Positions 1-56,751 of a DNA stretch of 56,751 bases are shown piece by piece. A program made the translations under genes and the position numbers. How positions within the stretch are numbered: position 1 is the first letter of the stretch; every line of letters starts with the position of its first letter. The DNA comes from a bacterium (GTDB lineage: Bacteria > Verrucomicrobiota > Kiritimatiellia > CAIVKH01), in contig JAUIHQ010000001.1 of the NCBI GenBank assembly GCA_030432155.1, positions 1 through 56,751 of the forward strand. Reading direction: 5' to 3'. The notes under the pieces were generated by a model that saw only the letters and a program-made list of their open reading frames with translations, was not told the DNA's origin and did no database searches.

Positions 1-666
1 TATAATAGATGAATTGGTGAAGCGGCCGCCGTACCACTTTGTTCTCGTTTCATAGAGATTCCCGAGGGTCGGGTCCTCCAGTTCTATACGGACCGGCATG
101 TCTCGCGGATGCCAGAACTGAAAGGCTACAAGGTCGGGATCTCCGCCATCGATGAGGCGGTCCTGTGTGTCGGGAATACCATCATGGTCAGTGTCATTGC
201 TGTTCACCCATGCAATCACACCTTGTGTCTCCTTCGCCTCCGGTGCAACCGGATCCGGATCCACATTCACACACAGGGCCTGGGGCTCGTATACCTTGAC
301 CCCGGGCCAGCGTAACTTCCCGTTATGATGCAACAGGTACTCGTTCACCTTCATGGACCCTACGCCATCAACAGGCGTTTGCAGGCCGAAGAATCGATAT
401 TTTCGTCCTTCACCAAGCGGCACCGCACCTTCCACACTGACTACATGATGGCCATGGGGCATCAGCCGCACCGGGACAATGGCCCCGATCGAATCGGCGC
501 CTCCCTCAATCTGAAAGTGATGCTCACGAAGATAGTCGGTAAGCGACCGGTCAAAAGCATCGCTCAACCGAGGCGGATCCATCAGATCATTCAGCGTGTA
601 GGTTCGGGCCACAGCAACGAGAGGTACTATCGCCAGGAAGATCGCACTCGCTCGCACCAACCTCAT
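1..666 (-). CDS. exported hypothetical protein, N-terminal part only (runs off window start)
   Basis: Absent from the ORF track because there is no stop in the window. My minus-strand translation from the ATG at 666-664 stays open for 222 codons: MRLVRASAIFLAIVPLVAVARTYTLNDL... (signal-peptide-like). An Asp loop NSNDTDHDGIPDTQD follows later. The ATG overlaps the stop of the upstream ORF (ATGA, 663-666). Confidence 0.5.
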   Translation of the reverse strand, partial: MRLVRASAIFLAIVPLVAVARTYTLNDLMDPPRLSDAFDRSLTDYLREHHFQIEGGADSIGAIVPVRLMPHGHHVVSVEGAVPLGEGRKYRFFGLQTPVDGVGSMKVNEYLLHHNGKLRWPGVKVYEPQALCVNVDPDPVAPEAKETQGVIAWVNSNDTDHDGIPDTQDRLIDGGDPDLVAFQFWHPRDMPVRIELEDPTLGNLYETRTKWYGGRFTNSSII

Positions 667-1181
667 CGCGGGGATCTCCACGATACATGGTTTTCGGGCC
701 ATGCTTCATCCCGATTTACGGAGCGAGCGGGTATACTCAGGATATCCATGGGATCGGAGCCGGCAGCAATCTCGTCCGCATTGCTGTAGCCATCGTCATC
801 CAGATCCAGCTCGCTATCCGTCCGGCCTGACTCGGGATAGGTGGCCGATTGCAGGGGATCAAGCAAGAGCAGACGCTCCCACCCATCATCCAATCCATCC
901 CCGTCCGAATCGACCAGAAGGGGGTCTGTTCCCTCGCGCCGTTCCTGGTCGCTGGATATCCCGTCACCATCCTCATCCTGAACCGCGGACTCGTGTATGT
1001 GCCGGTTCAACTCAACGACAATGCTCCGGGCCCGGACAGGGTCTGCCGGAAGCATGATGTACCGGCGGACACCATCGCCGAAAACTTCCGTCCGAAGATG
1101 TTGGCTGTCCTGTGCAGTCGCTGCGCCTCCGGGGACTGCCATCGACAAGAAAATCACAACCAGGCAAACCGCATCAAACAT
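663..1181 (-). CDS. small exported protein with TSP3-like calcium-binding Asp loops
   Basis: Track ORF 663..1238. I prefer the internal ATG at 1181-1179, which gives MFDAVCLVVIFLSMAVPGGAATAQ (hydrophobic signal/anchor). Loops: QDEDGDGISSDQE, DSDGDGLDDGWE, DLDDDGYSNADE. This start overlaps the RT stop (1174-1176) by 8 nt (ATGTTTGA). Confidence 0.55.
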   Translation of the reverse strand: MFDAVCLVVIFLSMAVPGGAATAQDSQHLRTEVFGDGVRRYIMLPADPVRARSIVVELNRHIHESAVQDEDGDGISSDQERREGTDPLLVDSDGDGLDDGWERLLLLDPLQSATYPESGRTDSELDLDDDGYSNADEIAAGSDPMDILSIPARSVNRDEAWPENHVSWRSPR

Positions 1182-2364
1182 AGCCGCCCCCCGGTTCCTG
1201 GCGTGGGCTGGAATCGATCCGGGCGATCCGGCATGCACATGCCGGATTGATCATATGTAGAAAGCTGAGTTTACCCTCGAGAACCCGGACCGGGTCGGCC
1301 GCAGTGTTTCGGCTTACATGATCTTCCACCGCATCGTCACCCATTGTTCGCCGGCGATGCTCCATCGCGCGCAGCCGACGCCTTTCACTGCGCGGAATGT
1401 TCATGGTTTCATTTACCACGATTCCGGTTACGGTCTGGCGACGCGACTTCCGCATCACCCGCACCTTCTTCTCGTTTACCCGAAATCCCTCGTCCACGAT
1501 GATCTCTTTGATCCATGGTATCAGCTCGGGCAAACGGGGATTGTTGGAAGAAAGAATGAGATCATCTGCATACCTGGTGTACCGGAACTTCATGCGCCTC
1601 GCGAGACCGGCCAATCGTCGGTCAAGGTTACCGGCAACAAAGTTCGAGACCGCAGGGCTGGTCACACCGCCCTGGGGCAATGAATCATCAAGCGTACAGA
1701 TGTTGGCCAGGGCAATGGCGACCCGATAGGGATAACCGAACGATTCAAAGACCTTGCGCACCTGGCGATGCGTTATGGATGGAAAGAAATCCTCAAGATC
1801 GATTCGCAGGACGACTTGTCTTCCAATATGCGGCCGCGCGTTATCGGCGATCGACATCCCCTTTCGGTATGCCCGTGCGCTACGATGCGGCTTCCGATGA
1901 TCGAGGATCGAACGGACCACCCACGATTGTATGCGCTTCAATCGGCCGCAGGGAGCGTGAATGGTTCGCGAGCGGCCGTCCGACTTGGGAACCTCAAAGG
2001 ACCGATACAACTGTCGCCGGTTAAACAGCATGCCGTTCATGTCAGCGACGGACATGTGCAAGCGGCGGGCCAGGTGTTCGTTGTTGAAGATCACCGGAAT
2101 CCGGCGGGCCCCGATCGTCCTGCTGTAACGCCCGAAGAAGTCAAGCAGGCGAAGGTCGATATCCGGATTCCGCTCCACAATCCATTTCAGATGCTTGTCA
2201 TCTCGTAATGACGGAGAAGGATCCTCATCATGCATGACCGGCTCGCGACCGGCATCGAGACAGGCCCGGGCATAGGCGCACACCAGGTCCTTGATCTCCG
2301 GATCCGCGCCGGCCTGACGCTGCAACTGATTCAGTGCTTCTATGGTTTTGTACTTCTCTTGCAT
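1174..2364 (-). CDS. retron-type reverse transcriptase
   Basis: 396-aa ORF, colinear by eye with retron Ec86 RT. Motifs: YRSFEVPKSDGRSRTIHAP, ADNARPHIG (NAxxH), LRIDLEDFFPSI, LPQGGVTSP, RYADDLILS (YADD), RQTVTGIVVN (retron VTG) and a LEGKLSFL tail. No maturase or endonuclease domain. There is an extra ~85 aa at the N-terminus. Confidence 0.85.
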   Translation of the reverse strand: MQEKYKTIEALNQLQRQAGADPEIKDLVCAYARACLDAGREPVMHDEDPSPSLRDDKHLKWIVERNPDIDLRLLDFFGRYSRTIGARRIPVIFNNEHLARRLHMSVADMNGMLFNRRQLYRSFEVPKSDGRSRTIHAPCGRLKRIQSWVVRSILDHRKPHRSARAYRKGMSIADNARPHIGRQVVLRIDLEDFFPSITHRQVRKVFESFGYPYRVAIALANICTLDDSLPQGGVTSPAVSNFVAGNLDRRLAGLARRMKFRYTRYADDLILSSNNPRLPELIPWIKEIIVDEGFRVNEKKVRVMRKSRRQTVTGIVVNETMNIPRSERRRLRAMEHRRRTMGDDAVEDHVSRNTAADPVRVLEGKLSFLHMINPACACRIARIDSSPRQEPGGGYV

Positions 2365-2375
2365 GACCGAAAGGG

Positions 2376-2545
2376 TGACGCGGCATCGGCGGCTTACCTT
2401 CTCGCCGGATAACGGCTCGCACGAGGCGGGAGTCCGGGCAAGAGGGCTTGCCCGGACGACCTTAGTGCATCAGCAGTGAACGTTGTGTGCGGCGAATCAC
2501 CGCACCCCGCAATACGCGGAACTAAATCCTGCCGATGCCGCGTCA
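2376..2545 (-). ncRNA. candidate retron msr-msd non-coding RNA
   Basis: On the minus strand, a perfect 15-nt inverted repeat: TGACGCGGCATCGGC (2545-2531, a1) pairs with GCCGATCCGCGTCA-type complement GCCGATGCCGCGTCA (2390-2376, a2). The arms enclose 140 nt. Internal hairpins lie at 2519-2507 (4 bp), 2505-2487 (6 bp) and 2457-2432 (11-bp perfect stem, 4-nt loop). a1 is followed by AGG, a candidate branching G. a2 ends 11 nt before the RT ATG. Confidence 0.55.
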
Positions 2546-2547
2546 AA

Positions 2548-2886
2548 TCATTCAAATGTTATGTTTTTCATTGCCACCAATGGTTTCGGGGATTGAACAA
2601 CAAAGTCCGGGGATGGAAAGGGAACGGCGCCAACGCGGGATCCATCGACGGCAAATGATTCCGTCTTCCCACGCCACGCGATATCCAGTCGGGAAAATGT
2701 ATGACCGCAGTTGGGACAATACCCCCGGCAGGGATCATTCAATGCTCGCAAAGCACTGATGGCGCGACAATGGCGGCACTGCAGATACCCTGACGCCTTA
2801 CCGACCATAAGGCCGGTCGCGGCAACGGCGACCCCGGCGAGGCCAAGTCCGGCGAGAAAGGATCGTCTGGTCATACTGCTGCTCAT
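2548..2886 (-). CDS. small Tat-signal protein with 4-Cys zinc-ribbon-like motif
   Basis: Track ORF 2548..2943. The start at 2886 gives MSSSMTRRSFLAGLGLAGVAVAATG (twin-arginine motif RRSFL). It overlaps the stop of the 1090-aa ORF as ATGA (2883-2886). Cysteines: CRHC...CPNC. Confidence 0.55.
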   Translation of the reverse strand: MSSSMTRRSFLAGLGLAGVAVAATGLMVGKASGYLQCRHCRAISALRALNDPCRGYCPNCGHTFSRLDIAWRGKTESFAVDGSRVGAVPFPSPDFVVQSPKPLVAMKNITFE

Positions 2887-5800
2887 GGAACCACCCTCGT
2901 TGCGTTTCGATAGGCAGCGGAACCATCGCCCAGCTCTTTCCACTCCTCCGGATCGGTGTAGGCCCGGTAATCGTCAAATTGACGTGGATCGGTACCATTC
3001 AGATACTCCTCAATGTCCAGCAGGCCGTCCCGGTCCGTATCGTCATAGGGATATCCGAAGTCGCGGCTTCCGAAGTGAATCCATTCCCAGGCATCATCCA
3101 GACCATCCTGATCGGCATCGGGATGAATGTTGAAGTGGATGTCTTCCAGATTATCATCCACCACGATCCGAATCGGCATTCCGGTTTGAAGTGAGAAATA
3201 CCCTTCAGTAAGCGACTCGCTGTATACCCCGGCATCGAATTCCCCGACGACGTTTACCGGGATGCCGGTACATTGGTAGAGGCCGGAGGCTTCTTCACGA
3301 GCGATCCGAACCGAATCCGGTCGCCGATAGCCGATATGCATAAGGTGCTGAACATCGGATTCGGATGACTCGGAGTAATACACCCGCACGTCGTCCACCT
3401 TGCCATTCCAGCCATGCAGGTATGGATCTGCACCATCGCCGAGTATCGGGTTCAGCATGAAGCCCGGAGTCCTTTCAACGCTCCCGGCGTGAACAAGCTG
3501 CCCATTCAGGAAACAAGACAGATTGGTGCTGTTCCAGGTTACCACGATATGATGCCATGTCTCTGCATCAAGACGCCGGCCCGGCTCCGCATCACTGAAC
3601 CCTCCCGGCACCATGATGCCTCCCCCTGCATTCATGCGGATGAAAAATGATTCTGGGTCCGTTCGATCAGCCTGAAACAGTTCTCGAACCCGGGACGGCT
3701 TGTCGAACGGATAGACTCGACAGGAGATGGTTCCCCTGGAGCCGAGGTCCATGGGCGGCAGGGCGATTCGACCCAACCCTTTCGTATAGCAGGCCCCGTA
3801 GCCGTCCGACCCATTCTTCGCGGCCCAGACATCAACAAACTGTGCATCGATCCTGGTCAGGCCGTAGTTGCGGGGGGTCACACCACCATGGCCACCCACA
3901 TCAAGAGGAAGATGCACCGCGAGCTCCTCTTCCCATATGACGCGGGCCGCCGGAACATACTCGAGAGGTTTTGATGATGTGATGCGGCCGGATACCGTAC
4001 AGGGATCCTGCAGAAGCCGGCCGGTTCCCGGAATCGGAAGGACATCTACACGGGACAATCGCTCATTGAATGTGATCCGATAGCGGCCGGCAGGCCAGGC
4101 GTCGGCCGGTGCAGCCCCGTCGTCTGCGCCGGATGTCATTCCGGCACCAAGGCTCAGCACCTCATCGTTGCCTTCCACTCGAAACCCATCGCCGGCAAGA
4201 CCCGCGGACGGCAAGGCGGCTGCGTTCTCCGACTCGGGAACCTCGACATCAATCTGCCAGAGATAGGCTGCGGTAAGAACCATGTTGGTCTGAGCAACCG
4301 ACATACCCAGGCCGGTCAACTGCATTTCCTGGTAGCTGGATACGGGGGCATTCCATTGGTGGGGGGGCAGACCCATGGTCAGTTCTTCTTCATCGGTAAG
4401 GCCGTCATGGTCCGAATCCGGAGAGTGACTGTCAGGTATGCGAGGATCCGTTCCATCCCTCCACTCCGCATCATTGGTCCTTCCATCTCCATCGGGATCT
4501 CCATCGGCGCCATTGCTTTCGTCCCAGGATCCGTCGTCAAAGGGATCCAGCCCATGGGCCCGTTCCCAGGCATCCGGCAAACCGTCGCCATCAGCATCGG
4601 GAAGAGAAGCGCCGGCCGGCACCACCGGGATCCGCCAACGCACACCGCGATTATCGTCTGCATGGCCCCGCGCATCGGTAATCGCCACCTGCAGCTCTTC
4701 GGCACTCGGCACAACCACAACCGCTTCCTGTCGGTTACGCTCGGACGCATGAACGGCATCAACCGCCAATACCGTGATGCCGGCCTCCACGATAAAGCTC
4801 ACCGGCGGTTCCATCTCCGTACCGGGAGGCAGAGCATAGGACAGCTTGAGGAGACCTCCGGCGACCGGGCGCGGCGGTTGCCAGATCAACGGAATGGCGG
4901 CGACATCATTCGAGGCGGAGGGATCCGTGCCCAGCGCCCATTCCATGCCATGATCAAAGGTGATGCCCATCAACCCGTCTCCATCGGGGTTGTCTCGACC
5001 CCCATATACCGTCGACCCGAACCAGTAGGTCTCCCAGTCATCGGGAAGTCCATCGTTGTCGGCATCCGTAGCATCACCAAGAACATCGGCAATATGATAG
5101 GCATCTTCCGGCGATGCATGAACGAGGCCGGCGCCATCGGTGATCAGCATCCGGTAATAGAGGCGGGAGGATGGCGGGAGGGTACCGAGCTGGAGATGCC
5201 AGAGGTCGTTGTTGTTCGCCTCGGCATGGTTTACGACCGGTTCGCGGAACCATTCACCGCCTTCAACAGAGTATTCCACGCTGCCGCTGAAGCCTCGGCC
5301 GGCGGGCCAGGTTTCAGTGTTGAGCCACAACGAATCCTGCGAGCTGAGCATACCGTTGTATGGCCAGTGGTGGGTATTGCCGATCCAGTACAAGGGCAGA
5401 CCCGCGCGGACACCGGCGGTAAAGGGGGTCACCTGACTCCCCACACTCACCTGGTTGGTGTGGTGATCTATGAAGCTGAGCCAGTAGTCGATGACATGTC
5501 CGCCGGGGAACGACCCGAGGTTTACATGCCACCAGTCGTTGTTGCCTCGGATACCGGCACGCGACAGCTCCCGGATCCCGACAACATCATTGATCTGTGT
5601 CTTGTAGAAGAGCAGCGCATGGGAGGCCGCATCCCGGGGCCAGGTTTCGGCATCGATCCACAGATCCTCGCCGGCATCGAGCTCGCCGTCCGGCGGCCAC
5701 TGAGTGACATGGCCGGCCCACCGGATGACCGGGGGCTGGTCGGGGGCTACGGTGAAGGAATAGTCCGCCCCGCCATTGCTGTCCCACATATCACCGGTCT

Positions 5801-6155
5801 CGGTATGACGGAGATGGAAGAAGTACCGGACTTCACCGGCCGGAAACGGTTCGGCAGGGGTATAGCGCCAGATCGAGTCGATGCTGTTGGAACCGGCGTA
5901 CGTCATACGGTGCATGGACCAGTTCCCCGCCCCGGCCCGGATGCCGACCTCCACGAAAAGGTCCGAGGATCGATCGTTGACGAGGACTGTGAACACCCCC
6001 GGATTCCCCCCTTCGTGACGCAGAAACGACCCATACGCGCCCATCCATGAGGGCGCCGCCATGGATGAGGCGGGCATCAGGGAAACCATGATAACGATTG
6101 CCGTAACAATCGCCGCATGAATCACTTGGAATGTCTTGCTTGAGAGCTTTGCCAT
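2883..6155 (-). CDS. large secreted non-catalytic protein: CBM-like repeats + TSP3 loops + LamG domain
   Basis: 1090 aa with a signal-like N-terminus (...IVIMVSLMPASSMAAP). It has N-terminal ~100-aa repeats containing WPPDGELDAGEDLWIDAETWPRDAA and WDSNGGADYSF-type motifs. Asp loops: DADNDGLPDDWE, DADGDGLPDAWE, DPDGDGRTNDAEW, DADQDGLDDAWE, DTDRDGLLDIEEY. A LamG-like block reads WHHIVVTWNSTNLSCFLNGQLV...GKVDDVRVY. I recognise no hydrolase motif. Confidence 0.8.
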   Translation of the reverse strand: MAKLSSKTFQVIHAAIVTAIVIMVSLMPASSMAAPSWMGAYGSFLRHEGGNPGVFTVLVNDRSSDLFVEVGIRAGAGNWSMHRMTYAGSNSIDSIWRYTPAEPFPAGEVRYFFHLRHTETGDMWDSNGGADYSFTVAPDQPPVIRWAGHVTQWPPDGELDAGEDLWIDAETWPRDAASHALLFYKTQINDVVGIRELSRAGIRGNNDWWHVNLGSFPGGHVIDYWLSFIDHHTNQVSVGSQVTPFTAGVRAGLPLYWIGNTHHWPYNGMLSSQDSLWLNTETWPAGRGFSGSVEYSVEGGEWFREPVVNHAEANNNDLWHLQLGTLPPSSRLYYRMLITDGAGLVHASPEDAYHIADVLGDATDADNDGLPDDWETYWFGSTVYGGRDNPDGDGLMGITFDHGMEWALGTDPSASNDVAAIPLIWQPPRPVAGGLLKLSYALPPGTEMEPPVSFIVEAGITVLAVDAVHASERNRQEAVVVVPSAEELQVAITDARGHADDNRGVRWRIPVVPAGASLPDADGDGLPDAWERAHGLDPFDDGSWDESNGADGDPDGDGRTNDAEWRDGTDPRIPDSHSPDSDHDGLTDEEELTMGLPPHQWNAPVSSYQEMQLTGLGMSVAQTNMVLTAAYLWQIDVEVPESENAAALPSAGLAGDGFRVEGNDEVLSLGAGMTSGADDGAAPADAWPAGRYRITFNERLSRVDVLPIPGTGRLLQDPCTVSGRITSSKPLEYVPAARVIWEEELAVHLPLDVGGHGGVTPRNYGLTRIDAQFVDVWAAKNGSDGYGACYTKGLGRIALPPMDLGSRGTISCRVYPFDKPSRVRELFQADRTDPESFFIRMNAGGGIMVPGGFSDAEPGRRLDAETWHHIVVTWNSTNLSCFLNGQLVHAGSVERTPGFMLNPILGDGADPYLHGWNGKVDDVRVYYSESSESDVQHLMHIGYRRPDSVRIAREEASGLYQCTGIPVNVVGEFDAGVYSESLTEGYFSLQTGMPIRIVVDDNLEDIHFNIHPDADQDGLDDAWEWIHFGSRDFGYPYDDTDRDGLLDIEEYLNGTDPRQFDDYRAYTDPEEWKELGDGSAAYRNATRVVP

Positions 6156-6165
6156 GTCGGCGGCT

Positions 6166-6194
6166 GTTAAAACGTTTTACATGCGTGGTGTCAA
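6166..6194 (-). promoter_or_regulatory. candidate sigma70-type promoter of the 6155->1 operon
   Basis: Minus strand: TTGACA (6194-6189), 17-nt spacer, TTTAAC (6171-6166). Only 10 nt separate the -10 from the ATG at 6155, so the leader would be very short. Confidence 0.3.
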
Positions 6195-6313
6195 TGCATT
6201 TTCTTGAAGAAAGTTTCAACGTGTTGCCGGGGAATAGGTTATGAGTGGTAAAATGTTTTACTTATCCGCGGAGGGGGTTGGATTTCATCATCTTATCTGG
6301 CCTGTTCCTGCAT

Positions 6314-6353
6314 CCCGGCTCGCGAGCCGCTCGCCCTCCCGGGGGAGAGTTGG
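6314..6353 (+). repeat. GC-rich intergenic repeat, copy 1 (contains palindrome CGGCTCGCGAGCCG)
   Basis: cccggctcgcgagccgctcgccctcccgggggagagttgg. It matches 7163-7202 with one mismatch. An inverted, 1-nt-indel copy lies at 32334-32367. Confidence 0.8.
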
Positions 6354-6435
6354 GCTATGTGCAGGATGGGAGGGAGTTCTGGTTGTACAAGAACCTGCCC
6401 ACGAATCAGCACGAATACTGATGTTGATTGCCCTA

Positions 6436-6464
6436 TTGAAATATGGGTGTTATACCCATATGAT
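6436..6464 (+). promoter_or_regulatory. candidate vapBC promoter with embedded palindromic operator
   Basis: TTGAAA (6436-6441), 17-nt spacer, TATGAT (6459-6464). The spacer holds the inverted repeat ATATGGGT-N5-ACCCATAT (6441-6461). The vapB ATG at 6472 is 7 nt after the -10. Confidence 0.4.
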
Positions 6465-6471
6465 ATGCCGT

Positions 6472-6699
6472 ATGAAGACGACCATTGAAATCGATGAGAA
6501 GCTGCTCATGAGCGTAATGAAGCTGACCGGCGCTAAAACCAGGCGCGCGGCTGTCGATTATGCCCTGCATGAGGCAGAGAAAGCGGCCAAAGTCGCTCAC
6601 CTTGTCCGTGAAGCCCCTCCGGAACGTGCATTCAGGGATGCGATTGACGATTCGTATGACATCCTTTCGCTGAGAGAGCAGGAGAAACCGAAACCGTGA
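6472..6699 (+). CDS. vapB: type II antitoxin, VapB-like
   Basis: MKTTIEIDEKLLMSVMKLTGAKTRRAAVDYALHE... is a typical short VapB/DUF2191-like antitoxin N-terminus. Its stop overlaps the GTG start of the PIN gene (GTGA, 6696-6699). The upstream part of track ORF 6241.. runs through the intergenic repeat. Confidence 0.75.
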   Translation: MKTTIEIDEKLLMSVMKLTGAKTRRAAVDYALHEAEKAAKVAHLVREAPPERAFRDAIDDSYDILSLREQEKPKP

Positions 6700-7070
6700 T
6701 TCTGATCGATTCCTGCATGTATATCGACTGGATGAAACAGGGAATCAATCCGGTCGAGCGCCTTGCTCCGCGCCATGCTGAACTGATCTCATGCGGCATC
6801 ATCCATCTCGAAGTCATTCGGGGCATTACAAAAACCGTGGTGAAAGAGTATTTGATCAAATACTTCGACATTCTTCCTCAGGTTCCCCTGTCCAACGGTA
6901 TCCTTCAGTCGGCAACGGAACTCGCATGGGAATCGGACCGTAAAGGGATCGTTCTTCCCTCGACGGACCTGATCATCGCGGCGTGTGTGCTGAAGGCAGG
7001 CGCAACCATGATCACCCGCGACCAGCACTTCTCAAGAATCCCCGGCATCCGGGTCTCAGACGATCTGTAG
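6696..7070 (+). CDS. vapC: PIN-domain toxin VapC
   Basis: 124 aa. PIN acidic residues sit in their usual contexts: ILIDS, HLEVIRG, TDLIIAA, TRDQHF. Confidence 0.85.
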   Translation: MILIDSCMYIDWMKQGINPVERLAPRHAELISCGIIHLEVIRGITKTVVKEYLIKYFDILPQVPLSNGILQSATELAWESDRKGIVLPSTDLIIAACVLKAGATMITRDQHFSRIPGIRVSDDL

Positions 7071-7162
7071 CGGGACGCTTGAAATGCGGTACGTTTCTGT
7101 TCCTGTTCATCAGCAACGTTCTGCTGCATGGCGACCGCCTCATCGGTTGTGACGCCCCAGCG

Positions 7163-7202
7163 CCCGGCTCGCGAGCCGCTCGCCCTCCCGGGGGAGGGTT
7201 GG
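7163..7202 (+). repeat. GC-rich intergenic repeat, copy 2
   Basis: cccggctcgcgagccgctcgccctcccgggggagggttgg. It is a direct repeat of 6314-6353 and lies just after the vapC stop. Confidence 0.8.
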
Positions 7203-7269
7203 CAATGGGTGGGATGGACGATGATTGGCTGTTTCTTGACGCCGTTCCGCCCACAATCCAGAATCGGCC

Positions 7270-7923
7270 ATGCCATGGATGCACATAGGCCGGTTGCTGG
7301 TTCCGTCTGCGCTGCTGATGCTGGGGGCGGGGTGTGCGGGGTTGGGCGGGGGGTCGAAGGATGCGCTGCCGGCGCGGATTGACCTGATCGAGACGCCGCG
7401 GGCGATCCGGGGGGATTACAGTTATCCGGACGCGTATACCCGGCACCTTTTTCTCTGGAATGATTTCGGAGCGAACTGGCGGATCTATCTACCGTCCCGG
7501 CGCTATGCCCACTCCGGCATCCGGTTTATCTATCCCCACGACCTGAGCGGGGTTCGCGACACATATTTCATCGAGCTGAAGATTCGTCCGGCGAAGCTGG
7601 CCAATCACCTGTGGGTGGGCCTGGTCGACAGCAAGAAGATCCCGGGCCGGGTCATGGTGGACGCGCCGATGCGGGCGGAAGGCGAGCCGGTGTACCGCGG
7701 GACGGACGCGGTGAAGATCCGGATTCCCCTCGACCGGTTCGGCGGGGACGTGCTGTTGCAGGAAGCCGACGACACCGGCGACGACGGGGCGATCGACCTC
7801 TCGGCGGGATCCGACGGGGCGGTCTTCGACTGGTCGGACGTACGCGAGCTGCGGATCATCAGCCCCGGCTCACGCCTCCCCGCCCGCGAAATCACCATCG
7901 AACACCTCGAGCTGCGCCGGTAA
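7270..7923 (+). CDS. hypothetical lipoprotein
   Basis: Lipobox-like N-terminus: MPWMHIGRLLVPSALLMLGAGCAG. No recognisable catalytic motif. Confidence 0.6.
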   Translation: MPWMHIGRLLVPSALLMLGAGCAGLGGGSKDALPARIDLIETPRAIRGDYSYPDAYTRHLFLWNDFGANWRIYLPSRRYAHSGIRFIYPHDLSGVRDTYFIELKIRPAKLANHLWVGLVDSKKIPGRVMVDAPMRAEGEPVYRGTDAVKIRIPLDRFGGDVLLQEADDTGDDGAIDLSAGSDGAVFDWSDVRELRIISPGSRLPAREITIEHLELRR

Positions 7924-8025
7924 CCGCCGCGGATTGAGGCTGGCCATTACAACCATTTTGTTTATAAGGGGTTCTGATATGCAGCTTCTCGCAGGGAAGA
8001 ACCACCAAACGCAGGAGGCACCATC

Positions 8026-8442
8026 ATGGCAGCCATTGTTCTCGGCCGCATCTTTCTCGGCCTGATCTTTATCGCCAGCGGCATCGGCAAGATCTTTGAC
8101 TGGTCCGGCACCTCGGCCTATATGGACGCCAAGTGCATGCCGCTGGTCCCGGTGTTCCTCGTCCTAGCCATCCTCCTCGAATTGGCAGGCGGCCTTTCCG
8201 TGGCGACCGGCTACCGCCAGAAGTGGGGCGCAATCGCGCTGATCCTCTTCCTGGTCCCGGCGACCCTGATCTTCCACGCGTTCTGGTCGTACCCGGATGA
8301 GGAACAGAAGATCCAGATGATCATGTTCATGAAGAACCTTTCCATCCTCGGCGGCCTGCTCCTGCTGATCGCGGTCGACGCCCAACAGCAGACCCGCCTC
8401 CAGCTCGACGTCAACCGGGTCACCAACCGGTACGTTCAATAG
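8026..8442 (+). CDS. DoxX family membrane protein
   Basis: 138 aa with about 4 TM. GRIFLGLIFIASGIGKIFDW...LELAGGLSVATG is the typical DoxX pattern. AGGAGG lies upstream. Confidence 0.8.
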   Translation: MAAIVLGRIFLGLIFIASGIGKIFDWSGTSAYMDAKCMPLVPVFLVLAILLELAGGLSVATGYRQKWGAIALILFLVPATLIFHAFWSYPDEEQKIQMIMFMKNLSILGGLLLLIAVDAQQQTRLQLDVNRVTNRYVQ

Positions 8443-8445
8443 CCG

Positions 8446-10998
8446 ATGAGCCGACTGCCGATCTATGACATCGAGGACGCCCTCCTCGATGCCCTGAAGA
8501 CCCATACCCGGCTGATCATCCAGGCCCCCACCGGCTCGGGCAAATCCACCCAGGTACCTCAGATGCTGTTGACCAACGGAGTCCTCGGCGACGGGGAGGC
8601 GGTGGTGCTTCAGCCCCGGCGCATCGCGGCCCGGATGCTGGGCTCGCGGGTCGCGGAGGAGCTGGGCACCGGCCTCGGGGAAATCGTGGGCTACCAGGTG
8701 CGGTTCGAGAAAGCGGTCAGCCCCCGCACCCGCATCCGTTACGTGACCGAGGGCATCCTGCTCCGGCGGATGATCGACGACCCGCTGCTGCGCGGGGTGA
8801 AGGCCCTGGTGTTTGACGAGTTTCATGAGCGGCACCTGTACGGCGATATCTCGCTGGCCCAGGCGGTCCAGCTCCAGCGGACCCGGCGCCCCGACCTCGT
8901 GATCATCGTGATGTCGGCGACCCTCGACACCGCGGCGCTGGAGCCGTACCTGGATCCCTGCCATGTCCTCACCTCGGAGGGCCGCACCTTTCCGGTGGAT
9001 ATCTCCTACCGGGACACGCGGAGCCGCCCGTCCGATCCCCCGGTGTGGGAGCTGGCCGCGGACACCCTCGGGCGGGCGATCCGGCAAGGGGCGGAAGGCG
9101 ATGCGCTGGTGTTCATGCCCGGCGCGTTCGAGATCCACAAAACCATCCAGGCGATCGAGCGGCTGGATGAGGCGCGGGGGGCGGTGGTGCTTCCGCTGCA
9201 CGGCGAGCTGAACCCGCGGGACCAGGATGCGGCGGTCTCCCGGTATGACCGGCGAAAGATCATCGTCGCCACCAACGTGGCCGAAACCTCCATCACCATC
9301 GACGGCGTCCGGATCGTGATCGACAGCGGCCTCGCCCGGATTCCGGACTACGACCCGAACCGCGGCATCAACACCCTGTTGATCGAGAAGATCAGCCGGG
9401 CCTCGTCCGACCAGCGGGCGGGCCGGGCCGGACGGACGGCGCCGGGGCATTGTTACCGACTGTGGTCGGAGCCGGAGCACCGGGAGCGGCCCCTGCAGGA
9501 AACGCCGGAGGTGCGGCGGCTCGATCTGGCCGAGACCGCGCTGATGCTCAAGGCCGCGGGCTTTGCCGACCTCTCCCTGTTCCCGTGGCTGGAGGCCCCG
9601 GACGCAACCACGCTCGAGCGGGCGGAGACCCTGCTGCGCGACCTCGGGGCGGCGGATCACAACGGGGTCATCACCGAGACCGGACGCCGCATGCTCGCCT
9701 TTCCCGCTCATCCCCGCTATGCGCGGATGCTGCTGGCGGCCGAGACGTATGGGTGTGTCTACCAGGCTTGCCTGATCGCGGCGCTGACCCAAGGCCGGGA
9801 TCTGCTGGTGCGGCGGACCGGCAAGGACTCACGGGACAGGCGGGACGATGTGCTGGGCGATGCTGCGTGGTCCGATTTCCTGATCCTGATGCGGGCCTGG
9901 AGCTTCGCCTCGCGCAATCAATTCCGCCTCGATGCCTGCAAGCGGATGGGCATTCACGCCCAAGCGGCCCGGCAGGCCGACGCGGTGTTCCGGCAGTTTC
10001 TGACCATCGCGGAGCGGGAAAACCTGACCGTGACCGAACGGGCAGCCGATGATGACGCGGTACGCAAGTGCATCCTCGCCGGTTTCTCCGATCACGTGGC
10101 CCGGCGGATCGACAAGGGAACGCTGCGGTGCGAGGTGGTGCACAACCGGCGCGGGGATCTCTCGCGGGACAGCGTGGTGCAGGATGCGGACCTGATCGTG
10201 GCCGCGGAGATTCATGAAATCGAAGGCCGCAGCGTGAACACCGTGCTTTCCCTCGCCACCGCGATTGAGGCGGAATGGCTGGCTGACCTGTATCCGGAGG
10301 ATATGAACACCGCGGTGCACGTCGAATACGATCCGTCGTCGAAACGGGTGCAGGCCGAAGAGCAGCTCCGGTTCCGGGACCTCGTGCTGACCCGGAAGCG
10401 GCTCGACACCCCGCCGGCCGACGAGGCGGCGATGATTCTTGCCCGGGAGGTGGAGGCGGGACGGCTGACCCTCAAGCAGTGGAACCACGGGGTGGACCAG
10501 TTCATCGCCCGGCTCAACTTTCTCAGCCGGACCTGTCCCGAGCTGGAGCTGTCGCCGATCGACGGCGACGACCGCCTTCATCTCATCGCCCAGGTATGTC
10601 ACGGGGCCGCCGGGTACAAGGATATCAAGGACCGGCCGGTGCAGCCGGTCATCGATGCCTGGCTCTCCTCCGCCCAGCGCCATACCCTCGACACCCATGC
10701 CCCCGAGCGGCTGGCCCTGCCCGGCGGGCGGAAGGCCAAACTGACCTATCCGCCGGACGGCGACCCGTACATTTCCCAGCGCATCCAGGAGCTGTACGGG
10801 CTGACCGAGACGCCCCGCATCGCAATGAAGCGGTGCCCGGTCTTGATTCACGTGCTCGCCCCCAACATGCGTGAAGTTCAAATCACCGCGGACTTGAAGC
10901 GGTTCTGGCAGGAGCACTATCCTCGCATCAAACAGGAACTCCAACGCAGGTATCCCAAACACGAGTGGAAAGACCTGAACGGAACGGCGCCAACATGA
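8446..10998 (+). CDS. hrpB: ATP-dependent RNA helicase HrpB
   Basis: 850 aa. QAPTGSGKST (Walker A), DEFHERH (DEAH-type box), SATLD, and a long HrpB-type C-terminal region. Confidence 0.9.
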   Translation: MSRLPIYDIEDALLDALKTHTRLIIQAPTGSGKSTQVPQMLLTNGVLGDGEAVVLQPRRIAARMLGSRVAEELGTGLGEIVGYQVRFEKAVSPRTRIRYVTEGILLRRMIDDPLLRGVKALVFDEFHERHLYGDISLAQAVQLQRTRRPDLVIIVMSATLDTAALEPYLDPCHVLTSEGRTFPVDISYRDTRSRPSDPPVWELAADTLGRAIRQGAEGDALVFMPGAFEIHKTIQAIERLDEARGAVVLPLHGELNPRDQDAAVSRYDRRKIIVATNVAETSITIDGVRIVIDSGLARIPDYDPNRGINTLLIEKISRASSDQRAGRAGRTAPGHCYRLWSEPEHRERPLQETPEVRRLDLAETALMLKAAGFADLSLFPWLEAPDATTLERAETLLRDLGAADHNGVITETGRRMLAFPAHPRYARMLLAAETYGCVYQACLIAALTQGRDLLVRRTGKDSRDRRDDVLGDAAWSDFLILMRAWSFASRNQFRLDACKRMGIHAQAARQADAVFRQFLTIAERENLTVTERAADDDAVRKCILAGFSDHVARRIDKGTLRCEVVHNRRGDLSRDSVVQDADLIVAAEIHEIEGRSVNTVLSLATAIEAEWLADLYPEDMNTAVHVEYDPSSKRVQAEEQLRFRDLVLTRKRLDTPPADEAAMILAREVEAGRLTLKQWNHGVDQFIARLNFLSRTCPELELSPIDGDDRLHLIAQVCHGAAGYKDIKDRPVQPVIDAWLSSAQRHTLDTHAPERLALPGGRKAKLTYPPDGDPYISQRIQELYGLTETPRIAMKRCPVLIHVLAPNMREVQITADLKRFWQEHYPRIKQELQRRYPKHEWKDLNGTAPT

Positions 10999-11855
10999 CA
11001 ACACAACCATCCGCGATCCTCCGGCTGCACTGTCCCGACCGCAAGGGGATCGTCGCCGCGGTCTCGGGATTCATCAGCGAGCACGGCGGCAACATTCTTC
11101 ACTTCGACCAGCATGTGGATGCAGAGCAGAACATCCTGTTCCTGCGCGCCGAGTGGAGCCTGGAGACATTCGACATCGGGCGGGACGGCATCGAGGACGC
11201 GTTCCGGCCGATTGTCGAGCGCTTCGAGATGGACCATGCCATCCGGTATTCCGATCACGTGCCCCGGGTTGCGATCTTCGTTTCCAAATACACCCACTGC
11301 CTGATCGACCTGCTGGCCCGGCATCAATCCGGGGATCTGCCCTGCGAGATTCCCATGGTGATCAGCAATCACGAGGACGTACGGGAGCTGGTGGAGTCCT
11401 TCCGCATCCCCTTCCATCACATTCCGGTGACCCGGGAAACCAAGGAAGCGCGGGAGCGGGAGGAGATCCGCCTGATGAACAAGGCGGGGATCGATCTCGT
11501 GGTCATGGCCCGGTACATGCAGATCCTGAGCCCTCTGATGATCGACGCCTTTCCGATGCGGATCATCAACGTGCATCACTCCTTTCTCCCCGCCTTTCCC
11601 GGGGGCAAGCCGTACCACCAGGCCTTCGCCCGCGGGGTCAAACTGATCGGCGCGACCAGCCATTACGCGACCGAGAATCTCGACCAGGGCCCGATCATCG
11701 ACCAGGACACCATCCCGGTTTCCCACGAAGACTCCATCCCCGACCTGATCCGCCACGGCAAAGACCTCGAAAAACGCGTCCTCGCCCGGGCGGTCTACTG
11801 GCACCTTCAGCGCCGGATCCTGGTCTACAACAACAAGACCGTGGTGTTTCGGTGA
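10995..11855 (+). CDS. purU: formyltetrahydrofolate deformylase
   Basis: N-terminal ACT-like LRLHCPDRKGIVAAVSGFISEHGGNI, then ISNH, NVHHSFLPAFPGGKPY and SHYATENLDQGPII. The ATG at 10995 overlaps the hrpB stop (ATGA). Confidence 0.9.
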   Translation: MTTQPSAILRLHCPDRKGIVAAVSGFISEHGGNILHFDQHVDAEQNILFLRAEWSLETFDIGRDGIEDAFRPIVERFEMDHAIRYSDHVPRVAIFVSKYTHCLIDLLARHQSGDLPCEIPMVISNHEDVRELVESFRIPFHHIPVTRETKEAREREEIRLMNKAGIDLVVMARYMQILSPLMIDAFPMRIINVHHSFLPAFPGGKPYHQAFARGVKLIGATSHYATENLDQGPIIDQDTIPVSHEDSIPDLIRHGKDLEKRVLARAVYWHLQRRILVYNNKTVVFR

Positions 11856-12088
11856 GGCGGGGCGGGTTTTTGAAAACCACTCATCTACACTCATCGCACT
11901 GATCATATCAGAACATGGATGTTGGTTGTTCGGTGTTGGATGTTCGATGTTGAGAACAACTCCGTTTCGTCATTGAAATTTGGGATTTGAAGTTTCCCCA
12001 AGGGGGAGCGGGGCCGGAGTCCTCCATTCGGATATTCGGCACTCAGGTATTCAGGAATTTTCCGAGAACCAGGAATCCGGACATTCCG

Positions 12089-13516
12089 TCAGATCTTCCC
12101 TCGCCTCTGCTCGAGTTCCTCGCGGATTTCGGCGAGGCGTTCCCGCTTGAGCGGGTATTTCCACAGGAGGAAAAGGGCGGTGGCCCAGAAGGCGATGGGC
12201 AGCAGGATGTAGGTCCACAGCATGCGGTTGAGAACGTCCGGGGGCTGGGTCTGACCGGCATCCACATCGAACCCGGTCCAGGCCAGTACAAAACCCGACA
12301 GCCCGACCGGCAGGGTCATGCCGAGCTTGAGAAACCACGAAAACACCGCGTTGATGCTGCCCTCCCGGCGCTTGCCGGTCAGGAGCTCGTCGTAATCCAC
12401 GATATCGGCCAGCATCGAAGGTACGATCAGCCAGATCGACGCCACCACGCTGGCGTAGAACACCGCGGGTACGATCTGGAGGTAGGGATATTTCGGGGTC
12501 AGGCAAACCACGTTCAGGAAGGCGCCGATGAAACCGGAGCCGATGATGATCATCATCGTCCACTTCTTGTCGAGCTTCTCGCAGACCCAGGTCCAGAACG
12601 GGATCGCGGCCAGGCCCATCAGAAACCCCGTCGTATCCTTCAAGCCCTCAATGATCGATGCATCCATCAACTGCCCGTCGTTGATGAAGTAGATGTTGAT
12701 GTAGAACCCGAGGGCGCCGGTCACCTGGGCGCCGAACACCTGGAGCACAACGAATCCGATCATCAACCACAGGGGTTTGACCCGGAACGACTCCCGAAGG
12801 CCCTGGACCAGCGATTCCTTCTTCTGCCTGGCCGCCTCTCGCAGGTAGTAGCGCTCGCGATTGAAGATCGCAGGCAGGATTCCCAGAATGATCACCGCCC
12901 CGGACAGCCACAGGGTGATGGCCTGGAGGCCGCGCACCAGATCCGGCTCCCCGTCCGCCCCGGCGAAGTACCCGCTGGCCGCAAAGGGGAGCACCCACCC
13001 CCCGAGCAGAACGCCGAACTTGCCGAACAAGGTACGGTACGCGGAAATGCGGGTCCGTTCATCGTAGTTGGGGGTCATCTCCAGCATCAGGCTGTTGAAC
13101 GCCATGGCCCAGATGGTGATGCTGGTATACATCAGGATGCCCACCACGAGAATGTAGCCGATGGTGGCGGTATCCCCCCACCCGGCGGGGGGGCGGTAAA
13201 ACAGCGGGGTGATGATCGCGGTCAGGATCGCCCCGACAAAGATATAGGGCCGGCGTCGTCCCCACCGGGTCCGGGTGTTGTCCGAGATATTGCCCATGAC
13301 GGGATCCGACAGCGCATCCCAGATGCGGAACACCACCATCAGCATGCCGAGCACCTGAGGGGCGATGCCGAGGCCGAGGTTGAACATCGGCATATACAGG
13401 CGTCCGACCATCCCGGTGGTAAACCATTCCACCGATCCGCCGACCCCGAACGACACCTTCTGACCGAACGGCACCCGGTCCTCGGGGGGAATCTCTTTCT
13501 GGCGAGCCATCGACAA
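12089..13516 (-). CDS. glycoside-pentoside-hexuronide (GPH):cation symporter family transporter
   Basis: 475 aa and polytopic. RIWDALSDPVMGNISDNTRTRWGRRRPY is the MelB/GPH signature region. The track start is TTG; the first ATG is at 13510. Confidence 0.85.
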   Translation of the reverse strand: MSMARQKEIPPEDRVPFGQKVSFGVGGSVEWFTTGMVGRLYMPMFNLGLGIAPQVLGMLMVVFRIWDALSDPVMGNISDNTRTRWGRRRPYIFVGAILTAIITPLFYRPPAGWGDTATIGYILVVGILMYTSITIWAMAFNSLMLEMTPNYDERTRISAYRTLFGKFGVLLGGWVLPFAASGYFAGADGEPDLVRGLQAITLWLSGAVIILGILPAIFNRERYYLREAARQKKESLVQGLRESFRVKPLWLMIGFVVLQVFGAQVTGALGFYINIYFINDGQLMDASIIEGLKDTTGFLMGLAAIPFWTWVCEKLDKKWTMMIIIGSGFIGAFLNVVCLTPKYPYLQIVPAVFYASVVASIWLIVPSMLADIVDYDELLTGKRREGSINAVFSWFLKLGMTLPVGLSGFVLAWTGFDVDAGQTQPPDVLNRMLWTYILLPIAFWATALFLLWKYPLKRERLAEIREELEQRRGKI

Positions 13517-13583
13517 CCTCGTAGTACTATATGTTAAACTAGTACAGGGTTAAACATGGAAGGTAAAGCATCAAATGCGGTCA

Positions 13584-14159
13584 TCAGGCCTTGCCGGCTT
13601 CCATCAGGCGGATGTACTTGTCGAGCCAGCGGATGTCGGCCTGGAGGCGGGCCGCCTCGTGGTCGAGCATCAGCCATTCCGCGAACGGCTTGCCGTAGAC
13701 ATCGCCCGGGGTTTTGTTGCGGAGCCGCTGCCGCAATTCCTCAAGAGCGGCCCGGGACGATGCGGACCAGTCCCGGGCAAGGCGGACGCGCTGAGCCACC
13801 GGCAGGAAGCTGCCGAGGCCGATCAGCGGCATCAGCGGATGGGGGCCCCGGCGGAAGGCTCCCACATTCTTCATCAACTCCCGGTACCGCTTCCGGCCGG
13901 TCGCGGTGACCTTGTAGACGCGGGAGGCGGGATAGCGGCCGTTCTTCTCGGTCCGGGATGACAACAACCCCTGCTCTTCCATCCGGCCGAGGGACCGGTA
14001 GATCGTGGCCGGGCTGACCGACAGATATTCCTGAACATTCCAATCCTTGAGCCGGGACCGGACCCCGTACCCGCTCAGCGGTTCCTCGTATACGCAGAAC
14101 AGCGCGATCAGCGCCGACAGCAACCCCTCTTCTTCCGGACTCTTGCGATGCACACCCAC
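13584..14159 (-). CDS. PadR family transcriptional regulator
   Basis: LSGYGVRSRLKDWNVQEYLSVSPATIYRSLGRMEEQGLLSSR...YKVTATGRKRYREL is a PadR winged-helix pattern. Confidence 0.85.
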   Translation of the reverse strand: MGVHRKSPEEEGLLSALIALFCVYEEPLSGYGVRSRLKDWNVQEYLSVSPATIYRSLGRMEEQGLLSSRTEKNGRYPASRVYKVTATGRKRYRELMKNVGAFRRGPHPLMPLIGLGSFLPVAQRVRLARDWSASSRAALEELRQRLRNKTPGDVYGKPFAEWLMLDHEAARLQADIRWLDKYIRLMEAGKA

Positions 14160-14218
14160 AGACGACTCCCTTCCTCACATTTCGACCACCCTATCACATT
14201 CCATCCTTGACCGCATAC

Positions 14219-14235
14219 TAGTTTATGATAAACTA
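14219..14235. promoter_or_regulatory. palindrome, candidate PadR operator in divergent promoter region
   Basis: TAGTTTAT-G-ATAAACTA, perfect 8-bp arms. It lies between the PadR start (14159) and the phosphatase start (14253). A related TAAACTAGT also occurs upstream of the transporter (13535-13545). Confidence 0.3.
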
Positions 14236-14252
14236 TCAGGCAGGATTTCGAT

Positions 14253-14897
14253 ATGACGACCTTTTATCTGATCCGCCATGGACGCATGGCCGGGGATCCG
14301 CATGCACGGTTCGTTCCCCCGGTGGAGGGGTGCCTTTCGCCGGACGGCGAGCAGCAGGCGGCGGCCCTCGGCGAAGCCCTATCCGGCGTCGTGTTTGACG
14401 GCGTCTTCGCATCGCCGCTGGGGCGCGCCATCCAGACCGCCCAGACATTGCGCCGCGCCGAAGGGGTCCCGCTTGCCGTCCTCGACTGGCTGGAGGAGTG
14501 GAAACCGGCTCACGTGCTCGGGGACGCCCCCGATACCCGCTTTGAATCCCTGGCCGCGGAGGCGGCCGCGCTCCCGCCCGAACAGACATGGAAAACCCCG
14601 GCCGGCGAAGGCGCTCTCGACATGGCGGCCCGGATCGTTCCCGGCTGGATCCGGCTCCTCGCCTCCCTCGGCATTCGCGCGGTGCATGGCGGCTATGTAC
14701 CCGACCGGCCGGAGGAAGACCGGACCTATGCCCTGGTGGCCCATGGCGGATCCCTCGGGCACCTCCTGTCGTTTGTGATCGGGGTACCCATCCGTCCCAA
14801 CCCCCCGATCCGGTTTGCGGAAACGGGGGTGGCAAGGGTGTCGCTCAACCGGCAGGGAGATGTCTGGTACCCGGCGCTGGAGATCGCCCCCCCATGA
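14253..14897 (+). CDS. histidine phosphatase family protein (phosphoglycerate-mutase-like)
   Basis: MTTFYLIRHGR (RHG motif), SPLGRAIQTA, LVAHGGSLG. Confidence 0.8.
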   Translation: MTTFYLIRHGRMAGDPHARFVPPVEGCLSPDGEQQAAALGEALSGVVFDGVFASPLGRAIQTAQTLRRAEGVPLAVLDWLEEWKPAHVLGDAPDTRFESLAAEAAALPPEQTWKTPAGEGALDMAARIVPGWIRLLASLGIRAVHGGYVPDRPEEDRTYALVAHGGSLGHLLSFVIGVPIRPNPPIRFAETGVARVSLNRQGDVWYPALEIAPP

Positions 14898-17866
14898 TCG
14901 CGGCTGCGATCCTCGCCGATCCGTTGCATCGCCCCCTCCCCACCTATACCGCGGACGATGCGGAGCGGGCCTTGAGGGCCGACGGCATCGGCTGCCGCCG
15001 GATCACGTTGGAGGATCTCGGAACGCTGAGCGCCGAAACCTATTCCGCCCTGGTCATGCCGTACGTTGACGGTCCGTGGAGCCGAACCGAGCTCGATCAA
15101 CTGCAGCGGTACCACGCCGCGGGCGGCGGTCTCGTATTCCTTGGGGATACGCCCCATTTCGGACGATCGTACCCCTATCGGCATTCCTTTGCCCCCCAGC
15201 TTCGGATGACCCGTTGCCATGACCGGCTGACCCTGCACGGCCTGACCGATACCGGGCAGGACCTGCTGGGCGAGCTTCCGGATCTCGAAACGTTGCTCGG
15301 CATCGACATGCCCTGTGTCCGGACGTCGGCCTTTCCCCCCGATGAGTGCATCGACCTGGTATCTGCGTCCGGGGGATTCAAGGCGCTGAGCCCGGTGGTG
15401 CTGATCATCCGTCGCGACCCGGGGTTTCTCGGCGCCCGGGTGGCGGTGGCGGGTTTTGACGGCGGGGAGCCCCGGGAGAACATTCTCGGGGTGTGCGATC
15501 GGCCCTGGCGGTTTGATCCGGGATTGTTGAATCGCGATTGGGCCGGGGCGGATATCCTGGTCGCACGGCTTGTGCGGGCGGTGCAGCCCACCCGGATCGC
15601 AGCCGCAATCGAGGGACCGCCGGTGTCCGATGCCGGGTGTCCGGTGCGGGTAAAGCTGCGGGTCCGCAATCTGACCGGGGAAAGACAACGTGTCCGGACC
15701 TGCCTGAATGCTCCCGGGCCAGGTACACTGCTGGAGACGGATGCCATCGTCGAGGCGGGACAGCACATCGTGGCCGGGGAAGCCATGGTCACCTGTGCCC
15801 CCGGACCGGACCGGTGGTACGGTTCGGTCTCCACCTCCGAAGGCGTCACCACCGATGCAGTCAGCCGCGAGCTGTTCACCGGCCTCCCGCCGCCCCCGCA
15901 GGCGTTGGGCTTTTCGACCTACCGGGCGTTCGGCGAAGCCGGTGTGGATGATGCGTTCCGGACATTCATGCGGGAAACCGCGGTTCATGGCATGCAATAT
16001 GTCCGCATGTCCCTGGCGTGGGAAGACCTGGAACCGGAACCGGGCCGGTACGTATGGGATGTGCCCGACCGCCTGCTGGAGCTGACCGATGCATGCGGTC
16101 TCGCCGCGATGTTCTGGATGTTTCCCACCGCCCGCGGCTCGGGGCTCAGCGATGCCGGCATCCCGGCGTGGACGCTCCGCGAACCGGCCATCGACCGCGA
16201 CGGACGCCCGGGGAACTTCCCCTGTATCTGGAGCCCCTACTACCGCGAACGATACTTCGCCCTGTTGAACGAGCTGTGTCAGCGGTACGGTCGTGACGAC
16301 CGGCTCGCACGGTTCGTGTTTGATTTCGGCAATTCCGACTTCGCCTACACCTATCACTATTACGGCGACCGTCGGGATCTGTTTGACTATTCTCCCCACG
16401 AGCAGAGGGCATTTGCATCGTGGCTGGCCGGCTGCAACGTACCGCTGGACGAACTCGAACGCCGGTGGGGCCGGCCATTCGCAGACTACCGGGAGGTGCC
16501 TGTCCCCTACGCCGAGCAAACCGAGGCGTGGCTGCTCTACGAAGAGTTCAGGACGTGGGGGGTGCACCAGGGGATCAAGGAGGCGGCGGCGGTCATCGCC
16601 TCGCACTGCCCGGACAAGGCGCCGCCGGATTTTCCCGGGCACGGCCTGGGTTCGATCGCAGACCTGATCACGTACGTCTATGACGCAACCGCCAGGCACT
16701 GGAACGAGATCGGCGAACGGCCGGAGCACCTGACTGAGCTGCACAATGCCGGGGCGGAATGGGGCGGCGAAGCCTGGCAGGTCGGCGCAAAGTATATCGA
16801 CTACGACGAAGCTCTGTTCCAATCGGTCCGCCTCGGGGCGGCGTATTTCACCATTCCCGGACCCGACCTCGGCATCTGGGGCGAAGACCTCGGCCGAACG
16901 GCGATGATCCGCCGCACTCTCGCGGGATCGACCCGCGAGACACCGAGGATCGCCATCCTCGACCACATGGCATGGAATGACTGGACGAGCCTCGCCCAGG
17001 TCGGCAGCCGACTCGACCAGCCGGTCGATCTGATCGGCGCAACCTGCCGGTACAGGTATACCGGATACGACCTGCTGACCCTGCCGGCCCATGACGTGGC
17101 TGCGCACGACGGCCGCCGACGGTCCATTCTTCCCAGCGACTGCTCGTTTTATGAGGAGCTGCTGGATGCAGTGAACAGAGGGCTGAAGGTTCTGGTGTAT
17201 CCGGAAACCGGACGGGGGGATCCATCAAACCCGTTCCGGGAGGTTTGCGGCCTGACCGGGGTGGACTATGGCCCGCGCACCATCCGCACGATATCCTTCC
17301 CTGCATCCTGGGGCGGCGGCCTTGCCCGCGGCTACGCCCGGACGGTGAAGGCGTCCGCAGATGATGCCGCCTGGCTCACCGACAGTAACGGCGAGCCGGT
17401 GGCCGTGTTCTGTTCCCATGGGCAGGGCGGGTTTCTCCTCGTCGGTCATGACCAGGGCCGCGACTCCCTGGATGGCGATATCCGGTACGATCGTGATGCC
17501 GGCCTCGCCGGTCACACCCTGGCCAGGCTGCTCTGTCACCTTGATATCCAGCCCGGACGCATCCGGACCGGGCAAGCCTGCTGCTGGAAGGAATACATCG
17601 ACAGTCCGGCCGGCCCCTGCGTGCTGCTCTACAGCCATCGCGAATCCGAATCGCCGCTCGACCTTCAGATCCGATCCGATGGCCGCAGCGCCCATGCATG
17701 GGACCTTGCGACCGGTCACCGGTACGCCCTGGAGCCCGGCGAGGACCCCTCGCACCGGATTCTCCGCCTTACCCTTTCACCCCGGCGGGGGTACTACCTC
17801 CTGCTGGATCCGCCTGACCCGGCGCCACATCCGAACAGAACGAAGAAGGAGACATGCCATGCATAA
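14894..17866 (+). CDS. cytoplasmic clan GH-A (GH42/GH35-like) glycoside hydrolase domain protein
   Basis: The track ORF starts at 14588, inside the previous gene. The ATG at 14894 forms an ATGA overlap with the phosphatase stop. The central region VRMSLAWEDLEPEPGRYVWDVPDRLLEL resembles the GH42 TIM-barrel N-terminal motif. No signal peptide. Confidence 0.5.
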   Translation: MIAAAILADPLHRPLPTYTADDAERALRADGIGCRRITLEDLGTLSAETYSALVMPYVDGPWSRTELDQLQRYHAAGGGLVFLGDTPHFGRSYPYRHSFAPQLRMTRCHDRLTLHGLTDTGQDLLGELPDLETLLGIDMPCVRTSAFPPDECIDLVSASGGFKALSPVVLIIRRDPGFLGARVAVAGFDGGEPRENILGVCDRPWRFDPGLLNRDWAGADILVARLVRAVQPTRIAAAIEGPPVSDAGCPVRVKLRVRNLTGERQRVRTCLNAPGPGTLLETDAIVEAGQHIVAGEAMVTCAPGPDRWYGSVSTSEGVTTDAVSRELFTGLPPPPQALGFSTYRAFGEAGVDDAFRTFMRETAVHGMQYVRMSLAWEDLEPEPGRYVWDVPDRLLELTDACGLAAMFWMFPTARGSGLSDAGIPAWTLREPAIDRDGRPGNFPCIWSPYYRERYFALLNELCQRYGRDDRLARFVFDFGNSDFAYTYHYYGDRRDLFDYSPHEQRAFASWLAGCNVPLDELERRWGRPFADYREVPVPYAEQTEAWLLYEEFRTWGVHQGIKEAAAVIASHCPDKAPPDFPGHGLGSIADLITYVYDATARHWNEIGERPEHLTELHNAGAEWGGEAWQVGAKYIDYDEALFQSVRLGAAYFTIPGPDLGIWGEDLGRTAMIRRTLAGSTRETPRIAILDHMAWNDWTSLAQVGSRLDQPVDLIGATCRYRYTGYDLLTLPAHDVAAHDGRRRSILPSDCSFYEELLDAVNRGLKVLVYPETGRGDPSNPFREVCGLTGVDYGPRTIRTISFPASWGGGLARGYARTVKASADDAAWLTDSNGEPVAVFCSHGQGGFLLVGHDQGRDSLDGDIRYDRDAGLAGHTLARLLCHLDIQPGRIRTGQACCWKEYIDSPAGPCVLLYSHRESESPLDLQIRSDGRSAHAWDLATGHRYALEPGEDPSHRILRLTLSPRRGYYLLLDPPDPAPHPNRTKKETCHA

Positions 17867-19043
17867 AACGATACGGAACCATATCCTCACCATCGCGTGC
17901 GCCTGCACCACCGCGGCCCTTTCCGCGCAGGCGATGACCTGGAACAGCGAGAACCAAGCCGATGCCGACACCCTGCTGCACTACACGTTCAACGGCACCG
18001 GGACCAACATCACGGACAACGGTCCGAACGGGTACGACAACAACATCTCCAACCTGGCAACCCGCGCGGGCGCGCCGGCCGACTGGCTGAATGTTCCGGC
18101 CGGAGATTATCTTGCCCAACGGAATCCGGCGGACGCCCTGAACATGTCGGCGAAGGTGAACATCACCAACATTGACTATAACAAGGGATTGACGATCAGC
18201 CTCTGGTACCGGGCCCTCGACGGCGCCGGGGTAACCAATGCCGGAGAGCTGTTCCGCTTCGAGGGTCCGGGCATTCTGCCCCGGGTCAGCCTCGTCACAG
18301 ACAACTTCGGTGCGACCGGACTCGGCCGTCTCCGGCTGACCGCCAACATCACCGGCACCAACCTTGTCGAGTTCGGCACCAACAGCATCTGGCGGCATTG
18401 TGCCGTCGTGTATGACCCCCTGGACGGCGACGCCTCCAACGGCGGGGAATGGCAGTTCTATCTCGACGGCGTGTCCTCCACCACGATCATACACACCAAC
18501 GACCTGACCGCCGTGACATCGGCCGAGTTCAAGGCCGGGGACAACATCTTCAACAACGCCCCCCTTCGAAACGGAGACCTGGACGAGGTGTTCATTCATA
18601 ACGGCATCATCACCGACTTCACCGACGGCTATGCCGGAACACCGGGGAATGATGACGATGCGGATGGCATCCCCAACGACTGGGAGACGCTATACTTCGG
18701 GTGCTCGACCTGCGCCACCGGCACGGATGATCCCGATCTCGACGGATCCATCACGTTTGATGAATACGTGTTCGACACCAATCCGACCAGTACCGCCTCA
18801 TTCTACAACAACCAGATGGTCACGATGACTGGCGCAGGTGTCGTATCCCTGACCGCCGGCCCCCCGACATCCACCGGGCGGATCTATGACGTGTATGTAT
18901 CCGACGAGCTGCAGGACGGATCACAGGCATGGAACCCGGTGGGACTGGATGTTGCCGGTCTCGGCGCCGGAACGCCGGTCGTGCTGACCGTCACCAACGA
19001 GGGGGCCGGACGGTTTTACCGCACCGGCGTCACGGTTCCGTAG
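17859..19043 (+). CDS. secreted LamG-domain protein with TSP3 pair and conserved C-terminal beta module
   Basis: The ATG at 17859 gives MHKTIRNHILTIACACTTAALSAQA (signal). LamG-like: GLTISLWYRALDG...WRHCAVVYDP...GDLDEVFIH. Asp loops: DDDADGIPNDWE and DDPDLDGSITFDEY. It ends ...GRFYRTGVTVP. Paralog of 24988..25959. Confidence 0.75.
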   Translation: MHKTIRNHILTIACACTTAALSAQAMTWNSENQADADTLLHYTFNGTGTNITDNGPNGYDNNISNLATRAGAPADWLNVPAGDYLAQRNPADALNMSAKVNITNIDYNKGLTISLWYRALDGAGVTNAGELFRFEGPGILPRVSLVTDNFGATGLGRLRLTANITGTNLVEFGTNSIWRHCAVVYDPLDGDASNGGEWQFYLDGVSSTTIIHTNDLTAVTSAEFKAGDNIFNNAPLRNGDLDEVFIHNGIITDFTDGYAGTPGNDDDADGIPNDWETLYFGCSTCATGTDDPDLDGSITFDEYVFDTNPTSTASFYNNQMVTMTGAGVVSLTAGPPTSTGRIYDVYVSDELQDGSQAWNPVGLDVAGLGAGTPVVLTVTNEGAGRFYRTGVTVP

Positions 19044-22000
19044 CATCCGGCAATAGCAGCCCGAACGCGGCCATGCTCCGGGCCTGCGGCACCACCGTGC
19101 CCTCGTTCATCACGATGGCGAAGTGCACATCCACATAGGTGTACAACGGTGCGAAATCCGGCCGGTACCGGGGATACGCGGTCTCCGCCACCCGGTAGCC
19201 TTCCGCACCCTGGTGAGGTCCCTGAACCTGCATGCCGGGGGCGACTTCGCCGGTGGGATTGTAGCGGCTGTTGTGAAGGGATCCCCTCACCGTACGCTCA
19301 CCCAGCCCGGTGATCCAACTGAGACCGAGCGGATTGGCGCCGAGGGTGTTATCGGCGGTCTTGATCATCCAGTAGAGGTAGGTCTCATCGCCGGTCAGGG
19401 TGTAGGCCCAGTGGATCGGGTCGAGCCAGCTCTGGTAGGCCCCGGTTCCCCAGGTGATCGGCGCCCAGGGATGGCGGATGAAGCCGTAGGCCATGGTGGA
19501 ACAGTACTGGATGAACTGATCGGCCCGGGCGAGAATGGCCTTCCGGATCCGCGCCTGCAGGTCCGGATCGACAACCTCCGCCGGACATTTCACATACGCC
19601 CACGCCGCGGCCCGTTGATCGTAGAGCCGATGCTTTTCCAGCTCCGCATCGGGTTGGGTGGACCACACAGCGGCCTCGGCAAAGGCCTCGCGATACCGGG
19701 CCTTGCCCGTCGTATGGAGCAGTTCCGCCGCGGCATACGCCTTGGGTGAGATGAAGAAGGTCGCGTATTTCGCGGGATCACCCAACTGCTCCGGGGGATG
19801 CTGCAACCCCCAGGCAAATGCCCGCTCCGCGCGGTCAAGGTATTCGGCCGCCCGGTCGGACATGCCGAGCGATTTCAGAATCCGCGCCGCCTGGGCGAAC
19901 GTTCCCGCAAATTCAAATGAGGCCCCGGCATCCTTGGCGAACGCGTAATCACCAAGGGTATCCAGCTCCACCGTCTGCATGAAGTTGGGATCGCCATTGG
20001 ACTCGGTGCCGCCCCGCACCCCGCCATCGTCCTCCTGGAGGCCGGTCCAGATACGCAGGGCCCAGCCCGCTTCATCGAGAATGTCGGGAATGCCGTTCCC
20101 CGCCTCGGGAATGTTGAGCTGGCCGTCATAAAACTTCCGCGGCGCCATCTCGTAGGCGTTCATGAGAATTTGCGCGACTTCAATGTGCGACCGGGGATTG
20201 TAGTCGCCGGCATCGTGATGGCCGCCATGCGCCTGAATGGCAATGGCCTTATCGCCCCAACGGGTAGCGAGAACGGCGATCTCGTCCATCGTCAACGGAC
20301 GACTGTAGACCCGGACATCGTCGAAATATTTGCCGCCGGCCTCGTCACCGGTCAGCGCCCCGACATGGAAGGTCGCGTCATCCAGTGGTTCGGTCCGGCC
20401 CGCGAGGGCGGTGTCGCGGACCTCGCCGTCCACGGTCATCGCAACCCTTGCCGGACCCTGCGCCTGCGGCGTGACAATCAGCGCGATATGATGCCATTTG
20501 CCGTCGGACAACCGGCCGATGTCCAGCGGATCATCCGTGCTTCCCACCGATGCCCGGATGACGCCCCAACCCGCAGTGACCTGGATCCGGCTGAGGTGGA
20601 CGTTGTTGCTCATGCTCCCGAACAGCGAGCCGGAGAACTTGATGCCGCCCTCCAGCTTCACCCAGGTACTCAGGGTAAAGCCGCGGGTCACATCGAGCGG
20701 CAGGTCGGGAACCAGGCCCCCGTTGGGCTGCGCGGTGGCGGTCGGGCCCAACGCGAGATTGTTCCCGGGAAGCAGCTCACGGACCCGCTCAAACGGCTGG
20801 CCTTCTCGCGCCGGTTGGAGGTCATATCCGTTCCCGGTCACATCCTTGAGGGACCCATCCATCGGCCAGTACGCGAGCAGAGCGGGGTCGCGGTTCAACG
20901 CCTGGATCGCGGGGTCGGGTTCGGCATCGGTCAACGCGCTGTAATCCACATACGCCGGCAATTCCTTGTGGGCAGCCCGCTCCCCTTCGACCCGCGACAT
21001 CGTGGTCGGTACGATTCCTTCGATGTGGCAGGCGATCCGGCGCCACGAGGAATAGGGAGGCCCAAGCTCGATGCCGCAACGCTGGGCAAAGACGCCGTAG
21101 GACTGGACATCAAACGCCTCCCGATACACATCCTCTCCCACGCGGAACGGATGGCTGCGGCCGACACCGGGAACGGTGATGAAATACTCACCCCCGGTAC
21201 GAAAATCCGAGAAGTCGAGCCGGTACACATTCTCGCCGGAGTGATCGACGTTGTGGACGCCCTCATTCATCGTGCCCGACCGGTGGATCAGCTCGGAACG
21301 GCCGGAGAACACAATGGCGCCGGTTGCCGCATCGCGGACATGAAACACCGGCGGTTCGCTCAGCATCAGCGCCGGCCCGATATTTTCCGCCACCACCGGC
21401 TCACCGCCGGCCAGGGCTTCCCGGAACATCGCGTCCATCGACTGACCGGCATGGACCGGGCGGCCGGTATCGGCCTCGGGAAACGATCCCATCCAGAGAC
21501 CGACGTACGCATGCTTCACCGGACCGCCGGCGAGATAGCCGACCTGGTTGACCTTGAGCGAAGGAGACCGGGTTTCCGCTTCGTGAAACGTGAACGACGC
21601 CTCCCTCAGGCCCGCACATGCGTCTTCGGCGATGCGGACCTGCACCCGGTCGCCGTCCGTCCACGCATGGCCGGTCTGCAGATACACACGGTGAGTCGGT
21701 ATGGCGGAGAACGGCCAGCCCACCGGGATATACGCATCCACCCAGGTCCGGCGACCCATCCGCAACACCTTCTCCGCCTGCCCGTTCACCGTCACCTCAC
21801 AAGCGCCCGCCTTCATCCCCAGCTCGGGTGAGAATCCCGGACCGAGATCCAGCTCGAGAATGCCGGCGCCAACCGGACGGATCGCCCGAAGGCCGGTCAC
21901 CGCGGCATCAATGCGAGGATCCCGCGGTTCCCCCTGCCCCTCTTCTCCATAGACGAACGACCCCGCGGTATGGGCTGCCGTCACCATCGTCCCCGCGACA

Positions 22001-22422
22001 CCCTGGGCCATGATGCTGTATCGCACACCCGGCCGCATGGGAAAAGGCAGGGTGAGGAGGACATCCTGACGCCGAAAGACATCCGGCCGGCTTCCCTTCA
22101 CCCCGGGGAACTCGACCTTTTCCTGCACCGCGGCCGCAGACGGGCGCACAAACCGGTCGTAGGCATACCGCTCATCCTCATCGCTGATCACCCGGTATGC
22201 AGCCGGATTTCCCGCCTCCCCGGTCACGCTGATGCCGATCCGCACGAGGACTTCGCGGTCCGCCAGCGGAACCGCCTCCCGCACGCCGTAGGTCCGGCGC
22301 ACCTCGATGCGGGGATCGGGAAGCGAACGGAAGCCTTCAAGGGTCATCGCGGACAGGCCGGAAACCGCGCCGATCGCGAACAACAGGAGGGGAACGATGC
22401 GAAGATACACAGGTGTTTTCAT
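19030..22422 (-). CDS. secreted GH9 family glycoside hydrolase with nested LamG domain
   Basis: The ATG at 22422 gives MKTPVYLRIVPLLLFAIGAVSGLSA. GH9-like motifs: FAQRCGIELG...CHIEG, HGGHHDAGDYNPRSH (DAGD), IPEAGNGIPDILDEAGWALRIW, ITGLGERTV..., VMNEG. A LamG-like block of ~210 aa lies between CH and DAGD. Confidence 0.75.
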   Translation of the reverse strand: MKTPVYLRIVPLLLFAIGAVSGLSAMTLEGFRSLPDPRIEVRRTYGVREAVPLADREVLVRIGISVTGEAGNPAAYRVISDEDERYAYDRFVRPSAAAVQEKVEFPGVKGSRPDVFRRQDVLLTLPFPMRPGVRYSIMAQGVAGTMVTAAHTAGSFVYGEEGQGEPRDPRIDAAVTGLRAIRPVGAGILELDLGPGFSPELGMKAGACEVTVNGQAEKVLRMGRRTWVDAYIPVGWPFSAIPTHRVYLQTGHAWTDGDRVQVRIAEDACAGLREASFTFHEAETRSPSLKVNQVGYLAGGPVKHAYVGLWMGSFPEADTGRPVHAGQSMDAMFREALAGGEPVVAENIGPALMLSEPPVFHVRDAATGAIVFSGRSELIHRSGTMNEGVHNVDHSGENVYRLDFSDFRTGGEYFITVPGVGRSHPFRVGEDVYREAFDVQSYGVFAQRCGIELGPPYSSWRRIACHIEGIVPTTMSRVEGERAAHKELPAYVDYSALTDAEPDPAIQALNRDPALLAYWPMDGSLKDVTGNGYDLQPAREGQPFERVRELLPGNNLALGPTATAQPNGGLVPDLPLDVTRGFTLSTWVKLEGGIKFSGSLFGSMSNNVHLSRIQVTAGWGVIRASVGSTDDPLDIGRLSDGKWHHIALIVTPQAQGPARVAMTVDGEVRDTALAGRTEPLDDATFHVGALTGDEAGGKYFDDVRVYSRPLTMDEIAVLATRWGDKAIAIQAHGGHHDAGDYNPRSHIEVAQILMNAYEMAPRKFYDGQLNIPEAGNGIPDILDEAGWALRIWTGLQEDDGGVRGGTESNGDPNFMQTVELDTLGDYAFAKDAGASFEFAGTFAQAARILKSLGMSDRAAEYLDRAERAFAWGLQHPPEQLGDPAKYATFFISPKAYAAAELLHTTGKARYREAFAEAAVWSTQPDAELEKHRLYDQRAAAWAYVKCPAEVVDPDLQARIRKAILARADQFIQYCSTMAYGFIRHPWAPITWGTGAYQSWLDPIHWAYTLTGDETYLYWMIKTADNTLGANPLGLSWITGLGERTVRGSLHNSRYNPTGEVAPGMQVQGPHQGAEGYRVAETAYPRYRPDFAPLYTYVDVHFAIVMNEGTVVPQARSMAAFGLLLPDATEP

Positions 22423-22460
22423 GGGCGACTCCCTGCCGCCATGCCGGCGGTCTGCAGTGA

Positions 22461-22489
22461 TTGACAATCCATGGCCTTCTGCATATAAT
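22461..22489 (+). promoter_or_regulatory. consensus sigma70-type promoter
   Basis: TTGACA (22461-22466), exactly 17 nt, TATAAT (22484-22489). It sits in the divergent region between the GH9 gene (-) and the pseudopilin operon (+). Confidence 0.5.
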
Positions 22490-22602
22490 ATAACATAAAC
22501 TAATTGTAAAGAAACCGTTTGAATCCGGACGACCTCATGCATGCGATCATGGCACACGGCAGGATGAGCGAGCGAGCCAACAACCTCCCCGCGGACAGGG
22601 GG

Positions 22603-23364
22603 ATGTCGAGAGCAGCGTTTACGCTGATCGAGCTGCTGGTGGTCATGGCCATCCTCGGCATCCTCGCCGGCCTGCTGATACCTGCCGTCACCTCGGTCCT
22701 GGACAAGGCCGCCTTCACGAAATGCAAGAGCAACATGCGGCAGATTGGAATCGCGCTTGCGGGATTTCAGTCGGATCATGACGGCCGGTTTCCGGTGACC
22801 AAGTTTGCGGAGTTTCGCGGCGGGGATTACGAGTTGTATACCCAGCTCGCGGACTATCTACCTTTCGGTACGGTGAAGAACAGCTCGGGGAATCCGACGG
22901 AATGGATCGACCCGGACTACACCTGCCCCCTTTACCGTAAACGCAACCGGTCCTATGCCCCGGACGGCCTGGCCTACGGCTCCTATGCATATCGGCATGC
23001 CTTTCAAGGGGACGGCAATCCGGGCAACGATGATCCGCCGACCGCCCGGGAAAGCCGCATCGGCGGGTGGACATCGGATGCTCTCCGCGGCGACCCATCG
23101 GCCGGTGCGTGGTCCATATACCGCTGGTCCCCCAGCCAATACGGGGTCATCTGGGACAACGGCTGGGACGATGCCACCCCGAATACCACCCCTCATGATT
23201 ACGATGGTATTCCGGCTCATGACGACCGGTTCAACGTCCTGATGGCCGACCTGCGCCAGCGCGACTTCCGCTGGGTGCATGAAAACGGCGTGATCCCCAA
23301 CGGATCCACGCCCAACGTACCGCCGGAATTGCGGGACGACCAGTATGGTATCGCGGCGCCCTGA
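22603..23364 (+). CDS. prepilin-type N-terminal cleavage/methylation domain protein, H-X9-DG-like (pseudopilin)
   Basis: AFTLIELLVVMAILGILAGLLIPAV is the classic type IV pilin-like N-terminus. The C-terminal HDDRFNVLMADL resembles the H-X9-DG motif. The start is ambiguous: the track gives TTG 22519, with ATGs at 22537, 22564 and 22603. Confidence 0.8.
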   Translation: MSRAAFTLIELLVVMAILGILAGLLIPAVTSVLDKAAFTKCKSNMRQIGIALAGFQSDHDGRFPVTKFAEFRGGDYELYTQLADYLPFGTVKNSSGNPTEWIDPDYTCPLYRKRNRSYAPDGLAYGSYAYRHAFQGDGNPGNDDPPTARESRIGGWTSDALRGDPSAGAWSIYRWSPSQYGVIWDNGWDDATPNTTPHDYDGIPAHDDRFNVLMADLRQRDFRWVHENGVIPNGSTPNVPPELRDDQYGIAAP

Positions 23365-23365
23365 C

Positions 23366-24991
23366 ATGAAAACCTCCGGTCATAGCCTGCGTACGACCCG
23401 CGGGGTTCCTTTCACCTTCCAGGCGGACGATGGGGCCGGCCTGCGGAACCAGTGGCCCGGGGTTCTGACCCACACGCACTTGCTGAAGGGTGAATTGCTG
23501 CCGCCTGAGAATTACCGCAATCTCGCAACATGGGCATCCGACCGGGGCCTCGGCGCCATCGGCGTTGGATCACCGTTTCTACCGGAAACCGCCGAAGCAT
23601 ACCGGCGCTATGAGGACCGTGAACGGGATGTGTATTACCGCGGGGGCGTGGATTACGAAGCCCTGACCCAGCGGGACAAGGTCCGGGCGCTGATGGATGA
23701 GCTGAACCGGCTGAGCGGGGATGTCTGCTTCTATCTCGACAACGAAACCCCCAAGGCCCGGTTCGGCCACATGTGGTGGATCGGCTGGCATCACGACTTT
23801 CCCGAGTGGCACGATTACGACCAGCCGTTTGACCGCTGGATGTGCCGGGAGCAGCAGGCCGATGATGTGAATCCCGAGCCGATGCGGTATGAGCGCCGGC
23901 CGTACATGCAGATTCTGCACGAACAGCGGGCCCGCGACGCGCTCGGCATCTGGGCGCACCCCACAAGCTGGTGGACCACCGACCGGGGAGCATTCGTCAC
24001 CAACATCGCATCGGAAATGCCGGCCCACCTTGCCGCTGAAGGCCGGATCGACGGGCTCGTGGTGATGGGCTACGATGCGTACCGCCCATCCTACCTCGAC
24101 CTGTGGTTCAGCCTGCTCAATGCCGGCTACCCGGTGACCGCGTTTGCCGAAACCGACATCGACCTTTCCACCCGCAGGCTGTGGGATCTCGAGGAGCTCT
24201 ACCTGACCCATGTCCCGTCCGCAGAAGGGAAACTCGACCTGGGCGGTATCCGGTTGAACGCCATGGCGGGATGCGGATATGTATCCAGCGGCCCCTTCCT
24301 GACCCTTCGGGTGGATGGTCAACCCATGGGATCGGTCATACGGAGCGAACCGGGATCCATGCACAGTGTCGAAGTCACCGTCGCCCCCGCGGAAGGCGAA
24401 CACCTGCTTTCCCGAGTCGAAGTCGTAAGCCGGCAGGGACGCGTTGAGTGGAGCCTCAACCAGGCGGAGGCGGGAACCTACCGGTTCGAGCTGGAGGGAA
24501 ATACGGAACGGGGGTACCTCGTGTGCCAGGCCTTCGGAAGGAACGATCACCCGGAGCGAACACCGGCCGCGGCGATACGGCATTATGCGGTTACGAATCC
24601 CGTGTACATGAAAGCGAGGGGAGAAAACTTCCCCGCCCCCCTTGCCACCAATCTCCGCCTGACCTGTCCTGCTGATTCCGGTTTCGCGGGCGGCTCGCTC
24701 CGCATCCTTCATCATGATCGCGATGAAACCCTTCGTCTGCACGCGGGTATGTTGGAACTTGAGATCCCGACGGCATCTCTTCTGCACCTGAAGCGCCCGG
24801 ACGGCACGGAGTGTGTGCTGGATCTCGTGGAAAGCAATCCGCGGGCAAGGAAGCTTCAGCAGTACCTGTATCGCGGCCGGTTCCTGGCGGACTACGAAGG
24901 ACTCGAACCGGGGCAGGTGCCGGCGGAAGCGTTTCAGGTCGACGCCTTTCGCGAAGCGCTGGGCGAACATGACATCACTCTTGGGGCATGA
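23366..24991 (+). CDS. hypothetical protein, possibly PHP/metallohydrolase-like
   Basis: 541 aa. The ATG lies 1 nt after the previous stop. His-rich motifs THTHL, GHMWWIGWHHDF, WAHPTSWW and AETDID loosely resemble PHP/CehA-type metal sites. The function call is weak. Confidence 0.45.
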   Translation: MKTSGHSLRTTRGVPFTFQADDGAGLRNQWPGVLTHTHLLKGELLPPENYRNLATWASDRGLGAIGVGSPFLPETAEAYRRYEDRERDVYYRGGVDYEALTQRDKVRALMDELNRLSGDVCFYLDNETPKARFGHMWWIGWHHDFPEWHDYDQPFDRWMCREQQADDVNPEPMRYERRPYMQILHEQRARDALGIWAHPTSWWTTDRGAFVTNIASEMPAHLAAEGRIDGLVVMGYDAYRPSYLDLWFSLLNAGYPVTAFAETDIDLSTRRLWDLEELYLTHVPSAEGKLDLGGIRLNAMAGCGYVSSGPFLTLRVDGQPMGSVIRSEPGSMHSVEVTVAPAEGEHLLSRVEVVSRQGRVEWSLNQAEAGTYRFELEGNTERGYLVCQAFGRNDHPERTPAAAIRHYAVTNPVYMKARGENFPAPLATNLRLTCPADSGFAGGSLRILHHDRDETLRLHAGMLELEIPTASLLHLKRPDGTECVLDLVESNPRARKLQQYLYRGRFLADYEGLEPGQVPAEAFQVDAFREALGEHDITLGA

Positions 24992-25959
24992 GGGGAAACA
25001 TGGACAGGAACAGAAGGAGCGGAAACATGAGAATGCAATTCAGGGCAGCATGGGGAATGATTGCTGCGGCCTTGCTGACGGCCGCAACACCGGCCGTCGC
25101 ACTTCAGTGGTCGGCCGAAAACGGGGTCTCCACCGGCACCACGGTGGCGCTCTACCACTTCAATGGTTCGGGCACCAACCTGATCGACAGCTCGCTCAAC
25201 GGCTTTCACATGCACACGTCAAATGTGAATGTGCGGGCCGGGGCGTCGCCGGGCTGGTTGGTCGTACCCAGCGGGGATTATCTTGAACAGGGGCCAAACG
25301 GGCAAACCACCAACGAGAACATCGCACGTGCGGTCAACCTCAGCGGCATCGATTTTGATCAGGGGTTGACGGTAAGCCTGTGGTACCGGGCGCTCGATGG
25401 AACCGCACCCTACACGACCAATGGAGGCGCCATCGTGGGTATTGAAGGTGCGGGAGCTTTTCCGCGCACATCCGTAGGGTCCGATGCGTTCGGGTCCGCC
25501 GGCCTTGGCCGCATGCGCCTGACCGGCGGGGGCGGCGGGACCGCCACCAACCTCGTGGATTTCGGCCCCACGTCGGTCTGGCGTCACCTTGCCGTGGTGT
25601 ACGACCCGCTGAACGGATCCACGGCGGATGGGGGGCGCTGGCGTTTCTATCTCGACAACAGCGAGGTTTCGACCGTCGATGATCCAAACAACTATTCCGC
25701 GGTCAGTTCGTTTGATTTCAAGGTCGGAGATTCGGTGTTCAACAACACGCGGCTTCAGCTCGGCGCCATCGATGAGGTTCTGGTGGAGAACCAGGTGCTC
25801 ATTGATTTCTCCGCTCAATCCGGGGGGGATGCCGCCATTCCCACCCTGTCGGAATGGGGGATGATCATCCTGTTTGCGGCGCTGGTCGTGTTCGGCCTGA
25901 AACGTATCAAGGCCATGAATACCGCCGGCGGGCAGGATAAAGCTCCGGCCGGGGCCTGA
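24988..25959 (+). CDS. LamG-domain protein with IPTLxxWG-CTERM sorting signal
   Basis: ATGA overlap with the previous stop. Signal: ...AAWGMIAAALLTAATPAVA. LamG-like: GLTVSLWYRALDG...WRHLAVVYDP...GAIDEVLV. C-terminus: IPTLSEWGMIILFAALVVFGLKRIK (25837 onward), i.e. motif + TM + basic cluster. Confidence 0.8.
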   Translation: MRGNMDRNRRSGNMRMQFRAAWGMIAAALLTAATPAVALQWSAENGVSTGTTVALYHFNGSGTNLIDSSLNGFHMHTSNVNVRAGASPGWLVVPSGDYLEQGPNGQTTNENIARAVNLSGIDFDQGLTVSLWYRALDGTAPYTTNGGAIVGIEGAGAFPRTSVGSDAFGSAGLGRMRLTGGGGGTATNLVDFGPTSVWRHLAVVYDPLNGSTADGGRWRFYLDNSEVSTVDDPNNYSAVSSFDFKVGDSVFNNTRLQLGAIDEVLVENQVLIDFSAQSGGDAAIPTLSEWGMIILFAALVVFGLKRIKAMNTAGGQDKAPAGA

Positions 25960-25976
25960 CCGGACCGGGGCGGGGT

Positions 25977-26492
25977 ATGACGATTCTGCGGCATCCGGGC
26001 CTCCGCTTTCTGGTGGTGACCGCGATTCTGTTTGTGGTGTTGCAGCGCGCATACATCGCATTCCGGGATTCCGACGACAACCGTTTGAACCATGTCGTCA
26101 ACGCGGAAGTCAGTGCAACCATCATCAACCTCATTTCTCCGGAGCGAGGGGTGGAAGCCGTCGATGGCGTACTTCGCGGCGGCGCGATTCCCATCGACAT
26201 ACGAAAGGGGTGCGAAGGCTTCGAGGTGATGATTATCATGATCGCGGTCATGCTCGCGTTTCCCATGCCGCTGGTATACCGGATCACCGGCATGATCGCG
26301 GGTTGCCTGTTCATCTATGTGTTGAACATCATCCGCATTGTCTCGTTGTTCTACATCACGTTGAAACGTCCCGAGTTCTTTGACGCCGCCCACATATCCG
26401 TCTGGCAGACCATCATCATCATGCTGGCCACCGGCTTTTTTCTCTGGTGGATCTCGTGGGCAACGCGGACAACGAAAGCGGACCCGGCATGA
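25977..26492 (+). CDS. xrtH: exosortase H-like (small exosortase/archaeosortase family transpeptidase)
   Basis: 171 aa and polytopic. Conserved-context residues: Cys (RKGCEGFEVMII), Arg (NIIRIVSLF) and His (AAHISVW). It lies 17 nt downstream of the IPTLxxWG-CTERM protein. Confidence 0.75.
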   Translation: MTILRHPGLRFLVVTAILFVVLQRAYIAFRDSDDNRLNHVVNAEVSATIINLISPERGVEAVDGVLRGGAIPIDIRKGCEGFEVMIIMIAVMLAFPMPLVYRITGMIAGCLFIYVLNIIRIVSLFYITLKRPEFFDAAHISVWQTIIIMLATGFFLWWISWATRTTKADPA

Positions 26493-27166
26493 CCGCATTG
26501 TATCCACCCGACACCGCCCCCCTCTCGGTCCGCGTCCGGGCCGCCGCACTGCGCCTTCTGCCGGCCTACATCATCCTTTTGACCGCGTCCCTGATCGCAC
26601 CGGCCCTGCTTCCTTCGATCATTGCCGCAACCCTTCCCGGACTATCCGGGCTGAGTCCGCATTACCGCATCCAGTCGGTTCAGGTCGGCAGGGAGATCAT
26701 CGATTTCAAAATCGAAAACCGGGACTTCACGCGGCTGAACGGACCGGGCGGGCGCCCCGGCCCCACGGTCAGCGTGGACGGATCACACCAGACCAGCGCG
26801 GTTAATGTCTACCCGGTGACGACCTTCGCCCTCGTCATCGGCCTCGCCATGTCACCCCGCCGCCTGGTTCGCGCGATGGGCATCGCGGCGGCCTGCGTAT
26901 GCGTTCTTATGGCCATAGACTGCCTGGTCATGGCGGCATGGATCAGTACCAAGGCCACCATGCAGGCAGCGCCCCAGGTACTTTCAGCCATGCCGCAGAC
27001 AGACGCAAACCGCGAGGCCGTCCTCGCCATCGCAGCCGGACAGGACCGTCTGACCTGGCTGAAATCCTTCATCAGCACCGGCGGACGGCAATTTCTATCC
27101 TTCATAAGCGCCGGCATCGCCCTCTTGGCCTCCGGTGCGGTAAGGGTTGGACCTCTCCGCACCTGA
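26489..27166 (+). CDS. exosortase-associated membrane protein (hypothetical)
   Basis: The ATG at 26489 overlaps the xrtH stop (ATGA). About 4 TM segments (LRLLPAYIILLTASLIAPALL, VYPVTTFALVIGLAM, AMGIAAACVCVLMAIDCLVMAAWI, FLSFISAGIALLASGAV). Confidence 0.6.
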   Translation: MTALYPPDTAPLSVRVRAAALRLLPAYIILLTASLIAPALLPSIIAATLPGLSGLSPHYRIQSVQVGREIIDFKIENRDFTRLNGPGGRPGPTVSVDGSHQTSAVNVYPVTTFALVIGLAMSPRRLVRAMGIAAACVCVLMAIDCLVMAAWISTKATMQAAPQVLSAMPQTDANREAVLAIAAGQDRLTWLKSFISTGGRQFLSFISAGIALLASGAVRVGPLRT

Positions 27167-27249
27167 ATTCAGCCGATGTCCACTGGCCTTTTTTCTCGTT
27201 GCGGGGTATGATACCCGGGTAAACCGATTCCGCACCGGAAGGATCAACC

Positions 27250-30200
27250 ATGATGCCGACAACGATCCGGCGGCTTGCCGCCGCCTTGCTGATGATGACG
27301 GGTACCGCCCTTGCCTGGACAGGAAATGAGATCGATTTCCCCAATACCGCAAACGGGTTTCCAGACCCTGCCACGTCGGGCGGGTCGGTCAAGTATACCG
27401 GTCCCGACGGATCCCCGGAATGGTTCCGCTACACCCAAACCGCCACCAACATTTACTCCCCGTTTGCGTTCAAGATGACCACCGGGAATACCTGGGACAA
27501 CGACTACGGCGGGAATGCCGTGTTTCCCAAGAACGAAGTCGACATCATGTATTACCAGCCGCTCGGTGATGCCAACAGCGAGCTGGCCGGCGGCGCTTCC
27601 AACGGATTTCGGTACGTGTTCACCGCCAAGGACCCTCCACTTTCCGATGCCTACATCTCGGTCATGGAGGTTTCCGACGACCCGGTCTTCATCGAGCAGG
27701 CGGGCGGCACCGTCGGAACCATCGCCTCCAACGGTGTGATCGAGATGAACATCCTCTTCTTCACCAATCCGCCCCCGGAGCAAAAGGCCTATTTCCGCGT
27801 ATCGACCGATGACTTTGCGACCTGGACCTTGATCGAAGCCCCGATTACCGCCGACACCGCCTCCGCCGTCTATACCAGCACCGTGTCCTCGACCGTCACC
27901 ACCAAGTGGTATGCCTTCACCTCCACCGCGTCGTCCAACTATCTCGCCAACACCAACAGCTTCACCATCGATGCCCTGACCCTTTCCTGGGACAACCGGC
28001 AGGGCACAAACTTCCTCGTCAAGGTCAACCCGCGCGATGTCGCATTCGTCTATCACGACGGCAACCGGGTTGTTTTTGGCAGCAACGTTCAGTTCTACGC
28101 CAAGGCGGGATACGCCAACGGCGACGGCAGCGGGCGCTGGGCGAATTTCGGCGCGGTCTATTACACCACCGACGGCAGCGAGCCGTCCGGCAGCAAAGGC
28201 GTTCCCTCGGGGTCATCGATGGCCCGGCCGCTGAGCTTCAGCTTCATGGAGGAAGACGAGAGCCCGATCGGCGACGCCATGTGGTTCGTTGGCACCGTGA
28301 CGAATCTCCCCGCATTCACCACCATCAAATACAAGATCGGACTGTGGTACGATGCGGGTTCGCCGGAACGCTTCGCGGATTATCAGTCGGTCACGAATGA
28401 TACGACCTATTCGTTCCAGCTCGGCGTGAGCGGCGCCCCGTCCCTCACCGTCAACGGGCTGGAAGCGGATTACACCACGTCGAAATTCTGGATCGATGAA
28501 ATCGCGGGCGATACGGAAGAGGTGGTCGTTTATTACCGGCCGGGCATCGCCGCCGTCCCCGACAACGTGGAGATCTTCAGCAACCTGAACCGCCGCGACT
28601 ATACCGAAGCCGACAGCGACACCAACGGCATTCCCGACGCCATCCGTCCGCCCGACGGGAATACCATCACCACCAACACGACCGATGGGTATTTTATGGC
28701 CTGGCCGATGACCGCCGCGGAACCCGGGGTCTATGTCTGGACCGGTGTGGTCAGCAAGTGCGGCGCCTATCGTCTGACCGCCCGCTACCAGACCAACGGC
28801 ACATGGCGGTACTACACCGAAAACGGCCGGCGGGATCACGCGGTTGTCGCTTCGCCGAAGAAAATTCTCGATCAGACGATGTATGAGCTGAACACCCTGA
28901 CCATCGAGGCCCAGAGCCCGGATGAGGGAGGCCGCAGCACGTTCGTCGATCTGCTGAGCGCGGACGAAGGCGACGATGACGGCTACGATCCCTTCAACCT
29001 GTCTTACCTCGACAGCCTCGCCGCAAACTGCCTGTGGTTCCAGCCGATCCACCCCAACGGGGAGGAAAGGGTGGAGAACGATTCCGCCACCCAATCGCCC
29101 TATACCCCCGGCAGTCCTTATGCCACCAAGGACTACTTCGCCATCGGCAGGTTCTACGGAAGTGACGCCACCGAGGCGGATGCCCTGTCGGAGTTCACGA
29201 ACTTCGTGGCCAAGTGCGATATATGGACCGGAGAGGTCGGCACCATCAATGTCATGCTCGACGGGGTGTTCAATCACACTGCGTGGGATGCCGAATTCGG
29301 CCAGGGTGTTGTGGACCTCGGCCTCAAGCAGAACCCCGGCGATTCAGGCTCGCCGCTGCTCGAGGCGAATGAATTCATCGGCGAGCATCGCGCCTACTGG
29401 TACTCCGACGGCGGTAACGGCAATCCGGACTATTGTGACGAAGCGGATTTCTGGAATTCCGCCTACGACAACGATTTCGCCGTCGCCCCGGACCGGGGTG
29501 ATTTCGGCAAATGGAATGACGTGGCCGAATTGTACTTCGGCCGGTATGCAGCCCTCGTCTGTCTCAACCCGCAGGACAACGGGAGTTACCTCAACGAGGG
29601 TGACTGGTATGACTACGGATCCCAGATGCCGGGCGTCATCGAGCTCTGGAAACTCTTCGCCTATTATCCCGAATACTGGATCAAAAAGACCGGGCACAGC
29701 GGGACCAACAGCTTTGTTCTCGCCGAGGATGACAAGGGCATTGACGGTCTGCGCTGCGACTTCGGCCAGGGCCTGCCGCCCCAGCTTTGGGAATACATCA
29801 TCAACCGCACCCGCAGCATCAAGTGGAACTTCATGTTCATGGCCGAGACGCTGGACGGCGGCAAGCCGGGCTACCGGTCCAACCGGCACTTCGACATTCT
29901 GAACGAGAACCTCGTCTTCCAGTTCACCCAGGCCAAGGTCAACAATTCCTTCGACCTCTACAATGCGCTGGAGCAGCGGGAGAACGCTTACAACGGCGGG
30001 ACGATTTTGCTGAACCTGACCTCGCACGACGAGATCCTCCCCGACGACGATCCCTGGGTCACCGCTTCGCGCTACGGGGTGGTCGGATCGGTCGACGGCA
30101 TTCCCATGATCATGTACGGACAGGAGCACGGCATAAAGAATTACCAGTCCGACCAGTCGGTCGGGTGGGACGATGGTTTCATCTATCACGAACTGAATTT

Positions 30201-31440
30201 CGGGAAGTACATCCCCCACTTCAAAAAATGGAACCAGCTCACGGTGTGGTTCAACGATCCGCCCAACTCCACCGGCATCCTCGAGTTCTACAGCCGGATC
30301 AACCGGGCGCGCCTGGCATCGCCGGCCCTGCGCAGTCAGAACCGGTACTTCCTTCGGCGGACCGCCATGGGCGACAACGAGGATATCTTTGCCGTGGCCA
30401 AGGCTGAGATCCCCGGTGCGGGACCGGCCGCCGGTGATGTCGTCCTCGCGTTCGCCAACATGCTGGAGCACGGCGGAGCCCATGCCGCGGAGCAGGATAC
30501 CTACGACCTGAAGGCGCCCTGGGCCTTTCTCGGTCTCGACACCAACAAAACTTACACGGTCAGGAACCTCGCTTCCAGCGATCCCGACGCCGTCCTGCCC
30601 GGCTGGCCACGCACCGGTCAGGATCTATGGGACAGCGGCATCTTTGTCCAGCTCCAGGCCGATATCGGCCAGGCCATCACCAACGATGGCGCCCTCGTGC
30701 AATACCTGAAGCTGGAGGAGATTGATGTCAACGATGCACCGGTGATCACCCTGCCGGGACCGCACACCCTGGCCGTCGGCGCCACCACGAACATCCCGGT
30801 CAGCGTAACCGATGCGGATCTGGATCCGGTGACCACCAACGTGACCGTATCGCCGGCGGGCTCGATCTTCACCAACGGCGTTCTGACCTGGATGGCCGGG
30901 GCGGCAGACGAGAACACCACCAACGAAATCCGCGTCGTGGCCGATGACCAGCAGGGCCAGCCCAACAGCATCGTGACCAACAGCACCTTCATCATCGTGC
31001 CGTTCGATATCGACGGCGATCTGCTGGGCGATGGCTGGGAATTCAGCAACTTCGGCACCCTGACCAACGGGGCGGCCGGCGACAACGACGGCGACAACTC
31101 CCCCAATATCGACGAATACAACGCGGGCACCGCGCCGACCAATGCCCAGTCGGTCTTCAAGGTGACCGAGGTGGAGAATGCCGCCGGTCAAACGGTGAGG
31201 AATGTGTCCATCGCCACCCAGCCCGGCAAGGTGTATACGATCTACTTCGCCGACGGGAATCCCGAAGACGACGCAACCTGGCAGCCGTTTGCGGATGGCA
31301 GCGACGGCGTCGGCACCTACACCGAGACAAATACCGTTCCGGCGACCTTCGTGTTTACCGACGATGAAAGTGCATCCACTACCGGGGGTGCGCCGGCGGA
31401 AGGCCAACGCAACTACCGGATCATTGTGAATGGACCCTGA
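27250..31440 (+). CDS. giant secreted GH13 alpha-amylase-family enzyme with accessory domains
   Basis: 1396 aa with signal MMPTTIRRLAAALLMMTGTALA. GH13 regions: I DGVFNHTA, II GIDGLRCDFGQGLP, III FMFMAETLDG, IV LNLTSHDE. Downstream are a cadherin/Ig-like block (VNDAPVITLP...), Asp loops (DIDGDLLGDGWE, DNDGDNSPNIDEY) and a C-terminal beta module ending NYRIIVNGP. Confidence 0.85.
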   Translation: MMPTTIRRLAAALLMMTGTALAWTGNEIDFPNTANGFPDPATSGGSVKYTGPDGSPEWFRYTQTATNIYSPFAFKMTTGNTWDNDYGGNAVFPKNEVDIMYYQPLGDANSELAGGASNGFRYVFTAKDPPLSDAYISVMEVSDDPVFIEQAGGTVGTIASNGVIEMNILFFTNPPPEQKAYFRVSTDDFATWTLIEAPITADTASAVYTSTVSSTVTTKWYAFTSTASSNYLANTNSFTIDALTLSWDNRQGTNFLVKVNPRDVAFVYHDGNRVVFGSNVQFYAKAGYANGDGSGRWANFGAVYYTTDGSEPSGSKGVPSGSSMARPLSFSFMEEDESPIGDAMWFVGTVTNLPAFTTIKYKIGLWYDAGSPERFADYQSVTNDTTYSFQLGVSGAPSLTVNGLEADYTTSKFWIDEIAGDTEEVVVYYRPGIAAVPDNVEIFSNLNRRDYTEADSDTNGIPDAIRPPDGNTITTNTTDGYFMAWPMTAAEPGVYVWTGVVSKCGAYRLTARYQTNGTWRYYTENGRRDHAVVASPKKILDQTMYELNTLTIEAQSPDEGGRSTFVDLLSADEGDDDGYDPFNLSYLDSLAANCLWFQPIHPNGEERVENDSATQSPYTPGSPYATKDYFAIGRFYGSDATEADALSEFTNFVAKCDIWTGEVGTINVMLDGVFNHTAWDAEFGQGVVDLGLKQNPGDSGSPLLEANEFIGEHRAYWYSDGGNGNPDYCDEADFWNSAYDNDFAVAPDRGDFGKWNDVAELYFGRYAALVCLNPQDNGSYLNEGDWYDYGSQMPGVIELWKLFAYYPEYWIKKTGHSGTNSFVLAEDDKGIDGLRCDFGQGLPPQLWEYIINRTRSIKWNFMFMAETLDGGKPGYRSNRHFDILNENLVFQFTQAKVNNSFDLYNALEQRENAYNGGTILLNLTSHDEILPDDDPWVTASRYGVVGSVDGIPMIMYGQEHGIKNYQSDQSVGWDDGFIYHELNFGKYIPHFKKWNQLTVWFNDPPNSTGILEFYSRINRARLASPALRSQNRYFLRRTAMGDNEDIFAVAKAEIPGAGPAAGDVVLAFANMLEHGGAHAAEQDTYDLKAPWAFLGLDTNKTYTVRNLASSDPDAVLPGWPRTGQDLWDSGIFVQLQADIGQAITNDGALVQYLKLEEIDVNDAPVITLPGPHTLAVGATTNIPVSVTDADLDPVTTNVTVSPAGSIFTNGVLTWMAGAADENTTNEIRVVADDQQGQPNSIVTNSTFIIVPFDIDGDLLGDGWEFSNFGTLTNGAAGDNDGDNSPNIDEYNAGTAPTNAQSVFKVTEVENAAGQTVRNVSIATQPGKVYTIYFADGNPEDDATWQPFADGSDGVGTYTETNTVPATFVFTDDESASTTGGAPAEGQRNYRIIVNGP

Positions 31441-31465
31441 GGCCGGCCGGACGATCGGATCCGTG

Positions 31466-32260
31466 ATGGCCCGGACCTTCTGGAGCATCGCCCGGGTCAT
31501 CGCGGTTTGCTATGCGGTGATCGTCATCTATGCCCTGCTGGCCTCCGAGCGCATGATCTTTCAGCCGCCCGCGGCACGGAATGTGCAAGATCGGGTCACC
31601 GCCATCGAAAGCCGTGATGGTGAGCGAATCGGTTTCTTCAGCGATGTCACCGACATTCACCGCATGACCATCCTCTTTTCCCACGGCAACGCCGAGGACC
31701 TTTCGACCGTTCCCGGATTTCTCGAAGAACTGTCCGCGATGGGATTCAACACCGCCTCCTATGATTACCGGGGCTACGGAATCAGCGACGGAACGCCTTC
31801 GGTGAAGAAGGGGTATAAGGATGCGGAAGCGGCCTACCGTTACGTGCGTGATACCCTCGGCATCCCTGAGAGCCGGATCATCGTACACGGCCGATCCCTG
31901 GGGGCGGCCTATGCCCTGCACCAGGCCGTGGAATTCAAGCCGGCCGGTTTGATCATGGAAAGCGGATTCACGAGCGCCTACCGGGTCATGACCCGCCGCG
32001 CCGTGCTACCTTTTGACAAGTTGAACAACCTCCGCCGAATCCGTGACCTCCGGTGTCCCGTGCTCCTGTTTCATGGCACCGAAGACCGGGTGATCCCGGC
32101 CTGGCATAGTCAAAAACTGCAACAAGCCGCCCCCACCCCCGCAACCCTCGTCCTCGTGAATGGAGCCGGCCACAACAACCTCTATTCCACCGACCCTGAG
32201 ACCTACCAAACATCCCTCCACCAGTTCCTCACCACACTCCCCGCCGCAAGGGACAGGTAA
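31466..32260 (+). CDS. membrane-anchored alpha/beta hydrolase (ABHD/Bem46-like)
   Basis: N-terminal TM MARTFWSIARVIAVCYAVIVIYALL. FSHGNAED, nucleophile elbow HGRSLGA, later HGTEDRVIP and GAGHNN. The track start 31430 overlaps the GH13 end. Confidence 0.75.
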   Translation: MARTFWSIARVIAVCYAVIVIYALLASERMIFQPPAARNVQDRVTAIESRDGERIGFFSDVTDIHRMTILFSHGNAEDLSTVPGFLEELSAMGFNTASYDYRGYGISDGTPSVKKGYKDAEAAYRYVRDTLGIPESRIIVHGRSLGAAYALHQAVEFKPAGLIMESGFTSAYRVMTRRAVLPFDKLNNLRRIRDLRCPVLLFHGTEDRVIPAWHSQKLQQAAPTPATLVLVNGAGHNNLYSTDPETYQTSLHQFLTTLPAARDR

Positions 32261-32276
32261 AATCCCCCCCCTCACT

Positions 32277-32427
32277 CGTAATCTTAATCGTCATCCTAAT
32301 CCTAATCGTAATCCCCCCTCCTCCCCCCACCCACCGGGAGGGCGAGCGGCCTCGCGAGCCGGGATGCCGACAAGGCCGATGGCATGGAAAATTCGATTAC
32401 GATTAGGATGAAGATTGTGATTAGGAT
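32277..32427. repeat. MITE-like intergenic element: hexamer-periodic imperfect inverted arms around the GC-rich repeat (copy 3)
   Basis: The left arm ...catcctaatcctaatcgtaatc (to 32313) pairs with the right arm gattacgattaggatg... (from 32395). The core at 32334-32367 is the reverse complement of the 6314/7163 repeat with a 1-nt indel. Confidence 0.45.
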
Positions 32428-32621
32428 TTTCGTGGAGAAGATTCACCTGTCCCCAGCCAATGGCGGCCCACGAACCGCTATAACACGCTAAAAACAAACA
32501 CTTTAAGATCGAATCAGCCCACACGCCCCGCCACACTTTAAAGCGTTTTACTTATTCGTTTAACCCTGCTAGGGTTCGCTCCCATGTGATTTCTGTACCC
32601 CCGTACGTTTGGAGCTGAACA

Positions 32622-35600
32622 ATGCGTGTTGCACCGACACTTTATCGAACCGCGATCCTGGGCCTGACCCTTTTGGGCCTGCGCCTTTTGCCCGCCGAAG
32701 CCGCGATTCAACCGGCCGGGGAGGTGACGTGGATGACCATGCACACTGCGGGGAATTTCTCCCCGTATTACATGTTCGACACATCGGAGGGAGGGCAGTT
32801 GGCGGTCTATCCCTACGCCGACGACGTCATCCGGGTCCGGTGGCACTGGATGGGCCTGTATGAGAAGGATGAGATTGCCATCGCGAAACCCATGGACCAG
32901 TGGCCGACCACGTCGTCCGCCATCGCCGACCTCGGTGACCGCTGGCGTATCGAAACCGGGCAGCTCAAGGTCGACATCATCAAGGGGCCCTCGCTGCGGG
33001 TCAACCTCCTGGATGCCGACGGAGTCCCGATGCTGGAGGATGACCGCGTGGAATACGACCCGGCCTATCACCCCATCCTCGATGCCTCCTACATCGGTCT
33101 ACGCTGGCACGGCGAGCTGCCCCACGGCTTCAAGGTGAAGAATGTGAAAAAGGCCCCGGCGGAGGAAGCTTACTTCGGTCTCGGAGAATATTCCGGCCCC
33201 CTGAACCGGCGCGGCTCCACGATCCAGATGTGGAACTCGGATGCCTTCAGTTGGCAGGAGAATCAGAGCCCGCTCTACATGTCCTTTCCTTTCTACTACG
33301 GCGTTCGCCCCGCGGCCGGGGATCAACCGGCAACTGCCTACGGACTGTTCTTCAACAATCCGTCACGTTCCGTGTTCCGCATGGGCACCGAGGCGGATGA
33401 CCAGGTCTCATTTGAAGGGGGTGACGGACAGATCGACTACGTCTTCTTCGGCGGCGGCCCGGACCACACCATGGCCGATGTCCTCGCCGACTACACGGAC
33501 CTCACGGGCCGGCCGGCCATGCTGCCGAAATGGGCCTTCGGATATCACATGTCGAAGTGGTCGTATGATGAACATGATGTCCGAAACGTCGTACAGCAAT
33601 TCCGGAACCACGACATCCCGCTCGATGCGATCTATCTTGATATCGACTACTTCGACCAGGATGCCGACGATCACTATGACGACGACCTGTTTCAACTGAC
33701 CTGGAATCACACGTTTCCGAATCCCGCCGGTATGACCGACGATTGCCGAGAAGCCGGCGTTCACGTCGTCGCCATGGTGGAGCCCTGGCTCGTTCCGAGC
33801 GATCCGAAATATACGGAAGCCGAGCAGCTTGGATACTTTGTCAAAGACAACCAGGGCAGCACCGTTCTTACCGACCTCTGGTTCGGTCCCGGCTCCTGGC
33901 TCGACTTCACCGAAGGCGGCACCCGAAGCTGGTGGCGCTCCCGGGTGGGATCGTTCATGCAGTCTTACGGCATTGACGGCATCTGGAACGATCTCAACGA
34001 AACCGCCGACGATGGCCAGATCCCGCTGAACGGTCTGTATAGCCTCGACGGCCGGTACGGACGTGACTCAATCAACTCGGCAAGATGGCACCAGAACGTG
34101 AAGAACACGCATGCGATCTACGAGACATCCACCTCCTACGCCGCCCTCCAGGATGCCCACCCGGAGAAACGTCCATTCGTGCTCAGCCGTGGTGGGTTCC
34201 CCGGCATTCAGCGATACGCCGCCGGCTGGAGCGGCGACAACATCGCCGACTTCCAGCACCTTCGGCACAACATCCGCGTAGGCACCAGCGTCATGATGTC
34301 GGGCCTCGTCAACTTCGGCCACGACATAGGCGGGTTTGTCCACAGCACCACGCCCGAGCTTCTGGCCCGGTGGCATGAGTGGGGCGCCCTGAATCCGTTC
34401 TTCCGGAATCACTATGGCAAATACGACGTTGCCAAGGAGCCGTACCTGTATGACGGCATCTACCGGAACGCGATGATCCGGAGCATCCGGCTGCGCTATG
34501 AGCTTATGCCCTACCTCTATACACTCGCGCACCAATCCACGGTCAACGGAACGCCGATGAATACTCCCACGGTGTTTCATTTCCCTGATGATGCGAACAC
34601 GTTCCGTGAGAATGACTATGATTTCATGATCGGCCCCGGTCTTCTCGCCGCCCCGGTCTATCAGCAGGGGTCGGATGTCCGTTGGATATATCTTCCCGAT
34701 GGCGCCGATTGGTACCGGTTCGACGACGACACCCGCCTGGCGGGCGGCGGCTATCACCTGGTGGATGCCCCCATCGGCCGCATCCCTCTGTTCGCCCGGA
34801 AGGGAAGCATCATCCCCATGGGCCCGGTGCTTTCCCACACCGGCGAACGAAATCCGGAGTATCTCGATATCCATGTCTGGCCGGATGACCATGCGGAATT
34901 CACACTGTATGAAGACGACGGAACATCGTGGGAATTCCTGAGCGGGGCGTATGCCTCCACCCGGTTGACCTGCGACCGAACAGCCGCAGGATACTCAATC
35001 CATAAACACGCTCGGAGCGGCACCTACGACCCGGGAGCACGATCGCTCCACTTCATTCTTCATGATGTTCACGCCTTTCCCGGCGACACCGTCACGGTCA
35101 ACGGCGCGGAGCTTCAGGATGATTCCGGCAATGCGTCTTCCTATCATGCATCTTCCGCCGGATGGATGATGGATCGAAAAACCGGACGGTTATGGATAAA
35201 GATCAATGATACACCCGACGAGATCGAACTATCCGTCACCCTCCATAGCAACCAAGACACGGATGCCGACGGCATGCCCGATGTCTGGGAAGCGGACACT
35301 CACCTCCGGCCCAATGACCCCACCGATGCCGGCGACGATCCCGATCACGACGGCGCTTCCAACCTTGACGAATACCGGCAGGAAACCGATCCCCACTCAC
35401 CTGACATCGGCCCCTATGCATCCGCGTATGATGCCATGACCGTGTCCGGCTCCTTCAATGGATGGCGGGCCGATCTCAAAAACATGCGCATGGTGGACGA
35501 TCACACCTGGGAAGCCCGGCTGGTACTTGATGGAAACGGACTTCGGTTCAAGTTCACCGGCAACGGAAACTGGGCGGATAACTGGGGCGACAACGAGGGT

Positions 35601-36398
35601 GATACCAAGTCCGCCCCGGCCCAGGGCACGGCGGAGCGGTTCGGCGGCGACATCACCTTCCCCGGAAATCTGTCCGGGCTCTATACGATTCGCTTCCATG
35701 CCGACACCGGGGCCTATTCGCTTGAAAAGACCATCCGTACGATTCAATGGATCGGCTATGCATCTCATTCACCGGCCGACGGGCAATGGGATGAGGGCGA
35801 GTCGCTGGGTGTCCGGGTTGAAACCTGGCCAAAAGGCACGGCTCAATCCGCGGGTATCGTGTACTCTGCCAATGATACCGACTGGTTTGCCCTGCCGATG
35901 TCGCCTGCCGGCACAAGCGGAAACAACGACGTATGGACCGCCGACCTCGGCACCTTTCCCGCCGGAAGCGTCGTTCAATATGCCCTGTTCGCCCGTGATG
36001 CCTTCGGTATCACGAAGTGGAACAGCAACGACGGGCAGAACTATCATGCGGCGGTAAACGGGGACCCGGCTCCGGCTCTGCTATGGATCGGGGATACCTT
36101 TCACTGGCCGGGCGACAACGAGCTTGATGCGGGGGACAGCCTCTGGATCAACATCGATGCCTATCCCCGGGATGCCGCGACGGACATGGAGGTCGTCTAT
36201 ACAGTCGATGGAACAACCTGGCAATCGGCGGCGATGCACGAAGGTTCGCCGAACGGACAGAACGATCACTGGTATGTGAATCTCGGATCGTTTCCATCCG
36301 GCACGGTCATCACCTTTGCCATTGTCGCCGGTGACGCATACGGAACGACCCGATGGGACAACAATGGCGGTACGGATTTCCGGGCCACGGTACGGTAA
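32622..36398 (+). CDS. secreted GH31 alpha-glucosidase with C-terminal TSP3 and carbohydrate-binding-like modules
   Basis: 1258 aa with signal MRVAPTLYRTAILGLTLLGLRLLPAEA. GH31 motifs GIDGIWNDLNE (nucleophile region) and RYAAGWSGDN. Asp loops: DTDADGMPDVWE and DPDHDGASNLDEY. A CBM48-like module reads VSGSFNGW...W...RFKFTGNGNW. Two terminal repeats contain WNSNDGQNY and WDNNGGTDF. Confidence 0.9.
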   Translation: MRVAPTLYRTAILGLTLLGLRLLPAEAAIQPAGEVTWMTMHTAGNFSPYYMFDTSEGGQLAVYPYADDVIRVRWHWMGLYEKDEIAIAKPMDQWPTTSSAIADLGDRWRIETGQLKVDIIKGPSLRVNLLDADGVPMLEDDRVEYDPAYHPILDASYIGLRWHGELPHGFKVKNVKKAPAEEAYFGLGEYSGPLNRRGSTIQMWNSDAFSWQENQSPLYMSFPFYYGVRPAAGDQPATAYGLFFNNPSRSVFRMGTEADDQVSFEGGDGQIDYVFFGGGPDHTMADVLADYTDLTGRPAMLPKWAFGYHMSKWSYDEHDVRNVVQQFRNHDIPLDAIYLDIDYFDQDADDHYDDDLFQLTWNHTFPNPAGMTDDCREAGVHVVAMVEPWLVPSDPKYTEAEQLGYFVKDNQGSTVLTDLWFGPGSWLDFTEGGTRSWWRSRVGSFMQSYGIDGIWNDLNETADDGQIPLNGLYSLDGRYGRDSINSARWHQNVKNTHAIYETSTSYAALQDAHPEKRPFVLSRGGFPGIQRYAAGWSGDNIADFQHLRHNIRVGTSVMMSGLVNFGHDIGGFVHSTTPELLARWHEWGALNPFFRNHYGKYDVAKEPYLYDGIYRNAMIRSIRLRYELMPYLYTLAHQSTVNGTPMNTPTVFHFPDDANTFRENDYDFMIGPGLLAAPVYQQGSDVRWIYLPDGADWYRFDDDTRLAGGGYHLVDAPIGRIPLFARKGSIIPMGPVLSHTGERNPEYLDIHVWPDDHAEFTLYEDDGTSWEFLSGAYASTRLTCDRTAAGYSIHKHARSGTYDPGARSLHFILHDVHAFPGDTVTVNGAELQDDSGNASSYHASSAGWMMDRKTGRLWIKINDTPDEIELSVTLHSNQDTDADGMPDVWEADTHLRPNDPTDAGDDPDHDGASNLDEYRQETDPHSPDIGPYASAYDAMTVSGSFNGWRADLKNMRMVDDHTWEARLVLDGNGLRFKFTGNGNWADNWGDNEGDTKSAPAQGTAERFGGDITFPGNLSGLYTIRFHADTGAYSLEKTIRTIQWIGYASHSPADGQWDEGESLGVRVETWPKGTAQSAGIVYSANDTDWFALPMSPAGTSGNNDVWTADLGTFPAGSVVQYALFARDAFGITKWNSNDGQNYHAAVNGDPAPALLWIGDTFHWPGDNELDAGDSLWINIDAYPRDAATDMEVVYTVDGTTWQSAAMHEGSPNGQNDHWYVNLGSFPSGTVITFAIVAGDAYGTTRWDNNGGTDFRATVR

Positions 36399-36425
36399 GC
36401 GAAGAGGAGAACGCGGGCTTGCGGT

Positions 36426-37493
36426 TTACGCGCTCTCGCGAACCACGATCCGGGGGTCGATGATGCGGATATCCCCAACATTGCGGTTGTGAATGATCTG
36501 CATCAGGGCCTCCACTTTTTCCTGCAGGCCCTGGTCGATCGTGGTCAGGCGGGGCCGTACAAACCGGCTCATCTGCAGGTTGTCATAGCCGACAACGGCA
36601 AGGTGCGCGGGAACGTTACGGCCTAGATTCTGCAACCCTTCAATCAATCCGGCGGCGAGAATGTCCGCGGGCACGACGACGCCGTCCGCGCCGCTGTTCG
36701 CGATCTCTTCCGCAGCCCGCAGTCCGTCGTCATACGAGGTTTGAAGCGGAAACAGGCGCGGCGGGTTCAGCCCTGCCATCTCACAGGCCTTTACCGCCCC
36801 CTCGTACCGCATCGCCATGACATCGTTTTTCCGGTTGGGATCGACATCACCGGCAAACACGATGTGTTTTTTCCCGATGTCGATCAGTCGTTCGGCGGCA
36901 AGATATCCGCCCTTTACTTCATTGGTGCGGACCAGCGAGTGCACACGGTTGTGGTCGAACGAGTCATACAGCACGCAGTGAACATCATTGCGCACAAGCG
37001 ATTCCGGGAAGGCGCGCTCCGGCACCCCGACAAGAACGGCCGACTCAACACCCCGCTCCAGCAGAAACTGGATGTATTCTTCCTCGGTCCCGCCATGCAC
37101 GCACAGGCCGTAGCCATATTTTCGGGCCTGCTGTTCAAACCGGAAAACGAATTCACCATAGAAAGGATTGATGTCGGAACCCTCGGTTCGCTTGCCCGCT
37201 TCAGGGACGATCACTGCAATCAATCGCGATTTCTTGCCGGTCAGCGCCGCGGCCGCGAGATTGCGCACATAACCAAGCTCACGAACGGCATCTCGCACCC
37301 GGTCGGCCGTGGCCGGTGATACTTCATTCGTCCGGCCATTGATCACATACGAAACCGTGGCCACCGAAACCTCGGCCACCGCGGCGACATCGGCGATGGT
37401 CGGCTTGCCCAGCCGGTCCTTGACCGTCCGGCGGGTACGCCTGCGGGTATTTGAGGATTTACGGCTGGATCGTTCTCGCGACATGTATTTCAA
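36426..37493 (-). CDS. LacI family transcriptional regulator
   Basis: HTH: PTIADVAAVAEVSVATVSYVINGR. This is followed by a periplasmic-binding-protein-like sugar-binding core. Confidence 0.9.
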   Translation of the reverse strand: MKYMSRERSSRKSSNTRRRTRRTVKDRLGKPTIADVAAVAEVSVATVSYVINGRTNEVSPATADRVRDAVRELGYVRNLAAAALTGKKSRLIAVIVPEAGKRTEGSDINPFYGEFVFRFEQQARKYGYGLCVHGGTEEEYIQFLLERGVESAVLVGVPERAFPESLVRNDVHCVLYDSFDHNRVHSLVRTNEVKGGYLAAERLIDIGKKHIVFAGDVDPNRKNDVMAMRYEGAVKACEMAGLNPPRLFPLQTSYDDGLRAAEEIANSGADGVVVPADILAAGLIEGLQNLGRNVPAHLAVVGYDNLQMSRFVRPRLTTIDQGLQEKVEALMQIIHNRNVGDIRIIDPRIVVRESA

Positions 37494-37522
37494 CGTTTAG
37501 GAATCAAACACAACACACTGGT

Positions 37523-37534
37523 TTAATCGATTAA
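37523..37534. promoter_or_regulatory. palindrome, candidate LacI-family operator
   Basis: TTAATCGATTAA is a perfect 12-nt palindrome with a central CG. It lies ~30 nt upstream of the LacI start (37493). Confidence 0.3.
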
Positions 37535-37575
37535 GCTTATCAAGCGCAATATGTGCGCGGACACAGTTCAAACAC

Positions 37576-37792
37576 GGGCAACCGGGAGGTTGCCCCTCCT
37601 GATGCCAGCTCCCCACACGTCCATCTTCGCCAATATCGTCCCTACCCTTTGGCGCGTGATTCGTGATGGAAGACGACCACCATGCCATGGCGTAGCAATG
37701 CGAAGCCAGGTCCGTTGGCCGCCGCGGGTTTATCAAAGGGCTCCCCACACATCCATCTTCGCCAATCCGGAGGGGCAACCTCCCGGTTGCCC
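37576..37792. repeat. paired intergenic repeat units (hairpin + 27-nt direct repeat)
   Basis: Hairpin GGGCAACC-GGGA-GGTTGCCC (37576-37595) and its loop-inverted twin GGGCAACC-TCCC-GGTTGCCC (37773-37792). Direct repeats gctccccacacRtccatcttcgccaat lie at 37608-37634 and 37740-37766. Confidence 0.6.
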
Positions 37793-37828
37793 TCGGTGTC
37801 GAAACCAATGACGCGGGACCAACAATCA

Positions 37829-37865
37829 CAACAAAGACGGCCCGGAGAAAAACCTCCGGGCCGTC
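37829..37865 (-). terminator. rho-independent terminator of lipoprotein gene
   Basis: 12-bp perfect stem GACGGCCCGGAG / CTCCGGGCCGTC (37836-37865), 6-nt loop. On the minus strand it is followed by TTTGTTGTG. Confidence 0.55.
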
Positions 37866-37898
37866 AACCATGGCTGGAATGCCATATGAAATTCGTAC

Positions 37899-38540
37899 TC
37901 AGTGCTGCATCGACTCGTCAGCTTCATCCATGGCGGCATCGGCTTCGTCGGCCGCTTCCTCGGCGGTATCCTCCACCTGCTCGACGGCTTCTTCCGAGGC
38001 ATCCATGGCTTCATCGGCCGCTTCTTCGACTGCGTCACCGGCTTCGTCCGCGGCATCCATGGCGGCATCCCCCGCCTCTTCCGCGGCTTCGGCGCCGGCA
38101 GCGGCGGCTTCTTCTCCCTGCCCCCTTATACCGGCCATTGCCTCCTCCGCTTTTGCTTTCATTGAACCGGCGGCCTCAGAGACAGCGGCAGCAGCTTCCT
38201 TGCCGGCCTTCTCAACTTTTTCTGCTCCGGCGGCGGTTGCTTCGGAAATCGATTTTGCGGCGGAATCCGCAGCCTCCTTGGCCTGGGCGGAAACTTCCGC
38301 CGCCTTTTCGGATGCGTCCTTCACCATCTGATCGGTCGATTCCTTGACCGCAGCGGCGGTTTCCGACGCCTTCTGGCCCACGGCATCCGCACCGTCCTTG
38401 ACCTTCTGTTTCATGGTCTCGGTCATGCTCGATGCCGAGGACTCGGTACCCTCTTCACCCGAGGTGGTGGAGGATGACTGCGAGCAGCCTGCGGCGACAC
38501 ATGCACACACGGAAAGAATCAACCAGTGCTTTCTCTTCAT
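37899..38540 (-). CDS. acidic Ala/Glu-rich lipoprotein (LEA/apolipoprotein-like repeats)
   Basis: MKRKHWLILSVCACVAAGCSQ has a lipobox. AAGGAG lies 9 nt upstream. The rest is low-complexity A/E/K/D helical repeats. Confidence 0.7.
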   Translation of the reverse strand: MKRKHWLILSVCACVAAGCSQSSSTTSGEEGTESSASSMTETMKQKVKDGADAVGQKASETAAAVKESTDQMVKDASEKAAEVSAQAKEAADSAAKSISEATAAGAEKVEKAGKEAAAAVSEAAGSMKAKAEEAMAGIRGQGEEAAAAGAEAAEEAGDAAMDAADEAGDAVEEAADEAMDASEEAVEQVEDTAEEAADEADAAMDEADESMQH

Positions 38541-38601
38541 TTACATATCTCCTTTTGTATGGTTCCTGCCGGATGTGTACCCGGACATCTGTATACAGCG
38601 G

Positions 38602-40347
38602 TTATTTCTCATTCCGAATCAAAAGCCAAGCGCATTGGTACGGCCCCAGGGTCAGCCGACGCTTGCCAAGATCCATCGTGGTGTCCGAAATCATATCTTC
38701 CACCCGACACGGGTCCACACCAAGGCCCACCCCGCGAAGCGGAACGTCCTGGACCGATTCCGTCACATTGTGGATCGCCAGCAATGTCTCGCCTCCATCC
38801 AGTGCGGTGCGGGTAAAGGCGAAAACAGCCGGTCCAAGATCCTGGGTCACCTGCGGCGCATCAGGATGAAACGCGGAGCAGGCCGAACGGCGTTTCAGCA
38901 GGGCCGTCAGGGCGTAGAACACCTTCGACGTATTCGTTTCACGATCGCCCAACGTGCGCTCCAGCTCCACTTCGTTCCACTTCATGCGGTTGATGCTTCG
39001 GGCCCGGCCGGTGGCCCGGACCCCGGCTTCATCATTGGGGGTCGCGGTCAAACTGTGAAAATACAACGCGGGAATGCCGCGCATACCGAGCAGGATGGTC
39101 TGGGAACAGAGGAAGCGCGCGCCATGCATGTCCACATCATCGGATTCCGGATCACGAAGGGCATCAAAGTAGGTGATGTTCAGCTCGTAGGGACTCTGGC
39201 TTCCGTCGGCATTTGTCTTCATCGAGACCTGGCCGCCCAACGCCCGGACCCGGTCGGCCAGTAGATTCAGTTCCTCCTCGGGCACCAGGCCCTGGAGCGG
39301 ACGTACACCGATGCCGTCATGCGACGCGGTGAAATTCAGAAACGTGCAGCCGGGCGGCGGGTCGTTCAGCGAGGATGCCCATGCCGTCAACGCATCGGCC
39401 CGGCCCTGGGTCAGGGCATGAAGCACAAGAGGCGGCAGGCTGAACTGATACACCATGTGCGCTTCGTCGCCGTCTCCGAAATAGCTGATGTTCTCATCAT
39501 GCGGAACATTGGTTTCGGTCAACACGATGGTTTCCGGCGCGACCATCTCCGCGATGTCCCGCAACAGCTTCACCACCTCATGGGTCTGCGGCAGGTGGAT
39601 GCAGGACGTTCCGATCATCTTCCAAAGATAGGCAATGGCATCGAGCCGGATGATGCGCATGCCCTTCGAGAGGTAAAACAGAAGGATGTCGAGAAAATCG
39701 AACAGAACATCGGCGTTGGAAAAATCGAGGTCCACCTGGTCGCGGCTGAACGTTGTCCAGACCATCGCACTTCCCCCCTGCTTGTTGACGGGCGACAGCA
39801 GGGGAAGCGCCCGGGGCCGCACTACGTTGGATAGGTCCTCCGATGGATCCACCTCGATGAAATAGTCCCGGAACGGAGCCACATCAAGGACGTACTGCTT
39901 GAACCACTCCGAGCTGCGGGAGCAGTGGTTGAGAACCAGGTCGAACATCAAATCAAAATGCTCGTGCAGGTCGGTGACATCCTTCCAGGTACCCAGCTCG
40001 GGATCGACCGCCCGGTAATCCACCACCGAAAATCCGTCATCCGATGTCCACGGAAAAAACGGCAGGATGTGTACCGTGCTGATCGCATCGCGAAGATGGA
40101 CGTCGCAGAAGCGCTTCAACGTGCGCAGAGGTGGCTCTCCCGCCCTGCGGACCATGTCGCCGTAGGTAATCAGCACCGCATCGGTTTCATCCCACCGCCG
40201 GTCGACCCGCTCGGAGCTCAGTCCCACGCCGTAGCGGCCGACCACCATCGACAGCCGCTCCATGTGAAGCTCCACATCGTCATCGGGATACAACCCTTGG
40301 AGGCGGGCCCGGATGCGGTTAACATATTCGCTGGCGAAATCCTTCAT
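38602..40347 (-). CDS. GH13_18 sugar phosphorylase (sucrose-phosphorylase family; glucosylglycerate-phosphorylase/YcjM-like size)
   Basis: 581 aa. GH13 regions: DLVLNHCS, IIRLDAIAYLWK, VLTETNVPHDEN, FTASHDGIG. Confidence 0.75.
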   Translation of the reverse strand: MKDFASEYVNRIRARLQGLYPDDDVELHMERLSMVVGRYGVGLSSERVDRRWDETDAVLITYGDMVRRAGEPPLRTLKRFCDVHLRDAISTVHILPFFPWTSDDGFSVVDYRAVDPELGTWKDVTDLHEHFDLMFDLVLNHCSRSSEWFKQYVLDVAPFRDYFIEVDPSEDLSNVVRPRALPLLSPVNKQGGSAMVWTTFSRDQVDLDFSNADVLFDFLDILLFYLSKGMRIIRLDAIAYLWKMIGTSCIHLPQTHEVVKLLRDIAEMVAPETIVLTETNVPHDENISYFGDGDEAHMVYQFSLPPLVLHALTQGRADALTAWASSLNDPPPGCTFLNFTASHDGIGVRPLQGLVPEEELNLLADRVRALGGQVSMKTNADGSQSPYELNITYFDALRDPESDDVDMHGARFLCSQTILLGMRGIPALYFHSLTATPNDEAGVRATGRARSINRMKWNEVELERTLGDRETNTSKVFYALTALLKRRSACSAFHPDAPQVTQDLGPAVFAFTRTALDGGETLLAIHNVTESVQDVPLRGVGLGVDPCRVEDMISDTTMDLGKRRLTLGPYQCAWLLIRNEK

Positions 40348-40349
40348 CC

Positions 40350-41615
40350 TTAGACCTCCGGCAAACCGGTAACATTGGTGATCAGGGTACGAAGCGAACG
40401 CCGCAGCACGCTGTAGCCGAAATAACGGATGGCGACGCGGTAGTTGTGTTCGGTCAGCAGCATCCGGTACTCCCGGTCGTTCACGATGCGGCGGACTTCA
40501 TCCACCACCTTGCGGGTGACGAAGCCGTCCATCAGGGGAATCTGAAATCCTTTCGGCTCGATATCCCGCCCGAACACGCTGTACCGGTTCACGAGTACCG
40601 GAACCCGGTAATAGATCGCTTCAAGCAGGGCATTGCCGAATCCTTCATAAAGGCTCGGATACGTAACGAAATCGGCGTGAGGATAAATATCACCGAGGGT
40701 ATAGACCTTGCGGCCCTCGTCATCGAGCTGCCGCGTTTCCCCGACCCGGGTGGCGATAAAGCGGAGATCGACCCTGGCCTCTCGTGCCAGCTCGCAAAGC
40801 ATGTTGCGGTATTCAAAACCCTCGTCGCCCGCCTCGTGGGAAATCACCAGCTTGTACTTCGGATCTCCCAGCATCTGTACAAGCTTGATCGCATGCTCGA
40901 TGCCCTTGCGCGGGACGATCCGGGTCGGCTGGAGGATGAAGACATCATCCGGTTCGAGCCCGATCTGCGCACGCACATCCGACGCATATTCATCCACCGG
41001 CGGCGGAGGGTTTTCAAAATCAAGCACATTCGGAATCAGCATCGCCGGCACGCCCTTCCGCAATGCCAGTTCCTCCTGGGCGGCTTCATTGATCACGACA
41101 TGCTGCAGCCTGACATGCCGCGGCGGAAATGCCATGTCGAGCAGGTCGGGGATCGCATTCACCGAGAACCGCGTGCGTTCCCAGTAAAAGTCATGATGAT
41201 GCGCAATGGCCGGCATGCCGGTCTCGGCGAGAAACTGGGTGATGGCCACCCCGAGCGGCACGTGCATCGGGATCGTGACCGCATTCTGCAGGCAGAGGAT
41301 ATCGATGCGGTGGTCCCGGGCAAACCGGTACAGTGTGCTCTTCAGGTACTCCGCGACATCCATGATGCGGCGGGTCACGAACGCGTCACGCTGGGTGCGG
41401 CCCCAGATCCGCTCATTGAGCCAGACATTCTCGGGGTGTCCGAAAAATGCTTCGGGCACACACATGATGTCTTCCGGCTCATGATCGATCAGGCCTGCGT
41501 ACCAGCTTGATCGATAATTCAACTGCTCCAGCACCTGGCTCCATTTAAGGGCCTCCAGCGAAACCCCATCCGTGCCGGCAAACCGCGTTGATATGAATCC
41601 TATACGTCCGCTCAT
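40350..41615 (-). CDS. GT-B (GT4-like) glycosyltransferase
   Basis: 421 aa. [21 protein letters not shown]..., and C-terminal [23 protein letters not shown] (E-x7-E-type GT4 motif). It lies 2 nt upstream of the phosphorylase. Confidence 0.75.
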
Positions 41616-41833
41616 GGGTAATGACTGTGCGTTCTTATGTTACAACATGATCCTTGCGAGCTTCGAACATCTACCCGGTCGACAAATGATACCATATGCG
41701 ATAGGGTATCCGGGTCAATGATTAGTACGGACAGGATTGATTTTGCCTATTCCCCGCGAATCACCCGTACGGCATGGCCCGCGGCGCATGAATCGCCTGC
41801 AACGATTGACTCCTGCAACATGAACGAACAGAT

Positions 41834-43015
41834 ATGACGGGAAACGAAGCACAGCATACATTCGACACCAGCGGACCGGTGAACCGGTTGCCGGAGTTCG
41901 TGCATGCCGCGAAAGACATGCGTGAAATGGCCATCGGGAATCTTGTGCTGGTCGGCGAAATTCCCGCACCGACGTTCCAGGAAAAAAGGCGGACGCAGGA
42001 GTTTGTCCATCGCCTGATCGACTGCGGGATCCAGGACTGTTCGGTGGACGAGGTCGGTAATGGCATCGGCATCATCCCCGGGGAATCCGGGGAACAGAAC
42101 ATTCTTCTCGCCGCGAACGCGGATTCGATTCACGGGATCGATATCGACCACGCGATCTCGGTCCAGCCCGATCACCTGATCGGGTGCGGCCTCAGCACCA
42201 GCCTCGGCGTGGGTACGCTGGCCACCCTCCCGATGATGATGGACAGCCTCGGGATCAAACTCCGGTCCAACCTGATCCTGCTCGCCACCGCCCGCAGTGC
42301 AGGGCGTGGCAACCTCGAGGGCATCCGCTATTTTCTCGCTAACAACAAGTACCCGGTATCCTACGGCATCTGCCTGAAGGGCTCGCCGCTCGGTCGCCTC
42401 AGCTATTCCTCCATCGGGATGGTGCGGGCCGACATTACCTGCCGCGTTCCCAGTGAATATGACTGGACCCGGTTCGGCGCCTCCGGCGCTGTGCTGACCA
42501 TGAACCAGATCATATCAAACATCTCAGCCATTCCCCTGCCTCGCAAACCGGTCACCAACATCGTGCTCGGTTCCATCGACGGAGGATCGACCTACGACCG
42601 GATCGCCCGGCAGGTGGTATTGAAATTCGAAATCCGCAGTGAGGATGCCGCGATGGTTCATTCCATCAGCGAGCAAATCGACGACATCGTGGCCGAAACC
42701 GCGGCGCAATCGGGGGCCGAGATCACACTCAATGTATTCGCGCACCGGGAACCCGGTGGCATTCAGATCGGCCATCCGCTGGTCCGCTGCTGCCGAACGA
42801 TCATGAATGCACTGCAGATCACGCCCCGCATCATGCCCAGCACGTCGGAACATTCGGCGCTCATCGATAACAAAATTCCCGCGGTCACCCTCGGCATCAG
42901 CACCAGCGAGAGTATTTCCGACGAACAGGACCAGCTCAAGATCAGCCCGATGTACAAGGGGCTGGCCCAGGTCCTGGCCGCCGTTCTTGCCGTGGATGGA
43001 GGTCTTTCGGCATGA
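41834..43015 (+). CDS. M20/M28-like peptidase-fold protein with apparently degenerate metal site
   Basis: 393 aa. The layout resembles ArgE/DapE-type M20 (EIPAPTFQEKRR...VDEVGNGIGIIPG...LLAANADSIH). The expected H-x-D reads N-A-D, and I see no DEE-type motif. It overlaps gpgS by ATGA. Confidence 0.5.
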   Translation: MTGNEAQHTFDTSGPVNRLPEFVHAAKDMREMAIGNLVLVGEIPAPTFQEKRRTQEFVHRLIDCGIQDCSVDEVGNGIGIIPGESGEQNILLAANADSIHGIDIDHAISVQPDHLIGCGLSTSLGVGTLATLPMMMDSLGIKLRSNLILLATARSAGRGNLEGIRYFLANNKYPVSYGICLKGSPLGRLSYSSIGMVRADITCRVPSEYDWTRFGASGAVLTMNQIISNISAIPLPRKPVTNIVLGSIDGGSTYDRIARQVVLKFEIRSEDAAMVHSISEQIDDIVAETAAQSGAEITLNVFAHREPGGIQIGHPLVRCCRTIMNALQITPRIMPSTSEHSALIDNKIPAVTLGISTSESISDEQDQLKISPMYKGLAQVLAAVLAVDGGLSA

Positions 43016-44049
43016 AGTTCAATCGCACCATACGCCACCCTCCGTCCAGCGATCCCCGGGAAGCCAAACGGGTGGGAAGCAGTATTCAGGAATGGATCGA
43101 TCACAACACCTATCACCATTCCGATTTCCGGGACATCCGGAAGCTCGTGGAGGCAAAGAAGGAATCCGGCCAGACCATTTCCGTCTGCATTCCCACGCTG
43201 AACGAAGAAAAGACCATCGGAAAAACCGTGGTCATGGTCAAAGGCGAGCTGATGGACCGCCATCCCCTGGTCGATGAAATCGCGGTAATCGATTCCGGCT
43301 CCGAGGACAACACCCGGGAGGTCGCCGCGGAGTTCGGCGCCGATGTATACCTCGCCTCCGACATCCTGCCCGACCTTGAACCCAAGCGGGGCAAGGGCGA
43401 GAACTTGTGGAAAGCGATCTACCAGCTCAAGGGCGACATTATCTGCTACATCGATGCCGATATTAAGAACATCCATTCCCGTTTCGTGTACGGCCTGGTC
43501 GCCCCGCTGATTTACCGCCCTGAAGTTCGCTATGTGAAGGCGTTCTATGACCGGCCGCTGGTGTTCTCGGAAGGCGTGCGGCCATCGGGCGGCGGACGGG
43601 TTACCGAGATTCTCGTCCGCCCGCTGTTCTCGCTGTTCTTTCCCGAGCTGACCGCGGTCATCCAACCCCTTTCCGGGGAGTATGCGGTACGGCGCGATGT
43701 GCTGCAGCAGGTCCCTTTCCCCATTGGATACGGCGTGGAGACGTCCCACCTCATCGATGTGTACGATAAGTACGGCCTGAGCGCGTTTGCCCAGACCGAC
43801 CTTGATCAGCGGGTTCACCGGAACCAGGCCACGACCGATCTCGGGAAAATGGCCTTCGGCATTCTCCGGGCGTTCCTTGCCCGGCTGAAATCCCTCGGCA
43901 TGGTGAAGGATCTTCCTGACCTCAGCGTGATCCTTCGCCAGTTCCAGGCCCGGGACACGAAGTACGAGGAGATTGAATACGAGATCCGCGAGGAGGAACG
44001 CCCTCCGATGATCACGATCCCGGAATACAAAGAGAAATTCGGCCTCTAA
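43012..44049 (+). CDS. gpgS: glucosyl-3-phosphoglycerate synthase (GT81)
   Basis: By eye it is colinear with mycobacterial GpgS. Matching stretches: ISVCIPTLNEEKTIG, IAVIDSGSEDNT, GKGENLWKA, GDIICYIDADI, GGGRVTEILVRPL, QPLSGEYAVRR, GYGVETSHLID, HRNQ. Confidence 0.85.
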   Translation: MKFNRTIRHPPSSDPREAKRVGSSIQEWIDHNTYHHSDFRDIRKLVEAKKESGQTISVCIPTLNEEKTIGKTVVMVKGELMDRHPLVDEIAVIDSGSEDNTREVAAEFGADVYLASDILPDLEPKRGKGENLWKAIYQLKGDIICYIDADIKNIHSRFVYGLVAPLIYRPEVRYVKAFYDRPLVFSEGVRPSGGGRVTEILVRPLFSLFFPELTAVIQPLSGEYAVRRDVLQQVPFPIGYGVETSHLIDVYDKYGLSAFAQTDLDQRVHRNQATTDLGKMAFGILRAFLARLKSLGMVKDLPDLSVILRQFQARDTKYEEIEYEIREEERPPMITIPEYKEKFGL

Positions 44050-44062
44050 ATTTCCGCAGCCG

Positions 44063-45496
44063 ATGCGCGTTGCCGTTCTTCATTACCACATGCGCCGCGG
44101 CGGGGTGACCCGCGTGGTCGAGGGCATGCACAAGGCCCTGTTGTCTTCGGATATTTCCCTGGCGGTGGCCGCCGGAGATATCCCTGCGGATGAGACGGAA
44201 CGCCTTCCGCCCTCCGCCATCGTCCCCGATTTGGCCTATGACAGCGCAACCGGCGGTGAAGAACTGTATGCACAACTGGTCCGGGCTCTCTCCCCCTTGC
44301 TGGGCGGCGAACCCGATGTCTGGCACATCCACAATCACTGCCTGGGGAAAAACCAGGCCATACCCGCCCTCGTGCAGACCCTTGCGGATAAGAATGAGCG
44401 AATCCTTCTGCACATCCACGATTTTGCCGAGGATGGGCGGCCATCCAATTACCGGATGCTTCGGGAGACATTCACCGATGACGACCAGCTCGGGCGGGTG
44501 TTGTATCCCCTGGCCCCGAACATTCACTATGCCCTGTTGAACCCCCGGGACTACCGCGCGCTTGCCATGGCGGGTATTCCCGAAGACCAGTTGCACTTGC
44601 TCCCGAATCCGGTCCTGCCTCCGCCAGCCGATGGTGAGGAAGTGGATATCGGCGACGATCGCGAGCTCTACCTCTATCCCACCCGGGCCATCCGCCGGAA
44701 AAACATCGGAGAGATGCTGCTGTGGGCGGCCGCCGACCCGGATCAACGGTGCTTCGCCACGACCCTTGCCCCAACCTCCGATGCGGATCTCAAACCGTAT
44801 GCCGCCTGGAAACAACTCGTGGAGGATTGCGACCTCCCGGTACGGTTTGAGCTGGGCATGAACCATTCCTTCGCCGGTCTTTTACGGACGTGCCGGGCAG
44901 TCATCACCACCAGCATCGCCGAGGGCTTCGGGCTTGCCTTCATTGAACCGTGGCTGGTTCATCGTCCCCTCGTCGGCCGGCGACTGCAGGAGATTACGTC
45001 GGACATGGAGGAGGCGGGTCTCTCCCTCGACGGCCTCTACGACCGGCTTGATATTCCGGAGTCCTGGCTGGATCGACCGATTTTCGAGCGAGAGGTTGAG
45101 CAGTCGCTCAAACAAAGCTATGCCGCCTACGGACTTGAGCTGCCGGCGCGGGCTGTCGAAGCCGCCATCGCGGCCATTGTGCGGGAGGGGAAAGCTGATT
45201 TCGGACGATTGAGCGAGCAGACGCAGGCCGGCATCATCCGTCACGTCGCCGAAAACCGCGAGGCGGCCCGGGACATGATACCCTCATGTCTTGACGGCGA
45301 CCTCTCCGACGAGGCGATTGAAACCAACCGCCGGGCGATTCTTGATGCCTACGGTCTCGCCCGTTACGGAGATCGCCTGACTGCGCTGTATGCTACCGTG
45401 GCCGCGGTCACACCTGAGGCGCCCGAACATTTGAGCCCGCGCCGGGTGCTTGATCAATTCCTTCGCCCCGAACGCTGTTACCTGTTGAGGACCTGA
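44063..45496 (+). CDS. GT-B glycosyltransferase (candidate second sugar transferase of the solute pathway)
   Basis: 477 aa. MRVAVLHYHMRRGGVTRVVE...; TTSIAEGFGLAFIEPW (GT4-like EX7E region). Confidence 0.65.
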   Translation: MRVAVLHYHMRRGGVTRVVEGMHKALLSSDISLAVAAGDIPADETERLPPSAIVPDLAYDSATGGEELYAQLVRALSPLLGGEPDVWHIHNHCLGKNQAIPALVQTLADKNERILLHIHDFAEDGRPSNYRMLRETFTDDDQLGRVLYPLAPNIHYALLNPRDYRALAMAGIPEDQLHLLPNPVLPPPADGEEVDIGDDRELYLYPTRAIRRKNIGEMLLWAAADPDQRCFATTLAPTSDADLKPYAAWKQLVEDCDLPVRFELGMNHSFAGLLRTCRAVITTSIAEGFGLAFIEPWLVHRPLVGRRLQEITSDMEEAGLSLDGLYDRLDIPESWLDRPIFEREVEQSLKQSYAAYGLELPARAVEAAIAAIVREGKADFGRLSEQTQAGIIRHVAENREAARDMIPSCLDGDLSDEAIETNRRAILDAYGLARYGDRLTALYATVAAVTPEAPEHLSPRRVLDQFLRPERCYLLRT

Positions 45497-45498
45497 CC

Positions 45499-46395
45499 AT
45501 GCACATCGACCACCGGAACGAGCTGGCCGCCATCATCAAGCGTAACCACCGGCCCCTTCAACCGGAACCAACCGGTACGGCATCCCGCCCGACGCACATC
45601 GGGGATATCCGGTGCGTTCTGTTCGACATCTACGGCACCCTGTTTATCTCCGCGGCCGGGGATGTCGGCACGATTGAGGACCATGCCGGAACGCAATTGC
45701 TTCGGGATTCGCTGGACGCCGCCGGGTATGAATGTACGCGAGACCCCTCCCCCGAGGAAGCGCGCCTGATCCGTGACCTGATCCGCAACGAGCATGCCCG
45801 GCTCAAACATGACGGCATGGAATTCCCCGAGGTTGTCATCGAGGAATTGTGGGCTGAAGCGATCGGTACATATGCGGAACGAGGCCTGATCCGGGATGAC
45901 GGTGATCTTCTTCAGCGGTTGAAGCTGTGTGTCGAATACGAAACCCGAAGCAACCCGGTAGCTCCCATGCCCGGTCTGACTGACATGTTGAAAGCGATTC
46001 GTGGAAAAAGCGTGAAAATGGGCATCGTCTCCAACGCCCAGTTCTATACTCCGCTGATGTTCGACGCCCTGACCGGGGTCCCGCCCGAGGATCATGGATT
46101 CGATCCCGAGCTGTGTGTATGGTCCTTCCGCCTTCGACAAGCCAAACCTTCCTCCGCGATGTTCGAAGGCGTCCTCGGCATCCTTCACCTGCACGGCATC
46201 CACCCGGAAAACGTGCTCTATATCGGCAACGACATGCTCAAAGATATCTGGACCGCATCCCGCGACGGATGTCGTACAGCCCTGTTCGCCGGCGACAAAC
46301 GATCCTTGCGGATGAGAGAGAACGACGACCGGTGCCGCCATCTCCAACCCGACGCCATTGTGACATCCATGGATGAAATTCCGGGGATTGTGTAA
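45499..46395 (+). CDS. HAD superfamily hydrolase (candidate sugar-phosphoglycerate phosphatase)
   Basis: HAD motifs: VLFDIYGTLF (I), GIVSNAQ (II), IGNDMLKDI (IV region). It starts 2 nt after the preceding GT. Confidence 0.7.
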   Translation: MHIDHRNELAAIIKRNHRPLQPEPTGTASRPTHIGDIRCVLFDIYGTLFISAAGDVGTIEDHAGTQLLRDSLDAAGYECTRDPSPEEARLIRDLIRNEHARLKHDGMEFPEVVIEELWAEAIGTYAERGLIRDDGDLLQRLKLCVEYETRSNPVAPMPGLTDMLKAIRGKSVKMGIVSNAQFYTPLMFDALTGVPPEDHGFDPELCVWSFRLRQAKPSSAMFEGVLGILHLHGIHPENVLYIGNDMLKDIWTASRDGCRTALFAGDKRSLRMRENDDRCRHLQPDAIVTSMDEIPGIV

Positions 46396-46416
46396 ATACC
46401 GGACACCCAAAGGAGG

Positions 46417-46458
<42 letters not shown>

Positions 46459-46545
46459 AACACTACGCCATTTCCAACCCTTGGAAACTTCCTGCCGGGA
46501 GATTCCAACCACTGGAAATGCGATATGAGGACCGGCCGCTATCGG

Positions 46546-49311
46546 TTACGGTACAGCGATGAGTCCCTCGACCCGGAAGAAGGTGGGGGTGAGGTTGGTG
46601 GCGGATGCGGGCCATAAGGTGGAGCCGGCTTCACCCGGAATCGGGCTGGTGGCGGCGAGCGACCATGAGGCGGAATTCGTGATCATGGCCGGGTTGAGCT
46701 GCACCCGGTAGTAGCGTTCGGTGCTGGAGACAAACCGAATCGGAACCGATCCGTTGGTGATGCCTGCATCGGCGGGAACAACTTCGAATCGACTCAGGGC
46801 ATTGGTCGGCTGAGTACCGGCCAGAAATTCTTCAATGTTGCTGAACAGGTCCCCGTCCGGGTCGTCATTGCCGTCCCAGTTCGTGATGGAACCGAACCGG
46901 GCATACTCCCACTGATCGGGCAGCAGATCGGCATCTTCGTCCGTGACGATATAGGCGCTCAGCACATCGCTGACCGCAGCCTTTCCGGTGCTGTCATCGG
47001 CGCGGGCCTGAAGCTCTGTCCTGCCGGCTCCGATATCGGACGCCGACCAGGTGAAGTGATACGGGGGTGATGATGTAACCGCCAGCAGCTTGCCCTCGAC
47101 ATACAGCGATACCTGGGTGATGGAGCCGGCGCCGGCGATCGCCTCCACCCTCGTGGTAACCGTATGGGAGGGTTCGATGAAGACATGATTGAGCGGCGCG
47201 AGAATGGAACAGGTCGTATCGTGGTTGTCGACCGAGAACTCGATGGTTTTGCGGGTCACGGTTGCCACTGCATCGCCGCTCCGGGTCACGATATCGAGCT
47301 GGTGGGGTCCGTCGGCAAGGGTCGAGGTATCGATGCTGGTATTCGCCACAGCCTGGGTGGAACCCGATGCGAGAAAGATGGTGGTACGGGCCCTCAGCTC
47401 ATCCGCATTGTCATTGAACGAATCGGTAAAGTCCGGGCCGGTCAGGGTCGACATCGGCTTCTTGTTCACGGTGTAGGAAACATGCAGGCCGTTGCCTTCC
47501 CAGGTATTGGTGCGGGCAATCAGCCATGCCTCGGCGGATGTTGTTCCCGCCAGGATGTACTTCATTTCCGCCCCGGCCGCCGTTTGCAGATTCGTGTCGC
47601 CGTTCACCGCGGCGGCCAGGTTGGTGAAGATGGAGAGATAGGACTCCCCGTTTGTCCCGACGGTATACTCGTTGGATGTTGCAAGCCCGTTGAGGTTGGT
47701 AATCACCAGGATCACCTGATCGCCGACTTTCGCGTTTCCCGAGAGGCTCAGGCCTTCCCGCGCAGGTACAAAGGTCTCCATGAAGTTTGTTCCGGATACC
47801 CGGGCATGGAGGCGCCGGACCGCACCGGTTCCGGAACCGGTGGCGACAACACAGGAAAGGCCGGTTGCCGAGATCCCGAGCGCATCCTGCATAAGCTCGA
47901 TCCGGTCGCTGTAGGCCGTTGCCGTCACCCCGAGATCCGGGCCTGCATTGATCGCATCGGCCAGGCCGGCGGCCACATCAAACAGGTCATCGCCGGGTGT
48001 CACGGTATAGGAGCGTGACATACCGTTCACGAGGGCGGTGACAACATTACCGTCCACAGGAGGGAGGTTGGTGACCGTGGAATGGAAGGCACCATCGAGG
48101 AATATCTCAACCAAGCCAATCGTGTTGGAGTCAGGAGAGGAAGCGGTGATGGTCAACGGCACGGAGCCGGTCACGACCTGTCCGGGCGAAAGACCCGCAA
48201 CATCGATCAAGGAGGTCACCGCGTAGGGCCGGGCCAGCGGGTCCCCGACAAACACCCCCTGGTACGGGCTCTGCACCGACATGTGATACACCTCGCCGGC
48301 GGAGAAGCCCCTCGCGTACCATGGGTACAGCATCGCGTCGGGGAACTTGTTGGTGTATGCGCAGGGTTCGAAGACGGTGCCGTAGGTAGCGGACGCACCG
48401 TAGCGAATCCAGTTCAATAGCGACATCTGCCCGCACGCAGAAGAATCCAGCAGACATCCGGCAAAGGAGGTCAGGTGGTCGCCAAGACCACCGGGGAGAA
48501 ACTGCACGGTATTGATATACGATACATATTGAATCCCGGTCATATAGCCCGCGACATTCACCGGACCGACCAGCCAATTGGTTTCAACCGTCCGGACATC
48601 CATGAGCGGTGCGATCTGCTTGAGAGCCAGGGATGACCCGCCGAACTGCTTCCACCGCACACTGCGAAATTCATCCTCGGTGTGGACATAGTAGTACGTA
48701 CCCGTGGGCGCAATGCCGGTCAGGTTCCTGCTTCGTGCAACCAGATCCCTGGCCTGTTCGAGGGTGAAGGCGGCAAGTTGAAACACCATGAACGGCAAGC
48801 CTGTGATTGTTAATGAATCGAATGCACGCTCCGAACGATAATACGGGCTGAATGCCGATGATGGATTCACACAGGGGATGGCGGTAACATCCTGAATGCC
48901 GTAATGAAGTGCGCCGACAACGCTGTTGGTCACACCGGGGGAAACCGACAGGCGGTACGGAAAGTCATTGGCCAACACCACGGTCCGGATCTGGTTGCTG
49001 AGTCCGGCAGCCGCGATGTACTCGTGGACGGGATTCTCGAGGTCATTGGAATATACCGAGGCGGAGATCGTGGGATTGGTGGTGATCCCGACATGAAGAA
49101 TGTTTCGCTGGGGAATGTCCTGCAGCTCCGCATAGAACTTTCCGATTTCCTGCGACCTGGGTTCATCGTCGTTGACCACCACGAGTGTTTCCAGCGGAGA
49201 TCCGCCGCCAAAGGCGCAATGCGAGGCCAAAAGGAGGAATGCCACGGAACGTAACCATGGATGACCGGGATCAAAACGCATGTCAGTAACGTACCCATGA
49301 ACCCTGAACAT
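46546..49311 (-). CDS. large secreted protein with Ig-like repeats, TSP3 pair and conserved C-terminal beta module
   Basis: 921 aa (alternative ATG at 49281). Signal: ...LRSVAFLLLASHCAFGG. From memory, the N-terminal LETLVVVNDDEPRSQEIGKFYAELQDIPQRNILHV resembles the TIGR03790-type uncharacterized family. Asp loops: DEDADLLPDQWE and DDPDGDLFSNIEEF. It ends PTFFRVEGLIAVP. Confidence 0.7.
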   Translation of the reverse strand: MFRVHGYVTDMRFDPGHPWLRSVAFLLLASHCAFGGGSPLETLVVVNDDEPRSQEIGKFYAELQDIPQRNILHVGITTNPTISASVYSNDLENPVHEYIAAAGLSNQIRTVVLANDFPYRLSVSPGVTNSVVGALHYGIQDVTAIPCVNPSSAFSPYYRSERAFDSLTITGLPFMVFQLAAFTLEQARDLVARSRNLTGIAPTGTYYYVHTEDEFRSVRWKQFGGSSLALKQIAPLMDVRTVETNWLVGPVNVAGYMTGIQYVSYINTVQFLPGGLGDHLTSFAGCLLDSSACGQMSLLNWIRYGASATYGTVFEPCAYTNKFPDAMLYPWYARGFSAGEVYHMSVQSPYQGVFVGDPLARPYAVTSLIDVAGLSPGQVVTGSVPLTITASSPDSNTIGLVEIFLDGAFHSTVTNLPPVDGNVVTALVNGMSRSYTVTPGDDLFDVAAGLADAINAGPDLGVTATAYSDRIELMQDALGISATGLSCVVATGSGTGAVRRLHARVSGTNFMETFVPAREGLSLSGNAKVGDQVILVITNLNGLATSNEYTVGTNGESYLSIFTNLAAAVNGDTNLQTAAGAEMKYILAGTTSAEAWLIARTNTWEGNGLHVSYTVNKKPMSTLTGPDFTDSFNDNADELRARTTIFLASGSTQAVANTSIDTSTLADGPHQLDIVTRSGDAVATVTRKTIEFSVDNHDTTCSILAPLNHVFIEPSHTVTTRVEAIAGAGSITQVSLYVEGKLLAVTSSPPYHFTWSASDIGAGRTELQARADDSTGKAAVSDVLSAYIVTDEDADLLPDQWEYARFGSITNWDGNDDPDGDLFSNIEEFLAGTQPTNALSRFEVVPADAGITNGSVPIRFVSSTERYYRVQLNPAMITNSASWSLAATSPIPGEAGSTLWPASATNLTPTFFRVEGLIAVP

Positions 49312-49519
49312 GGGCAGGAAAATGCGAGGTCAGCATCGAACAGCCATGGTGGAGGGATTTCCTGAATTTCCGAATGTCGAATTCCTGAATGAACGCGGTA
49401 GATGTGTTTGCGCAAACAAGGTCACGTAAAAAGGCTCCGAGGGTTTCTCAACCGTCTGAGGGCACGCGGGAGCGTTCCCTTCCGGAGCGGATAGCGGCGA
49501 CGATGGTTTTTTATACGCT

Positions 49520-52500
49520 CTAGTAATTCGTGCGCAGGCGGTTGATGAGGTCGCGGAGCTCATCGTCGGCGTCGCCGAACAGTTCGCTCTGGCGGGTCAG
49601 AAGGTCGTTGGCAATTTTCTGTGCTTCCTCATCCTTGTCCATTTTTTCGTATACCAGGGCGAGGTGGAGCATCAGAACCGCGGAATTGGGGCGGAGGGCC
49701 AGCGCTTTCTGGATCGCATCTTCCGCTTCAGTCAATGCGCCTTTTTTCAGCAGGATCACTCCATACGTGTCCCATGCGCTGCTGTTCCGTTCATTAAGAT
49801 CGAGTGACTCCCGGGCCAGCGTCAGGGCTTCATCGATGGAGCCTCGCTTCAGCAGCACCCAGGCAAGGTCGTTGAGCGCTTCCGGCGAACGGGCGGTGGC
49901 AAGGCTGGCCCGATACGAGGCCTCGGCCAGCGCATACTGCTCGTTGAACACCTGGATCGTTCCTTCCAGGTAATTTGCCAGGGCGTTTCGCGGATCGACC
50001 CTGAGAATCCGGTCAATCGTTCCCTCCGCCGCATCCCGATCCGCCTTGTACATCTGAATCTTTAACAGCGATTCCAGCGCGGGAATACTGCCGGGACTGC
50101 GCCTCAGGACTTCGTTGAGCTGGGTCTCGGCGCCTACGAAATCTTTTTTGCGAACAGCGAACTCGGCCATCATCATCCGTACACCCGGGGTCAGGGCATC
50201 CAGGCTCTCGAGTTTCTTCAGGGTTTTCTCCAGCAAGGCGTCATCCTTGAGCTGATCGGCAAGGGCCGCCTGGAGGGCAAGGGCCCGCTGATTTTCGCTG
50301 TCTTTCTTCAGGACGCGGTTGATGGCGTCCCGGGCGGCGGCCGGATTGCCGCTGGTGATTTCAAGAACGGCTTCTTCGATCAGAACCGCATTTTCATCAA
50401 GGTCGAGAGCCTTGAGTTTTTCGAGATAGCCGCGGGCCTCGTCATAATTGCCGTTGCGGACGGCCAGCCGCATCAGACCGGCAAGGGCCTGGGGGTTTCC
50501 GGGTTTGGTTTCAAGGACATCGAGAAACGACTCCCGGCTTTCTTCATCCATACTCTGCGAAAAGTACAATCCCCCGAGCGCAAGCTGGAGGCCCGCATCT
50601 TCGCCGGTCGCGAGGGAGGCGGCTCGCTTAAGCTCGCGGATGGCCATGTTCGCCTTGCCCGACATGGCCCAGGCCAGACCGCTCTTGGCATAGGCTTCGG
50701 GGAAGCGGACATACCCATAGGTGTACGCCAGCGAGACCGGCTGCACGGCGAGGCGCTCCCCTTCAAACCGCTTGGTGAACTCCTCATCCAGCGCGGCAAA
50801 GATGGCAAGGTCTTCGCGCTTGGCGAGGGCGTGAAGATTCAGCAAAGCGCTGATATTCTCCTCCGCATACTCGCGGGAGAGCTCGTAACAGGTCACCGCG
50901 TCCTCGAGGCGGCCGAGATCCTCCATGATAACGCCCAGATTGTTCGCCACCTTGCTCAGGTGGGTTCGAATACCGGTAACGTAACTACCGATGGCCGGGT
51001 TGTTGGTGGCCGCGCCGATCAACCGCTCTCCGAAGGTCTCCCGCAGAGCAACCGTCTCGGCCAGCACCTGGTCGGCATCGACCTGGTCCAGTGCGCGGAC
51101 GCCGTTGAACACCATCCCGTTCGGAATCGCCTCGTACCCCGCCGCTACCCACAGATCTGGCAGGTTCAAAATGGAAACCGTGTTTTCTAGGTCTTCGCCG
51201 GTCCGCATCCATTCATCGAGGAGCGGGGCCATGCCGACCTGGGCAAGGCTGGTATAGCGGGGATCGTTGAACAGCGACGCCACATATTTCATGTAGGCAT
51301 CCGACCGGCCGTAGCTCAGCCGGATCACGTGCAAATCCCGCCCTTCGAGATGAGCCTGCAGCATGACCTGATCGTCGAGGGCGGTATTCGTGATCAACCA
51401 TTGCTTGTTCCCGGTATCGCGCAGGACCTGGCGGCTGAAATCCCGGAACAGGGCGATATCCCCGGGCCGTACGACCTTGATACTTTGAACGGCTCCCACA
51501 ACAACCAGCGCGGGCAGACCAAGCATCAACAGAACCAACCCGCCCCGACGGATCAGCTTTGCCATCCCTCCTGAGAAGCGGTGCTCCCGTGCGCAGGCGG
51601 CATACCAGAACGCGGCGAGGAACCCGGCGCAGGATGCAATCAGCAGGTAGGGCATGACAAGCAGCGGACGGAGTCCGGTCATCTCCCACGGCGCGATCGG
51701 TATGCGGAACAACAGAGCCGCCACGAGAATCGACAGCACACCGTTCAGAATCACAATGCCGGCCATCGACCCGCGGGTACGAAAGATGGTGACCGGCATC
51801 GAAATGGTGAAAATCAGCAGCCACGGCAAGGCACTGACAAAGAGCACGGTCAGCCAGCCGGTTTTGGGAATACCTCCGGTCAGGGTGAGATACTGGTCTC
51901 TCCACATGATCCAGAACACCTTCCAGAAGGTTCCGAATTCCCGCCATTCGCTGGCGGGCTGCTGGAAATACCACCCGGCCTGCACGAGGTACGGGAGCAG
52001 GCCCAGCACTCCGACGCCGAGCGCCTGCAGAATGGTGCTCATGCGCAGATGCGACGCCTCCCACATGGCGAACAGAACATACAATCCGTAGAGCGGGGCC
52101 AGCAGAATCATCGTACTGAACTGCGTGATTCCGATACCGTACAGAAACACCGAGACAAACAGGTACCCGGTTCGCCGGTGGATCCGATACCGGCAGAGGA
52201 GATATACCGGGAGGAGGAGGAGGATCAGGTTGAAGGTATGGGGATAGCTGCGAGTGGCGGCAATCCAGAACGGCTTGCTGAACGCAAGATACAAAACGGT
52301 CACCGAACCGGCAACGATCCCCACCCGCTGGGCGAAAGCCCGCCCGACGACATCGCTGGTCAACCTGCGAGTCGCGAAATAGCGGCTTATGTCATACACA
52401 AGGTACAGAACAACGCCCGCGCAGACCGCCGAGAACAGATGAATCGACGTGACGGCGGCCGATCCGGAAACCAGGGCGAGGCCCGAAATCACCACACCCC

Positions 52501-52690
52501 ACAACATGCTGTTCATCGAGGGAAAGGCATCGATGCCGAGATGCTGGAGCAGCCGCTGGGTCGGATCCCCGGGGAAGGGAACATTGCCCATGGTCAGGAG
52601 GTAGACAACAAGACCGCCCGCGGCGAGAAGAATGCCGATAAGTACGGGGGTGGAGATCGATCGCATCTGAAGGTTCTTTTCCGTTTCCAT
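49520..52690 (-). CDS. polytopic membrane protein (DUF2723/glycosyltransferase-C-like) with long C-terminal TPR array
   Basis: 1056 aa. The N-terminal ~400 aa holds at least 10 hydrophobic segments. The C-terminal half has many ~34-aa Ala/Leu/Tyr TPR-like repeats (e.g. AEASYRASLATARSPEALNDLAWVLLKRG). Confidence 0.75.
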   Translation of the reverse strand: METEKNLQMRSISTPVLIGILLAAGGLVVYLLTMGNVPFPGDPTQRLLQHLGIDAFPSMNSMLWGVVISGLALVSGSAAVTSIHLFSAVCAGVVLYLVYDISRYFATRRLTSDVVGRAFAQRVGIVAGSVTVLYLAFSKPFWIAATRSYPHTFNLILLLLPVYLLCRYRIHRRTGYLFVSVFLYGIGITQFSTMILLAPLYGLYVLFAMWEASHLRMSTILQALGVGVLGLLPYLVQAGWYFQQPASEWREFGTFWKVFWIMWRDQYLTLTGGIPKTGWLTVLFVSALPWLLIFTISMPVTIFRTRGSMAGIVILNGVLSILVAALLFRIPIAPWEMTGLRPLLVMPYLLIASCAGFLAAFWYAACAREHRFSGGMAKLIRRGGLVLLMLGLPALVVVGAVQSIKVVRPGDIALFRDFSRQVLRDTGNKQWLITNTALDDQVMLQAHLEGRDLHVIRLSYGRSDAYMKYVASLFNDPRYTSLAQVGMAPLLDEWMRTGEDLENTVSILNLPDLWVAAGYEAIPNGMVFNGVRALDQVDADQVLAETVALRETFGERLIGAATNNPAIGSYVTGIRTHLSKVANNLGVIMEDLGRLEDAVTCYELSREYAEENISALLNLHALAKREDLAIFAALDEEFTKRFEGERLAVQPVSLAYTYGYVRFPEAYAKSGLAWAMSGKANMAIRELKRAASLATGEDAGLQLALGGLYFSQSMDEESRESFLDVLETKPGNPQALAGLMRLAVRNGNYDEARGYLEKLKALDLDENAVLIEEAVLEITSGNPAAARDAINRVLKKDSENQRALALQAALADQLKDDALLEKTLKKLESLDALTPGVRMMMAEFAVRKKDFVGAETQLNEVLRRSPGSIPALESLLKIQMYKADRDAAEGTIDRILRVDPRNALANYLEGTIQVFNEQYALAEASYRASLATARSPEALNDLAWVLLKRGSIDEALTLARESLDLNERNSSAWDTYGVILLKKGALTEAEDAIQKALALRPNSAVLMLHLALVYEKMDKDEEAQKIANDLLTRQSELFGDADDELRDLINRLRTNY

Positions 52691-52796
52691 AGACAGATTC
52701 TCTCGCAGGGAAGCCCTTGGTTAAAACGGTTACGCCGAATTACGACTTAACCATATCGTGCAGCATTTCACCACGCGGAATTGCCGGATGACAGAC

Positions 52797-52829
52797 AAAA
52801 AAAGAGCGCCCCCGAAGGAGCGCTCTTTT
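52797..52829 (-). terminator. rho-independent terminator
   Basis: Minus strand: GAAAAGAGCGCTCCTTCGGGGGCGCTCTTTTTTTG. GC-rich stem AAGAGCGC/GCGCTCTT followed by a T7 run. It lies ~20 nt downstream of the PEP-CTERM stop (52850). Confidence 0.65.
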
Positions 52830-52849
52830 CCATATTCAGCAAGAGTATC

Positions 52850-52927
52850 TTACTTCCGGATGCGACGGATCGCCAACAGCAGGGCGCCGATGCCGAAGAA
52901 GGCAAATACGGAAGGCTCAGGAATGAT
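52850..52927 (-). other. PEP-CTERM sorting signal, out of frame with upstream ORF
   Basis: My minus-strand translation gives IIPEPSVFAFFGIGALLLAIRRIRK*, i.e. PEP motif + TM + Arg-rich tail. It is in the +1 frame relative to ORF 52917..53516. That ORF's TGA (52917-52919) lies inside the PEP codons. Confidence 0.75.
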
Positions 52928-53516
52928 CTGGATGGTGGCGGCATGGGCCTTTCTTCCCTTGAGCCTGTTCATGCGCGGGATCGCCATGGGGCGTGTTGCC
53001 ATGATGATCCAGGACGGTGGCGGCAAGATTGCTGGGATCCATGCTGTTCGGCGACGGGCCGGGAGGATCCTGATCGTTCAGGGGTCCACCAACCAGGGCA
53101 GAATCATTGTAGAAGTCACCAGCCTGAATACCACCGGTACCATTTTCATCAGAGAACAGCCGGGTATAAACGTAGCCAGGAACAAAGGCATCTTCAGTCA
53201 AGTTCCAAGGAGCCTGAGTTGCGTCGTAGGCCTGAGCTCCGACCGTGATACCTCCGTTGAAGGGCCCACTACTTGCCGTGGTCGTCTGCAAGAGAAGGAT
53301 GTCGTCGCCTGTGGGTACCAGCGGGTTAGCAGGATTGAGAGCATCAGCAGAGTTATTGGAACTCCAAATCAGCTGAACAATCTGCCCTGACGCCACAGTC
53401 GTGCCATCGCTTTGATATGTGGGTCCGAGATTCGTGAACCAGCTGATGCTTATCGTTGCGCTGGCCGTCATGGCCAATGCAACTGCGGTCGTTACTGCAA
53501 GTAGGACTTTCTTCAT
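52917..53516 (-). CDS. secreted protein; probable passenger of the PEP-CTERM tail (frameshifted near 3' end)
   Basis: MKKVLLAVTTAVALAMTASA signal, with AAGGAG upstream. Visibly lower GC than its neighbours. The last ~30 aa of this frame (…HGDPAHEQAQGKKGPCRHHPDHS) look non-native. Confidence 0.65.
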   Translation of the reverse strand: MKKVLLAVTTAVALAMTASATISISWFTNLGPTYQSDGTTVASGQIVQLIWSSNNSADALNPANPLVPTGDDILLLQTTTASSGPFNGGITVGAQAYDATQAPWNLTEDAFVPGYVYTRLFSDENGTGGIQAGDFYNDSALVGGPLNDQDPPGPSPNSMDPSNLAATVLDHHGNTPHGDPAHEQAQGKKGPCRHHPDHS

Positions 53517-53564
53517 TTTTTTCTCCTTAGGTTAGGAATAACGCAATCTAAGACAATATCAACA

Positions 53565-54242
53565 TCAAGGCCAAGTGTAAGGTTTCGGTTCAACCCAATT
53601 CGTCGAAACGGTCGTAGACAGGAAGAACGCTGCACCAGGGTTTAGCACATTGGTTCCAGGAAACCAACCTCCAAAGCCCTTGTTTTCGCTGACGTAGGTC
53701 TGACCAGCTTGGTCCCACAGGAATACAGTTGAACCGCTTGGGAGGTTTGCTGCAAGCGTTGTATTTGTGACCTCGGTTGTTACTGGGAACGGGTAACCAA
53801 CCATGCTGAAGCCATTGACATATGGAACAGTACCGGTTGGCTGCGTGAACCGATCCGGAACTTCACCCATCATGAAGATTGAGTAATTATTGGAAGGCGC
53901 CGCAGCTCCGATAGTCAGGAAGAAACCGTTGCCGGGATCGAGAACGTTCGTTCCAGGAAACCAACCTCCAAATCCCTTGTTTTCGCTGACATAGGTTTGA
54001 CCAGCTTCATCCCAGATGAAGACGGATGAACCGCTCGGCAATTGATCTCCAAAAAGATTCGTAACCGTGTAGTCGGAACCCGCAAGATTAATAAAGGGGT
54101 TCTGGATCATCGCAAAGTCTCCCTTGTCGATGTTAAGTTTGATGTACCCCACCGCATTCCGGCTCAGCACCTGATTGGTCTGACCGAATGCCATGGTCGC
54201 CGCCGTTGCGACGCCGAGCATTGCTACTACAATCTTTTTCAT
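53565..54242 (-). CDS. secreted protein with internal tandem duplication
   Basis: The ATG at 54242 (GGAGG upstream) gives MKKIVVAMLGVATAATMAFG. The two ~99-aa halves share LPSGS(S/T)VF(I/L)WD(E/Q)AGQTYVSENKGFGGWFPGTNVL(D/N)PG. Lower GC. Confidence 0.7.
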   Translation of the reverse strand: MKKIVVAMLGVATAATMAFGQTNQVLSRNAVGYIKLNIDKGDFAMIQNPFINLAGSDYTVTNLFGDQLPSGSSVFIWDEAGQTYVSENKGFGGWFPGTNVLDPGNGFFLTIGAAAPSNNYSIFMMGEVPDRFTQPTGTVPYVNGFSMVGYPFPVTTEVTNTTLAANLPSGSTVFLWDQAGQTYVSENKGFGGWFPGTNVLNPGAAFFLSTTVSTNWVEPKPYTWP

Positions 54243-54379
54243 GTTATCCTCCGTATTCCCTGACCCATCAGGGATGTTTCCGTCGTTGTTGTAATTTGTA
54301 CCCGTACGTAGGGTACGTGTCAACACGTATATCGCGAAAAAAGGGATGAAGCTGGGAACAAATCGGGGAACGAACCCAA

Positions 54380-56098
54380 GTGGCTGACAGAAAACAAGTT
54401 ACAATCGCATCCTCAAGGGCTATTCGCTCGGGGCTCAGGGCGTTGCCCATCCTCCTGATCGGCCTTGCCATAACGTTTTCGCTGTGGGAGAGGCACAAGG
54501 AGGCCGTTTTACAGGATGCGGAACAGGAGTTTTCGGCGGCGGCGGACATGATGCGCCAGTCGATCCAGGATGAATTTTCCCTCTATATGGACGTCCTGAA
54601 CGCGCTGGCCAACCTGCACACGCTTTCGGACCGGGTCAGTTATGATGCGTTTCGGGAGATGGTGGACAAGGGGATGCAGTTTCAATTGAGGATTCTGTCC
54701 TCGTTCGGCTTCGTTCAGCTCATTCCTCTTTCCATACGCCCCCTGGTGGAGCAGCAGGGGGAGGCGTCGCTTACGATCGTGGAGTGGAACCAGGCCGGGG
54801 ACGTCGTTCCGGCGGGCGTTCGACCGAATTATTTCCCGGTTACGCATCAGAATCCGCCGGAGTCGCTGGGCCTGCCGATCGGATTCGACCTGGGATCGCT
54901 GCCCCGCTTTCTCCAGGTCTATCAGCAGGCCGCGATAGCTCCCCGGCCAATTCTGTTTGAAGCTCCGCAGCACGACCCTGATCCGGCGCCGCGGTTGTTT
55001 GTCCTGATCCCGATTCACGAAGAGGAAAGAGGACCGGCGCCGGTCACAGGATTTGTCATAGGCAGGCTGCAACCGTCAGACGTGATCGGCCGGGCGACCG
55101 CCCGGCTGCCCCGCTCCCAGGTCGATGTCTCGCTGGTTGGTGAACCGCCGGAGCGGCAAACGGATTCCGGCGGGATTGTGCGGGATGGCGAGCGGTTTGT
55201 CGTCGAGCTGCCGATTCGAATTGCCGACCGGGAGTGGACGGCGGTTTGCTCGGCGCCGGTCCGAAGCATGACCGGGGCAGCCGACGGGACGGGCATCCTG
55301 ATCTGGGTGGCCGGCGGGCTGATCACGATTCTTCTCGCCCTGCAGGTTCTGCACCTTTCCACCCGGAATATGGAAATTGAGGAGCAGGTGAACCGACGGA
55401 CGCGGGATTTGAAGGATGCCAACCGCCGCCTGGAGGAGGCGATGGCGGCCCAGGCGCGGCTCGAGGTGTCGATGCTGGAGATCAGCGAAAAGGAGCAGCA
55501 GAGGCTCGGCCGCGATCTTCACGATTCCCTGGGCCCCCGGCTTTCCGGCGCGGTGTATCTCAGCAAGGCCCTGGCCGGCCAGATTCGCAACGGCTCCCCG
55601 CAGGCTGAACAGACGGTCCAAGAGATCCGGGATTTGTTGAAGGATGCGGTGGTGCAGGCACGGCGAATCGCCCACGGGCTGGCGCCGGTCGACCTTTCGG
55701 ATCAGAGCCTGCGCCACGCCCTGGACAAGCTCGCGGATCAGGTTCAGGCCCTGTACGGAGTACCGTGCCGTGTCGTTGCGGACGATGACATACGGCCCGC
55801 GGGGGAGAAAACGGCGAACCATCTTTACCAGATCGCACAGGAAGCGGTCACCAACGCGGTTCGTCACGGACAGGCGACGGCCATCGAAATTTCGCTGACC
55901 GCATCCGAACCCGGCCGGGCCAGACTGATGATCTCGGACAACGGCAAGGGCATGCCCGATCCCGGCGCCACCCAGGACGGGATGGGTATGCGCATCATGC
56001 AGCACCGTACGGAAATGATCGGCGGCGGATTCTCGGTAAGAAGCCGACCCGAAAGCGGCCTGGACGTCGCCTGTGAGTTCGCCATCGACACCGCGTGA
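54380..56098 (+). CDS. sensor histidine kinase (CHASE-like sensor, HisKA_3 + HATPase_c)
   Basis: GTG start. It has a TM, an extracytoplasmic region, a second TM (GILIWVAGGLITILLALQVL) and a coiled coil. H-box: RLGRDLHDSLGPRLSG. N/G boxes: EAVTNAVRHG, ISDNGKGMP, GMGMRIMQHR. Confidence 0.85.
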   Translation: MADRKQVTIASSRAIRSGLRALPILLIGLAITFSLWERHKEAVLQDAEQEFSAAADMMRQSIQDEFSLYMDVLNALANLHTLSDRVSYDAFREMVDKGMQFQLRILSSFGFVQLIPLSIRPLVEQQGEASLTIVEWNQAGDVVPAGVRPNYFPVTHQNPPESLGLPIGFDLGSLPRFLQVYQQAAIAPRPILFEAPQHDPDPAPRLFVLIPIHEEERGPAPVTGFVIGRLQPSDVIGRATARLPRSQVDVSLVGEPPERQTDSGGIVRDGERFVVELPIRIADREWTAVCSAPVRSMTGAADGTGILIWVAGGLITILLALQVLHLSTRNMEIEEQVNRRTRDLKDANRRLEEAMAAQARLEVSMLEISEKEQQRLGRDLHDSLGPRLSGAVYLSKALAGQIRNGSPQAEQTVQEIRDLLKDAVVQARRIAHGLAPVDLSDQSLRHALDKLADQVQALYGVPCRVVADDDIRPAGEKTANHLYQIAQEAVTNAVRHGQATAIEISLTASEPGRARLMISDNGKGMPDPGATQDGMGMRIMQHRTEMIGGGFSVRSRPESGLDVACEFAIDTA

Positions 56099-56127
56099 AA
56101 AAAACGCATGCTACCCCGGTTGTATTC

Positions 56128-56751
56128 ATGATGAACGAAACCCTTCCAACCAGGACCATCCGCGTCGCGATTCTCGACGACCATGCGATCGTGCGGTCGG
56201 GACTCCGCATGATCCTGGAGGAGGAACCGGACCTGGTCGTCTGCGGGGAAGCCTCGAACCTTGACGAAGCCAGGCACATCCTGAAGACCGAAACCCCCGA
56301 TGTCATGCTGGTGGATATCTCCCTGAAACAGGAAAACGGACTCGACCTGGTTCGTGAGGCGCGCAAAGCCCACCCCGACGTCCGGTGCATCATTCTCTCC
56401 ATGCATGACGAAAAGGAGTTTGCGGACCGGGCGCTCCGCGCCGGCGCCGCGGGGTATGTCATGAAGGAAAACGCCGACGAGGTGGCGGTGGAAGCCATCC
56501 GCAAGGTGCTGACCGGCGACCTGTACCTCAGCCCCGAGGTGTCGACCCGCATTCTGAAAAAGATGGTGGAAGAAGACAGCGGCGAGAAACCGCAGCACGG
56601 GGTGGAAAGCCTGACCGACCGCGAGAAGGAAATTTTCGAATGTATCGGCCGCGGACTCTCGACCCGGCGGATCGCCGAACACCTCGGCCTCAGCGCGCGG
56701 ACGGTGGAAGTGCATCGTGCGCACATCAAAAAGAAGCTCCGCTGCGAGGAG
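56128..56751 (+). CDS. NarL/FixJ-family response regulator (3' end beyond window)
   Basis: Absent from the track because there is no stop in the window. My translation: MMNETLPTRTIRVAILDDHAIVRSGL...VMLVDISLKQENG...(REC)...LTDREKEIFECIGRGLSTRRIAEHLGLSARTVEVHRAHIKKKL (LuxR-type HTH). Confidence 0.85.
   Translation, partial: MMNETLPTRTIRVAILDDHAIVRSGLRMILEEEPDLVVCGEASNLDEARHILKTETPDVMLVDISLKQENGLDLVREARKAHPDVRCIILSMHDEKEFADRALRAGAAGYVMKENADEVAVEAIRKVLTGDLYLSPEVSTRILKKMVEEDSGEKPQHGVESLTDREKEIFECIGRGLSTRRIAEHLGLSARTVEVHRAHIKKKLRCEE

What the first reader, a model, noticed from the sequence alone, without database searches (positions are those of the whole stretch)
1..1181. Exported Asp-loop proteins translationally coupled to the retron RT: candidate non-canonical effector module
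The ORF starting at 1181 overlaps the RT stop by 8 nt (ATGTTTGA). The next ORF starts at 666 with an ATGA overlap. Both begin with hydrophobic signal/anchor-like segments. Both carry TSP3-like DxDxDG loops (DSDGDGLDDGWE, DLDDDGYSNADE, NSNDTDHDGIPDTQD).

Known retron effectors are usually encoded immediately next to the RT and are cytoplasmic or simple membrane proteins. A calcium-loop exported protein in that position has not been described, to my knowledge.

Alternative explanation: the retron inserted into a pre-existing surface-protein operon and the coupling is incidental.
Basis: inference. Interest (0 to 1): 0.6.

Follow-up and report, generated by a model that had tools for sequence, protein, structure and literature searches.

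The report
Retron operon with exported partner proteins
Two secretion-signal, calcium-loop proteins are packed into the same operon as a retron reverse transcriptase, and the same pairing recurs in related uncultured bacteria, which points to a retron family whose partner proteins all carry export signals.

Summary
On the minus strand, the RT (2364..1174) stop overlaps the ORF2 start (ATGTTTGA). The ORF2 stop overlaps the ORF3 start (ATGA). Both ORFs begin with signal-peptide-like segments, and ORF2 has two Pfam TSP3_bac repeats.

The element is a real retron. A perfect 15-nt a1/a2 inverted repeat encloses a 170-nt ncRNA directly upstream of the RT, and its structure covaries across 9 relatives.

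The coupling is not incidental:
- ORF3 belongs to a rare family, with 18 clusters among 1.84 billion representatives.
- Its two best-matching homologs with readable flanks lie in the same order as here: LamG/TSP3 protein, small protein, RT, ORF2-like, ORF3-like.
- In four further loci the ORF2/ORF3-like module is fused into a giant protein just upstream of the retron.

This is a 112-aa Tat-signal, four-cysteine protein (2886..2548), found next to the RT in more than 20 loci.

Basal family members carry a different partner set, and all of those proteins have Sec signals: an MTA/SAH-nucleosidase-like protein, a TPR protein and an unknown protein. A retron family with exported partners appears undescribed.

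Effector function is inferred, not shown. ORF3 is cut by the contig end.

The parts
2883..6155 (-). First gene of the operon. It encodes a 1090-aa exported protein with a LamG (Laminin_G_3) domain and TSP3_bac repeats. The C-terminal tail ...ELGDGSAAYRNATRVVP is shared with the upstream protein of L098 and lies internally in the giant fused homologs.
   Evidence: Pfam. Its stop overlaps the start of the small gene (ATGA). The upstream genes of L175, L176 and L098 are homologous. The tail motif is internal in P0132 and P0136.
2548..2886 (-). Small 112-aa protein with a twin-arginine (Tat) signal (TRRSFLAGLG...), a four-cysteine knuckle pair (CxxC...CPxCG) and a conserved C-terminal PFP(N)...K motif. 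It is the most conserved partner of this RT family. An alternative GTG start lies at 2943.
   Evidence: TIGR01409 TAT_signal_seq scores 20.9 bits against a cut-off of 16.7. Alignments A1 and A6 have RR, F, 4 Cys, PF and K invariant over 20 loci. An HMM hits an ORF just upstream of the RT in 25 family locus entries (about 20 distinct loci) and in none of about 140 loci with more distant retron RTs.
2376..2545 (-). Retron ncRNA (msr-msd), 170 nt. Arm a1 is 2545..2531 (TGACGCGGCATCGGC) and arm a2 is 2390..2376 (GCCGATGCCGCGTCA).
   Evidence: Perfect 15-nt inverted repeat with 140 nt between the arms (I20). MFE is -95.6 kcal/mol, z = -6.2. The consensus structure over 9 loci has compensatory changes in 22 of 34 pairs. 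Equivalent a1/a2 pairs are found in 15 of 19 family loci, and in 9 to 10 of them a1 overlaps the stop codon of the small gene.
1174..2364 (-). Retron-type reverse transcriptase, 396 aa, with YADD, a VTG motif and a family-specific N-terminal extension of about 85 aa.
   Evidence: Pfam RVT_1. PADLOC RT_XIII at 315.8 bits. NCBIfam retron models. Family alignment A2.
663..1181 (-). ORF2, 172 aa: a Sec-type signal peptide followed by two TSP3_bac repeats. It overlaps the RT stop by 8 nt.
   Evidence: Homologs occupy the same position in L175 (46% identity over 99 aa), L176 and L177.
1..666 (-). ORF3, at least 222 aa, truncated by the contig end. It has a Sec-type signal peptide and a rare all-beta 'ORF3-like' domain with an invariant acidic loop. 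Homologs continue into variable C-terminal enzyme-like domains.
   Evidence: Only 18 clusters in 1.84 billion. Alignment A3. AF2 model of homolog P0121, aa 45-282, has pLDDT mostly 75-91 (block means) and is all-beta. C-terminal domains are polymorphic.

Best explanation
ORF2 and ORF3 are real components of a conserved operon built around a previously unclassified retron family.

The core of the family is:
- a small Tat-signal, four-cysteine protein;
- the msr-msd ncRNA, whose a1 arm usually overlaps that gene's stop codon;
- an RT closest to type XIII RTs, with an N-terminal extension.

Around this core sit interchangeable partner sets, and every partner carries an export signal:
- Basal branches have an MTA/SAH-nucleosidase-like protein, a TPR protein and a protein of about 555 aa of unknown function.
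- The Kiritimatiellia-like branch, which includes this window, has TSP3-repeat proteins plus an 'ORF3-like' protein. In homologs that protein carries swappable C-terminal domains (DUF900-type alpha/beta hydrolase, or HExxH) and is followed by a variable exported protein.

What is shown: the operon anatomy, the retron ncRNA, the export signals, and the recurrence and rarity of the linkage.

What is inferred: the mechanism. By analogy with other retrons, the RT-msDNA complex would be the cytoplasmic sensing part. The output would be delivered to the cell envelope. The Tat-exported small protein would be the likely link between cytoplasm and periplasm. ORF3, with ORF2 and the 1090-aa TSP3 protein as calcium-binding scaffolds, would be the exported enzymatic effector arm.
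For: Retron identity:
- RT profiles.
- a1/a2 repeat and stable fold.
- Covarying ncRNA structure over 9 loci.
- a1 overlaps the stop of the small gene in 9 to 10 loci.

Tight operon:
- ATGA and ATGTTTGA overlaps run from the 1090-aa gene to ORF3.
- No terminator-like site lies on the minus strand between these genes. The only one found lies inside the 1090-aa gene (a weak test).

Conserved small partner. Its Tat signal passes the curated cut-off.

Linkage of ORF2 and ORF3 to the RT:
- Same order in L175 and L176.
- ORF3-like gene overlapping the RT stop in L098.
- Fused giant protein plus a gene of about 330 aa upstream of the retron in L004, L007, L008 and L010.
- P0123 aligns over its full length to the C-terminal 830 aa or so of the L004 and L007 giants.
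- L176_326 is homologous to L004_330 and L007_332.

Rarity: 18 clusters in 1.84 billion. The two best-matching hits with readable flanks are both RT-linked.

Breadth: the association spans a clade with 46-55% RT identity and host GC of 0.49 to 0.60, while other flanking genes differ.

All partners of the other variant have Sec signal peptides, and the PNP partner passes the MtnN model.

Polymorphic C-termini: L175 and L176 have RTs 80% identical and ORF3-like N-termini 61% identical, but unrelated C-termini and unrelated next genes. HS[LM]G hydrolase or HExxH motifs occur in 11 of 18 clusters.
Against: - There are no functional data. msDNA, export and toxicity are all untested.
- The closest RT homolog (L001-L003, 55% identity) has neither the small protein nor the exported neighbours.
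- L096 and L012 keep the small protein but lack the TSP3/ORF3-like genes. The RT therefore does not strictly need them.
- The independent observations are few. There are two arrangement types within one clade, so common descent contributes to the count.
- No partner matches any PADLOC defence model.
- An exported effector cannot be held in check by a cytoplasmic RT-msDNA complex in the way known retron toxins are. The proposed signalling step through the Tat protein is speculative.
- The C-terminal domain of ORF3 in this window is unknown, because the contig ends.
- Signal peptides were judged by eye, plus one curated Tat model.
Confidence: 0.5

Rival explanations
1. The linkage exists but carries no functional dependence. 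The small-protein/ncRNA/RT cassette is a self-contained retron, possibly with the Tat protein as its only partner. It landed once in or beside a polymorphic exported toxin/adhesin operon of an ancestral Kiritimatiellia-like bacterium. It has stayed there by descent, and the operon has since been rearranged by fission and fusion.
For: - The giant fused proteins equal the upstream TSP3 protein plus the ORF3-like protein. The cassette sits exactly at that junction in the split loci.
- L001, L096 and L012 show the RT persisting without these genes.
- Basal relatives use a different partner set.
- Only two arrangement types are seen, within one clade.
- Mobile or defence-like neighbours are present: a VapB/PIN pair here and a PIN_3 pair in L007.
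Against: - The linkage survives 46-55% RT identity and a GC shift from 0.49 to 0.60, while all other flanking genes change.
- Start and stop codons overlap across the junctions.
- The split genes have acquired their own signal peptides.
- The other partner set of the family is also entirely exported. Chance insertion next to a surface-protein operon would not produce that.
Confidence: 0.3
2. The dependence runs the other way. The retron serves the exported-protein operon, for example as a regulator of its expression, or as a source of single-stranded DNA used outside the cytoplasm or for recombination. It would not be an anti-phage sensor with these proteins as effectors.
For: - The ncRNA is embedded in the polycistronic unit, with no recognisable promoter of its own.
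- The family is conserved in a largely vertical-looking pattern.
- Mestre et al. 2020 (PMC7736814) note that type XIII-like RTs correlate with host 16S and may be domesticated.
Against: - No template/variable repeat pair, and no similarity between the msd and neighbouring genes, was found.
- The partner sets are swapped between branches, as retron effectors are.
- The promoter scan is E. coli-type and weak evidence.
Confidence: 0.12
3. ORF-calling artefact. ORF2 and ORF3 would not be real genes, or would start elsewhere, so there would be no coupling.
For: The window has high GC and many spurious long ORFs on both strands. An alternative GTG start for ORF2 exists at 1238.
Against: Both ORFs have protein homologs in the same position in other loci. 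ORF2 has Pfam TSP3_bac repeats. Either possible ORF2 start overlaps the RT.
Confidence: 0.02

Closest known systems
Type XIII retrons (Mestre et al. 2020, RT clade 10)
   Same: The RT's best PADLOC profile is RT_XIII, in the window and in relatives (316-351 bits). An msr-msd with a1/a2 arms lies next to the RT, and accessory genes lie upstream and downstream.
   Different: The defining partners are absent. These are the winged-helix/SWIM Zn-finger protein of cluster 114 and the HEAT/ARM accessory of cluster 216. No neighbour hits any PADLOC model. The RT_XIII score is only 20-40 bits above RT_III-A. The partners here are exported proteins.
Type IV retrons (Retron-Eco6/Ec48, 2TM effector with signal peptide)
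   Same: The partner protein carries an N-terminal targeting signal and acts at the envelope (Table 1 of PMC7736814).
   Different: That effector is a small integral membrane protein. Here the partners are a Tat-signal Cys4 protein and large soluble-type Sec-exported proteins (TSP3, beta-sandwich domain, hydrolase-like, MtnN-like, TPR). No sequence relationship was found.
Polymorphic secreted toxin systems with downstream immunity genes
   Same: The N-terminal module is conserved, the C-terminal enzyme-like domains are swappable, and the next gene varies too (L175 against L176). TSP3 repeats and giant beta-helix forms occur.
   Different: No known secretion-system marker, toxin or immunity family was identified. 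Pfam gives only a weak DUF900 hit. Linkage to a retron has not been described for such systems, to my knowledge.
Diversity-generating retroelements (RT next to surface-protein target genes)
   Same: An RT is embedded among genes for exported or surface proteins.
   Different: The RT is retron-type. There is no template/variable repeat pair. The adjacent RNA has the retron a1/a2 architecture.

Membership tests
Retron | RT belonging to the retron clade of reverse transcriptases | tested here: met
   PADLOC retron RT profiles up to 315.8 bits. NCBIfam retron_St85_RT scores 233.5 against a cut-off of 235, and Ec67/TIR retron RT models score about 240 bits. YADD and VTG motifs are read in the sequence.
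Retron | Adjacent structured ncRNA (msr-msd) closed by a1/a2 inverted repeats | tested here: met
   Perfect 15-nt arms at 2545..2531 and 2390..2376. z = -6.2. 22 of 34 pairs have compensatory changes across 9 loci. No Rfam family matches.
Retron | Production of branched msDNA | not testable with these tools
   The metagenome runs holding the sequence have depth 2-6 and are kept as contigs only.
Retron | Co-evolving effector or accessory gene | tested here: met
   A small Tat/Cys4 protein lies directly upstream of the ncRNA in more than 20 family loci and in none of about 140 other retron loci. A functional role was not tested.
Type XIII retron | Cluster 114 protein (winged helix plus C-terminal SWIM Zn finger) and HEAT/ARM accessory protein | tested here: not met
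   The four flanking proteins gave no PADLOC hit and no SWIM, DprA-WH or HEAT hit in Pfam. The partners of relatives gave no PADLOC hit. Only L007 has a faint LRV-repeat protein downstream.
Diversity-generating retroelement | Template repeat near the RT and a near-identical variable repeat in a target gene | tested here: not met
   No direct repeat longer than the TSP3-coding units was found in window 1-7000.
Bacterial TSP3-repeat proteins (PF18884) | DxDxDG-type TSP3_bac repeats above the Pfam gathering score | tested here: met
   ORF2 scores 49.1 bits and the 1090-aa protein 28.7 bits, against a cut-off of 25. ORF3 has no hit.
Tat-exported proteins | Twin-arginine signal (S/T-R-R-x-F-L-K plus a mildly hydrophobic region) | tested here: met
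   TIGR01409 scores 20.9 bits against a cut-off of 16.7 for the 112-aa protein. RR and F are invariant in 20 homologs. Actual export was not tested.
Polymorphic toxin/immunity systems | Conserved N-terminal part, unrelated C-terminal domains between close relatives, co-varying downstream gene | tested here: inconclusive
   The pattern is seen for L175 against L176 and across the 18 clusters. No toxin or immunity family was recognised. The window's own ORF3 C-terminus is missing.

The most novel reading that the evidence does not exclude
This may be a retron family that acts across the cytoplasmic membrane. The Tat-signal Cys4 protein would bind the RT-msDNA complex in the cytoplasm. On a trigger it would either be released and exported to switch on periplasmic or surface enzymes (ORF3-type hydrolases, or an exported MtnN-like nucleosidase), or it would carry the RT-msDNA complex out by Tat 'hitchhiking'. 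Either route would make this the first retron whose effector arm, or even whose msDNA, works outside the cytoplasm.
Probability: 0.2. Interest if true: 0.9.

Novelty: new variant of a known kind. Interest (0 to 1): 0.7.

Why it matters
All characterised retron effectors act in the cytoplasm or are small membrane proteins held in check by the RT-msDNA complex. Here every conserved partner carries a Tat or Sec signal. That raises a concrete, testable question: how does a cytoplasmic RT-msDNA sensor communicate with the envelope?

The finding would add a new partner class to retron classification. It also defines three uncharacterised protein families:
- the Tat/Cys4 small protein;
- the ORF3-like beta-sandwich domain;
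- the exported partner of about 330 aa.

It further links retrons to polymorphic exported enzymes in poorly studied phyla (a Kiritimatiellia-like branch and a Desulfobacterota-like branch).

Tried and rejected
- **DGR hypothesis.** No template/variable repeat was found, so it was rejected.
- **Type XIII membership.** The RT profile is closest, but the defining partners are absent.
- **Rfam.** No family matched the window.
- **Exact-sequence look-ups.** Look-ups of the window's RT and ORF2 found nothing.
- **Word-indexed homolog searches.** Searches with ORF3 and with the ORF3-domain profile returned nothing. They were probably swamped by poly-Asp words. The exhaustive phmmer search then found 18 clusters.
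- **Structure of the ORF3-like domain.** The model is confident only for aa 45-282 of homolog P0121. Foldseek against the PDB gave only weak tandem beta-sandwich/Ig-like matches with TM about 0.1, so no enzyme could be assigned.
- **PDB sequence searches.** Profiles A5 and A6 gave only generic zinc-finger noise.
- **Structure of the small protein.** The single-sequence model was poor (pLDDT 46) and was not used.
- **Reads from four metagenome runs.** Depth was 2-6, which says nothing about msDNA or contig extension.
- **Promoter and terminator scan.** Nothing relevant was found on the minus strand: no promoter-like site, and the single terminator-like site lies inside the 1090-aa gene. The models are E. 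coli-type.
- **Context of L177-L179 (P0126).** All three contigs end about 210 nt upstream, inside an ORF2-like gene, so the presence of an RT could not be tested.
- **Literature searches.** No description of retrons with Tat or secreted partners was found.

Full report
**Anatomy**

All relevant genes lie on the minus strand and are packed without gaps.

- A 1090-aa protein (6155..2883) has a LamG domain and TSP3_bac repeats. Its stop shares ATGA with the ATG (2886) of a small protein that ends at 2548.
- Two bases later a perfect 15-nt inverted repeat begins. Arm a1 is 2545..2531 and arm a2 is 2390..2376, with 140 nt between them.
- The RT starts at 2364 and ends at 1174.
- ORF2 starts at 1181, inside the RT's last codons (ATGTTTGA), and ends at 663.
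- ORF3 starts at 666 (ATGA) and runs off the contig end at base 1.
- Upstream of the 1090-aa gene, the neighbours are divergent and on the plus strand: a VapB/PIN pair at 6241..7070. The operon therefore begins with the 1090-aa gene.

One refinement applies. ORF2 has true TSP3_bac repeats (49.1 bits). The acidic motif of ORF3 is not a TSP3 repeat. It is an invariant loop of a different conserved domain.

**It is a retron**

- The RT matches retron RT profiles. The best is RT_XIII at 315.8 bits, followed by RT_III-A at 295. NCBIfam retron_St85_RT scores 233.5 against a cut-off of 235.
- The 170-nt interval between a1 and a2 folds at -95.6 kcal/mol, with z = -6.2.
- A nine-locus alignment gives a consensus with the a1/a2 stem, two msr hairpins and a closing GUUAAC/GGUAAAC helix. 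Compensatory changes occur in 22 of 34 pairs.
- Rfam has no model for it.
- No DGR-type template/variable repeat exists.

**The RT family and its conserved partner**

A protein search found a distinct family of about 30 RTs (P0002-P0030). They are 37-55% identical over the full length, including an N-terminal extension of about 85 aa. One member is named Kiritimatiellia by its source.

I read their neighbourhoods and added loci from genome and metagenome scans.

The gene immediately upstream of the ncRNA encodes a small protein of 112-145 aa. Its features are:
- an invariant twin-arginine motif, (S/T)RRxF(L/I)K;
- four invariant cysteines (CxxC...CPxCG);
- a C-terminal W-x-x-A-Q-V-P-F-P-N...K motif.

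An HMM of this protein hits an ORF in that position in 25 family locus entries (about 20 distinct loci). It hits none of the roughly 140 loci that carry more distant retron RTs. The window's copy passes the curated Tat-signal model (TIGR01409, 20.9 against 16.7). In 9 to 10 loci the a1 arm overlaps this gene's stop codon.

This protein is the most conserved partner of the RT, not ORF2 or ORF3. Only L001-L003 lack it.

**Are ORF2 and ORF3 linked to the RT?**

Yes, within a subclade.

Rarity:
- An exhaustive phmmer search with ORF3 against 1.84 billion representatives found only 18 clusters.
- Most are proteins of 500-880 aa with the domain directly after a signal peptide.

Same order as the window:
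- The two best-matching hits with readable flanks are L175 (P0121) and L176 (P0123).
- Their gene order is LamG/TSP3 protein, Tat small protein, RT (about 51% identical to the window's), ORF2-like signal-peptide/TSP3 protein, ORF3-like protein, and then a gene of about 325 aa.
- L098 (RT 46% identical) has a TSP3 protein, the small protein, the RT, and an ORF3-like gene overlapping the RT stop.

Fused form:
- In L004, L007, L008 and L010, a giant protein of 1700-2800 aa lies upstream of the small gene. It contains beta-helix repeats, TSP3 repeats and then the ORF3-like domain.
- P0123 aligns over its whole 883 aa to the C-terminal 830 aa or so of the L004 and L007 giants.
- The 326-aa gene after P0123 is homologous to the gene of about 330 aa after those giants (E 1e-42 to 1e-47).
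- The C-terminal tail of the window's 1090-aa protein (ELGDGSA...P) is found at the same junction inside the giants.

The same module therefore exists fused upstream of the retron, or split around it. The linkage persists across 46-55% RT identity and locus GC of 0.49-0.60, while other flanking genes differ.

Exceptions are L001 (RT alone), and L096 and L012 (small protein plus RT only). L177-L179 end too early to judge.

**The rest of the family**

Basal branches include the Desulfobacterota-like loci L015-L017 and L100-L104, together with L014 and L099. In all of these the RT is followed by a PNP_UDP_1 protein. In the Desulfobacterota-like loci a TPR protein of about 570 aa and an unknown protein of about 555 aa follow it. 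L014 has an 830-aa TPR protein instead, and L099 a 167-aa protein.

- The PNP protein passes the MTA/SAH nucleosidase model (171.6 against 169).
- All three partners start with clear Sec signal peptides.
- None hits a PADLOC partner model.

Every recurrent partner in this retron family therefore carries an export signal. A chance insertion beside a surface-protein operon would not produce that pattern. It is the main reason I rank functional linkage above incidental linkage.

**What ORF3 may do**

- AlphaFold2 on homolog P0121, with a 14-sequence alignment, gives a confident all-beta module for aa 45-282 (pLDDT mostly 75-91 by 10-residue block). The remainder is unresolved.
- Foldseek finds only weak tandem beta-sandwich/Ig-like similarities.
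- The C-terminal halves of family members are polymorphic. A DUF900-like alpha/beta hydrolase with an HS[LM]G nucleophile elbow occurs in 8 of 18, HExxH in 3, and others are unrecognised.
- L175 and L176 share an 80% identical RT and a 61% identical ORF3-like N-terminus, but have unrelated C-termini and unrelated next genes. This resembles polymorphic toxin/immunity loci.
- The window's own C-terminal domain is beyond the contig end.

**Mechanism (inferred)**

By analogy with other retrons, RT-msDNA would be the cytoplasmic sensor. Because all partners are exported, the output must act at the envelope. The Tat protein folds before export and is the invariant partner, so it is the natural candidate for coupling the two compartments. 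ORF3-type enzymes, with TSP3 calcium-binding scaffolds, would be the effector arm in this branch.

- I give this 0.5.
- The main rival is inherited linkage of a self-contained retron cassette to a polymorphic exported-protein operon, with no dependence between them (0.3).
- A reversed dependence, in which the retron serves the operon, gets 0.12.
- An ORF-calling artefact is excluded by the homologs.

**Novelty**

The retron classification of Mestre et al. 2020 (PMC7736814) lists no phosphorylase, TPR, Tat or secreted partner. A 2026 survey preprint does not either. Full-text searches found no description.

The RT is nearest to type XIII, but the defining type XIII partners are absent. I therefore file this as a new variant of a known kind: a retron with a new, exported partner class.

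Limits:
- There is no experiment.
- Signal peptides were judged by eye, plus one curated model.
- Independent arrangements are few.
- ORF3 is truncated.

Noticed in passing
window 6241-7070 (+): A VapB antitoxin / PIN-domain toxin pair lies divergently upstream of the retron operon. L007 also has a DUF6364/PIN_3 pair next to its retron.
   Followed up: partly
L015-L017, L100-L104, L014, L099 (downstream of RT): In these loci the RT is followed by an MTA/SAH-nucleosidase-like (PNP_UDP_1) protein with a Sec signal peptide. In the Desulfobacterota-like loci (L015-L017, L100-L104) a signal-peptide TPR protein and a signal-peptide protein of about 555 aa beginning WEC.VTL follow it; L014 has an 830-aa signal-peptide TPR protein. 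An exported MtnN-like enzyme as a retron partner is odd in itself.
   Followed up: partly
window 2883-2935 (C-terminus of the 1090-aa protein); L098 1-553; L175 2163-2561; L176 2338-2796; L177 2-214: A recurrent C-terminal tail, [AG]DGS-x-x-[WY]...P-stop, ends the TSP3 proteins just before the overlapping start of the next gene. The same motif is internal in the giant fused proteins (P0132, P0136). Its role is unknown.
   Followed up: partly
L177, L178, L179 (first 210 nt): Three independent assemblies carrying the same ORF3-like gene (P0126) all break at the same point, inside the ORF2-like gene. The window's contig also ends inside ORF3. Repeats or heterogeneity at these loci may defeat assembly.
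   Followed up: no
L095 319-1158 and 2891-3199: This RT relative (50% identical) is flanked by a 279-aa protein with an N-terminal zinc ribbon and membrane segments, and by a downstream membrane protein overlapping the RT stop. This may be a third partner set.
   Followed up: no
L007 9307-10344: A 345-aa protein with faint LRV (HEAT-like) repeats follows the RT. It recalls the HEAT/ARM accessory of type XIII retrons, but it has no PADLOC hit.
   Followed up: partly
window 8446-52690: The rest of the window encodes an HrpB-type helicase and many large carbohydrate-active proteins: GH42-like, GH9 with LamG, GH31, alpha-amylases, a Big_7 protein, and a TPR/PMT-like protein. This fits a polysaccharide-degrading Kiritimatiellia-like host. 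None of them carries TSP3 repeats.
   Followed up: no
window 2548-2943: The mechanical ORF call for the small protein starts at GTG 2943 and overlaps the 1090-aa gene by 61 nt. Homologs, and the ATGA overlap at 2886, favour the shorter 112-aa product.
   Followed up: yes

Follow-up and report, generated by a model that had tools for sequence, protein, structure and literature searches.

An earlier note, made from the letters of the DNA alone, described a reverse transcriptase (RT) gene near the start of contig JAUIHQ010000001.1 (GenBank assembly GCA_030432155.1, Verrucomicrobiota, Kiritimatiellia) as part of a complete retron without a recognisable effector, lying within an operon for exported proteins. 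The classification of retrons uses RT clade, type of non-coding RNA (ncRNA) and partner, and it is the partner that decides the action on the cell. The locus raises the questions of whether a retron is really present, how it is related to the published types, and whether one of its neighbours is the partner. "The window" refers to the whole stretch of DNA that was analysed, 56,751 nucleotides in length; the features discussed below are collected in Table 1.

Table 1. Positions of the features of the retron region within the window.
Feature	Position	Strand	Basis
1090-aa protein, Laminin_G_3 and TSP3 repeats	2883..6155	-	Pfam; context, linkage to the retron may or may not exist
Small protein, likely partner, 112 aa	2548..2886	-	TIGR01409, conserved residues, synteny
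msr-msd ncRNA, a1 to a2, 170 nt	2376..2545	-	Covariance model, pairing
a1 arm, TGACGCGGCATCGGC	2531..2545	-	Perfect 15-nt inverted repeat
UUUAG, conserved	2522..2526	-	Alignment of 18 ncRNAs; pairing
msr hairpin 1, UCCGC-GUAUU-GCGGG	2506..2520	-	RNAalifold consensus, compensatory changes
msr hairpin 2, GUGCGGUG-AUU-CGCCGCAC	2487..2505	-	Pairing, inverted-repeat search
msd stem-loop, 11-bp perfect stem, 4-nt loop	2432..2457 (arms 2432-2442 / 2447-2457)	-	Folding, inverted-repeat search
a2 arm, GCCGATGCCGCGTCA	2376..2390	-	Perfect 15-nt inverted repeat
Retron RT, 396 aa	1174..2364	-	PADLOC, PDB sequence match, AF2 and Foldseek
Family-specific RT N-terminal domain, residues 1-~87	2104..2364	-	Conservation, AF2, HMM
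172-aa protein, TSP3 repeats, signal-peptide-like N-terminus	663..1181	-	Pfam; context
ORF of at least 222 aa, cut by contig end, no family found	1..666	-	Context

The reverse transcriptase and its N-terminal domain

All three motifs that had been reported for the RT can be read in its ORF: NAxxH (N175..H179, ADNARPHIG), YADD (265-268, RYADDL) and VTG (312-314, RQTVTGIVVN). NAxxH (region X) and VTG (region Y) are motifs defined for retron RTs (PMC7736814). In 30 relatives, there is no variation at H179, T313, G314 or Y265-D268. Residues ~88-380 make up the RT core and thumb. The PADLOC retron RT models match the protein at 1.4e-94 to 1e-53, and the NCBIfam retron models at about 233.5-243 bits (retron_St85_RT 233.5, against a cut-off of 235). 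The NCBIfam group II model reaches 57 bits against a cut-off of 300, and the Drt2/Drt3a models reach 33-37 bits, far under their cut-offs. The top PDB sequence match is the Ec86 RT (8e-45), followed by Ec67, Ec78 and other retron RTs. Also, the top 18 Foldseek matches of the AF2 model (pLDDT 91.4) are retron RTs, with Ec86 RT again the best (TMt 0.84-0.87), and the DGR RTs are much weaker structural matches (TMq 0.51). By profile and by predicted structure, the RT is assigned to the retron clade and not to group II, DGR or Drt; the placement by HMM that the earlier note had proposed as a check on its claim comes out the same way (PADLOC 1e-94, group II and Drt far under cut-off).

The N-terminal extension of about 85 aa, pointed out earlier as unusual, is borne out, as alignments to the profiles and to the solved structures of retron RTs begin only at residue 86-94. 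The domain is predicted to be all-helical, with five helices (AF2, pLDDT ~90), and it is conserved in 30 relatives with the motif LQRQAGVDPE..ELV.AYARL. Its HMM matches loci of this family only, and none of 80 other retron loci. These 80 loci (L011-L090), used throughout as negative controls, came from a scan of a genome collection with the RT alignment; the scan returned generic retron RTs only, at most 43% identical, over the RT core, and no member of the family.

The structured RNA upstream of the RT

Directly upstream of the RT gene, on the same strand, the perfect 15-nt inverted repeat with 140 nt between its arms is present as it had been described, and so are the 11-bp perfect hairpin stem and the spacing of 11 nt between the end of a2 (2376) and the RT ATG (2364-2362). 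In the whole window there are only two perfect inverted repeats of at least 15 nt with arms 100-250 nt apart, where 0.03 per window are expected from Markov-1 shuffles. The minus strand of 2365-2560 folds with -96.7 kcal/mol (z = -5.86), and none of 200 shuffles was as good. A covariance model built from 18 relatives together with the window's own ncRNA (19 sequences altogether) scores 102.9 bits at 2374-2546(-), a value that includes the contribution of the window to the training set.

In the alignment, 95.4% of the modelled cells are paired, compared to 30-55% in slid controls, and compensatory changes occur in 16 of 20 pairs, values that none of 500 shuffles reached. An a1/a2 stem of 8-16 bp can be found de novo in each of the 18 relatives; the sequence of a1 varies between loci, and the a2 of each locus is complementary to its a1. 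The a1/a2 stem and the two msr hairpins are also recovered by RNAalifold. For hairpin 1, compensatory changes are seen in all 3 modelled pairs. Hairpin 2 is the most conserved element of the ncRNA, with 100% of cells paired in the 19 sequences and compensatory changes in 4 of 8 pairs. The msd hairpin is variable, and the relatives have a differing hairpin sequence at the same place. The folding and the covariation of a1/a2 and the two msr hairpins agree with what the earlier note expected of a retron, and its a1-msr-msd-a2-ret layout holds, with a conserved and covarying ncRNA. A search of 1-8000 against Rfam (E <= 1) found no retron msr or other relevant family, and one chance match to a snoRNA. 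The covariance model gave a single weak match among the 80 other retron loci (L041, E = 0.033).

One detail of the earlier description has to be replaced. The AGG after a1 (2530-2528), in which the branching G had been sought, is unconserved in the relatives, whereas the near-invariant G is that of UUUAG, a motif whose TT is invariant and whose AG is nearly invariant in 18 ncRNAs. UUUA (2526-2523) is able to pair with UAAG (2396-2393) and lengthens the a1/a2 stem, thus placing G2522 at its end; across the relatives, the UUUA/UAAA helix is 94% paired. G2522 is the more likely candidate for the 2'-5' branching G. In Ec86, UUA-G closes the a1/a2 stem and the branching G comes immediately behind it; the stem of the window likewise ends with the candidate G directly after it.

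Judged from its sequence, the retron is genuine: a bacterial RT with its own structured RNA template. A different use of the cDNA, such as DGR-like or donor-DNA diversification of the adjacent surface genes, might be suggested by the position of the RT among large surface or adhesin-like genes, as is often seen for DGRs, and by some relatives that have two tandem ncRNAs for one RT, differing mainly in the msd hairpin. We consider this use extremely improbable, given the retron class of the RT and the weaker structural likeness to DGR RTs; moreover, comparison of the ncRNAs with the neighbouring genes yielded only chance matches of 10-16 nt and no TR/VR pair. The idea was rejected because the msd has no match in the neighbouring genes.

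The small twin-arginine protein and the neighbouring genes

The small ORF upstream of the ncRNA has its stop codon 2 nt before a1. Its product combines a TRRSFL motif and a hydrophobic stretch with CxxC...CPxCG and a C-terminal VPFP motif. The TIGR01409 model of the TAT signal matches at 21.6 bits (cut-off 16.7), and precomputed Pfam TAT_signal matches are on record for the small proteins of some relatives; by motif and hydrophobic stretch, the protein is a predicted TAT substrate. Among 55 sequences, R7, R8, F10, C40 and C57 are conserved in at least 90%, and C37, C60, G61, P89, F90 and P91 are invariant; in a set of 11 sequences all of these residues (R7, R8, F10, the four Cys, G61 and P89-P91) are invariant. 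The proteins of the relatives are ~110-135 aa long and are encoded immediately upstream, with a stop at or inside a1. The AF2 model is of moderate confidence (pLDDT 66.5) and shows one helix, at the N-terminus (7-31). Searches of Pfam, PADLOC and the PDB assigned the protein to no family, Foldseek gave no match below E = 1, the PDB sequence profile search gave only generic zinc ribbons, and no toxic domain is recognisable. The protein family is rare, with 56 clusters among 5.8e9 proteins and ~100 representatives among 1.84e9.

In 17 of 18 distinct related loci the small gene lies directly upstream of the ncRNA, a count in which many loci are probably related by descent and hence not independent, and from which the P0024 locus (137-aa gene upstream of the RT) was left out. 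It is present across at least four differing outer contexts. When homologues of the small protein were looked up independently, all 4 adjoined an ncRNA and RT of the family, the RT being truncated in L109. The distances among the small proteins track those among the RTs (Mantel r = 0.71, p = 4e-4), and the HMM of the small protein has no match among the 80 other retron loci. The exception to the linkage is L004, a close relative (RT 55% identical) with ncRNA and RT and without the small gene. Within the data examined, the N-terminal domain, the ncRNA type and the small protein are found together in this family and in no other loci. The small ORF is likely the third component of the retron, and the best candidate for it. 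The earlier wording, by which the retron sits in an operon of exported proteins, has to be amended in this respect: the small ORF is not mere context, standing beside the retron in 17 of the 18 loci.

The co-directional gene chain with start/stop overlaps of 4 and 8 nt was confirmed in the sequence. ATGA overlaps join the stop of the 1090-aa ORF to the start of the small ORF (2886-2883) and the TSP3-repeat ORF to the ORF of at least 222 aa (666-663), and an 8-nt overlap, ATGTTTGA, joins the RT stop to the ATG of the TSP3-repeat ORF (1181-1174). In L094, a homologue of the 172-aa TSP3 protein occupies the same position (31% identity, E = 4.5e-11) and is followed by a homologue of the ORF of at least 222 aa (29% identity, E = 2.9e-21). 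No flanking gene of the window matches a PADLOC effector model, in line with the earlier statement that no known effector class is found among them. A sigma-70-like promoter was not found on the minus strand of 1-7000, a weak indication, as such organisms may use different promoters. In about 10 of the 18 related loci, the small gene is preceded by a gene for a large repeat protein, and the upstream exported repeat proteins are of several types (Beta_helix/TSP3/LTD, Laminin_G_3, pentapeptide and He_PIG/Big_9). Downstream of the RT, some relatives, among them L105 with its five-gene version, have a PNP_UDP_1 nucleosidase-like gene and a TPR gene, both of which are absent from the lineage of the window.

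The surroundings suggest another reading, in which an effectorless retron is simply a passenger in an operon for exported proteins. The small TAT protein would then belong to the surface genes, for example as a periplasmic accessory, and the ncRNA and RT would lie downstream of it only through reliance on read-through transcription. We consider this reading unlikely. It is favoured by the ATGA overlap that couples the small ORF of the window to the exported protein upstream, by L001, L010 and L101, whose called genes overlap one another or have an end coordinate in common, and by the predicted export of the small protein itself. The frequent large exported repeat proteins upstream, the cassette of L004, the lack of a sigma-70-like promoter along the minus strand from 6155 to 1, and the existence of accessory-less retron lineages such as the Ec107-like group point the same way. 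However, the small gene follows the retron and not the surface genes. It is kept where a response regulator (L009), an opposite-strand IDH (L105), a RAYT transposase region (L091) or a helicase/Zn-ribbon gene pair (L094) lies upstream; in L107, an AT-rich stretch lies just upstream of it. None of the 4 homologues looked up independently was found without the ncRNA and RT of the family, and the parallel distances of small protein and RT likewise favour a partner of the retron.

Relation to known retrons and a possible mechanism

Type XIII retrons correspond to RT clade 10 and include Mx162, Mx65, Sa163 and Ne144 (Mestre et al. 2020, PMC7736814). The retron of the window resembles them in its top RT profile (RT_XIII, 315.8 bits in PADLOC), in the presence of an RT N-terminal extension, in the ncRNA upstream of ret, and as a multi-gene system with signs of vertical inheritance. 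The RT lies 1.2 kb from the contig end, where its downstream context is cut, and an ordinary Mx162-like retron might have its WH-SWIM and HEAT/ARM partner genes past that end. This is very improbable. True type XIII RTs reach 520-540 bits, about 200 bits above the RT of the window, and their margin is likewise about 200 bits. For the RTs of the family, the score is 316-342 bits, and the lead over the second-best model, RT_III-A or RT_other, is 11-45 bits. The N-terminus of type XIII RTs and the N-terminal domain of the family are unrelated (hhalign probability 1%). A WH + SWIM Zn-finger (cluster 114) or HEAT/ARM partner is not visible in the flanks of the window as far as the contig reaches; relatives with flanks of 6-8 kb on both sides have no SWIM or ARM/HEAT-like Pfam among their called genes, and a PADLOC scan of ten neighbouring genes of related loci gave 0 retron-effector matches. 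The ncRNA model of the family has no match to the XIII-like loci in L011-L090, and the likely partner here is instead the small TAT-signal, four-Cys protein. Because of the small score margin, the non-homologous N-terminus and the absent partner genes, membership of type XIII was rejected as improbable.

Other known retrons share single features with the window. The closest solved RT is that of Ec86/Eco1 (type II-A; 7v9u, 7v9x, 8qbk), which has no N-terminal domain and aligns from residue 88 of the window's RT onward; the Ec86 effector, which is nucleoside deoxyribosyltransferase-like, is absent from the window. Type IV retrons have an effector with a signal peptide (Table 1 of PMC7736814) and provide a precedent for a small membrane-targeted partner. 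They belong to RT clade 3, and their effector carries two TM helices and lacks Cys knuckles, whereas the small protein has a single hydrophobic helix together with an RR motif and gives no PADLOC effector match, and the best profiles of the window RT are XIII, III-A and II-A. The Ec107-like group is a retron lineage without accessory genes. L004 indicates that the ncRNA-RT cassette of the family can likewise exist alone; unlike that group, the family keeps the small gene in nearly all loci.

The best explanation, which we regard as probable, is that the retron is complete and belongs to a separate lineage, one that is closest to type XIII yet falls outside it. This lineage was absent from the literature and the libraries searched. 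The family combines all three elements of the classification anew, with an Mx162-related RT bearing a new N-terminal domain, a family-specific ncRNA and, as its likely partner, a small four-Cys protein with a TAT signal, a kind that none of the 13 published types is listed with. It represents a new variant of retron and possibly a new retron type.

We infer the following course for how msDNA is made and for what the small protein does. The minus strand is probably transcribed as a single unit, from the small ORF through the ncRNA to the RT, since start and stop codons overlap and no promoter-like site was found. The ncRNA would fold with a1 on a2, the stem lengthened by UUUA/UAAG and G2522 at its end, and the RT would prime from the 2'-OH of G2522 and copy the msd, including the 2432-2457 hairpin, into msDNA, by analogy with Ec86 and Mx162. 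The RT-msDNA complex may keep the small protein, folded and metal-bound, in the cytoplasm, possibly via the RT N-terminal domain. A phage that disturbs the msDNA would set the protein free for the TAT pathway or for the membrane, with arrest of growth as the outcome. Type IV retrons, with their membrane effector, are the model for this release scheme. As a whole, the mechanism, in which the small protein is an effector or accessory held by RT-msDNA and released on phage disturbance, is tentative and possible rather than probable.

The TAT signal predicts a periplasmic protein, apart from the cytoplasmic RT-msDNA complex, and the ATGA coupling of the small ORF to an upstream exported protein, seen in the window and several relatives, counts against an effector. 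Predicted export fits the exported neighbours better than it fits a classic retron effector. The small protein could also be an obligate partner that is folded, binds metal and is exported by TAT, with the retron cooperating with the surrounding large surface proteins; this we consider unlikely. If the partner is truly exported, the question becomes how a cytoplasmic RT-msDNA sensor could control a periplasmic or membrane protein. A role at the envelope, if true, would make this the first retron acting at or beyond the cell envelope, or one domesticated for a surface-related function, and its output would differ from that of retrons controlling a cytoplasmic toxin.

The earlier remark that retrons of PVC-type genomes are essentially unstudied goes somewhat too far, as they are not entirely uncatalogued: a 2026 survey records type XIII retrons in Planctomycetota. 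A Kiritimatiellia label was found on the RT of only one relative. The cassette is compact, at about 1.7 kb, and together with the two ncRNAs per RT of some relatives this may interest those who produce DNA in cells by means of retrons.

Retron reverse transcriptase and its place among known types

The window is an entire contig of 56,751 bases. Its minus strand carries a dense chain of genes that begins at 6155 and is visible only up to position 1, where the contig ends. The retron motifs NARPH, RYADD and QTVTG can all be read in the ORF of the reverse transcriptase (RT). The best PADLOC retron RT model matches it with 315.8 bits (E = 1.4e-94). The NCBIfam retron models reach about 235-243 bits, compared with 57 for the group II model (cut-off 300) and values in the 30s for Drt2 and Drt3a. 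According to sequence, the solved proteins closest to it are retron RTs, among them Ec86, Ec67 and Ec78. Ec86 RT is also the best structural match (TMt 0.84-0.87, rmsd about 3 A) of a confident AlphaFold model (pLDDT 91.4, built on 30 relatives); further retron RTs rank next, and group II and DGR RTs are well behind. The protein is a retron RT and the locus a real retron, as the earlier note recognised; every sequence item listed there is present in the window.

Features of the window and of related loci (L numbers)
Locus	Feature	Position	Strand	Remark
Window	ORF of at least 222 aa	1-666	-	ATGA overlap; runs into contig end
Window	172-aa TSP3-repeat protein	663-1181	-	ATG overlaps RT stop, 8 nt
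Window	396-aa RT	1174-2364	-	
Window	170-nt structured non-coding stretch	2376-2545	-	
Window	covariance-model match	2374-2546	-	102.9 bits
Window	15-nt inverted repeat	2545-2531 / 2390-2376		perfect
Window	11-bp hairpin	2432-2457		
Window	AGG after a1	2530-2528		
Window	near-invariant G	2522		
Window	112-aa ORF (small protein)	2548-2886	-	ATG overlaps upstream stop (ATGA)
Window	1090-aa protein	2883-6155	-	Laminin_G_3 and TSP3 repeats
Window	VapB, PIN-domain VapC	6472-7070	+	8e-11, 2.6e-08
Window	ORF before first repeat arm	36426-37493	-	
Window	second inverted repeat	37576-37792		24 nt, perfect
Window	ORF holding second arm	37682-38347	+	
L001	tandem ncRNAs	7599-7768, 7810-7978		single RT
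L010	tandem ncRNAs	7593-7762, 7806-7976		single RT
L091	tandem ncRNAs	5388-5557, 5719-5888		single RT
L041	weak ncRNA match	5621-5821		21 bits, E = 0.033
L099	small ORF	532-921		
L107	small gene	5361-5753		called as 56-aa fragment
L108	small ORF	5314-5802		
L009	PNP_UDP_1 and TPR genes	9212-12419		PNP_UDP_1 gene overlaps RT stop
L105	PNP_UDP_1 and TPR genes	7870-11952		extra 564-aa gene, no family
L094	homologues of window 1-1181	7149-8712		same order, downstream of RT

The N-terminal extension described earlier was also borne out, as retron profiles and solved structures align from residue 86-94 onward only. In the AlphaFold model, residues 1-~87 form a separate five-helix domain. This domain, with the motif LQRQAGVDPE..ELV.AYARL, is kept in all close relatives. 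A protein search returned about 30 RTs of 377-408 aa, 37-55% identical to the window RT over at least 93% of its length, all with this domain and one labelled Kiritimatiellia. Their contigs were retrieved, and the N-terminal motif was used to find further loci in metagenomes. GTDB representative genomes yielded generic retron RTs only (L011-L090), none from the family; these 80 loci served as controls, and the HMM of the N-terminal domain had 0 matches among them.

The best RT profile for the window RT is RT_XIII. Genuine type XIII RTs, however, reach 520-540 bits and lead the next model by about 200, against 316-342 bits and a lead of 11-45 for the window's family. The N-terminal domain is unrelated to the type XIII N-terminus (hhalign probability 1%), and no gene for the type XIII partners, WH-SWIM and HEAT/ARM, turned up in the window or among the neighbouring genes scanned in relatives. 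The family is therefore placed beside this type, not inside it. Table 1 of Mestre et al. 2020 (PMC7736814) gives 13 retron types, none with a partner like the small TAT-signal protein. Literature searches found nothing relevant on a zinc-ribbon or twin-arginine retron partner or a retron "type XIV", and the group goes unmentioned in a 2026 survey of retron diversity. The lineage, its ncRNA type and its small TAT-signal partner are absent from the 13 published types, PADLOC, Pfam, Rfam and the literature searched. What is new is the partner, together with the repeated occurrence among genes for surface proteins.

Conserved non-coding RNA

The inverted repeat and the hairpin listed in the earlier note were both confirmed. 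Such a repeat is expected by chance 0.03 times per window, and the region folds far more stably than shuffles (z = -5.86). The same layout is found upstream of every family RT: arm a1, conserved (G)AUUUAG, hairpin 1, GG, hairpin 2, ACAACGUUAAC, a variable long hairpin, GGUAAAC and arm a2. Hairpin 2, GYGGYG-nUU-CGCCRC, is the best-conserved part. In a de novo search, a1 and a2 pair over 8-16 bp in all 18 ncRNAs with sequences that differ between loci, for example TGACGCGGCATCGGC in the window, TGAGGGACAGCGCC in L010a, TTGACGCCGGGACCT in L105 and GGGAGTGCTC in L099. Related loci show covariation: from a plain MAFFT alignment, RNAalifold retrieved a1/a2 and both hairpins, and 16 of 20 pairs had compensatory changes. 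After covariance-model realignment, 95.4% of cells were paired, versus 30-55% with partners slid by 1-3 columns, and the observed values were reached by 0 of 500 shuffles.

No Rfam family matches this ncRNA. Among the 80 control loci, the covariance model found one weak match only, just upstream of a Planctomycetota retron RT (L041) with 42% identity to the window RT core; this match could be distantly related to the family's ncRNA.

A short UUUA/UAAA helix, 94% paired, prolongs a1/a2 and is directly followed by a near-invariant G. The AGG after a1, earlier suggested to hold the branching G, is not conserved in relatives, and from the alignment G2522 appears the better candidate. Three relatives carry tandem ncRNAs. 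The copies of L001 and L010 differ mainly in a1/a2 and the msd hairpin tip, and those of L091 are 96% identical and ~160 nt apart. A single RT working with two msr-msd units is not known to have been described.

Small upstream gene and its surroundings

Directly upstream of a1 lies a conserved small ORF. All versions of its product share [ST]RRxF[LI] followed by a hydrophobic stretch, C-x2-C and C-P-x-C-G knuckles, (W-x-W-x-Q)VPFPN, and a conserved Lys near the C-terminus. A curated TAT-signal model scores above cut-off; beyond this signal, no fitting family was found in Pfam, PADLOC or PDB. The AlphaFold model, of modest confidence, displays one long N-terminal helix and then small beta hairpins.

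Among distinct loci with upstream DNA present, 17 of 18 carry the gene directly upstream of the ncRNA. With the exception of L004, the closest relative (RT identity 55%), none lacks it. In L004 (7600-8001), a housekeeping rlmL-like gene is followed by an AT-rich stretch, TTGACC-17-TATAAA-like by eye, and then by ncRNA and RT. Profile searches with the small protein returned no more than 56 clusters from 5.8 billion proteins and, from 1.84 billion representatives, about 100 full-length members, all short. All 4 homologues whose locus was looked up adjoin the family ncRNA and RT, the RT being truncated in L109. Small-protein distances track RT distances (Mantel r = 0.71, p = 4e-4), and the small-protein HMM had 0 matches among the 80 controls. 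On these comparative grounds, small gene, ncRNA and RT are shown to be a conserved three-part unit. L109 (6001-7006) is a decayed copy with intact small gene and ncRNA (35 bits), whose RT ORF stops after about residue 135, just beyond the IPKxNG motif.

The small gene is under-annotated by gene callers, so that surveys of called proteins would miss it. The window's version was absent from a 15-billion-protein collection with two alternative starts tried, and that of L107 was called only in part. In L099 and L108 the usual TGA stop at the a1 start is lost, and read-through of a1 ends at the TAG of the conserved UUUAG, giving a coding sequence/ncRNA overlap of ~25 nt.

Genes further upstream vary between loci: giant Beta_helix/TSP3/LTD proteins with a ~330-aa protein, pentapeptide-repeat proteins, a He_PIG/Big_9/Laminin_G_3 protein, a response regulator, isocitrate dehydrogenase on the opposite strand, a RAYT transposase region, or a helicase. 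The two genes downstream of the window RT have homologues in L094, and the domain of the ORF of at least 222 aa also occurs within giant upstream proteins of L010, L101 and L103, indicating that the same extracellular domains recur around the retron in different arrangements.

Proposed working and other elements of the window

In established retron biology, the RT binds near a2 and starts synthesis from the 2'-OH of a G that follows the a1/a2 stem (PMC7736814). By analogy, the transcript would fold, the RT would bind near a2 and prime from this 2'-OH, and the msd part would be copied to msDNA. In our preferred, speculative model the small protein would act as effector or accessory: RT-msDNA would retain it until phage attack, upon which it would be released to the TAT pathway or membrane; the closest precedent is the type IV signal-peptide/2TM effector. 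The main rival is that the small protein belongs functionally to the surrounding exported proteins, with the retron a mere passenger on its transcript. This rival is favored by the TAT signal of the small protein and by its translational coupling to exported genes upstream; strict co-occurrence with the retron across unrelated contexts speaks against the rival. A test for a DGR-like or donor-DNA role gave no support.

Two relatives of the most distant branch (L009, L105) have, downstream of the RT, a gene for a PNP_UDP_1 protein (nucleoside phosphorylase/nucleosidase-like) and then a large TPR gene. The PNP_UDP_1 proteins weakly match the PADLOC effector model PDLC00759 ("PN-superfamily"; 8e-07 and 5e-07), which suggests a defence role at least in these two loci.

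The genes for a VapB antitoxin and a PIN-domain VapC form a pair ~300 nt upstream of the point where the retron-containing chain starts, and are transcribed divergently from it. Beyond it, the window scanned to 22779 contains HrpB helicase, DoxX and large glycoside hydrolases, and no typical defence island. Farther on is a second long inverted repeat (GGGCAACCGGGAGGTTGCCCCTCC / GGAGGGGCAACCTCCCGGTTGCCC), each arm itself a hairpin, accompanied by a ~28-nt direct repeat, GCTCCCCACAC[G/A]TCCATCTTCGCCAAT. Its first arm falls in the intergenic gap after one ORF and its second within another. The retron ncRNA model has no match to this repeat, which looks like a REP/MITE-like element.

Follow-up and report, generated by a model that had tools for sequence, protein, structure and literature searches.

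A likely C-terminal protein-sorting module combining an IPTL-tagged LamG protein, an XrtM-like small exosortase and a conserved membrane partner

Results

Organization of the locus

The genes described here lie on a single 56.7-kb contig, which was analyzed over its whole length and is referred to below as the window. According to the list of open reading frames, every gene between positions 22519 and 27166 runs in the same direction, separated from its neighbors by overlaps or short gaps. The string ends with four forward-strand genes encoding a 548-residue protein of unknown family (23345–24991), a 323-residue LamG (concanavalin-A-like) protein that carries an IPTL-CTERM sorting domain and is predicted to be secreted (the cargo; 24988–25959), a 171-residue exosortase-family protein with four predicted transmembrane helices (25977–26492) and a 225-residue protein, likewise with four predicted helices, which we denote the partner (26489–27166). 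The genes are joined, in this order, by an ATGA overlap (24988–24991, where the stop codon of the 548-residue protein gene overlaps the cargo ATG), a 17-nt gap between the cargo stop codon (25957–25959) and the exosortase ATG at 25977, and a second ATGA overlap, in which the partner ATG at 26489 overlaps the exosortase TGA at 26490–26492 (junction GGCATGACC). A promoter-like site upstream of the string, TTGACA-17-TATAAT (22461–22489, forward strand), matches the consensus at 12 of 12 positions and is a candidate operon promoter; such sites were identified by consensus match alone, and two were found in the region against 1.6 expected by chance.

The 548-residue protein is the conserved fourth member of this neighborhood and shares 50% identity over 511 residues with an exosortase-adjoining gene product of locus L001, which originates from a Verrucomicrobia metagenome-assembled genome. 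It matched no Pfam family and, by sequence, no PDB entry. Since no hydrophobic segment was seen by eye at its N-terminus, the protein is probably cytoplasmic. Farther out, the description of the surroundings in the initial annotation as an alpha-glucan utilization locus is only partly borne out: a GH31+CBM20 gene and two genes of the alpha-amylase family are found downstream, and GH9 and GH42-like genes upstream. A neighboring gene product contains a prepilin N-methylation motif and matched DUF1559 below threshold (21.5 bits; cut-off 23.3).

The cargo and its C-terminal tag

Residues 117–271 of the cargo match the LamG model PF13385 with 37 bits (cut-off 27.6). Hydropathy and inspection of the sequence reveal an N-terminal hydrophobic segment at residues 21–39 that ends in AVA-LQ and looks like a signal peptide. 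The C-terminus has the tripartite composition that the initial annotation had described: the motif IPTLSEWG (residues 284–291; 25837–25860) is followed, with no spacer, by the transmembrane helix MIILFAALVVFGL (residues 292–304; Kyte-Doolittle hydropathy peaking at 3.04 over 13 residues) and the basic cluster KRIK (residues 305–308; 25861–25911 for helix and cluster together). Tags processed by sorting enzymes embedded in the membrane typically have their signature motif right against the helix (bioRxiv 10.1101/2023.06.07.544157), and IPTLSEWG is the presumed recognition and cleavage site. The long tail remarked on earlier is also present: the 15 residues AMNTAGGQDKAPAGA (25912–25956), which are predicted to be cytoplasmic, follow the basic cluster and are atypical of a terminal sorting tag in being longer than usual.

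Both curated models of the IPTL-CTERM domain are passed, with 23.5 bits for TIGR04174 (cut-off 20.5) and 25.0 bits for PF18203 (cut-off 20.8), so the C-terminal motif does score as the sorting domain proposed for it behind the LamG domain; the TIGR04174 match is short, spanning model positions 1–20 of 27, and lies ∼3 bits above the cut-off. The cargo stayed below the cut-off of NF033207 (Midcut-by-XrtH protein; 26.8 against 45 bits), to which the tag region alone aligned. In a six-frame search of the window, the tag was the sole IPTL-like motif and the sole tripartite C-terminal tag. The cargo orthologue of L001, although only 41% identical overall, shares all 12 residues of IPTLSEWGMIIL with the window cargo. 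IPTLSEWG is unchanged in this orthologue, and its tail comprises 13 residues with a sequence unrelated to that of the window cargo. The cargo of a distant locus, L014, has almost no tail.

The exosortase and its subtype

The 171-residue protein passes the exosortase/archaeosortase signature TIGR04178 (55.4 bits; cut-off 23), in agreement with the family assignment made previously. Cys79 in the motif KGCEG (codon 26211–26213), the presumed nucleophile, Arg120 in NIIRI (26334–26336) and His139 in DAAH (26391–26393) are invariant in all 72 aligned homologues; the catalytic cysteine is thus present in the alignment. The same three residues are invariant in smaller alignments of 5 and 12 relatives and align with those of true XrtH sequences. 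Cys, Arg and His form the proposed catalytic triad of these enzymes (bioRxiv 10.1101/2023.06.07.544157). An AF2 model computed from the 72 homologues reached a pLDDT of 93.8, and no solved structure in the PDB matched it. The membrane topologies given here for the exosortase and the partner were derived solely from hydropathy and charge.

The initial annotation had assigned the enzyme to exosortase H. This assignment did not hold: the protein scored 66.8 bits on the XrtH model TIGR04177, below the cut-off of 86, whereas the XrtM model TIGR04300 gave 91.5 bits (cut-off 125) and the XrtX model 73.5 bits (cut-off 170); the XrtF model gave 43 bits. The genuine XrtH of locus L003, used as a positive control, yielded 198.3 bits on TIGR04177. 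For 18 of the 21 close relatives, XrtM was likewise the higher-scoring of the two models. Relatives with available genomic context all stayed below the XrtM cut-off of 125 (68–114 bits). Three relatives, P0008 (88.3 bits), P0162 (89.1 bits) and P0163 (88.9 bits), lie just above the XrtH cut-off. In the phylogenetic tree, the window exosortase separates from the true-XrtH side in 74 of 100 bootstraps. The XrtM scan covered the side of the window and gave a total for it: certified XrtM account for 7 of its 72 sequences. The 21-sequence clade around the window exosortase was recovered exactly in 0 bootstrap replicates and has a TBE of 0.55. The names given to close relatives are inconsistent: P0169 is 'Exosortase H (IPTLxxWG-CTERM-specific)' in UniRef and P0158 is XrtM in JGI. 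By these sequence comparisons, the enzyme probably belongs to an unnamed, XrtM-like group of small exosortases that falls on the side of XrtM, and by the curated cut-off it is not exosortase H.

The partner family

The hydrophobic segments of the partner span residues 28–46, 103–121, 132–150 and 202–220, which bears out the ATGA-coupled four-helix protein noted earlier. No Pfam or NCBIfam model matched it at E≤1. We compared it in particular with the XrtH-associated membrane protein, and this candidate identity was rejected. The partner has no match to NF041730, no precomputed PF28117 assignment and no BLASTP similarity, and hhalign of the partner-family profile against the XrtH-associated profile returned a probability of 0.6%. 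The positive controls, by contrast, were recognized (NF041730 with 107 bits in L003; precomputed PF28117 in L012).

The partner homologues measure 205–250 residues and share the motif F-x3-G-x-R, usually with the ending GGR. In the window it reads F194-I-S-T-G198-G-R200 (27068–27088) and directly precedes the last transmembrane helix. In an alignment of eight sequences, invariance within the family is limited to F194, G198 and R200, and the motif also occurs in L015/L016 and L017. Judged by sequence, the partner is a member of a conserved family that is separate from that of the XrtH-associated protein and is described by no Pfam or NCBIfam model.

Conservation of the neighborhood

A homologue of the partner that carries the GGR motif adjoins an XrtM-like exosortase in nine of nine independent loci; it is located 3' of the exosortase in L001, L006, L008, L010, L013, L014, L015/16 and L017. 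In the 402-residue protein P0048 the two are fused, the C-terminal half matching the L001 partner at E=4e-10. L001, the nearest relative, retains all four genes in changed order and strand; compared with the window, its version of the 548-residue protein is 50% identical, its cargo 41%, its exosortase 49% and its partner 30%. The gene directly 3' of the partner in L014 encodes an S8 peptidase whose C-terminus consists of VPTLTEWA, a helix and RRR. An IPTL-like cargo thus adjoins the pair in three of the nine loci (window, L001 and L014), and none was found within ∼6 kb in the other six; the group therefore does not always have its cargo alongside.

Discussion

Relation to known sorting systems

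The module resembles the exosortase H/IPTL-CTERM system in its tag type (IPTLxxWG, helix, then basic cluster), in the size of the enzyme (∼165–170 residues with four transmembrane helices and Cys/Arg/His positions common to both) and in that the exosortase gene is overlapped at its 3' end by a multi-helix gene. It differs in that the enzyme scores below the XrtH cut-off and falls on the opposite side of the tree, that homology between the partner and the XrtH-associated membrane protein was not detectable, and that the host of the window is probably a member of the PVC group and not proteobacterial, as suggested by the prepilin N-methylation motif with its sub-threshold DUF1559 match in the neighboring gene and by the Verrucomicrobia origin of the nearest relative. 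XrtM provides the best-scoring subtype model, and the seven certified XrtM sequences share the window's side of the tree; however, the score of the window enzyme remains under the curated cut-off. Our literature searches returned no paper on XrtH or XrtM and no experiment on either type of system.

To our knowledge, the exosortase F pair (Fjoh_1448/Fjoh_1449; TIGR04128) is the only experimental precedent for a unit of enzyme plus partner, and we know of no substrate tag for XrtF. It shares with the window the pairing of a small exosortase with a neighboring multi-helix protein, but the partners are not homologous (none of the NCBIfam models matched that of the window), the window exosortase scores low on the XrtF model, and a candidate cargo adjoins the window enzyme. 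In Flavobacterium johnsoniae, deletion of either xrtF or the neighboring associated gene leads to the same defect in colonizing surfaces and forming biofilms (PMC10936215). Archaeosortase A/PGF-CTERM and exosortase A/PEP-CTERM have the superfamily, the proposed catalytic triad and the tripartite logic of the tag in common with the window system. They differ in their much larger enzymes (at least eight transmembrane helices in the PEP-CTERM exosortase; bioRxiv 10.1101/2023.06.07.544157), many substrates and other motifs, and in the literature searched no dedicated partner of the window type was found described for them. As summarized in the same preprint, ArtA has been shown to remove the C-terminal helix, with lipid attachment coupled to the removal.

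Proposed mechanism and alternative explanations

We consider it likely that the locus constitutes a compact module for C-terminal protein sorting, made up of a cargo, an XrtM-like exosortase and a partner from a family of its own. The LamG cargo would be exported by the Sec pathway by means of its putative signal peptide and kept in the inner membrane by its IPTL-type tag, through the helix. On the periplasmic side of this membrane the exosortase would recognize IPTLSEWG, and Cys79, aided by Arg120 and His139, would cut off the helix, KRIK and the tail at a presumed site in this motif. The enzyme would then either release the LamG domain or transfer it to a putative acceptor, and the domain may finally be located at the cell envelope, where it would bind glycans. 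In these steps the exosortase is envisaged to work together with the ATGA-coupled partner, for whose conserved F-x3-GGR motif a periplasmic location is predicted, on the same side as the proposed recognition of IPTLSEWG.

The neighborhood data bear on how many substrates such a pair would serve. It is possible, though we regard it as unlikely, that exosortase and partner process many substrates genome-wide and that the LamG gene stands beside them by residual synteny rather than as a dedicated cargo. The six loci without a nearby IPTL-like cargo are in line with this view, as is the finding that the sole close cargo orthologue resides in the nearest relative, L001, so that shared ancestry could explain the adjacency. 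Against it, the adjacency has outlasted the changes in gene order and strand that set the window apart from L001, the distant L014 carries a different cargo beside the pair, and the genes of the window are translationally coupled; moreover, a larger set of substrates would alter their number and leave the mechanism unchanged. Within the scope of one 56.7-kb contig, the actual processing could be done by another exosortase of the genome, a true XrtH among the candidates, and further substrates could exist.

The subtype scores address a different proposal, namely that the system is of the exosortase H type, genuine though divergent, with a cut-off that is too strict for a PVC lineage and with the partner as a highly diverged XrtH-associated protein. 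NCBIfam and UniRef annotation links IPTL-type tags to XrtH, P0169 bears the exosortase H name, the size and the order of exosortase and overlapping multi-helix gene are as in the true XrtH loci L003 and L012, and P0008, P0162 and P0163 narrowly exceed the XrtH cut-off. We nevertheless judge this proposal improbable in view of the wide distance of the window score from that of a true XrtH, the preference for XrtM among the close relatives, the split in the tree with certified XrtM on the side of the window, and the failure of BLASTP, HMM and hhalign comparisons to relate the partner to XrtH_assoc. Least probable of all, in our assessment, is that the cargo C-terminus serves as an ordinary, uncleaved membrane anchor and that the exosortase-like protein is inactive or acts elsewhere. 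The long tail, the short HMM match close to its cut-off and the outcome of our literature searches, which found no demonstrated cleavage of any IPTL-CTERM protein, would agree with such an anchor; the strict identity of IPTLSEWGMIIL in an otherwise divergent orthologue whose tail is not conserved, the intact catalytic triad and the passing of two independently curated tag models argue against it.

Implications

Returning to the sorting module, we tentatively advance a broader view, which is possible but less probable than the module itself. IPTL-type tags might be read by two lineages of miniature exosortases, each with an unrelated multi-helix partner (XrtH with XrtH_assoc, and the XrtM-like enzymes with the F-x3-GGR family). 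The partner, rather than the enzyme, might then be an obligate subunit and determine the acceptor or destination, and the three-gene module with its single soluble LamG cargo might offer a minimal setting in which to reconstitute the chemistry of exosortases. In the literature this chemistry is treated as an open question, which extends to whether a single transpeptidation step accounts for both cleavage and attachment (bioRxiv 10.1101/2023.06.07.544157). With its 171-residue enzyme, a single soluble cargo next to it and a single coupled partner, the module is about as small a system as could be used to test the cleavage site, the acceptor and the role of the partner.

For annotation, the findings identify a conserved partner family that is absent from the Pfam and NCBIfam models, and a populated gap between the XrtM and XrtH models in which close relatives are named inconsistently. 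If IPTL-like tags are truly used outside XrtH, the rule that IPTL-CTERM means XrtH would need revision.

Organization of the gene string

The interval 24988-27166 is filled by three ORFs running in the same direction, and ORF coordinates and hydropathy showed that the initial annotation had described its layout accurately. The cargo, a 323-residue LamG protein (24988-25959, + strand) ending in an IPTLSEWG tag, is followed after a gap of 17 nt by the 171-residue exosortase (25977-26492, +), whose TGA stop codon forms an ATGA overlap with the ATG at 26489 of the 225-residue partner (+), a protein with four hydrophobic segments. Upstream of the cargo lies the gene of a 548-residue protein (23345-24991, +), the 3' end of which is likewise in ATGA overlap with the cargo start. 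The string that ends in the module is headed by a prepilin-type N-methylation protein (22519-23364, +) with a weak, sub-threshold match to DUF1559. Its gene is located just 3' of a sigma-70-like site, TTGACA-17 nt-TATAAT (22461-22489, +), which agrees with the consensus at 12 of 12 positions and is a consensus match only.

The 548-residue protein is conserved beside the exosortase module both in the window and in L001, a Verrucomicrobia MAG (GCA_018814445.1), where its orthologue (207-1805, - strand) shows 50% sequence identity. It yielded no Pfam match and no PDB sequence match, and no obvious signal peptide was seen on reading the sequence. The protein contains several histidine-rich motifs (THTH, GHMWWIGWHHD and AHPTSWW) and could be a metal-dependent hydrolase with a functional tie to the module.

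The cargo carries an IPTL-type sorting tag

Near its N-terminus the cargo has a hydrophobic stretch (residues 21-39) that ends in AVA-LQ; this is followed by a Laminin_G_3 domain (residues 117-271; PF13385, 37 bits versus a cut-off of 27.6) and by a C-terminus consisting of IPTLSEWG, the helix MIILFAALVVFGL, the basic cluster KRIK and 15 more residues. The tag scored above both curated cut-offs, with 23.5 bits for TIGR04174 (cut-off 20.5) and 25.0 bits for PF18203 (cut-off 20.8); the margins are small, and the alignment covers only model positions 1-20 of 27. The assignment as an IPTL-CTERM-type tag is supported, and the tail of 15 residues behind the basic cluster is as the initial annotation described it. 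Across the six frames of the window the IPTL-like motif is unique to the cargo, which is also the only protein with a helix-plus-basic C-terminus among the ORFs of at least 150 codons. A PDB sequence search with the cargo gave no significant match (best E=0.06). Membership of the cargo in the midcut-by-XrtH family was considered and rejected on the NCBIfam model scan.

The enzyme belongs to an XrtM-like group of miniature exosortases

The 171-residue protein scored well above the cut-off of the general exosortase/archaeosortase signature (TIGR04178; 55.4 versus 23), and its Cys79, Arg120 and His139 are invariant in all 72 aligned sequences, in support of the proposed family membership. The narrower label of exosortase H could not be upheld. 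The protein falls below every subtype cut-off, and its XrtH score (66.8, cut-off 86) is lower than that for XrtM (91.5, cut-off 125); the score for XrtX was 73.5 (cut-off 170). As a control, the genuine XrtH of locus L003 reached 198.3 bits on TIGR04177.

When 1.84 billion cluster representatives were scanned exhaustively with HMMER, 2740 relatives emerged at E<=0.001. Because only eight of these reach E<=1e-30, the close group is small. In 18 of the 21 closest sequences the XrtM score exceeds the XrtH score; none of the 21 reaches the XrtM cut-off, and the three relatives P0008 (88.3), P0162 (89.1) and P0163 (88.9) barely pass that of XrtH. One relative has been named XrtM by JGI. Neighbour joining of 161 small exosortases gave a tree with two sides: the window enzyme is among 72 sequences on one, seven of which reach the XrtM cut-off level, and the true XrtH proteins are on the opposite one. 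This split was recovered in 74 of 100 bootstraps, with a transfer support of 0.98 (72-sequence subsample). The inner clade of 21 sequences was recovered exactly in no bootstrap replicate (transfer support 0.55), and its exact monophyly is not claimed. We assign the enzyme to a still unnamed group of miniature exosortases that resembles XrtM.

The AlphaFold2 model of the exosortase, calculated on the 72-sequence alignment, is confident (pLDDT 93.8); a fold search of the PDB with this model gave no match at E<=0.001. In genome contigs, a profile search based on the exosortase alignment hit nothing beyond the Verrucomicrobia MAG, metagenome contig searches starting from the exosortase and from the cargo produced no match, and a literature search on XrtH, XrtM and IPTL-CTERM found no relevant paper.

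The partner defines an unmodelled membrane-protein family

By implication, the initial annotation had made the partner an exosortase H-associated membrane protein (XrtH_assoc), a view that the comparisons did not bear out. No model in NCBIfam or Pfam hit the partner at E<=1, and its precomputed Pfam field is empty, but the same field carries PF28117 (XrtH_assoc) for the controls; the gene downstream of the L003 XrtH scored 107 bits on NF041730, the NCBIfam model of the XrtH-associated protein. Comparison of the partner family with XrtH_assoc by BLASTP and hhalign disclosed no similarity (profile-profile probability 0.6%). A word-based homologue search returned only the partner itself, and its single-sequence structure model was too poor for use (pLDDT 52).

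In every related locus that could be read, a gene for a multi-TM protein of 205-250 residues accompanies the exosortase gene. A partner lies beside the exosortase in nine of nine independent loci, the window included: L001 (2406-3161, opposite strand; BLASTP E=4e-20 to the window partner), L006/L007 (6530-7282), L008/L009 (6290-7021), L010 (665-1417), L013 (1503-2120), L014 (5291-5905), L015/L016 and L017. The family is marked by the motif F-(L/I)-S-x-G-G-R just ahead of the last helix; in an alignment of eight partners, Phe194, Gly198 and Arg200 are the sole invariant residues. In the relative P0048 (402 residues), an exosortase and a GGR-motif partner are naturally fused; over its full length, the C-terminal half of P0048 matches the L001 partner (E=4e-10). 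The window partner represents an unmodelled and apparently obligate partner family. In a second fusion, P0030 (445 residues), a small exosortase is joined to a C-terminal multi-TM domain without a match to the GGR-motif family or to XrtH_assoc, suggesting a third type of partner. The differing partner families, together with the P0030 fusion, indicate that small exosortases pair repeatedly with different multi-TM partners.

In L001, the 3' ends of the convergent partner and exosortase genes overlap by ~121 nt (2406-2527) on opposite strands. The antisense overlap is either genuine or an artefact of the assembly or of start/stop assignment.

The tagged cargo is a frequent neighbour of the enzyme-partner pair

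The closest relative of the module is found in L001, which has kept four genes in a different order and strand arrangement; besides the 548-residue-type protein, the exosortase shares 49%, the cargo 41% and the partner 30% identity with its window counterpart. The C-terminus of the L001 LamG cargo reads NIPTLSEWGMIIL..., followed by a helix, RRLL and a tail of 13 residues. A 12-residue stretch, IPTLSEWGMIIL, is identical in the two cargos; their tails are unrelated. Directly 3' of the partner gene of L014, a distant locus, lies the gene of an S8 peptidase with the C-terminus VPTLTEWAAMLMAMTLFAMIARRRMEE, and the L013 partner is followed by an endonuclease whose C-terminus is VPLPFWVVPLLGSLLGWRMLARRKS. 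No tagged gene was seen in the neighbouring DNA read at six loci. Cargo adjacency is thus frequent and not fixed, and, since the partner occurs in all nine loci but a tagged cargo does not, enzyme and partner form the invariable pair.

Genes flanking two true XrtH/XrtH_assoc pairs (L003 1708-2610 and L012 4190-4909) encode helix-plus-basic endings, ...GPNWQNIALLALGATALILGLIGWVVGRRK and ...VPLSPQLSLFIALALAALGIRVLKRQRELRA, without IPTLxxWG. XrtH may therefore read more than the canonical motif.

The module lies in a mixed carbohydrate-enzyme region

The placement of the module in an alpha-glucan utilization locus is supported in part: two alpha-amylase-family genes and a GH31+CBM20 gene are found downstream, a GH9+LamG and a GH42-like gene upstream, and the surroundings are a mixed CAZyme region instead of a pure alpha-glucan locus. 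Laminin_G_3 domains occur in four separate window proteins (2883-6155, -; 17361-19043, +; 19030-22440, -; 24988-25959, +), one of them fused to GH9, and only the protein starting at 24988 bears the sorting tag. The glycoside hydrolase surroundings and the three additional LamG proteins suggest that the cargo binds glycans.

The large downstream genes of the window and L001 were rejected as parts of the module, as they are not homologous to each other. Large secreted glycan-active proteins near the modules end in similar short strands (window 31399-31440, ...NYRIIVNGP; L001 8400-8439, ...FYRIRAWRGP; L006 4700-4745, ...FYQVRVVRAE), which could be a shared element of proteins that, in the window and L001, are otherwise not homologous. 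A GH94 gene of the cellobiose/chitobiose phosphorylase type adjoins the exosortase-partner pair in L001 (1-145), L006 (7190-9580) and L010 (1328-3718); none was seen among the window ORFs scanned.

Proposed mechanism and significance

We infer, from hydropathy and from where positive charges are placed, that the enzyme triad, the partner's GGR motif and the cargo's IPTLSEWG all face the periplasm. The cargo would be exported via Sec and kept in the membrane by its tag helix; Cys79 of the exosortase-partner unit would then attack at or beside IPTLSEWG, the helix, KRIK and tail would be cut away, and the LamG domain would be set free or passed to an acceptor. These steps are proposed by analogy with the superfamily, because Cys, Arg and His constitute its proposed catalytic triad and because removal of the PGF-CTERM helix by ArtA, coupled to lipid attachment, has been demonstrated (both summarised in bioRxiv 10.1101/2023.06.07.544157). 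Adjacency, the P0048 fusion and the precedent of XrtF, for which deletion of either xrtF or its neighbouring gene results in the same phenotype (PMC10936215), suggest that the enzyme may need its partner.

Taken together, the original interpretation was right in kind, a tagged cargo with an exosortase and a coupled partner, and wrong in the family labels of the enzyme and, by implication, of the partner. What is new here is the combination of an unnamed XrtM-like enzyme group, an unmodelled partner family and an IPTL-type tag in one compact module. Nothing in these findings contradicts current ideas on exosortases; the module is an attractive minimal experimental system and exposes a gap in the current family models.
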